Below are positions 1 to 64,000 of a DNA stretch of 64,000 nucleotides, piece by piece. The notes beneath the pieces were generated by a model. It worked only from the letters and a program-made list of their open reading frames with translations. It did no database searches and was not told where the DNA came from. Both the position numbers and the translations under genes were made by a program. Each line of letters begins with the position of its first letter. Positions within the stretch are counted from its first letter, which is position 1. Source of the stretch: Kondoa subrosea (lineage: Eukaryota). Location of the stretch: positions 3,723,136 to 3,787,135 of the forward strand of contig BCIN01000001.1 of the NCBI GenBank assembly GCA_039545335.1, in the 5' to 3' direction.

Positions 1-228
1 TGTTTCGGGTTAACGAAGTCCAAGTCTCGCGTTTCGCTGTCTTTGCTTCTGGGGCTGAATCTTTGGAAGCGCTTCTCGTATTCTCGTATTCCGTCTCAAT
101 CGTCGCGTACTCGGCCGGGTAGCAAAGCCAATTGCGCGTCGTCTTAGCGTTGAGTCATTCGGCATCCCCTGGTGTGGTGTGTGGTTGATCTTTTCTGTGT
201 TGCCATCTCTGTTGTTCTGTCACCTGTC

Positions 229-1789
229 ATGTCGAGCCTGAAAAGGAAGACACTTGAGCTAGGTGTGCTGCTTTCATGTTCATGTCTCGATTATAAGCTC
301 AAGGCAATTAAGGACTCAGCGAACGTTGGTCTCTTGCCAGACGAAATGTCGGCAGTCCTATGATTGTGATAATATGCGCTTCTCTTCAGCATAATCTCGT
401 CTCCAAAGATGAGCTTCTTCGCGTGGTCAACAATTTATTGAAAGCCTATCCAATGCTCAAATGCGGTGTCAGGGGAAGAACAAGCAATGCACCGGAATAC
501 TGGATCAATGAGTCAATACAAGCTAAAGATATTGTGACGACAAAATCGCTTTCGCCGCAATCGAAACTTTCAGATCAGCTTGCAGAATCTGTAGAATATG
601 GCTTCTCTTTTGATGCTGATCGAGGTCCGATGTGGGAGTTGCAATTACATCAAGCAGGGAATCAGGAGCGTGATAGATTGTTTCTCCTCATTGACCATAT
701 CATCGCAGGTCAGTTGTCTCTTTCGCTGACTTTCTCTTCTCCTCTGATATGAACCTGGCAGATGGTGTTGGCGCAAAGAATCTCTTTATTGATATACTAG
801 AATTACTCTCGTCACCTTCGAAGACACTGTCAGCAAGCACTGATTTACCGGTCAGGTTGGACGAAATAGCAGATCTGACTCCTCTTCCTGCTACGAGTTC
901 TCCCACCTCCTCTATCCCAATCAAAGCCTTTCCACCTAGACAAGAAGGATATAGCTCGCGAGAAGCACCTCAGCACTTCTTTACCTTTGAAGTAGCTCAA
1001 AGTCAAGTTTCTGCTCTAATTGCGCAAGGCAAGAAACATGGCGTCAAAACTCTTCATCCAGTTCTCTTCATGTCTGGTCTCGTAGCGCTCTATCGGGCGA
1101 CTCTACCCGAATCTCGTTCTTTAATCTTCCGTACCGCTTGTCCCTTCTCACATCGAAACGAAATAGCAAATCCAGTTTTCGCTACCGGTAATTATGTCAC
1201 TTTCCATTTCGTGACTGAGAAATTGGATGCTACCTCAAAGTTTTGGGCAAAAGCAAGAGAATATTCCGCAAATCTTGGAAATCCTCAAGCGAAGATCAAA
1301 GCCAAACAAGCTCTAGGCAATTTCTCACTTTTGACTCAACGCAAATCAGCCAGACTGGACAAGACTGGTTGGGAAGATTATATAGATGAAGCAATCGATC
1401 ATCCTGATGGACCTCATTCAATGGCTTTCGTGGTTTCGAATGTCGGGATTTTAAAAGTACCTACAGAAGGCAGATTGGCTGGACAAGTTCAGGATGTATG
1501 TTTTGCTCAAACCCATTCCCATACGGCTGCAGCGTTGTTATCAAGCGTGAGTGCCATATTTCCGAATTCCTTGTTAGTAGTTGATCGGCAGGAGCAGGTT
1601 GTTACTGCCGAAAATGGCTCACTTATGGTCGCTTGCGGTACTAGAAAAGAAGCGACGCCTGCGGGAGTATTGGAAAGGTTTCAAGAGATGTATCCAGCGA
1701 TACTCAAAGCTGTGGCAGAAGGAACAATAGAAGACGAGCAAACAATAGAAGAAGACATTGGAGGAATAGAGTCTGCTATTAAATTATAG
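229..1789 (+). CDS. Alcohol acetyltransferase / condensation-fold CoA-dependent acyltransferase (spliced)
   Basis: Spliced reading MSSLKRKTLELG-LSERWSLARR. The sequence GPMWELQL...FLLIDHIIA|DG, joined across an intron near 708-761, restores the HxxxDG catalytic motif. The C-terminal VSNVG...FAQ segment is typical of fungal ATF-like enzymes. Confidence 0.75.
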
Positions 1790-1932
1790 AAATGCTAAAT
1801 GATAGCGGTTGCAAATGAAAGATGTGTGGTACTCTAGCTATATACACCGATTGTTGACGACTACAATTCTAAAAGATTGCACGTGATTAGAAGCCCACAA
1901 ATACTAAATCTGCTCTACTGAGGAATCTCGCA

Positions 1933-4830
1933 TCAAGCGGAAGTCTTCTCTGCAGGTACCTTCTCAGGAATGGATTCAGACTTCTCCAAATCAGGAGTGC
2001 CTGGCGAGCTTGCTGCCGGCTTGCCCACGGTTTTGATGTTGATGTCTTTGATCAAGATTACAACGGCGAGGATGCAGATGCCACCCAGAGGGACCTGAGA
2101 CACGATTAGCTACATCGGAGAGCAGAGTGGGAAGAAGCTTACACCGATGATATAGGCGAATCGAATAGATTCGGTGAAAGCCTTGATCACAGCCGGTCTG
2201 ATGTCCGCTGGAGTAAATTCCGGGTTGTAGATATCGACAATAGATTTAGATAGACGATCATAATTGGCAGTTGGCGCATATTTTGCCAAATTTTTTCGGA
2301 ATTGTGTATTGACTACTGATTGAGCAGCAGCATATCCAACAGCACCTGTATACAGATTATTGAGAATCAATCGGAGCCGGGACGGAAGGCGACTGACCTC
2401 CCATACGCTGGAACAGAGTGCAAACGGCTGATGCTTGAGGAATTTCACTACAGGAGTACGTCAGATGATGAATCACGATATAAATATGCAGACCTACCGA
2501 GGTTTGACTGAAGCTTGAACAGCCAAGAAAACATTTTGGAAGACAGGGCCAATACCGAGAGCGACGATGACAGAGTACCCAGCATATTTGCTGTAGGAGT
2601 CGGTTTGATTGAGAGTGTACATCAGACCACCGCCTGAAACCACGAGATCAGATCAGATTTAAGTCACCTGAACATTGCACTTACCAATACAAAGGAAAGC
2701 CGGTGCGGTTGCCATAACTATGGAAGCAATCAGCGCCGGTCAGCTTAGCGCGTAAGGGCACTCACATGGCCAGTATCGACCGGTTTTCTTGACGACAACA
2801 CCAACAATGACTGAAGAGAGATGAGAAGAGATCTTAAGCCATCAGATGAAGATAACGCACTTGAGGAGAAGATGAAAGAGGCCATGAAAGGTAGAGACTT
2901 AATTCCAGCAGTGGTAGCCGAGTCGTTTTTGACAGCTTCGAAAGATTGAGCGAGGAAATAGATGTATACGACTATCGCCAGGATGTTAGAAAAGATGGAA
3001 AAGTCAAGGACCACCGACTTACACATGGCGAAGAATTGGCAGAATCCTGTAATACTTGCTCCAATGACTGTCATATTCTTCAAGAATCGTAGAGGAAGCA
3101 GTGGTGAAGCTCCCGCGCAGAAGTATTCCCAGGAGAAGAAGGCAGCGCACGCGACTGCTGAAGCCACGAAAAAGCCAATAACGTATCCGCTGTCCCAAGG
3201 ATGTGTAATACCGCCAGCGATGACAGCTAGCAACAGAAAGACGATTGCGGCAAGGAGGATAGCAGCGCCAACAAAGTCGAAGATGAAGATCCTGTGCCAC
3301 AAAGATCCGACTTTGGCAGTGCGACCGAAGGTAGCGATTTTGAATCTCCTGGAAGCTGTGTCTGAGACTGCTTGGTTCATTTGTGGAATACTAGTAGCCC
3401 AATTCAGCAAGATAAACATAGGTGCAAACAGCAAAACCTACGGAGAGCGAGGAATCAAGAACCAGATACCAAGAACGGCCAGTGCTCCGATGGGCAAGTT
3501 GATATCTGCAAAATTGTCAGCCTAAGACAGGGAGGAAAATCAAGAAACCAACAGAACACCCATCCTAGAAGCACTGATCAGCTATTGTATCTATCCTACA
3601 GACGGATGGACTCACTCCAAGTCACATGTTCTGCATGAGGATGAGTTAAAGACTGCTTCGAGTAAATTCCGAGCTTACGTGTGAATGCACCACCGAGAAG
3701 CGCTGTTGAGGATGAGTTAAAGACTGCTTCGAGTAAATTCCGAGCTTACGTCCAACGACGGAACTGATACCGAAAACACCTCCGAACTAACGACTGGATC
3801 AGTGTCAAGCACTTCAGCTTGAGATCCGACTTACTAAGCCCATCAGAAGTGGTCTATCCTCGAGACGCGAGATATCGGCAATGAGCGCGATCATTGAAAT
3901 GAACTGCAGAGAACATCAGGTGGGCGATTTGAGCTTCGAAAGGGAACCGACAATGCCAGAAGCGCCCTGATGATGGTATTAGCTGCTTAAAGCGACAAAA
4001 AGCCTTATTGAAACTCACCAAACCCGCAACAGCTCGTCCAAAGATCTCGACATTGATGTTAGGAGCAACACCGCATAGCAAAGAGCTGCGAGAACTAGTC
4101 AGCTATCTCTTTAAAGCCTCAGACGTGGACTTTGGCGTACCCAAGTTCGAAGATGAAAACGGCGATGACTGCGCCGCACCGAAGAGATTAGCTACTGAGT
4201 CATCAGATAGCGATAGGGCTCACGGTAAATGGCTTTGCGTTCGAAAATGATCAAGAGTTGACCAAAAACCAAAAGGAAGCACTGATCAATAATAATCAAC
4301 TGCGTGAAAACGAAGAACAAAGTAGATGCAACGTACGGCCTGCGTGAGCACAAAGGAGCTTACAATCCACGCCGCTTGATTGTAGCTGCGAGCGCAAACA
4401 TGAGCGAACAAACAAGTTGCTATTGACAAGAATTCTGACTTACGCGTTGAAATGGGCAGTGATGACCGGAAGAGCGGGTGAAAGAATAGTCTGGTCGATA
4501 GCAACCAAGAAGAGAGTAAGAAGCATAGCAGCGAAAGCAGTTGCCAGCTGATTACTAAGCAGTGAGCAATAGAACTTGCTGCAGACGCGCGAAACTAACT
4601 TTGCGGCCGCGAAGAACTATATCGATACCTATCAGCTACACTCTCATGTTAGTGGAATGCACCATACTCTTTGATTCATCTTGTAAATTATCATCCAAAG
4701 TTTTGGCTCGCACAGGGGCATTGCCTTCGACAGCCAGTTTTGGATCCACTGGTGGAATTTCCTCTGCTACATTTTCAGTAGGTTGAGCAGACAAGCTGTC
4801 ATTCTTTCGGTTGCGAGTGAAGAAGCCCAT
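1933..4830 (-). CDS. MFS transporter, DHA2 (14-TMS drug:H+ antiporter) type, many micro-exons
   Basis: Reconstructed motifs: SLLCGVAPNINVEIFGRAVAG, FGGVFGISSVVGPLLGGAFTQHVTW, DFVGAAILL..GGITHPWDS, PLLPLRFLKN. Multiple hydrophobic segments. Confidence 0.9.
3636..3751. repeat. 45-bp perfect direct repeat (3636-3680 and 3707-3751) forming two adjacent near-identical introns of the MFS gene
   Basis: tgaggatgagttaaagactgcttcgagtaaattccgagcttacgt occurs twice. On the minus strand each copy reads AC|GTAAGCTCGG...TTAACTCATCCTCA followed by (ACAG or TGCAG). Confidence 0.95.
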
Positions 4831-5272
4831 TGAGAGATTTGTTTGACTTGTTTGACGGGGGCAACAAAGGGATGCAAAATTGTTCGAGTATGCGAGATAT
4901 TGGTTTAGGACAAGGAGCGGAAAGAGATAGATATACACATGAGAGGCCGAATGCGTACGAAAGCAAAAATTAAGAACGTCTATTTTCGGCCGGGATGACT
5001 GTATCCACCGCCTGGAATTATCTCAATGCCTGACGAGTTCGTCATCGTCTCGTAGCCATCGGTGCCGTATAGCGAATGCGAGATGAAAGCGAGGAGACAA
5101 ACTGCGGGACGATCTGACAAACGCGTATGAAATCTCATTACGTAATCAAAGCTCCTTTGTTTTTCCGTTGAAACTATGGAAACGATTGGCGTCGCAGTCT
5201 GTCGCTCCTTTGAAGCGTTGACCACGACGACCAGTCCTGGTCTTTGCGTTTGATTCTCACTGGCTCGTCTAG

Positions 5273-7165
5273 ATGATGTTGCCTTTACTTGCTCTGCTGC
5301 CTCTCTTGACTCTTGCGCTGGCCGCACAAAAATGTCCGCAGAGCGGCACGCTTTCGACATACGTCGCTGCCTATGACGGAGGCCTGCAGGATGTTGTATG
5401 GAACGATGTGACATTGCAAAACTAGTGAGCAGTTCATAGTAGTAAAGCAAGTAAACTTCTGCTCATCCAAGCTTACAGTTTCGTCATTCCAACTACGCAA
5501 GACGGCTTCAGTGTTCCTGAAGGTCAAGTTCCGCTCAAGTCTTTTGTTAAAGAAGCTCGAAGAAAGAAGGTCAAGGCCATTGCAACAATTGGTACAAAGC
5601 TCTTCTCTGCATTCAGACTTGTCTCATTGTGATGAAATAGGAGGATGGACTGGATCTCAGTTCTTCAGTGATCTGGCTGCTACAGATGCGTCTAGGTCAA
5701 AGTTTGCAAAGGTAAGGCGTTCATCAATTATCTGCTTCGCTTCTCATTATCGTATCGGATCAGCAAGTCGCTGATCTTATTCGAACGAATGGCCTCGATG
5801 GCATCGATCTGTAAGCCTATCTTAATACCTGAATGAGGTGAATGCTGAGCGGACTTTTGCAGGGACTGGTATGTTGAATATACTAAAAGCTCGATCCTTC
5901 TTCTGATCCTGTTGCAAAGGGAATATCCTAATAATGCTGGCATTGGATGTAACAAGGTTCGGCCTGAAGATACAGCCAATTATCTTCTCTTGCTTCAAGC
6001 TATTCGTGCTCAAATCGGTACTAAGAAGATTCTCTCTATTGCTATCAATGGAGCTGGCTTATTAGATGGTCAGCATCACACTTAGTAGTCATATTGTATA
6101 CTCAGTAACGAGAGCAGCCGACGGCAAGCCATTAACTGATGCCTCGGGATTCGGAGATGTCTTGGACTACCTTAGTAGGTCTGAGCCTCGCAGCATAACT
6201 CGTAGCTGAATATCTTACAGCATTGATGACTTATGACACTTGTGAGTATGGTCACAGTGTCGTGCTTGCACAAAGCTTACTTTGTTTGCAGATGGATCTT
6301 GGTCTGACACTACTGGACCAAATGACCCTCTATACGACACTTGTTCAGATCTTAAAGCATCAGTCGATACAGCGTGAGGCTTTCTCCAGATTTCTGACTA
6401 GCTTTGCTTCTGGATTTTCGTGTTATAGTGTCAAATACTGGACCAGAGCCAAATTCCCAGCGTGCAAACTTCTCATCGGCGTTCCTTCTTACTCTTACGC
6501 TTTCAACACCAAGAGCAGTACTTTGAGTCTCACTTCACCTAATGGATCTCGAAGCGGTTTATACCAGCTCAAAGAAGCTACGGTACCCAAAGGCGATGCG
6601 AATGATAAGTTTTCTACTGGAAAGGATATTTGTGGGAACGAATCCTCTGGATATGGAGGCGGTTGGACCTACAAATCAGTAAGTGTGACAATGGAAAGCG
6701 GAGACAGAGAGTTGATATGAAAAGCAGATGATCTCCGGTGGAATCTTGTCTAGCAATGGGAAGAAAGGAATGAACGGCTTTACACGCTGTCAGTCTGAAC
6801 TGATTGAGAGTCTCGACACTTGCTGAAGATGTGAAACATCAGATTGGGACAAATGCTCTCAAACGCCTTTCCTCTTCAATCCTGATACCAAGTACTTTAT
6901 CGCTTACGAAGATGGTCCTTCTACTCGTGAGAACCTACTGCATCATAAATAAGCAAAGACTAATGGTTCTTCATAGTTGCTAAAGCGAGATATGCTCGAG
7001 AAAAAGGCCTTGCTGGTCTGTAAGTACCTTTGATGTCATGCCAAAGATGAAGCTGATGGTTATGTCAGCAACGTCTTTGCCAATACTGGCTTCAATAAGC
7101 AAGTTTATGCTACTGCAGCAAACGGCTTAAAGGGCAAGAGCAAACGCTCTCTTCATCTCAGGTAG
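5273..7165 (+). CDS. Secreted GH18 chitinase
   Basis: Signal peptide MMLPLLALLPLLTLALA. Motifs IGGWTGSQFFS, spliced catalytic GLDGIDLDWEYP, LMTYD, KLLIGVPSY, and WDKCSQTPFLFNP...IAYEDG...AKARYAREKGLAG. Confidence 0.92.
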
Positions 7166-7271
7166 ATTCAGAGCTGACGTTTGGATGCTCAAATGGCATG
7201 CAGTGAGGGTTGGGGACATTTACGACTTAACGAATTACGACTGTCACGAATGTATCGGTGAAAAGGGGATA

Positions 7272-8532
7272 TCAAAATACAATCTTTTTTCCCTTTGTTG
7301 CACCAGAAGCTGCCAAACTGACCAGTTCCTGTTGTTTCTTCTTTGCTTGCCAAGAAGGATGCATAGTCTCATCCATTGGCTCTTGTTTCTTCTGCTTCTC
7401 TACTTTTGGCGCAATCGCTTCTCTACCCTTCTTGACTCTAGCCAATTTTTTGGCTTCAACAGTCGCAGCAACCAATTCATCCGCTTTCATACTCTTTTTC
7501 ACATGATTCGCTTCTTTCCCGTATTTCTTCTCATAGATCGCTTGTCTAGCTCGTTGACCTCTCCTGTTCTTTCTTTTCGGTTGTTCGCCATCCGACAATC
7601 CACCATAATCCGGTTCTGACTCAGCAGAAGATTCACCGAAAGTGAAACCCGTTGATAAAGAAGGTAAGAAAGAAGAGGAAGTAGTAGCTTTAGTGGTAGA
7701 AGTTTTAGGTTTTTTAGGTCGATCAGGGTTCTTTGCCCTCTTCGCTGCGTTCTTGCCCAATTTAGGTTTTTCAACATCGGATTGCGATTCGAAATCATCT
7801 TCGCCAATCGCTTCTACTTCTACTTCCTCTTCTTCTGCCGCTTCAGCTGTTGCTTTGCCTTTATTTAATTTTGAAGCCTTGATCTGAGAAGAAAGAGGTG
7901 CTAATCTGCCAATAGCATCAACGACGATCTTATTCGCTAGAACACGGTTGATAGCTTTCCCCCGTGTAGACGAGGTATCCAATGCTGTCGGACTGGATTC
8001 GAGGTATGCTGTGATTTCGTCTGATTTAGGTTCTTGTTTGTTATAACATGATCTGAGAGCGTAGGAGGCGATCACAGATAGATCTGCTGCCTTTTGAACC
8101 GGACATCAGCGAGACACACGTAGAAACAAGAGAGAACATACCTTGAGCTGTTCAAGCTGCTCATCCAGTTCCGATGCCAGAGCTTTGTCTTCTTCCTTGT
8201 CATCTTCCCTGCACGTCAAATCAGCTAATTCATACGCCCTTATGCCGTCGCTACATACTTGAGCTTTTTCAACTTCCGTATGAGTTTCTGCGATTCAAAA
8301 GTTCTGGCTTTCTTTGCTGCTTTAATTATGGCATCCGTGTGATCCGACTATTGTCGACGCAAGCCATCAGGTGAAGAACAGCTAGAATTCAGGAGATGTA
8401 CTATGGAAATTTGAATCCGCGGTTTCTTGGCCTGCTGCTCTGTATCAGCTGGAAGCGACCTGCCATTGAGATGGAACGCACTGATTTGCCTTTCTGCTGA
8501 CTTGTAGCTTTCCTCTTCTCGCCTGCCACCAT
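7272..8532 (-). CDS. BUD22: Bud22/SRFBP1-family ribosome biogenesis protein
   Basis: N-terminal KAAKKARTFESQKLIRKLK; C-terminal KNRRGQRARQAIYEKKYGKEANH and MHPSWQAKKKQ...GKKIVF. Confidence 0.88.
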
Positions 8533-8614
8533 TTCTTATTGCTCGTTGCAGAAATACTTCATCGTCACAAGTTTTCAGCAGACCACGACCACTCGTACAG
8601 GCGATTCCTCGGAG

Positions 8615-10373
8615 ATGCCAATCAGGGATGATTTTGAGCCCATTAAAGCTCTGCTTAATCCCTTCTTTGAATCGTACAAGCTTCAATCGGACGTTCTGGA
8701 GTTGCAAGAGCTACACAAGTTTGCGAATGACAGCGCTGCTGTCGGTCGAGTACTGCAAGGGGGTGATAGCGAAGCTCGATTAGGATGGAGAGAAGCAAAG
8801 AGCAGAGCGGCGTGGAATCATTTGCTCCCGTCTAAGGATGCGCGAGAGGTTGCTTGGGTTGATCAGGATGCTGTTGTGTGGTCTTGCCAATGGTCTGATG
8901 CTGTGAGTTGCATCAAATAGCACCTAGAAGGTTGCTTAGCTCATGTAGCAGGGCGAAGCTACAATTCAGCAACTCATCTCGCTGCCTAAACCAATCGGAG
9001 GCAGTTCAGCTTCATTTGAATATCCGGCTATCATCTCTCTAGGTGATTCGAGTTGGCTCATTTCAGATGGTACTGGTCGGCTGTACATCTACAAGGCGTC
9101 AGAAGTACAAGTTGAAGCAGAACTTACTCGCCCAGATGGGTCACTACGACCTTTCCGACTTCATTCTGCAACCTCTCTTGGCAATGATGTACAGATCTTT
9201 ATCTCGTACTCTGCGCAATCCGAATCGAAGGAGATTGTGTACTATATCTCTGCTCTCACTTGCCCTCTTTCCGCGACATCAACCGTCCCGCTTCAGCCTG
9301 ATTGGACCGTGACTGGCTCAGATATCCCATCCTACGTCGCTCATCGCGATAACGAATGGATCGTCGGTGCTGCATGTCTCTTCAAGTCCTCTTCTCAACC
9401 TCAAGCACCCTTGCAAGAACCCAGTATGGACGTAGATAGCAAAGAAACGAAAGAAGCAGGCTATACATGGACTCAAGATGAGCAATGCTTGACCCTAAAT
9501 TTCAAGCTACCTAGTCAAATAACAAAGGAGAATATCAAAGTCTCTTTCTCACCTCAATACTTATCAGTAATTATCGATACTCCCTCTTCCTCTTCCTCTA
9601 CTTCCACAGACTTACCTACCAGAATCAGTCATCGACAATTACACGCACCAATAGATCATCAATCTTCAACCTGGACTTTCGATCCCGAAGAACATACGTT
9701 AGTAGTCAACTTGGAGAAGACTGAGAACGATTCAGCTCGATGGCTTTCTCTTTTCGCTACACATGAAGAAAGTGATCCATCGGAAAGTTTCAGTGCTGAG
9801 AAATTAGAAGAGATGAAGAGTGTTTTGAGCCATATGACTCAAGATGGATTAGGAGGAGCAAGTAATGGAGGGAAATTACCTGGATTATTAGGAGAGGAAG
9901 AGGAAGATGACGATTTGACTGGTCTTACCGTCTTTACCTACATTACCTCTTCAAATGGTCAAAGTAAATCTGGGTCAGGAGCGGAAATCTTATCCACTTC
10001 TTTGGCTTCCTCTTCGAATTCAGGATCGATGATCATCAAAAGAGGTTACGATGGCTTACTCTTCTCGCCCAGTGAGACTTGGGAACATCAAACTACTTAT
10101 CCTGCTTTGGCTTATGTTCTCGCTTCGAAACGATCTCTCAATATGCGCTTTATCTTACATCATGATCAGAAGTTCTGTATCGCTATAGAAAGTGGTGGAA
10201 ACGTTTGGGCTTATTTCCCTCCTCCTGCTGGCAAGAAGCAGAAAAGTGCTGTTCAAGCTGTGGCAAGATTAGATGATGATCTGGGTGCGGTATTAGGTTG
10301 TTGTGCGGTCGATCAAGTAGGTGTAGTATTATTGTGTGACAAGGGCCTATGTACGATCAAAGTATTATTGTAA
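8615..10373 (+). CDS. NUDCD1: NudC domain-containing protein 1 (CS/p23 domain)
   Basis: N-terminal LLNPFFESYKL, CS domain YTWTQDEQCLTLNFKLP...SSTWTF, and C-terminal HQTTYPALAYVLASKR. Confidence 0.85.
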
Positions 10374-10404
10374 ATTGGAGCATAGCATTGGATACTTTAT
10401 ACAT

Positions 10405-12452
10405 TTAAGATCTAGATTTGATATCACGATTGTAGACTCTGATCAACGATGCAAGGGATTTGGTGATCCATTGCGAACAAAGAGCGCTGGTTATAGTAAG
10501 GCGGTAAGCTGGATCAGATTCAAGCAAGCCCATAATCAAGGCGATAGCTGATTCCTGAGTCAGCTTTTCTGCGATGTGCGGTGATAAGAGAGTTCTCACC
10601 ATCCTCATCAATACCAGTCCAAACTTCGTCATAAAAAGGTACTTTGCCAGCAATGATCACATTAGCCAACCTCTCATTCATACGATCTTCTTTCCGTTCA
10701 GCCAATGCTTCTTCATCCAATTCTTCTTCACTTTCAGCTTCATGCATCAAGTCCAATTCATCAGCTGAAGACTCTTGCATAGCTGATTGATCTTTGAAAG
10801 GATGAATTCCTCCGCTAAGGCATTCGTACAGCACAATACCGATAGCGAAACAATCTAGAGCTCTTCCATCATAGCCTGATATTGTGATTCAACGTAAGAC
10901 AATCAAAAAAGCAGTGAAGAAAGACCTTGATCGTGAGTCTTGCTCAAGAAGAGGTCTGGTGACCAATAGCAAGAAGTTCCGACGAGAGAGTGTTGACGTT
11001 CCAAAGAAGATTTGGCAGTCCCGAACTGGAGAAGATTGAGCAAAAGCATATTTTAAAGGTGCAAATGACTTACATCCGTGATAAGCACTCGAGGCTGAGA
11101 ACCTTGGCACATGATGTTCTCGGGCTAATTACGGAAATTAGACATCCCTCAGTACCGTCGTATAGAATTACCTTGATATCTGGGCGTAATCTAGTCTCGG
11201 TGTAGTAGACAAAAGCCTAGTAAGACGCTTACCTCTGTGACAAATGTTCTTCTCTTCATGCAAGTACTGTTTAAAAAGGTAAGTAGAATATCCAGACCAC
11301 TCAAAGTAAGGTCTGACCTTGAGAGCGAGGCAGAGCTGGTAGATGATATACTTGGATTCTCCATCGGTCAAGACTCCTTTTCGGCAAATGTACGAGAAGA
11401 GATCTCCACCAATGACACTATGAGAGCTCCTTAGTACAGTCGTGTATGAATGCGGGAGATGCTTACAGCTCCATGAAGATATAAATCTTTTCAGGATCGC
11501 TTTCAGTATCAGCGTAAACCATTTTGTTGATGTTTGGCTATCCACCGAATATCAGTACAGATTTCTCTCAGAGCTGAAGGACTCACATGATTCAATTCAG
11601 TCATGATTTCAATCTCCCTAGCAAGATTATTGTTCTCGCCCAAGCGTTTTCGCTTGATGATTTTACAAGCGACTTGTCCGCCTTTATGCAAGTCCACAGC
11701 AAGCTGAACAACGCTAAAAGTACCACTACCTAAACTGGTACCTTTGATACTGAATCGATCTGCGATAGTCAATGGATCCCAATGTCCAGATCGAGCTGAT
11801 TGAGTTGAAGAATCATTGTGATGACCAGCAGGAGCAGTGTGAGAGTAGATAAAAGTTTGAGTGTTGATAGAAAGCTCATCGCCGTCCTGAGGGACCTCAT
11901 GAGCTACTTTTGTTCTGGATAAGAGAGGAAACTTGCGGTGAGAATGACAGTTTGCTCGTTGATAGAACGACCATTGAATTTAGTACCATTGGTAGAACAA
12001 TCTTCATAGCAAGTGACAAATTCGTCAGTGTCACTTTGAAACTGTTCAGCAGACTCAAAATCAGTCTAGTGGAAACAACACGAGATGGAACGAACAGCAT
12101 GTAATCGAGCGTGATTGTTTGAAGCAAAGAAAGCATCAACCACATAAGAACTTTGGTCTGATCTGCCAATCGTTAGAGCAGGAGCGTCAAGCTTGATAAT
12201 CAAAGTCTGATCTTTTCCGGTTAAAGGACATTTCGTGAAGAGTCTTCCAGCTTCGCGCCTGACACGAGTAGGTGACACATCATAGTACTGTGCGTTCTTG
12301 TGCAAAGGCACAGCTTGACTACGCGTGACTTTGAAGGTAGGCAAATTCAAGCGAGTTTGTTTCAAGTCAGGCAAATGGAGAGCGCTACTAGGTGCGTCGT
12401 GCACATCGTCTAGCAGTACGCGCTTGCGCTTCGGTATGATAACGGAGGACAT
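10405..12452 (-). CDS. FHA-domain Ser/Thr kinase, Mek1/Chk2-like
   Basis: FHA domain LTIGRS...ASNNHARL...DCSTNGT. Kinase motifs LGSGTFSVV, VACKII, GGDLFSYI, spliced HRDIKPEN, and DFGTAK...RQHSLVGT. Confidence 0.85.
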
Positions 12453-12673
12453 CTTGCTGCAGAAGAGTGAGAAGTAAGGAAAAGTCACGGTCTGGGACAA
12501 GGTTGGATGAAATTCTACTGTCGAACAAAATGGGAGAGACAGCCACAAAGACTTTGTAGAACGGCTCTCAAGGTCTAAATGTGATCGGGAATGAATCCTC
12601 ATGTACATTTAGGACTCTAAGGCTTATATACATGCAAAGCGAACCCTCGACACTGCTTACAATACATGACTGC

Positions 12674-14308
12674 TCAATACATTGCTGCGAACACGGACAA
12701 CGCAGCCACTGCAATAATCCAATCATAAACCAGGCCACTTGCTGAGCTCAATTGTGGCTTAGACTGGTTGATAATCGTCGGAAGCGTCGCTTCAGCAGTA
12801 TCTTCATCTTCATCCTCGTCGTCAGAAGCTTTCGATGGCTTTAAGACTGTAGAAGTGGAAGAACGACTCTGACCATCATCTTTTAGCTGCCGAACATTTG
12901 TCGGTGCTGGATTAGCATCGACTGATGTTCTAGCAGAAGTCGCAGATGAAGATCTAGCCGAAGATTTAGAGCTAGACGTAGTAGAGCTTGTACTGAGTGC
13001 AGAGGATTGAGATGCTTTAGCTGTTGCACCTGCTTGCTTTTGCTGACTGGCTGCTGAAGTATCATCAGAAACCGCGCCGTTGTAAAGCGGTGGACCAACT
13101 ACGGAGCACATCAGCAAAGTCTATTAGGCGTTAGCTGTCATTTACGATCGTCAGGGAAAGTGCTGCCGCTGCCAAAAGGTGGATCCCAAATATTTATAGT
13201 AAGCGCTTTTGAATCTGCCTTGTATGCACCCTGTCACATGGCATGAGCGTTGATTTTGTGGAAGATGACTTATCACCCGCAGGGAATGCTACCAAATTGT
13301 TGGTAGGCTTGTCTGTTCCAGAGGATTTGAGAGTCGCCTGCAGACAGCTTGGGTAATATTGTCTTTGACAGTTTTTTTCAGCTGTCTGATCCAAAAGCTG
13401 GCAACGTCTTCGCTCACGGATTATTTGTGATCTAGTCATGAGGTCAGCTTCGTTATCAGAAAAGGCTACCCAAACATACATGTAAACCAATGATTTCTAG
13501 AGCATTCATTAATGCAAGTTCCCATGCAAGTACATAGAACTGACCATTACGGAAAATAACTTGGCCAGGAGCAAGTCCCTCTGGAATCTTGACAGTCAAA
13601 GTATTGTTGTTCGCCATAAATTTGTCCATAGACCACTTTGTGCCATCCCAAGTCTCTGGTCGATCAATAAGAAACCACTGAGCGGCTGTTGCATCATCGG
13701 TCAAGCAATTGTCGTCTTTGCAATAAGTCATCTATACTCAAAGAACAGAGTAAAGAACATGTCATCTGATATCGGAAGATCAACTCACATAGGTCGAGAT
13801 AGGACCATAATGATTGTCTCCTGTCCATTCCCATTGGAAAGAGATGTCTGATCCAGCAGTCACCGAAGCTTGAGACGAGTTTAGTTAGACTGTCTGCAAA
13901 CCTCATAGAGATGCCTTACCCAACAGTGGAGCAGGCTTGTTATCTCCTCGACATAGCATAGCGGGATTATCGATGCCTTCAATCGGACCTGCGGGATATT
14001 GAGCATTTGCTACTCTCAAAAGCAAAGGAAACGAACCATTGGAAGTGAAACCTTTCCGAACAGGAGTCTCTGGCGCGGCTGGATTACCGATATCGTGCCA
14101 TACCTACTATACGTGAGCTGCACCAATTGGGAAAGAAAGAAGGGTCTTGCTCACATCAAAAGCCCGAACGTATTCTTAAAGTTTCAATTTTAGCTCTGGC
14201 TAAGCAGAATTGATCGTCCTTACCTCCATCCATTATGGCTCCTGTAAGGTAGCCATGCCCGTGTACTTGCAGAAGATAGGTCAAAAGTCCCGCAAGCAGA
14301 ATGAACAT
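12674..14308 (-). CDS. AA9 (GH61) lytic polysaccharide monooxygenase with Ser/Thr-rich tail and probable GPI anchor
   Basis: Signal peptide ending VHG gives a mature N-terminal His (HGYLTG). Second His in NHYGPISTY; PGQVIFRNEIIGLH...QYYPSCLQ; S/T-rich linker; hydrophobic C-terminus SSASGLVYDWIIAVAALSVFAAMY. Confidence 0.85.
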
Positions 14309-14649
14309 GCTGAGAGAATATTGCTATGTAACAGGAAGAGAGTGAAATAGAACGAAAGCGAAGGAGATAGTCCAGTCCGCGGCTCTGAACAGAATGAACA
14401 AGTAACAGAAAGGAACGCGGTAATAAACAAGATGGTCAAGAAGTCTGCCTCTGGTCAAGACACAAGAAGAGAAATGATTTACAGAAGTCTTCTTCTGTGC
14501 AAAGGCAAGATAGCCGTAACATGATAGGAATGCAACAATGATGATATTGATATACAGAAAAGCTAAAACACTGTCTGTTCAGCTCAAATAGCTGGTCTGC
14601 GCGAGACACTGACCTTACTAATCCAGTACTGCGCAATGCAGTCCAACTC

Positions 14650-15952
14650 TCACCTCTTTCTCTCACTCTTCCATTTCTGTGCATCCATGTCCCCAACATC
14701 AGACTAAATCCGAAAGCAAGTCGCATAGAACGCACCCAAACTCTAGCACCGGTTCTCAGACCTTGTTCAGGTTTAGGCAACCAGTCCTTCTTTGCCGCAA
14801 TCTGTTCAGGTTTCCCTTTAATGCTCTCCAACTCCCTCTCCTTTCTCTCTCTTTCTTCCCGATCCTCTTGAGCCTGTTTTGAGTTTTTGTGCGGTTTCAC
14901 AATCTCTTTCCTTGCTCCTTTAGAACCCAGTAGAACTGCTTGAACAGTCGCGTCACGTTCTACTCGAGCTAGATGACCTAAGCGAATGAAGCGAGCTCGA
15001 AGTTCAGTCATAATTTCTAATAGATGTTCCTGTTTATCCCAAAGATGAGCTTCTGTACAGTATAAGGAAATGACGACCACAAACAGTTTGTTGAGCTTGA
15101 GATTCCATTTTAGTCAAACCAGGTAATTTGCTAGAACTTGCTTTCTGTCGTTTCTTCGGCGGTTCATTCACTTGACTCATATGTCAGCTCGATCACGGAA
15201 GAGGCTGAAGAAGCATACAATCTTCCAGATTCTCAGTGAAGACGATATGCTTTCGTTTCGATGTTGAAGGTTCTGCACTTGTTGAAGCGTCCGACCGGAA
15301 GTAAGAAGCAGGATCAACGAGCAAGGTTTCTAGTGTCACTTTCTCTCCTTGCATAGGTTGAAGTTGATTCAGTGCTGTTCCAAGTGCTGGTGTAGCACGT
15401 AGATCGGAAAGAGAGGTTAGTGATTCTTGCAAACGAAGGATTTTCTGTCAAGAGGTCTTGGAGATTAGCAGAAAGTGTGCTGATCTTCCGACAGATCCTG
15501 ACCTTCTGTTCTATGGCCCGCTGGGTCTGCAGATACTTGACATCTTGAGTCTTGAGCAGCTTGACCAGATCAGATGGTAGAGCTTCATTCCCTCTATCTG
15601 TTATATGCACACCACCCTGTAGGCAGACCCGCATCATATCAGCCAAGAAATAGTACATCTGCAGCTGTCGACCTACCTGGGTCTTGCTCTTGACCATGCC
15701 AAAGTAAAACTCATCCTTATTGCGAGTTGTAGAAATGCGCTGCAGTTTCTGAAGTCTGTCCTCTTTGCTGTGGAAATCTCTTGCTCGTTTCACATAATCC
15801 GAGTGTTTCTCAAGCAAGCCAAGCTTCTTCCTGTGTGCAGGCTGACTTCGCTCGCGATGCTGCTTTTTTGCTGTCATACTAGCGATCAGTTTACAGGTCT
15901 TAGACTGTGAGATGCTGGTGAGCTGACCTATATCTAACTTTGTAGAACCCAT
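14650..15952 (-). CDS. UTP11: U3 snoRNA-associated protein 11 (SSU processome)
   Basis: HRERSQPAHRKKLGLLEKHSDYVKRARDFHSKE...RNKDEFYFGM; LVKLLKTQDVKY; C-terminal VWKWKSERKR. Confidence 0.95.
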
Positions 15953-16150
15953 AGTATCGTTGTGTAAGGACAAGCGATGTTTTTGAATTCCGTCACCTGG
16001 CGAATTGATAATGGCTCCGAGTGCGATCTTCGAGGTCTACAATCAAATCGGGGACAAGTGTTGGTGAGTCGTTGTCAGATGTATAGTTATTGGGAGAACA
16101 TATTGCATGAAATGTGAGAAGTACGAAGTACAGCTTATCCCGATGAACCC

Positions 16151-17131
16151 TTATTGCATCTCGTGTGACTGATCGTGGCCTCCGTAATTGTGACGGTGAC
16201 TTTGGTTTACATTCGGATCGCGTCCTTCTTGAGCGGCTCCAGGTTGACATCCAGCACAATAGTCTGCTATCTTATGAAATCCGTCACCAATGGCTGTATT
16301 GCAGCTGATGCAAGCACCGATACTCGCGCCTAAGACTTGTTGTGGTCTTGTTGGAGGGGGTCGACGAGGTGCGGGATGCGGGTTGTAGCTCATTTGCTCC
16401 TCCCGGCGTGTAGGCTGAACCGTCTGAAAGAAAGCATATAAGTCCTGCTGATTCCTACAATAGGGCAACTTACTTGCAATCCGGGTTGGCTGCCAGACCA
16501 AGCAGGTTGCGGTCCGTAGCCAGGTGCAACTTGCGCGTAGCGAGTTGGATCGGCCTATTAGTTTCATTCGTCAGAATGAAATATGAAGCGCGTGTAGAGG
16601 ACACAGCGTACCTGCATTCCTTGAGCAATGGGCTACAATCAAATAGGAATCAAAGGCTGTCGTCTTGCTTGTAAAAGAGACAGAGACATACAGGAGGGCC
16701 CGGCAATTCATGATAGACTTGTCCAGTATGGCCTGGATAACCCTTTACGAGAGAAGACTCAGCTTGCTTTCTCGACGACAAAGGGATGATTGATGAACGC
16801 TCACGGGATGCTGTGCCTGAGGGTTATAAGGTCCAGCTTGGTGAGAACTACTAGCAAGCTAGACGGAAGAAGTAAATTTGTTAATAATCGGAAGATTTCA
16901 GATGATTGCCTACCTGAGGTAGATTTGGGTTCGAGTTGTTTGCCCGATCATTTACTTGCGGAGCATGATTGCTTGGATGGCTACCGTTACTACTGGCAAG
17001 ACTAGCGGGTCTGATTTGTATCGAAGGAGGAGGAGGGTTTTGCTTCAAAATCTTAGTAAAGCCTTGGAATGGTAGAAGGGAAGACCTACATGATGATTTT
17101 GTTGACCGTTATGAGTATCTCTGCTTGTCAT
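16151..17131 (-). CDS. Hypothetical ~216-aa P/Q/G/N-rich protein with C-terminal C-x2-C-x14-C-x2-C motif (7 exons)
   Basis: Six GT..AG introns, all phase 0, join into one open frame from MTSRDTHNGQQNHH through CISCNTAIGDGFHKIADYCAGC to SHEMQ*. Confidence 0.6.
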
Positions 17132-18202
17132 GATGATAGAAATCGAGATTGACAGTAAGATATGGAATGGGAGCGAGAGCAAGAGAGAGGAATTATTCGA
17201 TCTGGAAGTAGTAGCAACAAAGGGATGGTAACTGGTCAAAGATCATCCGATTTATCATTGATCTTAATGGTATGATCCCGATAGGCGATGAGCATACTTC
17301 TTGTCCGTAAAGTACTCGAATGACAGAAAGGCATAGACAGAAAGAGCAGGTAAAGAAGCTTTCCATGCGCGAAGATTTCCACGTGGCTGATATGAATAAG
17401 ACACGAGCATCAGCCTTTGGCAGAGCTACCGTGGCATATTGGTCTGTGTCATCAAGACCGATGCATGCACAGAAGAAGACACGATCAGATGAAGTGGAAG
17501 AAGGACGATTCGGAGGCGAGGTCACAAGCAAGTCGATTGAATCGAGAGGTAAGGCTATAGGTTCCCAGCACAGATAATATGTTTCCTTCAGATGTTGGAC
17601 GTTCTTGGCTGATCAAAGAATCAATAGAAAGTAGCAGCAAGCTGAAAGAGCAAGGTCCCTAGAGTGACTTGTGCTGTCCTCGCATTGTGTCCAAAGTGAT
17701 CCAGCGCTGGCCGCGTTGCAGATGTGCTGACTTTGGTCGCGATTCTGCTTCCTCGGCATAAGGCTGGATGAGCATTCAGACCTTAGACTGCAAGAATTAG
17801 CCTTACTCAATTCTTGGATTGATATCTAGCTATGTGAAATCTATAACATCGGTGTGCAAGGACAGGCGACACTTGAGTTTGGCCATCAACTGCTCTTTCC
17901 GAAACAGTAACCTGTTCTATCTTGGTTGGACCTCTTCCTTCTCGACTCTCAGCTGTATATCTGTGCACGCTTCAAGTGCTGAGAGCGAGACAGGCAGCGC
18001 GAAACAAGGCTTGCATCCGCTGAGAGCTTCGAATCTTTCTCGACGCCAAACACCTTGACTCAAAGCAGGAATACTCGCTCTACCGGTCTACTACTCGAGC
18101 AACAATACACTCTGCCATAGTCTTGCAATCACTTTCACGCTTAATTCACGAATATTCGCACTATAAAGTTCATCTCCTCCTGCCCAGCTTGAACACAAGA
18201 CA

Positions 18203-21143
18203 ATGGCCGATCAAGCCCTGCCTGACAGTCGGACAGGCCGGAGACCTATCATACCACGACTTCTGCATCGCTTCAGCTCTAGAGACGCCTCCAATACGTC
18301 AGCTGGAAGCATCACGCCTGATGGCACATCAAATCCAGCAGACACAAGCTTGAATCTACCTGTATCCCGGCCTGCCTCTCCATCAAGTACATCTGGACAG
18401 TCTTCAGCAGGCGAGCAGGATGAAGTAGAGGAAGAAGATGAGGAAGAACCGATAACAGAGTGAGTTAAGCATATTTGCGCAATATATAGCTCGACAATTG
18501 ACCTGCTGTCAATGATCAGACCCGCATTAGCTTCTCCTACAGCACTAGTTCATACTTCACCCTGGCCGTTTGGGACTGTTACTGATGAGGGAGTGGTCAA
18601 TCGAACACGAACAGACTCAATTGTTACCGCTCGCGGTGCTTCCAGCTTGTCAAATGTTCCTATTATGACCAACGGTCACGAAACAACAACTCAACGAAAC
18701 AGTATAACGGCACTGTCTTTCGCAGCAGCATACGAACAGCAACAAATAACACCCTCCTCACTACCGCACGAAATCCTTCTTTCTATCCTCCGACTGGTCC
18801 CAGCTGTATCTGATCTCAAATCAGCTATCCTAGTTTGCAAATCTTGGTGTCAATGTGGTGTAGAATTGCTTTGGCATAAACCAAACTTCAAGAAACCAGC
18901 TTCCCTTTATGCTTTTCTTTTCGTTATCGCAAAAGGTGGTTGGTCAGGTGGACCAGTACCAATGATTCCTGGTTTCCCTTATATTCCAACAGGACCTCAT
19001 CGAACTTTTCCATACGCTACTTTTGTGAAACGACTCAATTTCTCAATCATCGCTAATCAATTATCAGATTCCGTTCTTGCTCAATTATCGCCTTGTATAC
19101 GGTTGGAAAGATTAACGGTTCAAGGCAACAAAGCAGTAACGGATGAAGGGATCAAAAGTCTTTTGTGGCGTTGTAGGAAAATGGTGGCTTTGGATTTCAG
19201 CGATTGTCCGCAATTGACTGATACGGCTTTGTTGGCTGTTGGTGTCAATTGCCCGAGGTTGCAAGGGATTAATTTGAGTGGTTGTGTTCTGATGAGCGAT
19301 ACTGGAGTGTTGGAAATCGCTGCTGGTTGTCCTTTGTTACGGAGAGTGAGTGGGAAAATGCTTATCTTGTACTATTGTACTAAGCATAGTTCCCCCTTAC
19401 AGATCAAGCTGAGAAACGTAGCGGAAATCACCGATGTCTCACTTATCGCTTTATCGAAGAACTGCAAACAATTACTCGAATTAGATCTCATCAATTGCGT
19501 CAACCTCACAGATCAAGGTCTATGGGCAATCTGGCGCGGTCTAGCTCATTTACGAGAATTATCATTCAACGGAGGAGAAGGAATCACCGATCAAGCTTTC
19601 CCTGTCAAATCTTCTCATCGAATCTTAGTGGGCGATCCAAACACTGAAACCATCTTCGATACCTCCAAACTAGCTTATGCGGATTATATCGGCACCCGAA
19701 ACCTTACTGTCGTTCCCTCCAGGAATTTCGATAAGATTCGATTACTGGATCTGACTGCCCTCAACAGCATTACGGATGAAGCAGTGGCTAATATTGTGGT
19801 CAACATGCCTAAAATCAGGAATCTGGTGCTGGCGAAATGCGGACGTTTGACGGAAGAGTGTGTGATAAGTGTTAGTAAACTGGGCAAGCATTTGCATTCC
19901 TTGCATTTGGGTCATGTTGGAACGTGCGTCAGGAAGGCCCGCCAGCATAGTCGTTGCTGAAGGGTTTGTTTGGTGCACAGAATTACAGATCGAGCAATCA
20001 CGCAATTGGCTAGATCTTGCACTCGGCTCAGATATATCGACTTGGCTTGTGAGTTTTCATGCATATGGATAGCTTTTTGAAATCTGATTAGATCTCCAGG
20101 CTGTCCGTTGTTGACTGACATGAGCGTCTTCGAACTGTCGACAAATCTCCCTCGACTCAAGCGGATCGGTCTTGTTCGAGTAAGTCACTATCTCGGCTTC
20201 TGCTTCACGAAGCTGACTATTTGACTATGAATAGGTCGTGAATTTGACAGACCAAGCAATCTTTGCTTTGGCCGAACGCAAAGCTCTCGAACGCATTCAT
20301 CTTTCGTATTGCGATAATGTTTCCGTCACCGCTATTCATTACCTACTTCAACATTTACATCGCTTGACCCATCTGAGCTTGACTGGTGTCACTTCTTTCC
20401 GCAACCCAGAATTGCAGCAATTCTGCCGATTACCGCCTGAAGTGGGTGCTTTGAGGAGGTCCGCTTTTCCAAAAGCTGATCTCGCGTCGTGTTATTCACA
20501 GGACTTCAATAATCATCAGCGCAACGCTTTCTGCGTCTACTCAGGCGGAGGCGTGCGCCAATTGCGTCAATTCCTTACTTCATGCGTTCAAGCTGGTGCT
20601 GATGGCGAAGAAGCTCTTGTCCTCTTGAACACACTTCCAGCAGCAAATCAACCTCTACCTCGAGGTACACGTCAACGTCGAGCTCAAGCACAACAAGCAG
20701 CACAAGCTCTAACTCAAGCAGGTGCCCAAGCGCAGCAAGGTGGTATAGCTACTCGAGTGCTCAACAGAAGACCTCAGCGCAATCAACCAACTTTCACCAT
20801 CGGTGGTCAGCGTGCTGGCAGACCTGTAGCTGCTATTCCGCCCATACAACAACCTGCACCTGGTCCGATGTTGCCTGGTGTTTTGGTACCGCGAGTACCG
20901 CATCACAATACAGCAGGATCAGCTCCGGCGAATTTAGGCCATGCATTCCAGAATCCCACACTGCCAAACAATCCAATCGCCCTCAATCCACCGACTTTTG
21001 CTCAGCTTCAACAACAGAATGGTGGACCTTTGCAAGCGATTGGGACAAGAATGCTTCCACCTGCGAATCAGGACATGGACGTAGATGATGAAGAGGAGTC
21101 GGATGCGGAAGAGCAAGATGATTCAAGGGATCTGACCGATTGA
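18203..21143 (+). CDS. GRR1: SCF F-box/LRR protein Grr1/GrrA
   Basis: F-box LPHEILLSIL...VCKSWCQCGVELLWHKP, FPYATFVKRLN, Cys-containing LRRs, and QRNAFCVYSG. Confidence 0.93.
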
Positions 21144-21698
21144 GGAATCTGGGGCTAGCGATAGAAAGAAGTGTGAAATTGCATTCGTTTGGTAGAGAAG
21201 GGTTGGGATCTGTATACTGTGAGGTATAGAACATAGAGCATGACATATAGCACAATGACAAGCATTGCCTTCACTAATTCATTTCAGATTTTCTTTCACT
21301 CGGACAGCTATATCTTTCAAAGTGTCTACTGTGTCAGAGCTCTATCGAGTGACCGAAGACCTCTTGTCGCCGAGCATGCCAGTAATACTGGAATGGCGTT
21401 GCACTTCGAGTCAAATTAAATCGCAATTTATACTCGAATTAATCTCGAACACATTTTCGCTCGAATGCCTCGTTTTGCTGCTCTACTATCTGTGCTAGCT
21501 CTAGTCCTTCACGTCAAGGCGCGCTACGCCTGTTTGCTACCAAAGATCTTGGAGAACTGTCTAACGATCTGTGCCTCAGTCCGACGGTCAGGGCCAGAAT
21601 AATGCCCTTTGTAAAATGAATTTCTGTGGCTGCGAGCGTGGCTAGTCTTCACAGCTGCCGCTTTTCTTCTTCTTCTTCCGCTTCTACCATCATTCGAA

Positions 21699-24618
21699 AT
21701 GTTGACTTTCCGTCAACCTATGATGAAGCTCTGCTTCCCACACTGCAAAGTCTCGACTTTCATGCCTTTGGCTTCTGCTCTCGGCAATATTGTAACTATC
21801 TCGCTACTGGTCTACCTCATTGCCGTCAACTACATGAAGAATCCCTTCACTTCGATGTCGGTCAATTCTTTCGTAGTTCAACCTACTTCACCTCGTTTGG
21901 CTCTTGCTCTACCCAAAGCTCATTCCGATGTCATGGTCTGCGCTGCACCCCAATACAACAATGATATTTGCTTGGCTGTTCATCATTTGCTCAAACCCGC
22001 ACCCCAGAATTGGCAAGATTTTCAGCAATGCGGTCTTCAGGAACGAGTCAAATTGCCCAAGGTATGCATTGCTGCTCACATTCCTTACCATTATGCTAAT
22101 TTTGGTTGCTTAGAAATCTACGAGAAAGGTCACGCAACAAGCTCGCGATAACATGGCAACGCATTTCATTCATCATACTCGATTGCAATCTGATCTTATC
22201 AAGTCCAAAACCGCTCAAGCTTCTCTCGTAGCTCTTCTTGCGACTACAACCAAACAATCAGATGAACTTCTTTCAGCTGCTGAATCTACATCGCAATCCC
22301 TTGCTCAGCAGATCAAGGAACTTTCTTCTGATTTGGCAAAATCGCTCAAACACAATGAAGCAATGACTGAATCTGTGGCTACTTGCGATACTCGAAACGA
22401 TGTTTGCAAAGCTGATTTAGCTGAAGCTCAGACGGATTTGTGGAACGCTAAAGACGAGATTGCGGAGTTGCAAGAGAAAGTATCAAAGATGGATCAGCTT
22501 CAAGCGGCGTTGGATGTAGCTCGAACTGAAGGCAACAGGCTCAAGAATGAATTGGCTCTTCAATCAAGCTTGGTGAGAAGAGTTGTGCGATGCATTGGTA
22601 GCTTGGCCTCGGTATTCGGTGTGATTGTTGTTATGGGAGTGCTATTCATCCTCAGATCAAGCATTGGCCAATGTAAGCATTCCTCTGTCTTGGTCCTAAG
22701 TCACGTGTACTCATTGATTTGGTTAGATCTACCTGCTAAGAAGCCTGTTGGCAACTATTGGAACATGGTCAATGATGTTACTCAACCTGAAGATCCTACT
22801 ATCCGTCAGATCAAGGAAACCTATTGGACAGCTCAACAAAAGATCATGCCAGCTACCAGAAACATATACGAGCAATACTGTACTCAAGCAGGCTGGATCA
22901 ATACTCATGATATCGACGCCCTTCTCGCCAATATTGCTTCTCTGCATGCCAATCTGCCTCCAGCGCCTTTTGAAGCTCAATCTGGATCTGCTATCGCTTT
23001 CTTTCAACATTGCACTTCCCTTCTTCTATCTGCTCTGGATGGACAACTTATATCTCTCAAACAAGGAATCGCTTCAGACCGCTCTTTGCGCGTTGCTCAT
23101 CGTCAAGGACTCCAAAGCTCAGTCGCGAAGATTGCCCAACTCTCCAAAGATTTGGCCAGGTCTGAAGCATTATGCAAGTCTCTCCGTGCCAACACTAGCG
23201 ATGCTCATCACAGCGCTGGTGCTCGTGAAGCCGCTATTGCTGGTTTGAACGCAGAAGTCTTCGAACTCAAATCTCAAGCCAAGTCTGCTGCTGTTGACAA
23301 AGCCCATCTGACCGAGCGATTGGAAGAAGCCACTTCTCTATGCGCTATTCTTGAAGCTCAACTCGCTAAACGCAACACAGCAATTGCCCGTTACAAAGCT
23401 CATATCGCCAGCCTCCTCTCTTCGGGCTCTTCTTCGGGCGCTGTTTCTCAATTATCCAAGCAACTTGAAGGCGTTCAATCCGAATCCAGCGATATTCATG
23501 ACCAGCTCACCGATGCGAACGCTCACATCAAACGCTTACAATCACAACTCGCAACCGAAGAAGAAGTTGGACTGGTCAAAGGCAACACCATTGTCAAGCT
23601 CAACAGTCAAATCTTTGATCTTCAAGTCAAACTTTCAGGCAATTTAGGCGGAACCAACTCGATTGTTATGCACTCTCCTTCTGCAGAAACTTGCAGCGAA
23701 CACTTGGTTCACATCAATGCATTGAGTTCAGAACTTCACGCTATCAAGGCTCGCAACAAAGTTTTGCAAGACAAGCTGGATAAGACCTCACCAGCCGATG
23801 ATAGTGGTATCAGCGAATGCGATAGCGATAGCGAAGATGAAGCCCAAGTTGTGGTCGAAGAAGTCGTTGATGAAACACTCAAGACTGTTCAGACTCTTCA
23901 CTGTCAGATGCTAGCTCAAATTCCTCAAGCTCTAGTACAAGTTACTCAAACTCTCATTTCTGCTGCATCTGGAGCTGAAACACTCGCTCAAGACTTCGCT
24001 TTGAAGGTAGTCGGAGGCTTCATGCATCAGATCGACACTTTCCAGCTTAAGTTGGATGGATGCACAAGCTCAAATGGCAAATCTGCACCTAATCTCAGAT
24101 TGGCTCGAAAACAAGCTGTTGATTGCTGTACTGGCTACAACACTGCATTTGAAGCTCTTCTTGGCCATGCGAAATCGATCGCTGCGACTCAACGTACTTC
24201 TGCTTCGGCTTCTCCTTCACCAGATACTTCAGCTTTGGTGCAGCTTCAGCAAGAACTCATTGCTACTAAAAGAACTTCTTCAGATCAACTCAAAGATCTC
24301 CAACAACAGCTCAAGCGAGCGAATAGTCAAGTAGAGGAACACAAACAATGCGCAACCAAAATTTCTGGCTTGATGGCAATCCGAACTCGTTTCGAAAACC
24401 GTTGCGATCGCCAATCGGAAGTTCTTCAGTTAGTGGACTGGATGGTCAAACGGAGCAAGGATTTGCCTGGAAAAGAGCCTGCTTGTGGGCTGGAAAAAGC
24501 CAAGACTAGTCTACAGGATGATATCGCTTATTGGCAGGCTCAATCAATTTCAGATGATCGAGATGGCATGCTTGCAAATTACGAGATGTTACTCTCAGTG
24601 TTACAAGCGATGGGCTAG
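21699..24618 (+). CDS. Orphan ~940-aa coiled-coil protein with two predicted hydrophobic segments
   Basis: ORF 21699 joins ORF 22153-24618 in frame via an intron near 22062-22113 (LPK|KSTRKVTQQARDNMAT). A second in-frame intron is likely near 22672-22727. Long heptad-like helices; hydrophobic stretches IVTISLLVYLIAV and LASVFGVIVVMGVLFIL. Confidence 0.65.
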
Positions 24619-25554
24619 TGAAGGAATCGGGGTATTGTGAGTCTGGATTCCTTGCTTTGCCCGACGTTTCGCTAACTGTTTTTCAGCTTTGTACAGCTTT
24701 ATGTTCTTGTTTGTGTTTTCGGTGACCTATACTCTTTTTGCAAGAGTTGGAGATACCCTCTTGAGTCTGTTCTGGATGGAAGAAGCTTGAAGTGGGAGAA
24801 GAAGTGTACCAACGCTTTGCTAAGCACCTACAGGCCGGAATTGCGTAAGTAACTCTCTTCTTTCCTTGATCTTTAACATGTACTAATATCCTTTGCCTGT
24901 AGAAAAAGTATCCTCGCAATTCCGTTCCTTTGTGAAACCTTTCACGAGCCATACAAACAAGAGCTTCAAACGCTTTCGGCTGAAGGTGACAAAAAGTCAA
25001 AATCAAATGAGGTTGGGTGACACGATATGCCCTCGTCGTGTTCACTGTCAGGAGTTCGCCCATCATATAGATGAGTTGGACTTCAAAATGCAATGCTAAG
25101 GGAGTGACGAGTAAGTTTCGCTCTGTCTCCCATTAGACCTCTACTAACTATCTCTCTCTAGTCTACCTTCTGGTCCATCGATTCACAGGACCCGCTGTGG
25201 TCTCATCAACAGCTTTTCATCGTAGCATTGGCACACTTCCATCGTGAGTTGATGTCGGTTTCATTCTGTGAGTTTGTCTGATGGTTGTTTCTTTCTAGTC
25301 TCTTCTCGCTTCCGACATCTAGTCGAGTCTTGGGCATATGATAGGGTCGTATTTCGTTGTGTATATCTATCATAATATCAGTTTATCATAATATCAGTTA
25401 CCAATGTATTAAGGTCGCTACTTGCCCCTTGCTCGCTCGCTATTTTTGCATCCTTGCCATGATATTCAATGCACAATGACTGATAAATAATGTACAATGC
25501 TATGCTCCCAATCGCCAACCAAATCATCATACCAGAATTCTATATACGAGGCAA

Positions 25555-28315
25555 TTATTGTAGAGTTGGACTGGCTGTCAGCGACACTCGGCGAAGTAAT
25601 TTAGAAGTCCAACCGTCTGCTGGCGATGCCGTTCTTGCAGGTGGAGTCGCAGTGCCTTGTTCATCTTGACGAATACTATTGCTGGTTTGCGAGCCATAAG
25701 ACGATTCTCTTCTTCGAACAGACGGCCTTCTTGTCATTTCCGTGTAACCGCTTGCTTTGCCCTGATTCAGCTTGTCTAGAGCTTCTTTGTCTCGAGCAGC
25801 TTCGGCTTCCATTCTCGCTGCAGCCGATAAATTAGAGTCATTTAGACGAGGGCTAGTACTGTCAAAAGTAGGAATATAAGCGAGAGAACCAGGATTGGGA
25901 CTTCCGTTGACAGATATGCGGCGATTAGCCTTGACTATCTGGCTGCGAGAAGCGGCTTCAATAGGTTCGTCCTCTTCTTGTATCGGATCAGGTGATATGC
26001 TCCTTGCTGCTGCTTGATGAAGAGAAGGAGATCCACTTTGATCGTAGCCGAGCAACTGCATCTCAGCTTTGAGTCTAGCCCTAGTCTTCATATCTTCTTC
26101 ATCTTCATCAGTATACGAATGCCCAGATGCAGGCATAGAAGACGCAAGAAGCATAGGCTTGAGATTCGGCTGAGGAGGGGGCGACTTAGCCCCGCTTCCC
26201 CACAGAGAAGCTATAGCTGAGAGGGAAAGACGATTTGTTTTACGCTTCTCGTCGGGTTGCGCGACTGCTGTCGAAGTAAAAGAGGGAGCAGGTTGAGAGG
26301 CTGACAGATCAAGACTTGCGCGACGGAACATTGAACCCGCTTTGGGTGTTGGTTGAGAAGATGTGACTGTCGAGGCTATTGGTTGTGCTTTGGGTGTACG
26401 TGTGTGCTCTGGAAAAGTCGACAGCTCTCCGCCAAGGTCAGGTGTATTAGAATTGGATTTATGGTAGTCAGTCGCAAGAACCTATAAGCAGTAATGAGTT
26501 TCACTATCTGGACAAAAGATACGCGAAATTCACCTTCTCGAAGCCTTCGTGAGCAATGACGCGCTCGACAATCTTTGCAATATAGAGTGATAGTGCCTTG
26601 TTTGCGTCTCGCAAAGCCTTGACTTCCGCTCGCAGATCTTAACGGCGTACATTCAGCAGGATCCACTGATTTTTGGCGAATAGTGACTTACTATCCTCAC
26701 TCATACCCATATAAGAAGCTGTACTTGATTCTCTACCATGTTGAGCTCTCTTCATTCTGAGCTGCTCGTCTTCCGCCTCATCGGCAATGTCATCATCCGC
26801 TCTGTCCAGTTCCGCAGCTAAATCAATGCCAACAGTAGATACTTTGTTTCCAGCAGCAGGTCTAGCATGTTTTCTTCTTCTCTGACCTGTCGTATCCGCT
26901 GCAACTGCACCGCTATCCAAAGTACCTCGACCGGACGATTCCAAATAACCTGAATCTGCTTCTTCTTCAACACCGTCTTCTTCCAAAACGCCTAGCAGAG
27001 GTGAAGAAGGATAGGTATTGCGTCTCGATAGGTCAGGGGAAGAGCGAGCAGAAGATTCATGATCCCAAGTTTGACCAAATATGCCTTGACCTAGAATAGC
27101 TCCGGAAAGAGTTCGTTCGCCCAAAAGGAGTTGAAAGGAATCGCTTTCGTCTATAAGATTAGCGTTGATGCGTTTCAATTCAGCTAATTCGTCATTGAGA
27201 AGATTAGTTCGCCGGAGAAGTTCATGATTGGAAGATTGCAGAGCGTCACGATCTTGTTGAACCATATTGAGAGTAGATTGGAGTTCACTGATTTCCTCTA
27301 TAGAGGAAGAGAAGTCCATTCGAGGTGAAGAAGGATAAGCTGGTACAAGAGTCACTGTAGGTTCAGCATCGGATGCTAATTCTTCATTATCTGAGTCACT
27401 AGGAGCTGTCTCCGCTTCAGAAGAGCTTTCATATTCCTCGGTAGGTCCAAGTCGAGCAGGACGGTTCTTTGACTTGGTGACCTCTTCTCTTTCGACTACA
27501 GAAGATTGACCAGAAGTGAGCTTCTCTATCCTTTGCTTCAGTCTTGTTTCTGTTTCTTGCCATAATTTGCGTTCTTTGTCTAAAGCAGCAATCTAGAGAA
27601 TGCAAATCAGTCATTGGTACGACCATTGCCTTCAAGATTGCTTGTCTACCTCATCAATGTTCCTCTTTTCCCCTTCTCGCGCCTGCTTTTCCATTTCAGA
27701 TACTTGAGCTCGATACTTATCTGAAGCAGCATAAGCGTTTGCTAGTTCAGACTCCATTCTTGCTTGATCTGAATGAGCGTCTTGTAATTTCGCTTCAGCG
27801 AGTTCCATATCTTTAAGTGTATGATTATGCGTAGTTGTCAATTCTTCCAGATTATGATTCGCTAATTGCAGATTTGACAAAGTCTTTTCAACAAGAATAA
27901 TTGAATGAGCAGGGTTCGCTTTTCACGATATTGACAACTCAATTGAGCTCACCTCATTATGTTCAGCTTTCGATCTTCTCAAAGCCGCAATCAGAACTTC
28001 TCTTGAGCTCCGTGTATATGCTTCAGAATCATCCTCGTCTTCCATGTTTATGCTGTCCAAGCTTTGATCCCCTCTCTTGGTTGATTCTTTAGCTGCTGCG
28101 TTAGATTTGGTTCGTCCAGGAGGTGCAGGTTTCCGATTGACAGCTAAAGAAGGACTGGGACTAGCAGAAGTAGCTCTGTAGGAAGTCTTGCCTGTTGAAC
28201 TCATCTTGCTGTGACTGCTTGAAGCGTTGCTTGTCCTTGATGAGACTGGTGATGATCCAGACAGGGATGAGGAGATAGAGGAGCGGCGAGAGCTTGGTGT
28301 AGAAATCACAGACAT
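25555..28315 (-). CDS. Coiled-coil protein with FIP-RBD (Rab11-binding)-like segment
   Basis: Ser-rich N-terminus and long coiled coil; LIDESDSFQLLLGERTLSG; spliced LRAEVKALRDANKALSLYIAKIVERVIAHEGFEKVL. Confidence 0.7.
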
Positions 28316-28741
28316 AGAAAAGAGCTTGTGCTCCAAGATGGAAGCTTTTCAAAACACGAAGCGATAGAGAGGCCAAGCGAGGCTAGTATCAAGCGAGTGG
28401 TATAATAATGTGCTCGACTACGCTCTAGCAGCTGCTGCAGAGGCTTCGAGCGATTCGAGGTCAGGGTCCAAAAACAACAAAGGTTTCCCATTTCGCGACG
28501 GTGCTGGAGCTGCTCATATCAACGAGTCGCAGCAATTGAAGCAGACATGCAGGCTATTACAACCGTTCAGTCATCACAAAGGTCTCATGCGCGTTACAAT
28601 CTTTGGTCTCAGGACACCAGCAAAAGGTCAATGATTCTGCTCAATAAACTGCCCTCCATTCGCTGCCAGCGCTTCTTGGATAGTCTTTCAACTCATGCGG
28701 CATATATGTACAATGAATATTACACATTCATGAGTTTGACT

Positions 28742-30335
28742 CTAGCTTCTGAAATCAGATGCTGTATCCGCCGTTAGCTATCTTTCGCGATATCGAGATA
28801 AGACACTCACAGACAAGCAGCCTTTGCTTCTCCAATGCTTCTGAAAGCGCCGCACTTGACGGTCTGTTGAGAATAATAGAAAGTGGACAGTCTTTCGCTA
28901 CTCAAGGGGTCAATAGAGCACTTTCAACTGCAAACATGACATACTCCATGTATTCCGATAATTCGACAATTTGCCGATGTCATTGTCGATCATCACATGC
29001 GGAATTCCTAGAATCAGAGACACGATGTGTCCTATTCTACGGTTTCAGCAATACGTTTCGGTCTCAAGAGTACAAGACTCACCATGTAGCCGATCCAGCA
29101 TCACAATCTCACCGCTTGCAAGCCACCGTGCCCCTTGCATGAATCTGAGCCAGGCTGCTTGTCTGTATTCACTCTTGCCCAAAATCATGTCAGGCGCCAA
29201 GTCGAAATCAGTCCAATCTCCGTGCGCAATTGCACTGGCGTTCCAAGAAGGTCCCATTTGCTTCAGTAAACCGGAAAAGTAGGCTTCTGAATCGCCACCA
29301 GCCCAACTGCTCCAATCTGTCTTCTCTGCATCGCCTCGTTCGAAGACCAGAAGATCGTTGGCGGGTTTACCAAAGCGTTTCAATAGTTCTGGCCTGTTTC
29401 TGCAGCAGAAGCTTGTTAAGTCTCGGAGCAAACCGAGATCTGAGTGATAAGCGCACCCAAGAGCAAAGACAGTGTCCGGTAACATTGTTACTTTGGTTTC
29501 CAGAGGTGCAATATGTTCTTGAGCAAACTTCAGCGACGGTATATCTCGCACAGCAATTTGCATGTCGGTTGCTCGCTTGACCTGGTCTAGAAATTCCGAA
29601 ATAGGTGTACCTGGACCAAGGGATTTGTCGACGAAGTGAATACTTTGCGGAAACCAGCGAATAGCTACTTTGGTACCGAAATCTCTGAGGACTGCCATCT
29701 TCAACTCTTGCTCAGCCGGATATAAATCTCCTAAATTTCCACCGCCAGTAATGACTATAGCCGCGCGACCTAGTGAAATCATATATTCGATGCTTGATGG
29801 CCGGTAATCGTGCATTCCAGAAGCGACGTAGTCCACACCAATGCCCAAAGAGGCCAAAACGAGTTCTTCCGCGCACCAAATCGCGCTATCTCCTAGATGC
29901 TTGACATCAGCAATAAATTCGCTTGTACGCGAAGGCAAAGTACCTTTGTTTGCGTGATTCGCTGGGATCACACAGTCAGAGCAACGTCGTGGGTCCCAAT
30001 GCATTGGACTCACGGTAACCAATCAGAGCGACTCTCTGTACTCCCTTCAAAGCATCCGCATAATGGTCGAAAAGAAGGGCTCTGTGGCTTTCGACCAGAT
30101 TCCGGCAGGTTTGGGAAGCGAGTCGATTCGCAGACAAGTTCGCCTTATCGTGCTGCCCAGAACTTGACATTTTCTGATATAAGAATCGCGAAGAAGACTC
30201 CTGATTCCTTGGATAGATAGGTGCAAATCTTCCTAACACCAGCCCGAGAAGAAGAACGAGCAATAGAGCATTTCGGCGCGCAATGCCGTGACTGCTTGAA
30301 ACCGCACCTTTGATGCAAGAGAGATCTGAAGACAT
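28742..30335 (-). CDS. Polysaccharide pyruvyltransferase (Pvg1-like), copy 1, type II membrane protein
   Basis: N-terminal anchor RRNALLLVLLLGLVLG. Spliced ALIGYPNHANKGDSAIWCAE, GGGNLGDLYP, FPQSIHF, VRD, LPDTVF, and DRLHGHIVSLILGIPHVMIDNDIGKLSNYRNTW. Confidence 0.9.
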
Positions 30336-30871
30336 TTAATGAAATAAGCGTTACAGGACAACAGGGCCATGAGCGACGCGCAGGCAAAATCGTGAAACTC
30401 AAAAGATCCGAAAGGTCCACGGTGCGGGAGATAACAACATTTCGGTTTTTCGGCCGCCTGCTTGGCATTGCATCGTCGATCGCGTCAAGATCTGTTGCCG
30501 CCTGTCAGCTATCCGCAGTAAACACGCCCCAGCAACGAGCCACTTACTGGTGATAGACACGCTTTCACTGCATCCGAGCATGACATCAACTGTTTGTCCA
30601 TTCAGTACTTCCTAATGGTTTGAATGTCAAGCGGTTCTATGCTGGTCACCCTTTTCAACTTGTCAAGAAAGCCACACTCAAAGTCATATCGGCGCATACG
30701 TTCTTTCGACGACATGCGTGTCGCTTACGCTCTTCCTTTCCGTTCGGCAAGCGCATGCAGGTGAACATGACTGTAGGGAAGCGGCGGAAGCAGACACACA
30801 GGCTACAACCAGCCGTCCAATGCATCATGACGGTATTATGCGCATGCAATCTTGGGCAGAATGATAGAAGG

Positions 30872-31992
30872 TCAATTCTGCTCGATAATCTGTACTCCAT
30901 TCGCTGCGAGCGCTTCTTGGAAAGCTTTAATGATAGCAGGACTGCATCGCGGAGTCAACACGGCGATCTTTCTTCGACATAAGGGGAGAAACTCACTCCC
31001 TCTTGACATCAATGTATGCAAGCACGCGCGCGGCAACATCGGCGTGATTGATTTGTGACCAGGTGTTGAAGTCAATCATACTCTTGTTCCGAAGACTGTC
31101 ATAGATCACATCTTCTACGGGTTGAAGGTAGCCTGCTACCGCTTGTCTAGTTTGACCAGGAAAAATTACTTCAAACCAGTCTCTGTAGAAATGGACGATC
31201 GTAATCAGTCTGGACTGATAATAAGAACTCGACATCACTCACTGTTTCAAAGTGAAGATAGAAAGTGCTGTACCAAACAATGTTCTCTCACTTGAACTGC
31301 GAGCCGAATCTAGAGAAGCCTGAACGGTCGCGTCAGTTTTGTGCATAGTTCACGAATAAGACACAGCATACATGCTTGAGCGAGATCTCCAAAGCTCTAA
31401 TGGATTTCTGATCCCTTGCATCGTCCAATCGGAACAATTCTGCAACAGCTCCTCTAGTCTGGACCGTCCTTCTCAAATACCCATCCATAGTATCTTGATC
31501 TACTAAACAAGCTTTCTCATCCGCTTTCCAAGCCGAAATACTCATTTCTTCTGCGTTTGGCAAATGTTCTTTACTTGCCAGAAACTGATCAGAGAAGGAA
31601 GAAAGCAAATTGGACAGCTGATGTTGATGAGGATGGAATTGTTGAATCAAGTGTAGTTCAACATTGTCTCTCTGCTGTTCGTCTAACAGAGTTTGATACT
31701 TTGCTTTCAATTCAGTTAAGCGATGTTCCAGGCCAAGAATGTCTAAAGCAGTCGGTGGGATGGAGCAGAGGTCTTCGAAAGCTTTGCACAGGTAGCTACG
31801 CATAGAAGAGACTTGTTCTTCGTGTCGAGGCATTCGAGGTAGACTGCGAAAGATGAAATCAGCACTGTACGCATACGTATGACATCGAGCTCACTTGATC
31901 ATACTCTTGAGAAGCTCAAAGCTAGGCTGCAAAGGAGCTGGAGGTGCTAAACTTAGCAGGGAAAGGTTTGGCGAGCGAGGCATGGAAGACAT
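30872..31992 (-). CDS. Hypothetical helical protein (spliced)
   Basis: ORFs 31333-31833, 30993-31238 and 30872-31075 are joined by GT..AG introns into one frame (MSSMPRSPNL...QDWFEVIFPG...PAIIKAFQEALAANGVQIIEQN*). No family recognised. Confidence 0.55.
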
Positions 31993-32278
31993 TATTGGGG
32001 TCAAAAGGCTCGCAAGTACACTGCGAACGATTTGTAACGCCAGTATAGTGGTTGTTAAAGGTCAGAGCAACAGGCAGGATAGAAGGCGTGCAGTAAAGCC
32101 AGCAAGATGGAACATTCCAATATTTGCTAATAGATGACATCCTCTCTCAAACGATGTGGACTGGAAGGGAGAACGGAATCCTGAGTCAGATGTAGTCCTC
32201 TATGCCGGGTCAGCATGCTGACGATAAATAGTGATCAAGGTCAAAGTCAACAGCAACCCATTGCAATGAGATTGCATT

Positions 32279-34714
32279 TCAGCCAGCCAGCGGCAACCCA
32301 CAAACATCACAGTCCGTAGCTCCTGGAGCATTCTCGAAAGTACAATGCGGGCAAGCCTTCATCCCCCCTGCGCCAGCAGAAGGCGTAGCCGATCCTGAAC
32401 CTGCTGCGCTAGGTTGATCCATTGACATCTCGTTGAGTAGTTCAGGTGGGATCTCTTCAAACCCATCGTTCCTGTTGGAAGCAACTGTTTTCGAGGCTGT
32501 CAAGGGAAATCGACAAATCAGAATAAAACCTGAAAAGCAGCTCGATTGGCCTAACCTGCTGCCTCCTCTGCGAACGTGACCATCGTCTGCCACCCTGAAG
32601 AGTTCGTAAGCTTCCTTACTGTTTTTGCAAGTACGTCATCTTCCGCTTTAGATGCCAGAGCAACATTGAGGAAAGCCTTGAAATCGCTCTGTCCATCGAG
32701 GCACTCCCAATTAGTATCATACTAGCTAGATGCTCCCATGACGTACCTCTTCAATCAGACCACCAACCATTTCCATTCTAATGAACGAAAGCAAATGCCA
32801 ATCCGAACACCAAGCTGCTAGTTCTCGATAAGCTTCCAGATCGCTTTGCTTTCCTTTGCCCTTCGAAGTGATCTCTATTCCCTCCGATTCGAAAGTAGAG
32901 GAAGAAGAAGGTAGTTTGGCATTGAGTTCGCCAACTCGTTTAAGGACAGCTTCGGGTTTCTGATCTTGGAAGCCTTGCCGATTTTCTATGGTAAACGGAG
33001 TACTGGATGAGGCTGAAGCGAAGAAAGGTGACGATACATCAGGGAAACCATGTGTTAACTTGATCAGACATCAGCTCGCTCTCGTCGATATTAAGAGGGC
33101 AGACAAACCGAAACTAGAAGGTAGTCAACAGGGAAGCAAGGTTTCGCGCTCTCCTTGACCATAATCCCATAATCATTTTTGTACCGATAAAAGACATCCG
33201 GAACATAGCGTTTGACCAAAGGCTTCACACCACTTTCATGTTGATCCATAGGTGGATCGTCTTCCTTCTTCACTCGTACTACTCCAGGATTGACACTCGC
33301 TTCTATCAGATCAGCTGAAGTGAGTGCCAGAGCTTGATCTGAAGCTTGATAGGCTTTCACTTCAATTTCTCCCTTTTCATTCCCGGTGACCACACAGGTA
33401 ACGAATTTGGAAGAATATTTCCCAGATCTGCAGAATTTTGTAGGGTTCGGACGAAGTGACTGTAGTCGAGCGGAGAAAATGGTTTCGAGTGAGGAAAGGA
33501 AGAAAGAATCGGCATGTCTTTTACAGACGACCGCGCCAGCTTGTTTGGATTCCGTATCTTGTACAAGATCGGTATAGATTAGACCAACAATCCGAAGTCC
33601 ACACGACTGAGCCAAAGCTTCGACTTTCTCTAGATCTGGCCATTCCATATTCACTTCCAGTCCGTCTGTATCCCCATGCTGAGGTGGTTCGTGAATAGCT
33701 TCCACAACAGCTTTGACACCCATCGGTACTAGCTCGTAAGGTTCGTATCTTCCAATCAGGTAACCAAAACGTTGAGCACCACCATTCCTTCTCCAGAAGT
33801 CAATGAAAGAATCAATGATGCTGGATGTAGCATATTCAACGTGGTCTACCATTCGATACGATTGCAGTTGAAGAGTGATTGCTGAAGGCTGGCATTTGCT
33901 GCAAATGCTCGCTGGCCAAGAAGCATGAGCCCCAGATGGACAAGGAATCTTGACGCTGTAATCTAATTCCTCCAGAGGTGGAAGATAAGATGATTCGGAC
34001 CGCTTGTTGACGGAAGAATCAACTTTGCGCAGGTAGGAGTGGAAGGAGAGATGCTTGATCTTCTTTTCTGCTTGATATTTCTCGTCGAAAGGCTGTCAGG
34101 ACAAGTCCGGTGACAGTGAGCAACTATCATAGCACAAGTATTGCCTACCCACCTCTAGTGGCATACAGTAGTCACACATTGCTTTATCGCCATGCTTGCA
34201 GAAGTTCAGATCTTTTGACCGCGGTATCTTTCCATCTCTTGCTTCCCAGTATGTATCAACAGGATCTTCAATCACTGCTGCAGGCTTTGCGGAGCTACTC
34301 GATTGCTGCGGTACAGCTGCTGCACTCGTGGAAGGTGCTGGTTCGTCGACATCTATTGCTGTCGAATCCTGCCATGCTACAAAGACCAGATCTCCATGAC
34401 TGCATACACAGATATAAGCACTAATCCATTAACATTGCAGACTGAGGAAACTCGCCTTATGCCAAAGTTCGAGATGGGACCTTTGAGGCCAGCTACCAAT
34501 GTTTCACCACCTCTGGGCTGATTCGAGAAGGAGATAGATTCTCTAGCAGCATTAGGAGCTATCTCTTGCACCTGTTCACTGTGTATTAGCTTCTATAATT
34601 CGCCTGGCTGGACCTTCGAGCGCTCACAACTTTGTCAACCAAGGTCTGCAGATCATCTGTCGCTTCCACCTGATACCTGAATGTCCCTTCCTTGCATCTC
34701 ACTCGCACTAGCAT
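32279..34714 (-). CDS. NPL4: Nuclear protein localization protein 4 (Cdc48 cofactor) with C-terminal NZF zinc finger
   Basis: MLVRVRCKEG, CKHGDKAMCDYCMPLE, KHLSFHSYLRK, QRFGYLIGRY...AIHEPPQ, FLSSLE, FPVDYLLV, and CPHCTFEN..CDVCGLP. Confidence 0.97.
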
Positions 34715-34947
34715 TGCTCTACAGTCTGGGTATCAAGACTTGCGCTGGTGGTTCGTGTCAAACGATGACGCGGCATTACATTCGAGATGGATTTGCTTCT
34801 GCCACTTACTTCAGCTACAATTGCCGGTAGCACAGTGTTGATGCATCGCAGAGACTTTAGGGCCATGTGTGAAATGCAATTCTGTAATACATTTACAAAA
34901 CGAGAAATGTACATATCTAGGCAATGCATGATTATTATTACCGTCAT

Positions 34948-36541
34948 CTAGCTCCTGAAGTCCGGTGCTATGAAACTTCTGAGTCTGATATATGGGAATG
35001 GGAGAGAAAAACACTCACATATGAGCAACCTTTGTTTTTTAAGCGCTTCCGATATAGCTGACCGCGATGGCTTAACGATGACAGCCAGCGGACAATCTTT
35101 TGCTGTGCAATGATCGTATCAGTTCCTCAGAGCAAACTCCAATCTCAGAGACTTACTCCATGTATTTCGATAATTCGATAGTTTGCCAATTTCATTGTCG
35201 ATAATAACATGCGGTATACCCATGATAAGAGATAGAATATGCCCTGGATGCTTCATTAGCCAGTGACTGAGGAGAAAGAGAATTGCAACTTGCCGTGCAG
35301 ACGATCTAACAGCACGACTTCACCGCTCGCTAACCATCGGGCACCTTGCATGAATCTAAGCCAAGCTGCTTGCGCGTATTCGCTTTTCCCCAAGATCTCT
35401 TCTGGTTCAAGATCGAAATCTATCCAATCACCCGTCGAGACAGCGCTTGAATTCCAGGACGGTCCCATTTCTTTCAGCAAGCCGGAAAAGTAGGCTGCTA
35501 AGTCTTCTCCTGCCCATTGATCCCAGCTTGTTCTCTCTGCGTCAACTCTTCGGAAGACCAGGAGCTCATTTGCAGGTTTGCCGAAGCTCTTCAGTAGTTC
35601 TGGTTTATTCCTGACAAAACAATAGATTTGAGCTTCTCGTACGCAGACCAGAATGAGAGACGGATCCCACCCCATAGCAAACACAATATCCGGAGTCATG
35701 GTTACTTTCGTTCCAAGGGGTGCAATGTACTTTTTAGCAAACTTCAACGAAGGAATGTCTCGCACAGCAATTTGCATATCTTTGGCTCGTTTGACTTGCT
35801 CAAGGAAGTTCGACAGTGGTGCACCTGGATTGAGAGATTGATCGCCAAAATGTATGCTTTGCGGAAACCAGCGAACAGGCAGTTCAGTAGCGAAATCTTT
35901 CAGTACTTCCAATTTGAGACTTTGTTCTTCTGGATAGATGTCGCCTAGATTTCCACCTCCGTGAAACACAAGAGCAGCTCGACCCAAAGAAGCCATTTGG
36001 GTTATCTTGGATGGCTGATAGTCGTGCATACCAGAACACACGTAGTCGACGACAATGCCCAAACTCGCGAGAAGGATCTCTTCGGCGCACCAGATCGCGC
36101 TGTCTCCTGTATCTTGGAGTCAGCACCAGTGTCGAAACAGAAAAAAATGGAAAGTGCCTTTATTCGCATGATCGGCTACAAGGACACGGATAAGCGATTG
36201 ATCGCACAATGTTTTGACAACTCACGATAACCAATTAGAGCGACCCGTTGGACTCCCTTAAATGCCTCCGCAAAGTGATTGTACAGAAGCGCTCTCTGGC
36301 TGTCTACAACATTTCGACATCGCTCCGATGCTGATGGGACCGACGCCAGGTCCGTCCGATATAGAGCTGAACTAGCTGTTCCTTTGTATAAAGACCGTAT
36401 AGCAGATCCATCTTCTCCAATAGGCCAAGGTGCAAATCGTCCGAGTAAAAGTCCAGCGAGCACGAGCAGGATAGCGTTTCGACGCGTTATTCCGTGACTG
36501 CTTGACACAGCACTCTTCATCCAAGCCATTGACGACGACAT
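34948..36541 (-). CDS. Polysaccharide pyruvyltransferase (Pvg1-like), copy 2, type II membrane protein
   Basis: N-terminal anchor RRNAILLVLAGLLLG. Spliced PDHANKGDSAIWCAE, HGGGNLGDIYP, FPQSIHF, VRD, TPDIVF, and DRLHGHILSLIMGIPHVIIDNEIGKLSNYRNTW. Same exon structure as copy 1. Confidence 0.9.
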
Positions 36542-36655
36542 TGTGGTTGATTCAAGACAAGAGCAGTATTCCAGTATTATGCCGACGCGTTCAGGTTCCG
36601 ACTCATGGAGATTTTTCTTGCTCTTGGCTTCCAACAGTCATCTCTAAATACAGCA

Positions 36656-38042
36656 ATGAGCCATCTTCTAGTGATAGGGACGCTCAGCGTACATCTGAGT
36701 GTTGCATCTGCTGTAAGTCTCATGTCGATCACAATTTGAAAAGAATGGAATCACGAGCGGCTTTGACAGGTTACGTTGCTGAACAAAGCGACGCTCAACC
36801 TTCTCTCAGCTCCTACTCTCCTACTCATCACTTCTGTCTCTATAACGCTCTTCATATTTCGCCTAGCAAGCGCGTTGGGGCTCGTTACTTTACCAAGCAG
36901 GACAACTTTTCAGGTCCGCAAGGAACGTGCTGTCTCGTTATCGTGCTCACGAGAGAAACAGGATATTCGCGCCCATGGTCTACTATCGTTCTTGCAAGTG
37001 GTATCCCTTACTTCGAAGACATTCTGTCTTAAAGTATGTTGACCATTTCTCCGAGGTCCACGTTACTAATCGGCAATGTCTTCAGCTCGTGGATGGTACG
37101 CGTAGCGCTCACGTTACCAGACAGTTGCTGATTGCTGCTCTCCAGCTTCCTTCTACCAAGTAGCGCGAAGTCTACTGTTGCCCTTCACAGTCGCCCTTTC
37201 CTACTTCATTCTTGGCTCAAGAACAACGTTAACAGCGAATTTGGGTCTTCTTGTCATCTGCAGTGGTTTCTTCTTTGGCGTATCGTTAGATAAAGTAGCG
37301 AACACGAGCGGGTCTGGCGTTCTTGCCGGAGTGCTTTCAAGTTTAGCAACAGCGCTATATGTAGTCATAATGAAGCGAACAACAACCAAAGCGAAGAGCG
37401 CAAGTCCGACAGAGAAGAGCAAGACAGGATCGGATTTCTGGGCCGTAGCTTACTACACCAATCTCATCTCGCTTTGCTTCTTGATCGTCCTACTCCCTTT
37501 TACCGGAGAATTAGGCTACTTCTTCTCCGCGAATGGTACAGTCAAGAGGGATTTTGTAGATGCATTCGTGAATAGTGGAAATTTAAGGAAGTATGGACAA
37601 TTGACCGCGTGGTCTGTAAGTTTATCCCTTCTCCTCAGAAAGGAGACACTCACGAGAATCGCTGCAGGGAATATGCTTTGCTGCGCTTCAAGTAGTCACG
37701 TTACTTCAAGTGAAATTGACTTCGCCGATAGCGTGAGATTGGAATGTTTTTCTCTGGGAAGGAGTTTTTGACTTTTCAAGCAGACACATGGTTTCAGCTG
37801 CTGTTCGAGGCATCTTCCAGACTGGTCTTTCGCTTCTTGTCTTCCCAGCCGAAGCAAAAGCATTTAGTCGATCTCGTCAAATCGGAACAATACTAATTGT
37901 GGTTGGAAGCGTGATCTATGCTTGGGACGAAGCGATAGGCAAAGCAAGCAAGAGTGCACCCAGAAAGGAGCAGCATGATCCGCTGACAGACAAGGAAGTT
38001 ATTATTCCATTGCTGGACGAGAAAGGCTCACACGGTGCTTAA
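36656..38042 (+). CDS. Nucleotide-sugar/TPT-family (SLC35, GDP-fucose-transporter-like) Golgi transporter
   Basis: Spliced TLLNKATL, TFCLKLVDASFYQVARSLLLPFTVALSYFIL, GVLAGVLSSLATALY, YYTN, LTSP..THMVSAAVRG, and GSVIYAW. About 10 TM segments. Confidence 0.88.
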
Positions 38043-38296
38043 TCACGTCTCATAGCCATCATCATTATTCCACAGTGCATTTATATACCATAGACGGTTT
38101 GCTCCATACAACTCATGCTGTCTTCATATAATCATCCATATTCAATTAGGCTGTGCAGTGTGACTTCAAGTCCAAGGGTTGTCCAATTCCACCGAGCATA
38201 CAAATACGCGTTGGGATCGACCTGGCCGCGCGCGTTGACACGGCAAGAAATCTCGACTTTTGCCCTCGACCGGTCTTTTTGACCTTAGCTTTAAAG

Positions 38297-39453
38297 ATGC
38301 ACTATCGCTTCTTCAGAACCAGAATGTCGCGTTCTGTACGCGTTGGTTGCCTTGCAGCTCTCTGCTTCGTCGGCTATGCATATTTCTACGCGTCTCCACC
38401 TGCTCCAACTCTTTCTCAAAACACTTTCGCTGCAACTTCTCCCGCTCTACTTTCTCTGAACAGGAAACTCCAGTCGCAATGCAAAGCTTCAGCTACGCAT
38501 CATCATGATCCTTCAACAGTAACGCCAGCATTCTTGATTGCAGCCCATGATAACGAAACTATTAACGGCCTAGCAGAACTTTTGGAAGAAATGTATCATC
38601 CAGAAGATGTGTTTGTCGTGCATATAGACGCCAAAGTCCCACAAAGTACCTTTGATGATGTAGTCTCGGCTGTGCCTTCGACATGCACAAATGTCCGCTT
38701 CGTACAGCAGCGGATAGGCGTTACTTGGGCAACCTGGTCTATTGTGGAGATGGAGCTACGGATGTTGCAAGAAGCTATGCGGATGGAAGTACATTGGGAT
38801 CAAGCTATGTTCCTGGATGGTTCAAGTTGGCCTTTGACGACTCGCAACCGAAGACAAGAATGGTTGAAATCATTACCTGCCGGATCAAGTAGTTGCACTG
38901 GAGGTTGGCCAACCCCAATATGTAGCGTCAATAGCGAAGAGGGACAATGCAAGAGAACTCCTGCTAGGTGCATAGCGCCGGATTGTTCTCGTATGACCAA
39001 GACGCCGAATGGTTAGTGCTTACCCCTTTCACTTCAGCTGAATCGTCATTGAAGTCCAATTCTGGTGCAGGCGGTCGAGTTCTATGGGGTACACAATGGG
39101 TGCGGCTGTCGCGTCAATTTTCTGAATACCTACTTTCCGATTCTATATCTAAACAATGGATCGATTTCTTCCAAGAAACAGTCGTCCCTGACGAACACTT
39201 CTTTGCTTCCGTCCTCTATGCTTCACCTTTGGTCAATACTGCAACTTTCGATATACACATTTATGTCGATTTCGATCATTCAAGCAATTGCAGAAGTTAT
39301 CCTAATGCTAGACCTGGATCAAGTCCTTGTTACCTTGGAGAAGGGGAACTGGAGGAGTTGACAGTCAATCAACCTAGGATCTTTGCACGGAAATTTTATG
39401 CCGGCGATGCCATCAAAGGGAAGATCATGGATAGGGCCAATAGAGCAGTATAA
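38297..39453 (+). CDS. GT14 (Core-2/I-branching family) glycosyltransferase, type II membrane protein
   Basis: N-terminal TM VGCLAALCFVGYAYFY; AFLIAAH, YHPEDVFVVHIDAK, NVRFV..RIGVTWA, GTQWVRLSRQFSEYLL, PDEHFFASVL, and FARKF. Confidence 0.88.
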
Positions 39454-39968
39454 GGAAGGAAGAACTGACTATACACAATCATAGTCGGGAAAAAGGAGAA
39501 GATTGCAGAGGTAAGTAAACATGGTCTTTGCACCTTGCAGTGTATTCTGATGATGCACACGCGCATAGAAATACAGTTTTTCGAACAATGGCGCGCAGCT
39601 TTGACACTCGCCTCAGGCGTTCTCTTTCTGACTCTCCTTTCCGATGCGCAGTTCTAGTTGGCATTTGGGTTTTGGTTGAAAGAAGGCCTCATCGCGTGAT
39701 CTCAAGCGAAAGGAGCGGCAGGCTGGAGCTGGAGCGAGGCTCGATTGTCTATCGGAAAGGCAGAGCATCGGGATGTCTCGAATCAGATTGATGCAGGCAT
39801 GGCAGAATACAGGCAGTGACGGAATCGAATGCATATGGGCAAGTATGGATGTAATAGTATAGACTAATATAGACTAACATGTACGTGCGCACAAAGAAAA
39901 CAGAATAGGAAAGGCTTGTACAGAGTCGTGAACCTGCTCGCGATTCGCGAAGGGGTTGAAACGCAACA

Positions 39969-40374
39969 ATGAACACTCTTTCCAGGAGAGAGGTGCATTT
40001 GCAGAGCTTCAGAAAGATCATAACTGACTTGTAAGAGCAGGATGAAGCGCTCATGAAAGAACTGAAATCGGAAGCTTTGAAGAGATGTGATGTGGAAGTC
40101 AAGGGTGAAAGCCTTCTACACTGCGGTCCAGTGTATGCTGATTCATAGTTGGATGCAGACTTTTCTGCCTGCGCAGAGGGCCGTACAATGTCGGTAGCTT
40201 GGGCGTGCCGAGAGAAGTTGGCGATCATGCAAAATTGTATGGCAAAGGAGTGAGCTTTCATTCGCTGGCATGTGCTCGGCTACTGATTGATGTTGTAGAC
40301 TTACCGATGATGCTATCGATAATGCAAGAGAGGCGAAGATTGCTTCAAGAGCTGCTCCGTTAGGGAGAGAATAG
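39969..40374 (+). CDS. CMC1: Twin CX9C cytochrome c oxidase biogenesis protein Cmc1-like (4 exons)
   Basis: Spliced MNTLSRREDEALMKELKSEALKRCDVEVKDFSACAEGRTMSVAWACREKLAIMQNCMAKE... with two C-x9-C motifs. Absent from the ORF track. Confidence 0.88.
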
Positions 40375-41098
40375 ATCGTGCAAATGCCGCTGGATGCTCG
40401 AGAGCGTAGACTATATGCACTGCTGGTTGTGTGGCCTGCCAGTAAATTTGTCGATAGGTGAGAACTTTCAAATCAAATGCGAATCAGGGCTAACGATGTC
40501 TTCAAATCAGTGAAACATTGCAATGTACATAGCACCCTTCATGCATCAAGAACATCACGCCGTATTTCTCCTCTTTTTCTCTTTCGATTGTGCTTTAGCA
40601 TGCTGGCGATCCGACAGGCTGCAAATTTTCGAGGCAATGAACGTCGCCTTCGTCGCAATCTTCCTATCACCAGGAAAAACAGCGAGATCGAATCGTGGCT
40701 ATGAATAATTCAAGCTAGGGCTCAAGAGCTCACGTGAATGGAAGCGCTCAACATATATGAGGTCGAGTACTGCTCATATTAGGTAATCGTGGAGAATCCA
40801 TGTGCTTTTGTCGCAATGGTGCAAGACACAAGCCAGGTACATCTCTAATCCGTGTGCATGTACAGGCGAGATCAAAGCTTCATGTCCAACAGTGGGACCG
40901 ACTCTGAGCATGATTCAGTCTGCTGGCGACTGAACGCGACCGCAAGTCGAGCGTCTTCTTGCAAGACAGTGAGGCTATATGCCATACTTTGCACCTTCCG
41001 ACGAATTTGTCCCCCGACAGTATCTATAAATGAGCGTGCTCCAGCGTACTGAAAGTAAATAACTGAATCTCGTCCGCCAACAGGCAAATGCGATACCC

Positions 41099-44000
41099 AT
41101 GTCTAGGCAGGATGCGAAGACGAGTTTTGACGGAGATACCCCTGAGCACAGCTTTCCGCCTATAACGTTGGAGACCTTCGAAGGCAATTTCGATGTGACC
41201 GAATTCATCAACAGCTTGACGGAAGGTGCTCTGCTGCAAAGTCAGCAACAAGGAGGAGGTGATTCTTCATGTGTCTTTATCAATGTTTCGTCTGGTCTCA
41301 CTAGCTTCTCCCTTTCGAAGAGTTCGACCCGCAACCTTTCATACGTATTCTCGAATCAGCTGTGGATCAGCTTATACCGCTTCGAGATCAAGTAGCGGCT
41401 AGAGCTGTTGAACATGAAGCAATAGTAGCCAAAGCTGAGAGGCAATACAATGCCAAACTCAAAGAGCTCAAGGAGAACTTCGAGGTTCGTGCAGTTACTT
41501 TGGTTTCCTTTGTCAATACATACAGCTTACCCATAGCCACTGCTTAGGCGGTCTCAACATCCTTTAATGCCTTGGAAAGTCGGATCTCAGAAGTTGGCCG
41601 AACAGCTATTCGAATTGGTGAAGAGCTGGAATCGGTAGATAAGCTCAAGAATCGTGCTGCGGAGGCTTACGACTTGATCTCATACTACTTTGACTTTGCT
41701 CGAGGTGATACAACCAAGTTAGTCGACCCTGCATCAGAGCTGCGACCTATGGAAGTCGACTAACATGACTTTACAGATTGGAGCGTATACGGAAAGAAGA
41801 AGGTCGAGAGGGTCGTGCTAAGGTTGGAAGCATTGCTCGCAAGCTGGCCATTCTGGCAAAAGAAGTAGAAGACATGGAAGGCGGCGATGTCGTTAGTGCT
41901 GATCCAACCTTCTGACTACTCTGCTAATAGGTGATCTCAGACACGTGCATCAATCGACAAGTACTGCGAACGCTTTGAGAAGGATATGCTCAAGCTCTTC
42001 GATCGGTACTATCGCAAAGGCGATCCAAAAATGATGGCAGTCAGTAGAGCCTAAGCACTCGATTAGCAGAATGCTGAAATATATGTAGCATTGTGCACAA
42101 ACATTGCTGGACTTCAATGGCGGTCAATCTTGCATTGGGGTCTATGTGAATCAGCATGACTTTTTCATTTCCAAAGATCGGATACTCGAGGGTAGCAATC
42201 TTATTGATTCAACTATGTACGTATCTGTAATTGCTTATGATAGCCTACTCACAATGCGTTTAGTCTCGATCTTCTGCCTGATCCTGATGCGCCTGCACCG
42301 AGATCCGAGCCAAAGCTAGCGGCACTCTTCAACGAGATCAGCACGACAGTCGATCAAGAGGCGCAGATTATTCAAGCCGTATTTCCTCAACCAGCTGTAG
42401 TCATGCAAGTCTTTCTGCAGAGAGTCTTTGCACAGGTCGTGAGTTTCATCTGTGCTGTCGCCTTTTCCTGCTTTAGGTCAACTAAGTCAAATTAGATTGG
42501 GACATACGTCGAAAATCTGCTTACATCTGCTTCCACCTCTACTGCTCTAGCTTTCCTCCGCATCCTTCATCTTGCACATCAATCTACCCATACTCTTGTC
42601 GACAATCTCAAAGCGCACGATTTCTTCAAATCAGCAGCAGTCTTCTCTTCCACCGGCCCGAAACAAGCGGCATCGACATCTAATGATCAATTCAGTACTG
42701 CTGCAACTCCCGCTGCTGCTGGTCTGACAGCTGTAAGCCTCATGCTCGATCAAGCGTACGATGAACTATTCTCCCAATACATGGAAGGTACTCGATACCT
42801 TGACAAAGAGATCAAGAACCTTACTGAATTACACTCTGGCTATCTACTCAAATTCCTGAATTTTCATGTAAGTCATCAAACCGCACCAACCAATTTGCAA
42901 TTGTACTGAGAAATGGGAATTAGCAACTCACGAACAAGAGCAAAACTACGAAAAGCGTCTTTGATCGAGTAGTAAATCAAGTACAAACTTCTTTTGCCAA
43001 CACAGCTGCTGCAGCAAATCCAAGCGGATCGCCTAACCTTGGTCAACAAGAAGCATCAAGAGCTATGCGAGTCTTTACCAAACTTAGTGGTGTGACTTCA
43101 AGTAACGCAAGTGTAGGGAAAGAACCTGAAATTGAAGTTGATCCGGAAGATGGATTGCTTAAGCTTGAAGTCGCTGAACGGATGCTTCGATGGCATGCTG
43201 AAGCTATCGGAAGGATGGTAGAGCTCTCTACTCCCTCTGATGTGTAAGTCCATCAGTCAAGTAGGCGCTTCGTGAGCTGAATGAGATGACAGACCAAAGA
43301 ATGCTTTCACGCTGATGAAGGAATTGGCCGACAACTTGGGTCGTGTCTATATTGAGACAGCGCTGGATACGTGAGTATCTCCAGCTCAATGGATGATCTG
43401 TTGTTCTGATGATGACACTTAGAGCTTTGATGCGAGTGACTACCTATGAGAGCAAAACTGAGCCAGATCTATCTGTATTGTCTGTTGTTCGCCAAACGGA
43501 TCTCATCATGGCTCTTTGGCAAAAGTACAACTCGATCGCGCTGACTACCTTGGTCGCACCTTCTGTTACTGTTCGGAGAGAAATGGGCATCTTCAATACT
43601 CACGTAGTTGTGAGAATAGAAGGAAAAGCCAATGAGCTGATACAGAAGCTGACGGACAGTATGCTTTGTAATTCTGCTCGCCTCAGATACATTCGCTAAC
43701 TTTCCATTGCCAGACATCGTATCTTGGCTGTATCAGATCTTACAAAAGCAAAAGAAGACAGACTTTAAGCCCAAGAACGATGATCTTGCCTTCGCTAGCT
43801 CAAATACCGAACCTTGTGAAGGTTGCTGTGAATTCCTCGGGAAGATCCACGATATCGCTACTGCTAATTTGAGCGGAAAGAATAGCGAAGCCTTTTTGAC
43901 GGAAGTTGGAATTGCCTTCCATGCCCTACTGCTTGATCATCTAAAGAAATATCCGGTCAGCGCGACGGGTGGTCTGATGTTGACAAAGCATGTTCTTCGT

Positions 44001-44401
44001 GCTTATTGATAAGAAGAAGCTTATCTGGGAATGCAGAGATCTGGCTGTATATCAAGATACTATGAACACATATGGTATAGCAATCATTACGGATCGATTC
44101 GACATGTTGCGACAACTCGGCAACATCTTCATCGTTCAGCCCGAGATCATCAAGTCCTATATATCAGAATCGCATTTAGCTCGAATAGATGCCAGGCTAT
44201 TGCGACCTTTCCTTATGCAACGATCGGATTATGGGCAGTACAGTCGGAAGGTGCGACTTCAAGATCTGGATATAAAGCAGCAGCTCATGACGCGTTGTAC
44301 AGGTCTGGGATGATATCGCTGGCGAAGCATCAGAAGGATCTACTACAACGAGTACTCTCTCTAGCATGAACTTGTCTATGGGAATGCGATTTGGCTTGTA
44401 A
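41099..44401 (+). CDS. SEC10: Exocyst complex component Sec10
   Basis: ISEVGRTAIRIGEELE, YCERFEKDMLKLFDRYYRKGDPKMM, LDFNGGQSCIGVYVNQHDFFI, HLKKYPVSATGGLMLTKDL, and FDMLRQLGNIFIVQPE. Confidence 0.95.
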
Positions 44402-44529
44402 ATGCAGTGCTTTCACGTTCTGCCCAGTGAGAGCCGACTACAGTTGCAGAGAGATTGCTGCTCCGCGAAGTGTAGTCGCACTGTTTATTCGTTCCGCCCA
44501 AAGTAAATTTGGCTCATCTTGCATCAGTC

Positions 44530-47500
44530 ATGCAAGCGACCCAGCAGCTGTCTTTGCTGCTCACACATCACATAGCTCATGATACCACGCTTGAAGCAAC
44601 ATTACCCTTTGTTCTGAGGCTGCTAGTAGAGGATAGACTCGTACACCAAATTTCCCAAGATTCTGCAGAAACTGCGTCCATCACTTTATCCAAGTCTGCT
44701 CTGCCGTTGCTTCGTCTCTCTTCTGTTCGTTTCTGATGACTGCACGCATGCAGATGGAACTTGCGCTTGTCTTCACTCATCAATGGGCAAAGCAAACCTG
44801 CAAGTCAAAGAACAGCTGCATTTCGTTTGGCAATAGAAACGATCAAACAGCTCGATAATGTTCTACTCAAAGAAGGGAAGGCATGGTTTGCAACTGCGCT
44901 TGCACTGGTAGCAGTTCGTCGAATAGAGGTTCCTATCCTATTGAGCTAAGACAACAAAATCACAGAAGAATGAAGTCTCGACGCTCTTACGGATAGCTGC
45001 TATCGACTTTATTCGTACTGGTCTGACTGCAGCTTCTCACTTGCCCGAATTCGCTCGAGAAAGCGCGAACGCTGCAGTCATTCGCAAATTAGCAGAAGAT
45101 CTCATGCGGTTGGCTGGCCAGCAAGCACCGATAGAGGTATGTCAGAGGAAGTATACACCGTCAACTACTTATACTGTTGTGATAGCTTAAAAAACTCGCG
45201 ATGTCAACTTTGGTCTTCCTGCTGAATCACCACGCTAGCGTGCTCAAACCACTAGCAGCGAACTTGCAGAATCTCAGTACGACGGCTCTGTGTCTTGAAA
45301 GCGATATGCAAGCCGCAGCTAGCGAACTTCTTGGTCATGTGTACTTGTCCGCCGGCAAAGCTGCCGCACCTACTGCTTGGCGTCGTTCTTTGGAAGGTCT
45401 AGCAGCCAGTATCAATCTTGCATTGGATCAAGTGACCACCACCTTTCCTCAAAGTCAGTCGCTGCTCGTGAGAGTTGTCTACTCTCCTGATTGTCAAGCA
45501 GAGCTACCTTTCTCCATTGTCCCGCCTTTGGACTTGCCTGCGATCAGTACCTTCGGCAATGCATCGTCTTTCAGCGTGGCCGAAGTTGCTTACCTGACGA
45601 TAGAGCGGATTGAACGATTGGCTGCTGTATTGCTGCTAATGCTCAGGTTTGTTATGCACCATGTGGTTGCAACACAGCTGAAAGAACAATACAGAACGCC
45701 AGCAGAAAGAGCAGTGCCTGTTCCGATTGGTATCTTATTACAGCTTGTCTACAAGATTCTTGCTTTAGCAGTGGAAGACGCAGTAAGGCTGTCTCTAATT
45801 ATGTACCGCAGCCTTTCTAATGCATTCATCAGCCTGCTACTGTAACAGACAAGAATCTACGAATGGCAGAGGTCATCAATGTACCGCGATTGCATCTCGT
45901 TGCTGGTAATCTTGCTGCCCAATTGGCTATGTGGTAAGTCCGGATTCTATGCATGCATGTACCGGCTGATACTCTTGCTCAGTGTATCAAACAACATGAT
46001 CATGTACTCCGCGGATCTACTTTCTGCTCTATCGACTGCAATTTCGCGCTACCCTGCTTCAAAGTGAGCTTCACGTTAAGCATCGCTGGACATCTTCTGA
46101 CTTGGTATATGTAGTCCCATCCGATCAAGTCTAGCAGCGGTCTTCTCCATAGTACTGCAAGCAGCACCGGCAGATCCTGAAGAAGCTGCTAAATCAGCCA
46201 ACTTCGTTGCCCGATTAATCCTTCAAGACATTATTGCTATTAGAACAGCCAGCACTAGCGCTCAACCTCCGAAAGCAGTAAGTACATTGCGCGGTCTATT
46301 GTCTCTTGTATCTTATGGTATTCTTAGACAGCAACCAGGAAGAACAAGAAGGCGAGGATTGATAACAATGATTTGCTACCCACGCAGACTATAGTAAGAC
46401 AAGAAACGCTCGATGCAGCGGAACTTGCCCTTTCTGGTAAGCATTCTCAGACGAAGTGTGACATTTTAGGTGACAATTCGTGTACAGCTTTGAACCGAAT
46501 TATATCTTTCCCCTTCTTTTCACCCAAGATCAACACTCAAATCCTGCATCTGCTCCTGGTTTTGGCTGTTTCACCTGCCTTCGCAACATCGGCAGCCATT
46601 TCCACCTCCACTCCTTATTCTACAGCAGAACCTTTGGAAATCGCTTTGTGCCGTCAACCGAACCTCAGATATCTAATCTTGGAATGTCTGTCGATCAGCA
46701 TCTCAACAGCAAGCCGAGAAGTACCAGATCTGACTTTACGAGCGATTCATATCTTTACTACAAACTTATCTTTGGGCGACGAGCGAATGAAATCAACATG
46801 CAAGAAAGGACTGGCAGCTTGTGAATTGAGTTGTAGACCAAGAGTGCCACCAATGATGAAGAGTGAAGCGGCGTTGAGCGTTGAAGGAGAAAGATATGAC
46901 CCTCTAATCGCGGATTTGATGGGTCAACCCGTATCAGAAGAGGAACCGGAGCAGGAAGAGATGGATGTAGATATACCGCCTCCTCCTCAAACTTCCGCTG
47001 CTCCTCTTCCCCAACCAATTCCAACTGTTCGTCAAGTAACTCACCCAATTCTCCATTCACCTGTCAAACCAGCTACGCTGGAACCCATACCATCTACATC
47101 TGCTGCTCCAGCCACCGAAAGCTTTACTATCCTATCTCCACCCACAAACCAGCAACTTGAACTTCCAGCGATCGACGAACCACTTCCTTCAGCTCCTACA
47201 GCACCATCAGAAACACTGCATGTTAGACCTAGATCTTCCTCACCTTTCAAATCACCAGATTCCGATAGCTTGACGGTACAGAACAAACCAACAAGCCGGA
47301 GTTCTCCCATTTCTTCCCGTTTTGGTATTACTTTACCTCCTCATTCTGACGATGAACCGGTAGCTTCCACTTCCGCTGCTCAAGTAGTTGAAGATGTACC
47401 GCTCAAAATGCAAATGGAAGAGGAAGATGATGAAGATGGACCAATGCCAATGATATATGACAATGATTTGGATTTGGATGATGCTGATGAAGAGGAAAAC

Positions 47501-47647
47501 GAAGCAGAAGGAGTCGCAGAACAGCCGAATGTTGATTTAGCTGAAGAAGATGATGTGATAGAAGGTGTTGGTGCGGAAAAGGGGACTTTGCCAGCCAAAA
47601 AAGCGATAGCGGAGGAGGAAGAAATTGATACAGTCATGCAGATTTAA
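44530..47647 (+). CDS. RIX1: Pre-rRNA processing protein Rix1/PELP1
   Basis: RWNLRLSSLI, LPEFARE, WRRSLE...LDQVTTTF, RAVPVPIG, and RPRVPPM followed by a Pro-rich and acidic tail. Confidence 0.75.
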
Positions 47648-48447
47648 GATGGTTCTTGCATTTCTATATCTTCCGTTGTATTGCTAGCTTGTTGTTCCGA
47701 GACGAGATGTTTTGTGTATTCTTCCATGAGTACAGCTACTTGAATTGTGAGAGAAGTTGCTGAAGTGGGATGGAGAACGAACCAATTGCGAGCAAAGCTT
47801 TCCCGTCTAAAGAAGCATACATATTTGGTCCAGAGGTCTTCCTCTTTCTGTTCACGTCACTCTTATATAAACCTTCAGCACTGTAATAGTCTGCAGCGTG
47901 TTGGTGTAGGGATTTCAGCAGATCCTGTATCAATCTCTGAATGTGCATACAAACGAGACAACACGAACGAACGGAGGAAGGAAAGTCTGGGAAGGTGAAG
48001 AGAAGAGAATGAGAAGCGAATAGGAAGGAAGACATAGAGCAGCGAACCATGGGGTAAAGGTTTACATTCAGGCAATCCCAAATCCTCAGCTTCCACAGAT
48101 ACTCCTGTGGATTTGCCTTTCGGCGGTGTCTTTCGACTAGTTATAAGCTGATTTTCTACAGCTGAATTCTCGCTTTCGCTTTCCCATTGCTGCTCCTCTT
48201 CACCCTCGGACAACATTTTAGCTTCTGTTTGGGCTTTCAGTCTAGCTGCCTTTTGCTTTTCTTTCCTACGTTTCTTGGTTACCTTTGCATTGGATTTGAC
48301 ATGACTCGCTACTTCAGCTTCATTTTGACTTTGTACAATTAAGCGTCGAGCAATGTTTTCATGCGGATCAGCGTAATCTAGCTGCAAGGGGCCTGCCTTC
48401 TGTGTGTCTAGATGATATACCGATACAGGTCCAGTTGTGGGTAACAT
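47644..48447 (-). CDS. Rrn10-like (RNA Pol I UAF subunit) protein
   Basis: Spliced DFPSSDLLKSLHQHAADYY...MYASLDGKALLAIAVLMEEY, resembling the Rrn10 pattern PxSDLLKxxHxYxSxxY...SxDxxALLAxGILxEE. Confidence 0.65.
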
Positions 48448-48533
48448 TGGTCGTCAAGACAAAGAGAAAGGGAGACCAGGTTGACACAAAGCAACGAGCA
48501 ATTCGGAACTGGAGTAGAGAGTGAGTCCGTGGC

Positions 48534-51500
48534 ATGGGACTGGACTGGGATGATGACGTGAGTGTCCTCTTCCTCCAAGTGCTGTTCGTGTAATGCTGAT
48601 AGGAGCGGGCGAATAGGGCGAATGTAAGCTAATATTCAATGAATTGCGACCGGACAACAGAGACTCATGCAAATGGTCTGGAATACAGGGCAGGATATGC
48701 CAATCGTCCGATCATCGCGAAAGAATGAATTGGACGAGGAAGACACGAAGCGTTATCGCTACAAACCACCTGAACGGATCTTTGATGACTTGCCTGAATC
48801 CCCCTCCACGCCTACTAAAGCTTCAACGTCCAATACTAGTACTATTCTGACCAATGCTACTGGTTCCAAAGTATCGGAGAATGGCAATACACCTGGGTCA
48901 AGTAGTCTGAGAGAGAAGCAAGCTGGGATGGACGAAGCTGATTACACTCGCCTGGAATTGGATGACGATCCGGAGGAAGAAGAAGTTCACATGCGTACCG
49001 ATTTCTTGTTCGATGATGACAAGGAAATGACACCCTTGTCTCAAATGCAAGCGACAAAAACGCTTCTGACAGAAGGTCAAAGAATAGCTTACGTTGGCTT
49101 GTGCAAACTGGTCACGAGAGAGATGGTTCAAATGCTAGCTGTTGGTGCAGCGAAGGAATTGAATCCTGCCATTGAAAGTACTCAGAATTGGGCAAACAAG
49201 ATCATGGGTCGACTATACCTTCATATGGATGTCAACTCGTCAGAACAACGAATGATCGATCAGTTAGCTGAACATGGCGTTACCTCAATGGATCTCGTCC
49301 CTTCCTTAGTCACAACGCATACTGTTCCTAATCCAGAGTATGATCCCGAAGAAGCTGCTCGACAAGAAGCAGAGACTTCTTCTTCTACTTCATCAGATCC
49401 TCCGCCTCCATCTTACGCACCACCTGATTTCCCTTCTTTTCCCGCTTCCGATTCAGAATCCAGTGAAACTGAAAACGACTTACCTCTATCTCCTTCTACT
49501 CCCAAACATAAACGACATCGCTCTTCTTCTGTTGAATCACCTACTACACCACGAGCACCTACATCGCTACAACGGGAAGAGGAAGAAGAAGAAGAAACTT
49601 ACAACGAACTCATTAAACCTTTACCATCAGCTTTACCAGGTGTCTCTACTACTTTAACTTCTTTAGACGAAACAGTCACTCTCGATATCCGATGGACGAT
49701 TCTTTGCGATTTGTTTCTTGCTCTGATAGCGGATTCAGTTTATGATGCTCGATCTAGAGTTTTACTTGGTAAAATGGCAGATAAACTAGGATTAACTTGG
49801 TTGGATGTTGTTCGTTTTGAAAGAAGGTTGACGGAAGCTTTATCAATCCAAGAAGCTGTTAGAGATAAAGAACAAGCTGGTGTGATTGAAGAACGATCGA
49901 AAAGGAATAGAAGAAAACGATTGGTCATGATGGCTGCTGCTGGATTAGGTGGTGGTTTAGTTATTGGTCTTAGTGCTGGTCTTTTAGCGCCTGTCATTGG
50001 AGCTGGAATTGGAGCAGCGTTCGGAACGATAGGCGTGACCGGGACGACTGGATTCTTGGCCGGTACAGGTGGTGCGGCAGTCATTACTACTAGTGGAACA
50101 ATGATTGGAGGTACAATTGCTGGAAGAGGCATGAACAGAAGAACAGCAAACGTCAAGACTTTCGAATTCAAGCCTTTACATAACAACAAAAGGGTCAGCT
50201 GTTTTGTCACCGTACCCGGGTAAGTGATTTGTTCCATGTGTACTCCAAGTGATGCTCATGCCACGTATAGATTCATGACTGGCATGCAAGATGATGTCCG
50301 ATTACCTTTCTCAGTCATGGATCCTGTACTTGGCGATCTGTTTTCTGTATTATGGGAGCCAGACACTATTCTACAGACGGGAAACGCGCTCAAGATCCTT
50401 ACAACTGAAGTCCTGACTCAAGGCTTACAGCAAGTCTTGCAAGCTACCCTGCTAACGGCGATGATGAGTGCTCTACAATGGCCAATGAGTAGGCTGCTTC
50501 CTAATTCAATTAGTACTGTCGCTAAGCATTCCATCAGTGCTCACTAAACTTGCCTACCTCATTGATAACCCCTGGTCAAACGCGCTTGATCGTGCCAAAG
50601 CAGCAGGCGCTATCTTAGCCGATATCCTCAATAATAGAAGTCTAGGAGTACGACCAGTCAGTCTCATTGGCTTCTCTCTCGGCGCTCGAGTTATATTCTA
50701 CGCCCTCGTTGAATTGGCACGGATGAAAGCTTATGGCGTAGTCCAAGATGTCGTTCTCCTTGGAGCAACAGTCACCGCAAGTACCAAGAAATGGAAAGAA
50801 GTTCGAGGAATTGTTGCTGGACGATTCATCAATGGCTATTCAAGCTCAGATTGGATTCTCGGCTACCTCTTTCGCGCAACTACTGGAGGCCTATCCACTG
50901 TGGCTGGTCTTCGGCCAGTGGAGAACATACCTGATCTAGAGAATAGCGACTTGACGGAAATCGTTCAAGGTCATATGGCTTACCGGAGTTCAATGCCCTT
51001 GATTTTAAAACACCTTGGTTTCCGGGTCACTTCTGACTCATTCGACGAACCGGAAGAAGATGACGCAGATCGACCAGATCGTGAGGTGCTTACTCCCGAA
51101 GAAGTAGAACGCAGAGCGGCGGAAAAAGAACAGAAAAAGAAACGCTGGTGGAATCGCAAGAAAGTAGTGACTGTGAAGAAGCCTGATGGAACTGTAGTCG
51201 AGCAGAAAAAGTCTGATTTGAAGGAAGACTATGATTATGAAGTCGAACCCGATGCTTCGGCCCGACCTTCTCTTTCTGACGATCCGCCAACGCCTTCTCA
51301 ATCTACTCCTGATCTATCTGTCTTCAACCCCGACAGAATCCGAGCAGCGCTCACTTCGATTGAGCAAGAATCTCCCAATCCATCTGCATCTACACCCCAT
51401 CTGCCTCTACCTCGTTCTTCGAAGTCCGAAGATTCACCTCGCCCAATACCTCCACCGCAAAGACCAGCTTCTGCGGGACCCACTCCTATACCTATTAAAG

Positions 51501-51736
51501 CTATTCCTATTCCGCAATTAGAAGAAGCTTGGACGACACCTGCCGGAAACGCATCATCTTGGGACAAGCCGGCACCATTTCAAGCAACATCTTTCGCTCT
51601 TCATGATAATCTCAACGAATCTACCCTGTCGTTTGGCGGAACCAACGGAGAGCTGCACCCAGCAGAAAGCGATTCATCTCCAGCTTGGGTTCCCCCAAAA
51701 TTATCTTCGTCTCCAGCCTCTAATCCATGGTCGTAA
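48534..51736 (+). CDS. DUF726/TMCO4 family membrane alpha/beta-hydrolase-like protein
   Basis: PLSQMQATKTLLTEGQRIAYVGLC, DIRWTILCDLFL...YDARSR, Gly-rich TM GLSAGLLAPVIGAG, IDNPW, and RPVSLIGFSLGAR (GxSxG). Confidence 0.9.
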
Positions 51737-52980
51737 GGGAATTGTTTGTTAGTCATTGTATCCATATCGCATTTGCATGTAATCTCAAGCTTTCATAGTA
51801 GTTCAAGCGTTATCTTCGGCAACTTTTCTCTGTAGCGAAGCTGGGGTAAATTTCGACTTCTGAAGCTGACGATGCCAATTTTCTTCCCTTTTCTTCCTCG
51901 TTCTTTGCCGATTGGTTTTGATATGAGTGCTACCAAGACTTATACTCACACGAGATGTAAATGAGCTGGTCGACCGCTGACCGAAGCGATCGCGAAAGAC
52001 CACCACGACTTGCGATCTTTCGACGAGGCGTATATTGCAGCCAAGACGATGGAGGAGAAAGGAGGATCGGTTTGTTATTCGATCGTGCTTCGTCGACTTT
52101 GGCTGATCCGGTTACATCAGGTTTCGCATTCATCTGAACAGATGATCGACACGCAATGTTGAAGTTGATGGGTTCAACAGGCAAGGAGATCACGTACAAA
52201 GACAGGCAAACTCATCATCGGGTATGGTCTTGCTTCTCTACATAATTATATGTCCTCATGCTCCACGTTATACAGGTTAAAGAAGATCTCCACATGCTTG
52301 AAAAAGCGATAATCTACTTCAAATCGAAGCACCTGTCTCATACGAGCAATCCCAAGAATTGGCCGACGAGTCTGAAAGCATCAAGTGTTTTGCTCGAACA
52401 CCAGCTCCTCCGTATGCGCCTGCTGATCTCAGGCCATTCGAAAATGAGGCAGCTTGACTCGCAGCCCCGAAGGACAGGCTTTGCGATATGCTGAGAAATT
52501 TCCCTTCCAAGGAGGCTATTGAATGCGACAAGAACGTGCTTTAGTAAAGTCGTTCATTGCATATAGCTCGAGAGAAATTGCATTCGTTGTAAATCATGAC
52601 TTCAGGAAACGTAACGAAATATATGTACAAGCATAAGAAGAAGTCCAAGACTCGTGAACATTCGCAGCATGTATCTACGTTTGCCAATTGCATGGAAACC
52701 TACCGCTGAGGTGCAAAACGCGTGCTATATGTAGCACCGTGATAGCCGCCAGGTGGAAGCATGACATGTGGCATCGGTTTGGGCTGGTAGAATGGCGCTG
52801 GATATGCATTTGGTGCGACTTCCTTGTTGCGCGTAAGCAAATGCAGGCGTTGCGGTTGGGCGAGGCTTCACGAGGACTGTTTTACAGTAGAATCAAGACA
52901 AGCGATTGCAGTGATCTGTCAGTCACGCACATGCTTGTCTTCTGCGGCTGTCCCGAATCTGGAAGAGCTGTAGAATTGAG

Positions 52981-54581
52981 TCACTTCGGGCCTTCTTTGT
53001 GTAACGAGACAGAGTCCGCACCAGTTTCCACAAGCTCTCCATCTTCATCAACATCATTCACAATTAACAGTGTCCGGCCAGCCAGACCATACCTCACAGA
53101 AAGAAGGATGGATCGCAGCATTGTGAGCTAACATGTCCAGTTGCGCGACTTCCACTTTCAAGGCTTGTTCTGCCGGTCGACCATTCAAGCGTTGCCTAGT
53201 CTTCTCGACACTGACGCGGTACTCCTGCACAAGATTGAGCTGCGTCGATAAGTAATTGGGATAGACGAACCGCTGCCTGGATGGATATCCATTTGTTGAC
53301 GTCTTGCCCGGTCCATTGCTGGAGCCTCACTAGCATCTTGAGGTCTAGTATCTCCTTAATCTGAAGGAAGCATCAGAGACCTCCCCATAACCAGGCCTTT
53401 TGCTCACAAGGGCGGAATGGTCCTGTTAAATATGTTGCTCATATCAGCCTTTGAGTGATGTGCACAGGGAAAGTTCTTGCCTCTCGAAATCCCTTCAGAC
53501 CCTGGACCGTCCCGCACAGTTTCTCTAACTCGGTACAAAATCCCGTTTCTGCTTTCATGTAATCCGCGTCAGACAACCTATTCTCCTCATGCGCCTTCCG
53601 CTGATCGACATGAGCAAGTCCGATTTTGAGACGAAAGGCAGTATCTTACCTCGCTATCTATATATATCTCCCATGTTTTCCACCCATTCATTAAAGTCTC
53701 TGCTCTAGCTTGAAATGTGGGTGAGGAACCTGATGCTCTGTGATGTGTAGTGATTGCAGGATTACCTAAAGAGCGACGAGGAAGGGCTACAGGACCCGGA
53801 CGCAGATGCTCGGTTTCGACTGATGCCGTGAACAGTAGATGGTAGTGTGTATTACAGGCCATCCCGGACTATACGTGCTTTAGCAACGAATAGGTGAAGC
53901 TGAGCATTGTCTGACCTGTTTCAAGTGACCCTGCACGGAGTCAGACTCCGCAACAATCCCGTCGACTATGTCCATCAGAGGGATCTGGTATTCGGCCAAT
54001 TCTGTGAGTGTCACCCTAGCTGGATCAAACTGAACGTAGCGGTCCTTCATATGCTTCATATAGATTCTTGCCCTGTTGTGAATTGTCTGACAGCGAAAGT
54101 CATTGTCAATGCTATATGATCGAAAGACGCTCACTTTGGGTTTCCCTTTATCAACTAATTCTGAACAGGTAGGCAGATGTTTGAAGGTACTGAGATAATT
54201 CTTCAGATATTGCAAGTAGGAGTTTCCTTTCAGCTAAAGGTATCCAGAACATCAGCAACAACGAGTCAAAGTATAGCTCTAATCTTACATGTTGCAGCAG
54301 CTTTGCGTTCTGTTACATTATCATCAGCTCATTCTCTTGGCAATCTTGCGACCCTACCTCCGAGACCAGCTTCTCCAGGCCAGAATCGATCCAATTTGTC
54401 TTCAGAATGGCATGCATAAGTGTGTAAGAAGTCTTTATTAAATCAATGTCTTCTTGCAAGCCGCCCCACTCGACGATCTTCTGCCGCTATCGCCGTGGAT
54501 CAATACAGTGAAAGTCAGATAACAGCTTCTTACCTCCTTAAGCAACCTATAAGCCTTACTTTGGAAGACCTGTGCTGCCAT
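52981..54581 (-). CDS. Hypothetical multi-exon orphan protein (3' part uncertain)
   Basis: The exons MAAQVFQSKAYRLLKE|RQKIVEWGG...|NAKLLQH|LKGNSYLQYLKNYL...|TIHNRARIYMKH... join in frame via GT..AG introns. Confidence 0.5.
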
Positions 54582-54818
54582 GACGAAGAATACGAGGCAG
54601 AGAAGATCAAGAGCAAATAAAGCAAACGCGACGGAAGAAGGGCGAATAAGAATTATCAGGCGAAAGTGATAGCTGGAGGGCTATACGCAGATGTTGTCTT
54701 CCGAGAAGCCGCCTTCTAAGGAACCTCTTATGATTTAGACCGAATCATCCTGGAGTTACCACAGCGAAGAAATACGAGTTCAAGAGGGGACAGAATTGCA
54801 CAAGAAGACGGAAAAAGT

Positions 54819-56351
54819 CTAGTCATCCTTATTCTTACTGGAACTAGTGGACGCCGTAGATCTAGAAGCGAATGTTCCCATCGAAGACGTCTCACCAGAA
54901 GTAGACGACTGCTTAAAATTAGCATTGAGAACATGAACAAAAGATCCAGACTTACTCCTCCAACCGTGATCAAATCATCGCCTTCTTTACTCTCATTCAA
55001 CCAACCTTCATCCTCCTCTACATTCTCTTCCTTTACTTCTGGCCGATCAGGAATCACTTCTTCATCGCTTGACATATCTCTCAAAACGCCCAGAACGGAA
55101 GTTTTCTCTCCCATTGATTTAAGAGAAGGTGTTCTTAAGGCTTGTAAACGAGCAAACTCTTCTTCCTCTTCTTTATCCGCTTTCAAGAATTGAGCTTTCA
55201 CTTCTTCTCTAGATAAAGGTTTTGCGGCTTTCTTCTTCTTTTCTTCTTCTTCGATTGAAAGGTTGGACCGACGGTAAGAAAGGATTGACCAGACTAGTAA
55301 TGCTGCAAAGAGTTCGGAAAAGAGGAAAAGGGAAGTAAAGATTAAGAAAGCGGTAATTCGATATTGGTACATGAACCATCTAGAATTATCACGTTAGTTA
55401 CCATTTAGTGTAATCAGACGTATATCCGACCTCAGACCATGGAAAACAGCATGGAAGTGTAATTTGGCAGCATATACTTGCAATTCTCCACTGATTGCAG
55501 AGGATGGCGAAGCAGCAGCATAAGCATCTCTTCGACCTACTTCGATCAGAGCATGCGATACAGCTGATCGACGGTGTGAGAGTACTTGATTCTTGGCTAG
55601 GTTGACAGTCAAGGAGTTACCGCGGTCTTTGAGGTTAAGAAGGGAACGAGGCCGAGGAAGATGAAAGATCCCACTTGAGTAAGGGATAGTCGCCTATGGA
55701 AGATATAAGCTGAAGCAAATGAGACAGACACAACGAACACTGACTGGTCGCGAAACATAGTAGACTGTATCGTTATTTGTGGTCTTGAGATCCAAAATAG
55801 TCATGAAATTGCCTGTATGCAAAGGTCAGCGTTTAGACTCCGAAGGGGTCAAAGGCGATGCAAGCATACCTAAATTGAGGTTGGATTGACTCAGAGGTAC
55901 CTGCAGCTCCAGTTCAATGTTGTAAGGTTGATCCGTCAATACAGATCCAGGCTGGAAGTCCACTAAAGCAAAGGGCGGTCGAGAATAGCCATACCTGATA
56001 AATGATCAGTATATAATGGTATCGCGCAAGACATCGAAGCGTACTGTAGATATACGTCATGCGTCACTGAAAGGTTTGGGATGAAGCGCCAGTAGAAGCT
56101 GAAGTAAGCAACACACGCCGCAGCGATACTCGATAGGACTAAAACAGTCAAAGCAGCAGAGCGGAAGACAATCTTCTGTGTGGTAGGAGACACTAGAAGA
56201 CTAATGATGCGTGTGAAGAGCAAGTCAATCTGCTGCACGAGCGAAAGATCCGAAGAAGGAACAGAGGATAGAGACACAGGCTTGAGAGATGAGCGAGTCT
56301 GCAGGACCTCTGATGAGCTTGCTATCCTGAGGGTTGTCGATAGCTTACCAT
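54819..56351 (-). CDS. SEI1: Seipin (lipid droplet biogenesis)
   Basis: TM then FYWRFIP...VYLQY; QPYNIELELQVPLSQSNLNLGNFM; LQVYAAKLHFHAVFHGLRWFMYQYRITAFLIFTSLFL. The first exon contains only the ATG. Confidence 0.88.
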
Positions 56352-56424
56352 GCTTTCGCTGTTTGACGGTGAGCAAGGTTGATTTCTAGCAACGAGTGGG
56401 TGGTCGTGATACCTGGTTCAAGGC

Positions 56425-58452
56425 ATGGATACCAATGGAAGTGTAGCTACGAGTGAGAAGCGGCCCAATGGCGATGAGCTGGAAGAGGACAGAGCAGTAA
56501 AAAGGCAGAAACTGGAACAAGAGCAGGTCGAAAGCGAGGATGAGCAAGCGATGGAGCCAGAAGAGATAGACGTAACAGCTGGTCCTACAGATCTTTACCT
56601 TGACACAGTCAGTCCATGCCTGATGCTGCGCTGATAGCAGCTGAACTTCGACAAACAGATTAATCGTCCTTTGCTAGACTTTGATTTCGAGAAGCTATGC
56701 TCTGTAACACTGTCGAATATCAACGTATATGGCTGTCTGGTCTGCGGCAAGTTCTTTCAGGGCAGGGGCAAGAAATCGCCAGCCTATGCACATTCATTGA
56801 ACGAGGATCATCACGTCTACATCCATACTGAATCCCTCAAAGTGAGCTTCTTATGCCTATTATATGTCTCACAGGCTGACTGGAATGAAAGGTCTTTATT
56901 CTTCCTGATCTTTACGAAGTGAATGATCCTTCGCTCGAAGACATCCGCTATCTACTCGCTCCTTCTTTCACTAAACCTATGCTGCAAACATTACCACTAG
57001 GCACAACACTATCCTATGATTTGCAAAAGACCGAATACCTACCTGGCTTCATTGGTTTGCAAAACATCAAATTCAATTCCCACATGAACGTGATTCTTCA
57101 AGCCCTTTTACACGTTCTACCACTTCGGGATTACTTCATCAATGCATCACAAACAGGTGTATTCGAAGAACAAGGTCGATCAGAACTAGTCAAACGATTA
57201 GCTATGCTCTATCGAAAATACTGGAATCCGAGGAATTTCAAAGCTCAAGTTTCACCACACGAGTTCCTGCAAGAGGTTTCGGCTGCTTCAGCAAAGAAGT
57301 TCAGGATTACTGAAGCGGGTGATCCGTTGGATTTCTTAAATTGGTTGTTGAATGCTTTGCACCGAGATTTAGGTGGTAGCAAGAAACCTCGTTCAAGTGC
57401 GCAGACATCATATTACTTTAGTATTCGGCTAATATTAAGTTTCTTTCTGTGCACAGGTGTTATCTACTCAGCTTTCCAGGGCTCAATCAAAGTTCAAGAT
57501 CAAGCTGTCTTAATCAAAAACTCCGACACATATGCAAAACCTCGCTTCGATCTAGACAGAGAGATCAAGACTACTGCATCACCTTTCCTTCTCCTATCTA
57601 TTGATCTTCCACCACCTCCAGTTTTCCAAGATGCGATTGAAAAGAACATTATTCCTCAAGTACCCATTTCCGCTGTGTTGGCAAAATACGATGGCAACAC
57701 ATCACAAGAAATACCTGGGATGGGATTGAGGAGATTCAAGATAACAGATCTACCTCCGCTATTGATCTTACATTTTAAGAGGTTTACGAGTAACAATTTC
57801 GTTGAGGAAAAGAACCCTACTATAGTAAATTATCCATTGAGAGGAATAGATCTCAAAGATTGTAGGTCACTGATCCCGATGCATTAGTCTAGCGCTCATT
57901 CATAGGTTGGTTGTGATTCTACAGACGCAGAAGATTCATCCAAACACTCTACACTGTATGATCTAGTAGCCAATATCACACATTCTTCAGCGGCAGGTAC
58001 AGCAAGAGAAGATACGATTTGGAAAGTGCATATTCATACTACTGCTCAAAACGGTCAAGATGAAAGATGGTATCAGATCCAAGATCTGATTGTAGAAGAA
58101 ATCAACAAGCAGGTAGTCTTTCTTGGTGATACTTATATTCAAGTACGTACCTACTCCCTCACAAAAATCATTATAATAGCTAATTCGGGAAAATTTTAGA
58201 TATGGGAAAGAAGACTAACACCGAACGGCTCTCATGATCTTTCTATCAATACTTCAGCTACGGTAGCGAAACCTACTACAACAAGATCGAGAGCTGCCAA
58301 AATGGCTCCAGCTAGTGATGCGCCCGTGCAAGTGCAGAAAGCAAAGACTGGCATTCGAATGCCAAAAGCGAGAGTTGAAAAGGGAGACAGTACGTCAGCT
58401 CTACTAATGCTTAGTGAATTGCTGACGTTGTGATACAGGCGAATGGGTGTAA
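56425..58452 (+). CDS. SAD1: U4/U6.U5 tri-snRNP protein Sad1/USP39
   Basis: LYLDT, LDFDFEKLCSVTLSNINVYGCLVCGKFFQGRG, PGFIGLQNIK, WNPRNFKAQVSPHEFLQ, NNFVEEKNPTIVN, and WYQIQDL. Confidence 0.96.
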
Positions 58453-58811
58453 ACTCGCAATCACCAGACAAGAGAATCAATGATGATTTCGCGTGTGGGA
58501 ATCAATTTTGTAGTCTTGATGTAATGTCGTAGCAGTGCGACAGACGCTGCATAATGCAGATCTCCCTTCCAGCGCGAAAGCTTTCCCCGGAAACTCTAAA
58601 TTGTCAACAACCATCATCATTTTCAAGAATTCCGGTTTCTGGCAGCAACTGGCATGTACTGACTGAACTGGATACACTCGCCTGGTAATCCGAAACATCC
58701 GGAGCTGCAGAAACTTTGAGAGCAACTTCTGGTCATTCAAGTCTCTTGCAAGAGAGAAAATTCAGGCTTTACGTCTCGTTCATTAGAGGGCGCAAGGCAA
58801 CATAGATCAGC

Positions 58812-61019
58812 ATGAACATGTCAGATATGGACATTACCATGGATCAGAGTCAGCCGCTATCATCAAGCGGACATGCGAGACACATCAAGCTGAATCTGGA
58901 TGAGAACAGGCATGGATCAGAGTGGGATAACACCAGATCTAGCAACACCAGAGTTGCAGAATACTTTGGATTTCTCTGCAAATGCCAATGTACAGGAAGC
59001 TGGTCGCAGATTTGCCTTGTTAGTACTTCCAGTCTATCTCGCTCGGCTGTCTGCGCATGCTGATTACATTCTTCTTGGGCAGATCTATACTTAGCGGTGC
59101 TGCAGTCGGTGTGCAAGAAGCCAATTTCAAGATAGAGAAGGAGAAGTTCAACAAGCTGGTTAGTCTCGTTTTCGGCTCTATCACGCAGGATACTGATCTC
59201 TTACTTTGAAGGACAAGGCCGAAAGAACACCGGACATACAAAAAGCCCACAGTAAAGGTATGTCTCTGGATATGACAGGTACAATAGCTGACCACTGCAC
59301 CTCTTACCCATCAGCTAAGAAGGATCTCGCTACTGCTCGCAAATCGAATGTAGATATGCTCAAAAGGGTATGTCCGTACTAATCCGCCCTGATCTCTGTG
59401 TGCTCACTAGCTTCAACAGGATCTTTTGACTACAATCTCCGCAGCAATAGTCGCTTCCTCAACTCTTTACAACACATCTCCAGCTTCAATAGATGAATCT
59501 TCTGCACAGAAAGCTGTACCGTCGCAAGACCTGATGTCACGCAGTGTGTTCGAAGATATAGTCACCGCGGCGCTGAATCAAAGAGATGCGCAATGGGAAG
59601 AACGAATGGTTCAAAGAGATGAGATTTGGCAGGCGAGACTAGAGAATCAAGAACTTCGTCTTACAAAACAAGCGGATGAAGAAAAGAAGCGTATTCATGG
59701 AATCTTGGACAAGTATGCGAAACTTACTCCAAGCAACGGTAATGGCAATACCCCTACTTCACCGCTCCTTTCGCGCGATCCAAGGAGTGCTGTACGACCT
59801 GGTACGGGTCTATCGGAAGATCAGGTCCAGGAAAAGATTACTTCTGCTATTCAGAAAGAAGCAACTAGGGTGAATGCGCTCTATTCGGATCTACAAGCTG
59901 GTCTGGGTGATGCAAGAGGCAAATTGAATCAGTTCAAAGGCCAACAGCTTCCCAACATCAATACCAAAATTCAAGCTCAAGCAGAATTGATTGTGGATTT
60001 GGAGAAAAGACTCAAGACTCTACAAACTGCATGTCAGATGCAAGCTGACCAAGTAGAGAAAGTTCCTGGAATAGCAGAGAGTGTTCGGTGGCTTGACGAA
60101 GCATGGCGAAAACAGTCTGAAAGCGAGAAAGCTACTAGCAGTGCTCGGCTTGAGGAAAGCAAACTGTCTCAATTGAAGGTTAGCTTTGCTTCGTATGCAA
60201 TCACAGAGTGTACTTCTGATCTTGTGCACCGTACAGCTTCAGAGAACGGACGCTGCTGTCAAAAATCTCACCGAAACTGTAACGCATCTTGAAAAGAAGC
60301 TCGATCGGAACGTAAGTATCTTACCAATTGGCTCCTCAAGTCTGATCTGACATTCACTGGTCATTCAGTCTCGCAGCGTATCCACCGAAAGAGACGAACG
60401 CATGGAGAGTCTGTCAAAGACGATCGATGAGCGGATGAAAGTGCTAGTTCGAATTGACAGCTTCAATTCTCTGGCCGAAGACGTCAAGCGCCAAGACGTG
60501 TCTCTTTCGGCACTTAAGAACGAACATGGACATCAAATTCTAGCTGCACACGAGGCTATCAAGTTCGTTCGGCAACAATGTAATGGAATGCACAACACAC
60601 TCGAAGCCATTGATCGTCCGGATTGGCTTGAAGAGAGGATTACTCGGTGTAGACCAGTACAGGAAGCGGTGCAGAACAGTGATGATCGATTTACCGCAAT
60701 AGTCGAACACTTGCAAACGGCAGTCGAAGCGATCAAAGTTCAGAACAGATCGTTTGTCACTGAAGAACGTTTTCAAGAATTGAAATTAACCACTGGCGAT
60801 GCAGTGCAAAAGCTCATCAGCTGGCTCATCAAGATTACACCAAGCAAAACAACTAATCCAATCTCGCGGCCAGTCAATGGAACGCATTACTCTTCTCAAC
60901 AACCTACTTCGAAACGCAAAAGACCAGCCCAGGAAAGTCCGCAAGACAGTCAGCTTCCTCCTGTCGATGCTTTCGTTGAAAACATATTGGAAGGAGAGGC
61001 GTCTGGGATTAGGGAATAG
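58812..61019 (+). CDS. Hypothetical coiled-coil protein
   Basis: Long ORFs 59426-60292 and 60402-61019 plus small upstream exons with GT..AG introns. Heptad-rich; no family recognised. Confidence 0.6.
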
Positions 61020-61186
61020 GAGGGAAAGAGCAGGTATTACTATAGCATTTATTCTCTGTTTACATTTATTCCTTTGCATCAATATCTCACTTGCATATTG
61101 TATTCATGCGTTTTCCAAATGAAGCGGTTCATAGAGAAGACTGAACACTAGATTGAACAATGCACGACAGATGGCTACAGCTATAT

Positions 61187-62720
61187 CTAAGTCATTCTAC
61201 GGAAACCTCTTGCCTTGATGATCATTTGTAGCGTCAATTTTTCGATCACATCCTTCAAACCGAACAACAGCGCTTGAGCCAAAACAGCTTTGATGATTTG
61301 TGCTTGCATGCCCTACAAGGAGAGTTAGTAAGGGCTTCAAGCATTGAGCACTCAGTGCATACCTGATATAATCCAGCAATACCCTTCGACTTGTATACTT
61401 TGAACAAAACATCGAGTGCTCCGTTGTATCGCTCTTTCTTAGTCTTTGATGCTGTTATAGCTGATGTAGAAGTATTGGAGTCCACCAGCACATCTTCCGC
61501 TTCTGGTCCATATTTGGCTTGCAACCGGACTTTTGCCTGTCAGAAGCTTGCACATGAAGAAAATGATGTAAGATCAAGAATGTACACCACTGACCATGAT
61601 ATACGGGAACGTCACCTAGAATGATATTAGCGAGAATTTATTTTGGAATGAGTTCGAAAACTTACTACTGTAGCTAGAGTCTTGGAGAGAGCGCCGATCA
61701 TGAAAGCTTTACCAGGCGTCATCTTTCCGTCTTCGCCAAGCAGGAGTACTCGGAAACGTTCGAACATGCCTAACAGTGCCATCTTATCCAAGACTGAACA
61801 GTCAAGAAGCAATCAAGGCAGCTGACCATATGTAATAGCAGGATTGACTGTAAGGACCAAACTCGGCTTCAAACCTCTCCATAATCCAGTGATACCATCT
61901 TCCGACAGGATATCAGAGACAGTATCCAGTAATCCTCGCGAGACAGCCGAATCGTCCAATTGCTGTCTTGTTGCGACGACGGACACCGGAATAGTAAAGA
62001 CTTGAGCTAGTGCGCCTGCTACAGCTCCCAGAATGAGTTCCATACTATTTCGAAGATCAGTTTGGGGCTGGAATCAGCGGAAAGTAAGAGAGTCCTACGC
62101 AGTTGAAAGTGATTTTGGCGAAACAGCTACTCCGTGAAGCCATGGATACAACCGCTCTATGTACGCTCCTCGCACTATTGTAGCCCAGTAGAAGTAGGCG
62201 CTGCATAAGGAGACATTTATCAGATGCGAAATCAAAATGACATAGACAGAAAAGTACAATTGCATAGTGAAAGAGTTGATCATTGAAGCACTGTAGCCGC
62301 GATAGAAACCAGCGAGACCTTGTTCTTTCAACAGCTGTTTCGCTACTGCCCTGATGCCCGGAGCTGAACGAGGTAACCTTCTTGGTGCTCCATCTCGCTT
62401 GATGACTTGATCTGGTAGAGACTGTTGCGCTTCAGCTCGCTCATCGGCCTGAATCTTGGTCTTGACGCTGATGATTAGCGAGATTGTCAGAGCCTGCCGG
62501 ATACTCATGGGAGAAGAGTACTGACGTATCCAGAGGATAGCTGAAGCACTGGATGAGCTTTAAGAAGTCCTGCATGCTTCAAAACATACACAAGCGAATT
62601 GGCGAAGACTCCTGCAAGCCAATCCAATCAGCCTTCTGACAAGGGATAAGATGGGCCCCGCTACGAACCTCCCAGAGCACCAGCGAGTGCATTACCAACT
62701 GGCGTTAGCTTCTCAGTCAT
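61187..62720 (-). CDS. ANT1: Peroxisomal adenine nucleotide carrier (mitochondrial carrier family)
   Basis: LTPVGNALAGALG, YPLD.VKTKIQA, YFYWATIVRGAY, ELILGAVAGALAQVFTIPVSVVATRQQ, LWRGLKPSLVLTVNPAITYG, and QAQIIKAVLAQALLF. Confidence 0.9.
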
Positions 62721-62826
62721 GATGTGACACGGATACAAGGTGCAGGCAATTCGAGATCAAGCGGTCAATGGGAAGACAAGAAGTTGACCGGGTATTCTTA
62801 GACGCCGGACACCTATCATTACAACT

Positions 62827-64000
62827 CTAGAATGCTAGCCAGCGATGAGCAAGCTTGGTAGCTAATACAGTAGATCCCGTAGTCAGGTATATCTGACAAA
62901 GATTATACGCCGCAATCTTCTTCAATCCAAGTTGAGCAGAAGGAGAGGTCGAGTCTTCCATCTCTATGGCGCGTTGATAGTGTCTGACTGCATGACCAGT
63001 AAGACCTGGGTGAACTGTAAGCTCTGGTAAGGGGGAGAGAAAAGATTGGCTCACTCAAATAGTGGAAGATTCTGCCAAGGTTGTACTCGACTTCAATGAG
63101 AGGTTCACCTCGAAGCTTCCGATATTGGTCGAAGAAAGCCAGTGCTTGAGTGATTTGATGTTGTCTGTTATCGCTTTGTCGCTGCATGGCTCGATGTAGG
63201 TAGGCGATTCCACATAGCAGATTGACTAGAAGATCGTCAGGTGCCGCTTCGTAGGCTCGTAAGAGATAGACTACCTCATCTGGTCAGCGTGAGTTGTAAA
63301 AGGGCAAGATCACTTACGGATGGACGGCTGGTAGCTCTTCGAAGCAAGCAGTCCTTGACCATAGAGGGAGAGGAAATGCGGGTTCAATTTCGTTAAACGG
63401 AAATGTAAGAACTCTTCATCATCCATATCAACGTCAGGCTGCTCATCCGATGGGCCATTGTGCTTTATATCGATGACTATTTTGTCCATGGCTTTGATTT
63501 GACGAAGCAAGAATTTTTGCAAGTTCGATGCGGAGAATGAAAGGGAAGAGGTATTGTTCTGAGAGAGACAAGCACCAAGCAGTCTGAGCGGATCAGTCTG
63601 AAATTGCTGTTTGAGTACGAATTTGCGCAGTTCTTCAGATACTACCTCATAACGCTGAGCATACATAGCGAATGAGACCAGGCCGAAGCGGAGAGCTCTT
63701 GTTCGATGATATTCTGTCTTGAAAACTGCAGCTGTGAGCAAATGCTTGATCATTTCTTCGGCTTCGTCGAATTCGCCATTCACCGTCAGAGCACGACCAT
63801 ACTTTTTCATTTAGTAGATAAGATCAACCGAATCCCGACATGTATGATAGAGGCTCACTCTTAGTATCAGTTGAAGCCATTCATCAAAAGTAATACCGCG
63901 GAACGAATCCAGATATTCTGGTCCTTCGAGCAAATCGTCATTGTCTATTGTAGCTGCGTTAGCCTTATATCACGAGCTGCAATGTCACTTACCCATAGCG
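62827..64000 (-). CDS. TFC4: TFIIIC TPR subunit Tfc4/GTF3C3, 3' part (runs off the window)
   Basis: AYLHRAMQRQSDNRQHQITQALAF, EVEYNLGRIFHYL, HAVRHYQRA, and AAYNLCQIYLTTGS...AHRWL. Confidence 0.9.

Follow-up and report, generated by a model that had tools for sequence, protein, structure and literature searches.

Our analysis of the window (the whole 64,000-nucleotide stretch of Kondoa subrosea DNA, whose numbering is used throughout) revealed a real and non-random cluster of two Pvg1-like ketal-pyruvyltransferase genes (PvT-A and PvT-B), a TPT/SLC35-family transporter gene and a gene for a GT14 glycosyltransferase. We consider it plausible but unproven that the cluster is a compact module modifying a secretory-pathway glycan in one shared pathway, and put the probability of this reading at roughly one half. 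The locus is thus a testable candidate for a pathway that would give a surface glycan a negatively charged pyruvate cap.

Layout of the locus

Hand-curated spliced models yielded four intact genes: PvT-A (28742..30335, minus strand), PvT-B (34948..36541, minus strand), the transporter (36656..38042, plus strand) and GT14 (38297..39453, plus strand). Their frames are open after splicing (428, 425, 358 and 365 aa, respectively), and their stop codons end at 28742, 34948, 38042 and 39453. The gene identities, orientations and coordinates proposed in the initial annotation are thus upheld by Pfam matches and spliced models. PvT-B, the transporter and GT14 are consecutive and together occupy 4506 bp. 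PvT-B and the transporter point away from each other, their start codons separated by 114 bp (36542..36655), a spacer that may act as a shared bidirectional promoter, and the ATG of GT14 lies 254 bp beyond the transporter stop. The distance from the PvT-B stop to the PvT-A start is 4612 bp and accommodates NPL4 and one further gene, an interruption which, like the present lack of an intact transporter or GT14 beside PvT-A, counts against a shared pathway. In the rest of the window, a Pfam scan of the 70 other ORFs of at least 110 aa returned housekeeping-type families, a weak GH18 fragment and an AATase; the three families of the cluster were absent among these ORFs, and the sole sugar-related match was the GH18 fragment, below cut-off. 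As the surrounding ORFs are of housekeeping type, the glycan genes stand out.

In fungi most glycosylation genes lie scattered, and adjacency by itself carries little weight. It is possible, if less probable than a shared pathway, that the genes became neighbours by chance or through local duplication history and act on different glycans: the transporter could, for example, be a diverged GDP-fucose-type carrier for other fucosyl- or mannosyltransferases, and an unrelated O- or lipid-linked glycan could be the target of the GT14. The occurrence of three secretory glycan genes within 4.5 kb, with none such among the 70 other scanned ORFs, argues against this explanation. Three consecutive genes of this kind are clustered beyond chance, for which our figure, itself a rough inference, is ~1e-5 per PvT gene (assuming ~10 SLC35, ~100 glycosyltransferase and ~12,000 genes).

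Two pyruvyltransferase paralogs

Both PvT genes are predicted to encode Pvg1-like type II ketal-pyruvyltransferases and have seven exons, at 30335-30014, 29961-29944, 29892-29457, 29399-29083, 29031-28945, 28897-28811 and 28761-28742 in PvT-A and at 36541-36226, 36175-36158, 36106-35671, 35610-35294, 35243-35157, 35102-35019 and 34967-34948 in PvT-B, with all six intron positions in common. The introns of PvT-A are all GT-AG and 47-57 nt long; introns 2 and 4 of PvT-B have GC donors at sites where PvT-A has GT, and the first of these, GCACTT, fits the usual donor poorly. That PvT-B depends on the splicing of two GC-donor introns counts against the shared pathway. One could picture a partly non-functional cluster, in which PvT-B, GT14 or the transporter are unexpressed or mis-spliced remnants and PvT-A alone is active, and for which these two of the six PvT-B introns, along with a transporter copy already decayed beside PvT-A (described below), would speak. 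We regard it as very improbable, since all four reading frames are open once spliced, the catalytic motifs are intact and GC donors have a usual form of their own (GCAAGT). The divergence of the paralogs also argues against it: PvT-A and PvT-B are 72% identical (304/424 aligned residues), and a dN of 0.19 with a saturated pS of 0.74 gives a dN/dS of ~0.06 over 424 codons. Purifying selection on both paralogs is thus strong, and has maintained them over the greater part of their history.

Pfam model PF04230 (PS_pyruv_trans) matched ORF 29045-30022(-) of PvT-A with 31.8 bits and ORF 35256-36119(-) of PvT-B with 32.5 bits (cut-off 25.3). The main exon of PvT-B matched the sequence of the Pvg1 structure (PDB 5ax7) at E 2.2e-22, and its N-terminal exon could be aligned with residues 9-45 of that structure, Cys included; P0006, a named member of the PvT clade, reached E 1.8e-60 against 5ax7. 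D106, R217 and R337 are the proposed catalytic residues of Pvg1p, with suggested roles in holding PEP and the acceptor hydroxyl, and C68-C373 its disulfide pair, in the excerpts of the Pvg1p study at hand (PMC4872226). With Pvg1 numbering taken as 5ax7 chain index + 53, the catalytic equivalents are the D of NKGDSAIW, the R of AVRD and the R of DRLHG, all kept in PvT-A and PvT-B; C68 aligns with the Cys of ERCRN and C373, via P0006, with that of KDCPL, and both equivalents are likewise kept in PvT-A and PvT-B, forming what is, from sequence only, a putative disulfide. PvT-A carries the motifs NKGD, AVRD, DRLHG, QTCRN and KDCPL. The match to 5ax7 and the conserved residues corroborate the Pvg1 relationship suggested at the outset: judging by these alignments PvT-A and PvT-B are true Pvg1 relatives, and they are predicted to transfer pyruvyl groups from PEP to a sugar. 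The Pvg1p residue His168, which influences the choice of acceptor in Schizosaccharomyces pombe, is Glu in PvT-A (YPAEQ), PvT-B (YPEEQ) and P0006; it is an acceptor-site residue that sets specificity and does not define the family.

PvT-A groups with PvT-B as its sister in a quick tree (SH-aLRT 87), and a split with SH-aLRT 100 separates 12 eukaryote-like rows plus P0011 from 36 others, bacterial-named where named. Pvg1-like bacterial exopolysaccharide ketal-pyruvyltransferases (Sphingomonas; EpsI/EpsO/PssK by their source names) share PF04230 with the locus, and the Sphingomonas proteins match the PvT-B exon at ~30% identity and 86-88 bits, similar to Pvg1 at 83 bits. This bacterial group, however, falls on the opposite side of the split (36 rows versus 13) from the locus PvTs, which differ from the bacterial enzymes in having intron-containing genes and a predicted N-terminal anchor in the membrane. 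Topology was read from a simple hydropathy scale, not a dedicated predictor, and on that scale N-terminal hydrophobic segments fit the type II-like anchors that had been suggested for the pyruvyltransferases and GT14: residues 24-40 of PvT-A (hydropathy 2.41), a segment of PvT-B (~1.85) and residues 16-32 of GT14 (1.71), with basic residues preceding the anchors of PvT-A and GT14.

The transporter, its relic and its cargo

The transporter gene has seven exons (36656-36712, 36770-36913, 36962-37033, 37086-37095, 37146-37615, 37668-37732 and 37784-38042), among them a 10-nt microexon. Queried as exons and not as spliced protein, it scored under the PF03151 (TPT) cut-off of 30, with 20.3 bits for ORF 37106-37771(+) and 19.7-20.3 bits for single exons. 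Over its full length the spliced model is collinear with P0121 (E 2e-40), a TPT protein that passes PF03151 at 50.4 bits and is the nearest named basidiomycete member, at an identity of only 31%. Along the 358 aa run ~10 separate hydrophobic regions (simple hydropathy scale), and the nearly invariant positions of the family are, by eye, kept: Y, Q, R, P and T in 'FYQVARSLLLPFT', TSP..H and Q. Among 1.84 billion representatives, HMMER found 152 relatives at E<=1e-3; the one close relative was a 70%-identity fragment, and the next best had E 6e-13. By these comparisons the transporter is strongly diverged and lineage-restricted within its family.

A decayed transporter 5' end lies head-to-head upstream of PvT-A (30530..30754, plus strand). 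This relic spans the start codon region (ACG in place of ATG), exon 1, intron 1 and most of exon 2. Its local alignment with 36651-36873 has 143/233 identical columns and a score of 35, which none of 480 window chunks from both strands reached (mean 11.0, sd 1.5, max 17), and in tblastn 13 of 19 residues of transporter exon 1 were identical (E 0.007). Later transporter exons were looked for beside PvT-A and none was found; the PvT-A flanks are now without an intact transporter or GT14. Since the decayed 5' end occupies the matching position upstream of PvT-A, the head-to-head PvT-transporter pair was in place before the PvT gene was duplicated. Together with the relic, the 114-bp divergent spacer marks a long-standing pairing, which argues against chance adjacency, whereas the retention of PvT-A under purifying selection with no intact transporter nearby favours it. 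The relic is also fresh internal support for the PvT-transporter linkage.

A family profile of the transporter built from 20 sequences and run against PDB gave 88 and 74.7 bits for GDP-mannose transporters versus 65.8 bits for the plastid-type phosphate translocator 5y78, a moderate margin; it matched 9s35 and 5oge at E 6e-24 and 7e-20. The nearest Atlas cluster of P0203, a transporter relative, is 'GDP-fucose transporter 1'. Where 5y78 reads '...GNTIKRVII', the family profile aligns '...saarGvlq' and the locus transporter reads 'SAAVRGIFQ'; the Lys-Arg pair in the late helix of the translocator, which we take to bind the substrate phosphate, is Arg-Gly in the locus transporter, the first basic residue being kept and the second replaced by Gly. 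The transporter is in these respects SLC35C1/GDP-sugar-transporter-like, and it shares the TPT/DMT fold family with the SLC35C1 GDP-fucose and Vrg4 GDP-mannose transporters. Because of the GDP-sugar-type profile, the relatives and the missing Lys-Arg pair, a nucleotide sugar appears to be a more likely cargo than PEP. As a separate candidate, a plastid-type phosphate/PEP translocator was disfavoured, the best profile fit being to GDP-mannose transporters and the Lys-Arg pair lacking its second residue; the Pet-like supply of PEP entertained in the initial annotation was not supported in that form, on the same evidence and on that of the GDP-fucose-type relative. S. pombe Pet1p/Pet2p are likened to plastid-type PEP translocators, in contrast to the locus carrier, a comparison made via 5y78. 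The mismatch between the transporter family and the PEP supply role known in S. pombe counts against a shared pathway.

The same module could nevertheless employ a GDP-sugar-type SLC35 carrier that was recruited as a Golgi PEP importer independently of Pet1p/Pet2p, the GT14 donor entering via other carriers. We judge this unlikely, as the profile favours GDP-mannose transporters over the phosphate translocator by the scores above and as the pair presumed to contact phosphate is Arg-Gly here. Several observations would nonetheless suit PEP import: the transporter is head-to-head with a PvT and not with GT14, the pair was duplicated together, the strong divergence of the transporter would fit a change of substrate, and PEP is a specific need of a lumenal PvT, as far as the excerpts of the Pvg1p study go (PMC4872226). 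For basidiomycetes, Golgi carriers are described in Cryptococcus, namely Uut1 for UDP-GlcA and Uxt1/2 for UDP-Xyl, in the portions of the reports at hand (PMC5790919, PMC5773217); they are set beside the locus transporter by description only.

GT14 and the proposed pathway

The GT14 (Branch domain) gene has two exons (38297-39011 and 39071-39453) and one 59-nt intron. PF02485 (Branch/GT14; cut-off 23.4) matched ORF 38150-39016(+) with 58.3 bits and ORF 38968-39453(+) with 30.8 bits; by exon, it gave 58.9 bits for exon 1 (profile 2-115) and 31.3 bits for exon 2 (profile 163-228). Exon 1 matched the core 2 beta-1,6-GlcNAc transferase (C2GnT) 3otk at E 1e-9 and exon 2 xylosyltransferase 1 (6ej7) at E 2e-4, and PDE (residue 278) and ARKF (residue 344) align with PAE and ARKF of xylosyltransferase 1. 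The P-D/A-E motif presumably holds the catalytic Glu, and the basic pair of ARKF presumably binds the UDP diphosphate in the metal's place. PF02485 over both halves and these motifs confirm the original GT14 assignment. The two-part Branch domain and type II anchor of C2GnT (3otk/2gak) and xylosyltransferase 1 are also found in the locus enzyme, which, in contrast to solved GT14 enzymes, has no Xylo_C or other extra domain. A word-indexed search returned three relatives, all unnamed (42-62% identity), and exon 1 ends at the same '...TPNG' in GT14 and relatives P0122-P0124.

In the shared pathway that we favour, the PvTs, the transporter and GT14 would all serve a single glycan within the Golgi lumen. 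GT14, presumably inverting and UDP-sugar-dependent, would add a beta-linked residue and so create or extend the acceptor; the carrier would import an otherwise limiting substrate, most likely a nucleotide sugar because it resembles GDP-sugar transporters, and less likely PEP; and PvT-A and PvT-B would form an anionic cap by attaching the pyruvate of PEP to a terminal sugar as a ketal. With Glu in place of Pvg1 His168, the PvTs probably recognise their acceptor in a different setting from the fission-yeast Gal-beta-1,3 epitope. Known GT14 enzymes use UDP-sugar donors, with which a GDP-sugar cargo would be mismatched, and this counts against a shared pathway. Adjacency of functionally unrelated genes gains from the same point: the GDP-sugar-like carrier has no obvious partner when GT14 uses UDP-sugars and the PvTs use PEP. 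A more elaborate version of the module, which we hold to be slightly more doubtful than PEP import as such, is a self-contained basidiomycete cassette in which a sialic-acid-like anionic cap would be placed on a surface glycan by Glu-for-His168 PvTs, at a beta-linked, GT14-added sugar that is not a fission-yeast pyruvate acceptor, with a re-tooled, strongly diverged GDP-sugar-type SLC35 carrier as PEP importer. If true, Golgi PEP transport would have arisen here independently of Pet1p/Pet2p.

The closest relatives are similarly near across the three families (65-66% identity for PvT, 70% for the transporter and 61-62% for GT14), which is compatible with, but no proof of, possible co-occurrence in related species. 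A metagenome scan for the linkage gave a single locus, a spurious match to a phage-like 1154-aa ORF. The initial annotation held that no such pathway was described in basidiomycetes, and the literature searched, as represented by partial records, agrees: it contained no paper linking pyruvyltransferases to Basidiomycota, no pyruvylated glycan recorded for basidiomycetes and, among the titles matched, no pairing of pyruvate with a mushroom or fungal polysaccharide.

The S. pombe PvGal pathway, which comprises Pvg1p, the PEP transporters Pet1p/Pet2p and the GT31 galactosyltransferase Pvg3, offers one of the closest comparisons. Golgi Pvg1p relies on dedicated transporters, and a lumenal PvT specifically needs a PEP supply, according to the excerpts at hand (PMC4872226, PMC6801904; the latter point from PMC4872226). 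The logic may be likened, on those excerpts, to that of the locus, in that a PvT in the lumen depends on a dedicated transporter and on an acceptor-making glycosyltransferase. Pvg1p, a Golgi type II enzyme, belongs to one family with the locus PvTs and has the Asp/Arg/Arg residues and the cysteines in common with them, whereas the partner glycosyltransferase is a GT31 in S. pombe and a GT14 at the locus. The PvGal pathway genes are dispersed in the S. pombe genome; at the locus, by contrast, the genes lie side by side, with two PvT copies.

Gene models and arrangement of the locus

The window, with a GC content of 44–48% and numerous short introns, is eukaryotic DNA. Stop-to-stop open reading frames (ORFs) in the region 27000–41000 were surveyed with Pfam, and gene models were built by inspecting the sequence manually for splice sites and were then checked by script. 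The two paralogous Pvg1-like pyruvyltransferase (PvT) genes, PvT-A (28742–30335, minus strand, 428 aa) and PvT-B (34948–36541, minus strand, 425 aa), each comprise seven exons and six introns of 47–60 nt, whose positions are identical between the paralogs. The third, in-frame intron is a true intron, because four PvT relatives (P0001–P0004) read straight through its site. In the curated models both genes contain an 18-nt exon coding for '(P)xHANKG'; these exons (36175–36158 and 29961–29944, both on the minus strand) place the conserved HANKG immediately before the catalytic Asp. GC donors are predicted at introns 2 (GCACTT, 36157–36107) and 4 (GCAAGT, 35293–35244) of PvT-B, both on the minus strand, and PvT-A has GT at both sites; two GC-AG introns within one gene are unusual.

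The TPT/SLC35-family transporter gene (36656–38042, plus strand, 358 aa) has seven exons, one of them 10 nt long (37086–37095), and the gene for the Branch-domain glycosyltransferase GT14 (38297–39453, plus strand, 365 aa) has two exons separated by one 59-nt intron, its first exon ending at '...TP(N/G)G/S' as does that of the GT14 relatives P0122–P0124. Automatic gene callers would probably miss both the 18-nt PvT exons and the 10-nt transporter exon. Where transporter exon 3 ends (37020–37050, plus strand), an alternative frame reads 'LKYVD', the motif found there in the basidiomycete relative P0121, and the spliced model reads 'LK|LVD' via the microexon; this match is probably a coincidence, and an alternative splice form at this point is conceivable.

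PvT-B and the transporter gene are divergently oriented, their start codons lying 114 bp apart, and 254 bp separate the transporter stop from the GT14 start. The initial annotation had described a clustered set of two pyruvyltransferases, a transporter and a GT14, and both the gene identities and the clustering are real: PvT-B, transporter and GT14 together occupy 4506 bp, the distance from PvT-A to PvT-B is 4612 bp, and the stop codons of the curated models fall exactly at the positions 28742, 34948 and 39453 that it had given as gene limits. A scan of the 114-bp spacer for bacterial-type promoters and terminators found none, the model being a bacterial one that is not meaningful for a eukaryote. 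The stretch between the PvT paralogs holds unrelated, housekeeping-type content, namely an NPL4 gene (32279–34428, minus strand; PF05021, PF05020 and a zinc ribbon) and a 185-aa ORF (31336–31890, minus strand).

Pyruvyltransferase paralogs and their duplication

The polysaccharide pyruvyl transferase profile PF04230 matched both genes above its cut-off of 25.3 bits (31.8 bits on ORF 29045–30022 and 32.5 bits on ORF 35256–36119, both on the minus strand), and the main exon of PvT-B matched one PDB sequence, Schizosaccharomyces pombe Pvg1p (5ax7, E = 2.2e-22), in keeping with the Pvg1-like character first ascribed to the pair. The N-terminal exon of PvT-B aligned to 5ax7 positions 9–45, and both PvTs have an N-terminal hydrophobic segment, which in PvT-A directly follows basic residues. 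In Pvg1p (numbered as 5ax7 chain index + 53), according to PMC4872226, D106, R217 and R337 are the proposed catalytic residues, H168 limits acceptor choice, and C68–C373 is a disulfide. Our alignment shows that the equivalents of the three proposed catalytic residues are kept in both paralogs (D106 as the D of NKGDSAIW, R217 in AVRD and R337 in DRLHG), as are the two cysteines (C68 in ERCRN/QTCRN, C373 in KDCPL). The equivalent of H168, in turn, is Glu (YPEEQ in PvT-B, YPAEQ in PvT-A), likewise in the Leucosporidium relative P0006, which itself matched 5ax7 with an E of 1.8e-60.

A word-indexed search with PvT returned 314 proteins at E ≤ 1e-5 among 2070 candidates, the best 120 of which were listed. 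Among these 120, the four best are unnamed (54–66% identity), the best named one is from Leucosporidium creatinivorum (38%), and from about rank 12 down all named ones are bacterial (Sphingomonas, or the source names EpsI, EpsO and PssK). The bacterial proteins are ~30% identical to the PvT-B exon (86–88 bits), and Pvg1p itself scores about the same (83 bits). A quick maximum-likelihood tree (IQ-TREE) was computed from 49 sequences, that is, the two window PvTs, P0001–P0010 and every third of P0011–P0119, leaving out 73 other listed matches. All 12 sequences labelled eukaryote-like, a label that rests not on taxonomy but on anchors, on read-through of the intron and on a single fungal name, were separated, together with P0011, from the remaining sequences by a branch with an SH-aLRT of 100, and PvT-A and PvT-B were sisters (SH-aLRT 87). 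In a 2019 review, Pvg1p sits on the margin of a minor Ascomycota clade, and the surrounding sequences are mostly bacterial. When metagenomes were scanned with an alignment of six PvT sequences, 125 pattern matches were obtained, and the only one to pass tblastn, locus L001, turned out to be spurious: PvT, transporter and GT14 are all absent from it, and its 1154-aa ORF (3–3467, plus strand; GC 37%), which has a phage tail-fibre-like look, shares only 'GDWTDFDL'.

PvT-A and PvT-B are identical at 304 of 424 aligned residues (72%), with a dN of 0.19, a pS of 0.74 (synonymous sites saturated) and a dN/dS of ~0.06 over 424 codons. The duplication is old, and selection has retained both copies. The region upstream of PvT-A carries, on the other strand, a pseudogene relic of the transporter 5' end (30530–30754, plus strand), which is homologous to 36651–36873 and extends from the start region through exon 1 and intron 1 into exon 2, most of which it covers; its start codon is ACG, its exon 1 peptide is identical to that of the transporter at 13 of 19 residues, and later transporter exons were not found at this site. 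With scoring suited to ~60% identity, 143 of 233 columns are identical and the local score is 35, a value reached by none of 480 control chunks of the window (mean 11.0, sd 1.5, maximum 17); stricter scoring retained a 35-base core only, for which the score of 36 against 34 for the best control chunk looks marginal. The duplicated unit therefore comprised a PvT in head-to-head orientation with no less than the 5' portion of the transporter gene, and this arrangement is at least as old as the PvT duplication, whose synonymous sites are saturated. The relic shows a segmental duplication of the PvT–transporter pair, after which one of the transporter copies was lost.

Substrate of the carrier and identity of the GT14

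The TPT profile PF03151 scored 20.3 bits on ORF 37106–37771, a single ORF of the spliced gene, under its cut-off of 30. The spliced model aligned over residues 3–355 to P0121, a named basidiomycete protein from Flagelloscypha sp. (31% identity, E = 2e-40) and the only match in a word-indexed search of 1503 candidates. HMMER with the 156-aa exon 5 against 1.84 billion representatives yielded 152 matches at E ≤ 1e-3, 7 at ≤ 1e-10 and 0 at ≤ 1e-30, the best being an 89-aa fragment (70% identity) and the second best having an E of 6e-13 (39%). For P0121, the nearest Atlas clusters consist of 'sugar phosphate transporter domain' proteins from Basidiomycota, and a second transporter relative, P0203 (E = 2.5e-5 against the window exon), has the chordate 'GDP-fucose transporter 1' as its nearest cluster (score 0.99).

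Against the PDB, the exon alone had 0 matches and P0121 only chance-level PTS matches (E ~0.3). A profile of 20 sequences (P0121, the window exon and 18 of 150 listed HMMER matches picked for near-full length, 322–436 aa) retrieved 11 PDB sequences at E ≤ 10, headed by the GDP-mannose transporters 9s35 (6.1e-24, 88 bits) and 5oge (6.9e-20, 74.7 bits), which outscored the plastid-type translocator 5y78 (3.4e-17, 65.8 bits); CMP-sialic acid and SLC35B1 carriers were far weaker than 5y78. The 'KR' pair of 5y78, which is presumably phosphate-binding, lies over 'rG' of the family, and the window transporter reads SAAVRGIFQ. Given the profile ranking and the Arg-Gly at the KR site, the carrier has the appearance of a divergent member of the GDP-sugar group of nucleotide-sugar transporters, not of a PEP/phosphate translocator. 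Similarity of this kind does not specify a substrate; a nucleotide sugar is more likely than PEP to be what it would import, and these comparisons do not support the role of PEP supplier that had been considered for it. Carriers that bring UDP-GlcA and UDP-Xyl into the Golgi are known from basidiomycetes.

The assignment of the third gene to a membrane-anchored GT14 stands. The Branch profile PF02485 matched ORF 38150–39016 (58.3 bits) and ORF 38968–39453 (30.8 bits), exon 1 matched core 2 GlcNAc-transferase (3otk, E = 1e-9) and exon 2 xylosyltransferase 1 (6ej7, E = 2e-4). PDE (278) aligned over PAE and ARKF (344) over ARKF of xylosyltransferase 1, motifs that we take to be catalytic, and residues 16–32 form a 17-residue hydrophobic segment (mean hydropathy 1.71) with a basic stretch just before it. 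Only three relatives were found among 118 word-index candidates, at 62, 61 and 42% identity, all unnamed.

A shared pathway or chance adjacency

Detailed knowledge of ketal-pyruvylation on eukaryotic glycans is confined to fission yeast, and information on eukaryotic pyruvylation is called scarce in the 2019 review. In the literature outside subscription journals, no report was found on pyruvyltransferase with Basidiomycota, the search for pyruvylated with basidiomycete led to PMC11150766, whose accessible text touches the topic only through the title of a cited S. pombe Pvg3 paper, and to a paper on microbial glycolipids, and the matches listed for pyruvate ketals held no pairing with mushroom or fungal polysaccharide; a search for GT14 in fungi gave only general mycology. 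The locus is a Pvg1-type system with other partner families, physical clustering and an altered acceptor-site residue, Glu in place of H168, in all of which it differs from the S. pombe system.

The best single reading, to which we assign a probability of about 0.5, is a shared pathway ending in a pyruvate-capped Golgi glycan. Chance adjacency of genes without a shared pathway is a serious, less probable rival. Relatives of similar closeness were found by sequence searches for the PvT, transporter and GT14 families alike. The closest named relatives and the intron pattern make a basidiomycete origin of the window probable. If the shared pathway is true, an anionic glycan not reported before would be made in another phylum of fungi, and the locus points to the enzymes involved, their likely glycosyltransferase partner and a dedicated carrier. 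It makes testable whether basidiomycetes have pyruvate-capped glycans and how Golgi substrate is supplied for them, all components being carried on a 4.5-kb piece amenable to deletion or transfer as one block, and Pvg1-type enzymes with a different acceptor pocket would be of use in glyco-engineering.

PF04230, PF03151 and PF02485 had no Pfam match among the 70 other window ORFs of at least 110 aa, 17 of which matched other families (BUD22, CS, Pkinase, Utp11, F-box, ATG16-like, Sec10, DUF726, seipin, UCH, Mito_carr, a GH18 fragment and AATase). Far from the cluster lie the GH18 (chitinase-family) fragment (5412–5771, plus strand), which is weak at 24.9 bits and under the cut-off, and the alcohol acetyltransferase-like ORF (PF07247; 695–1786, plus strand).
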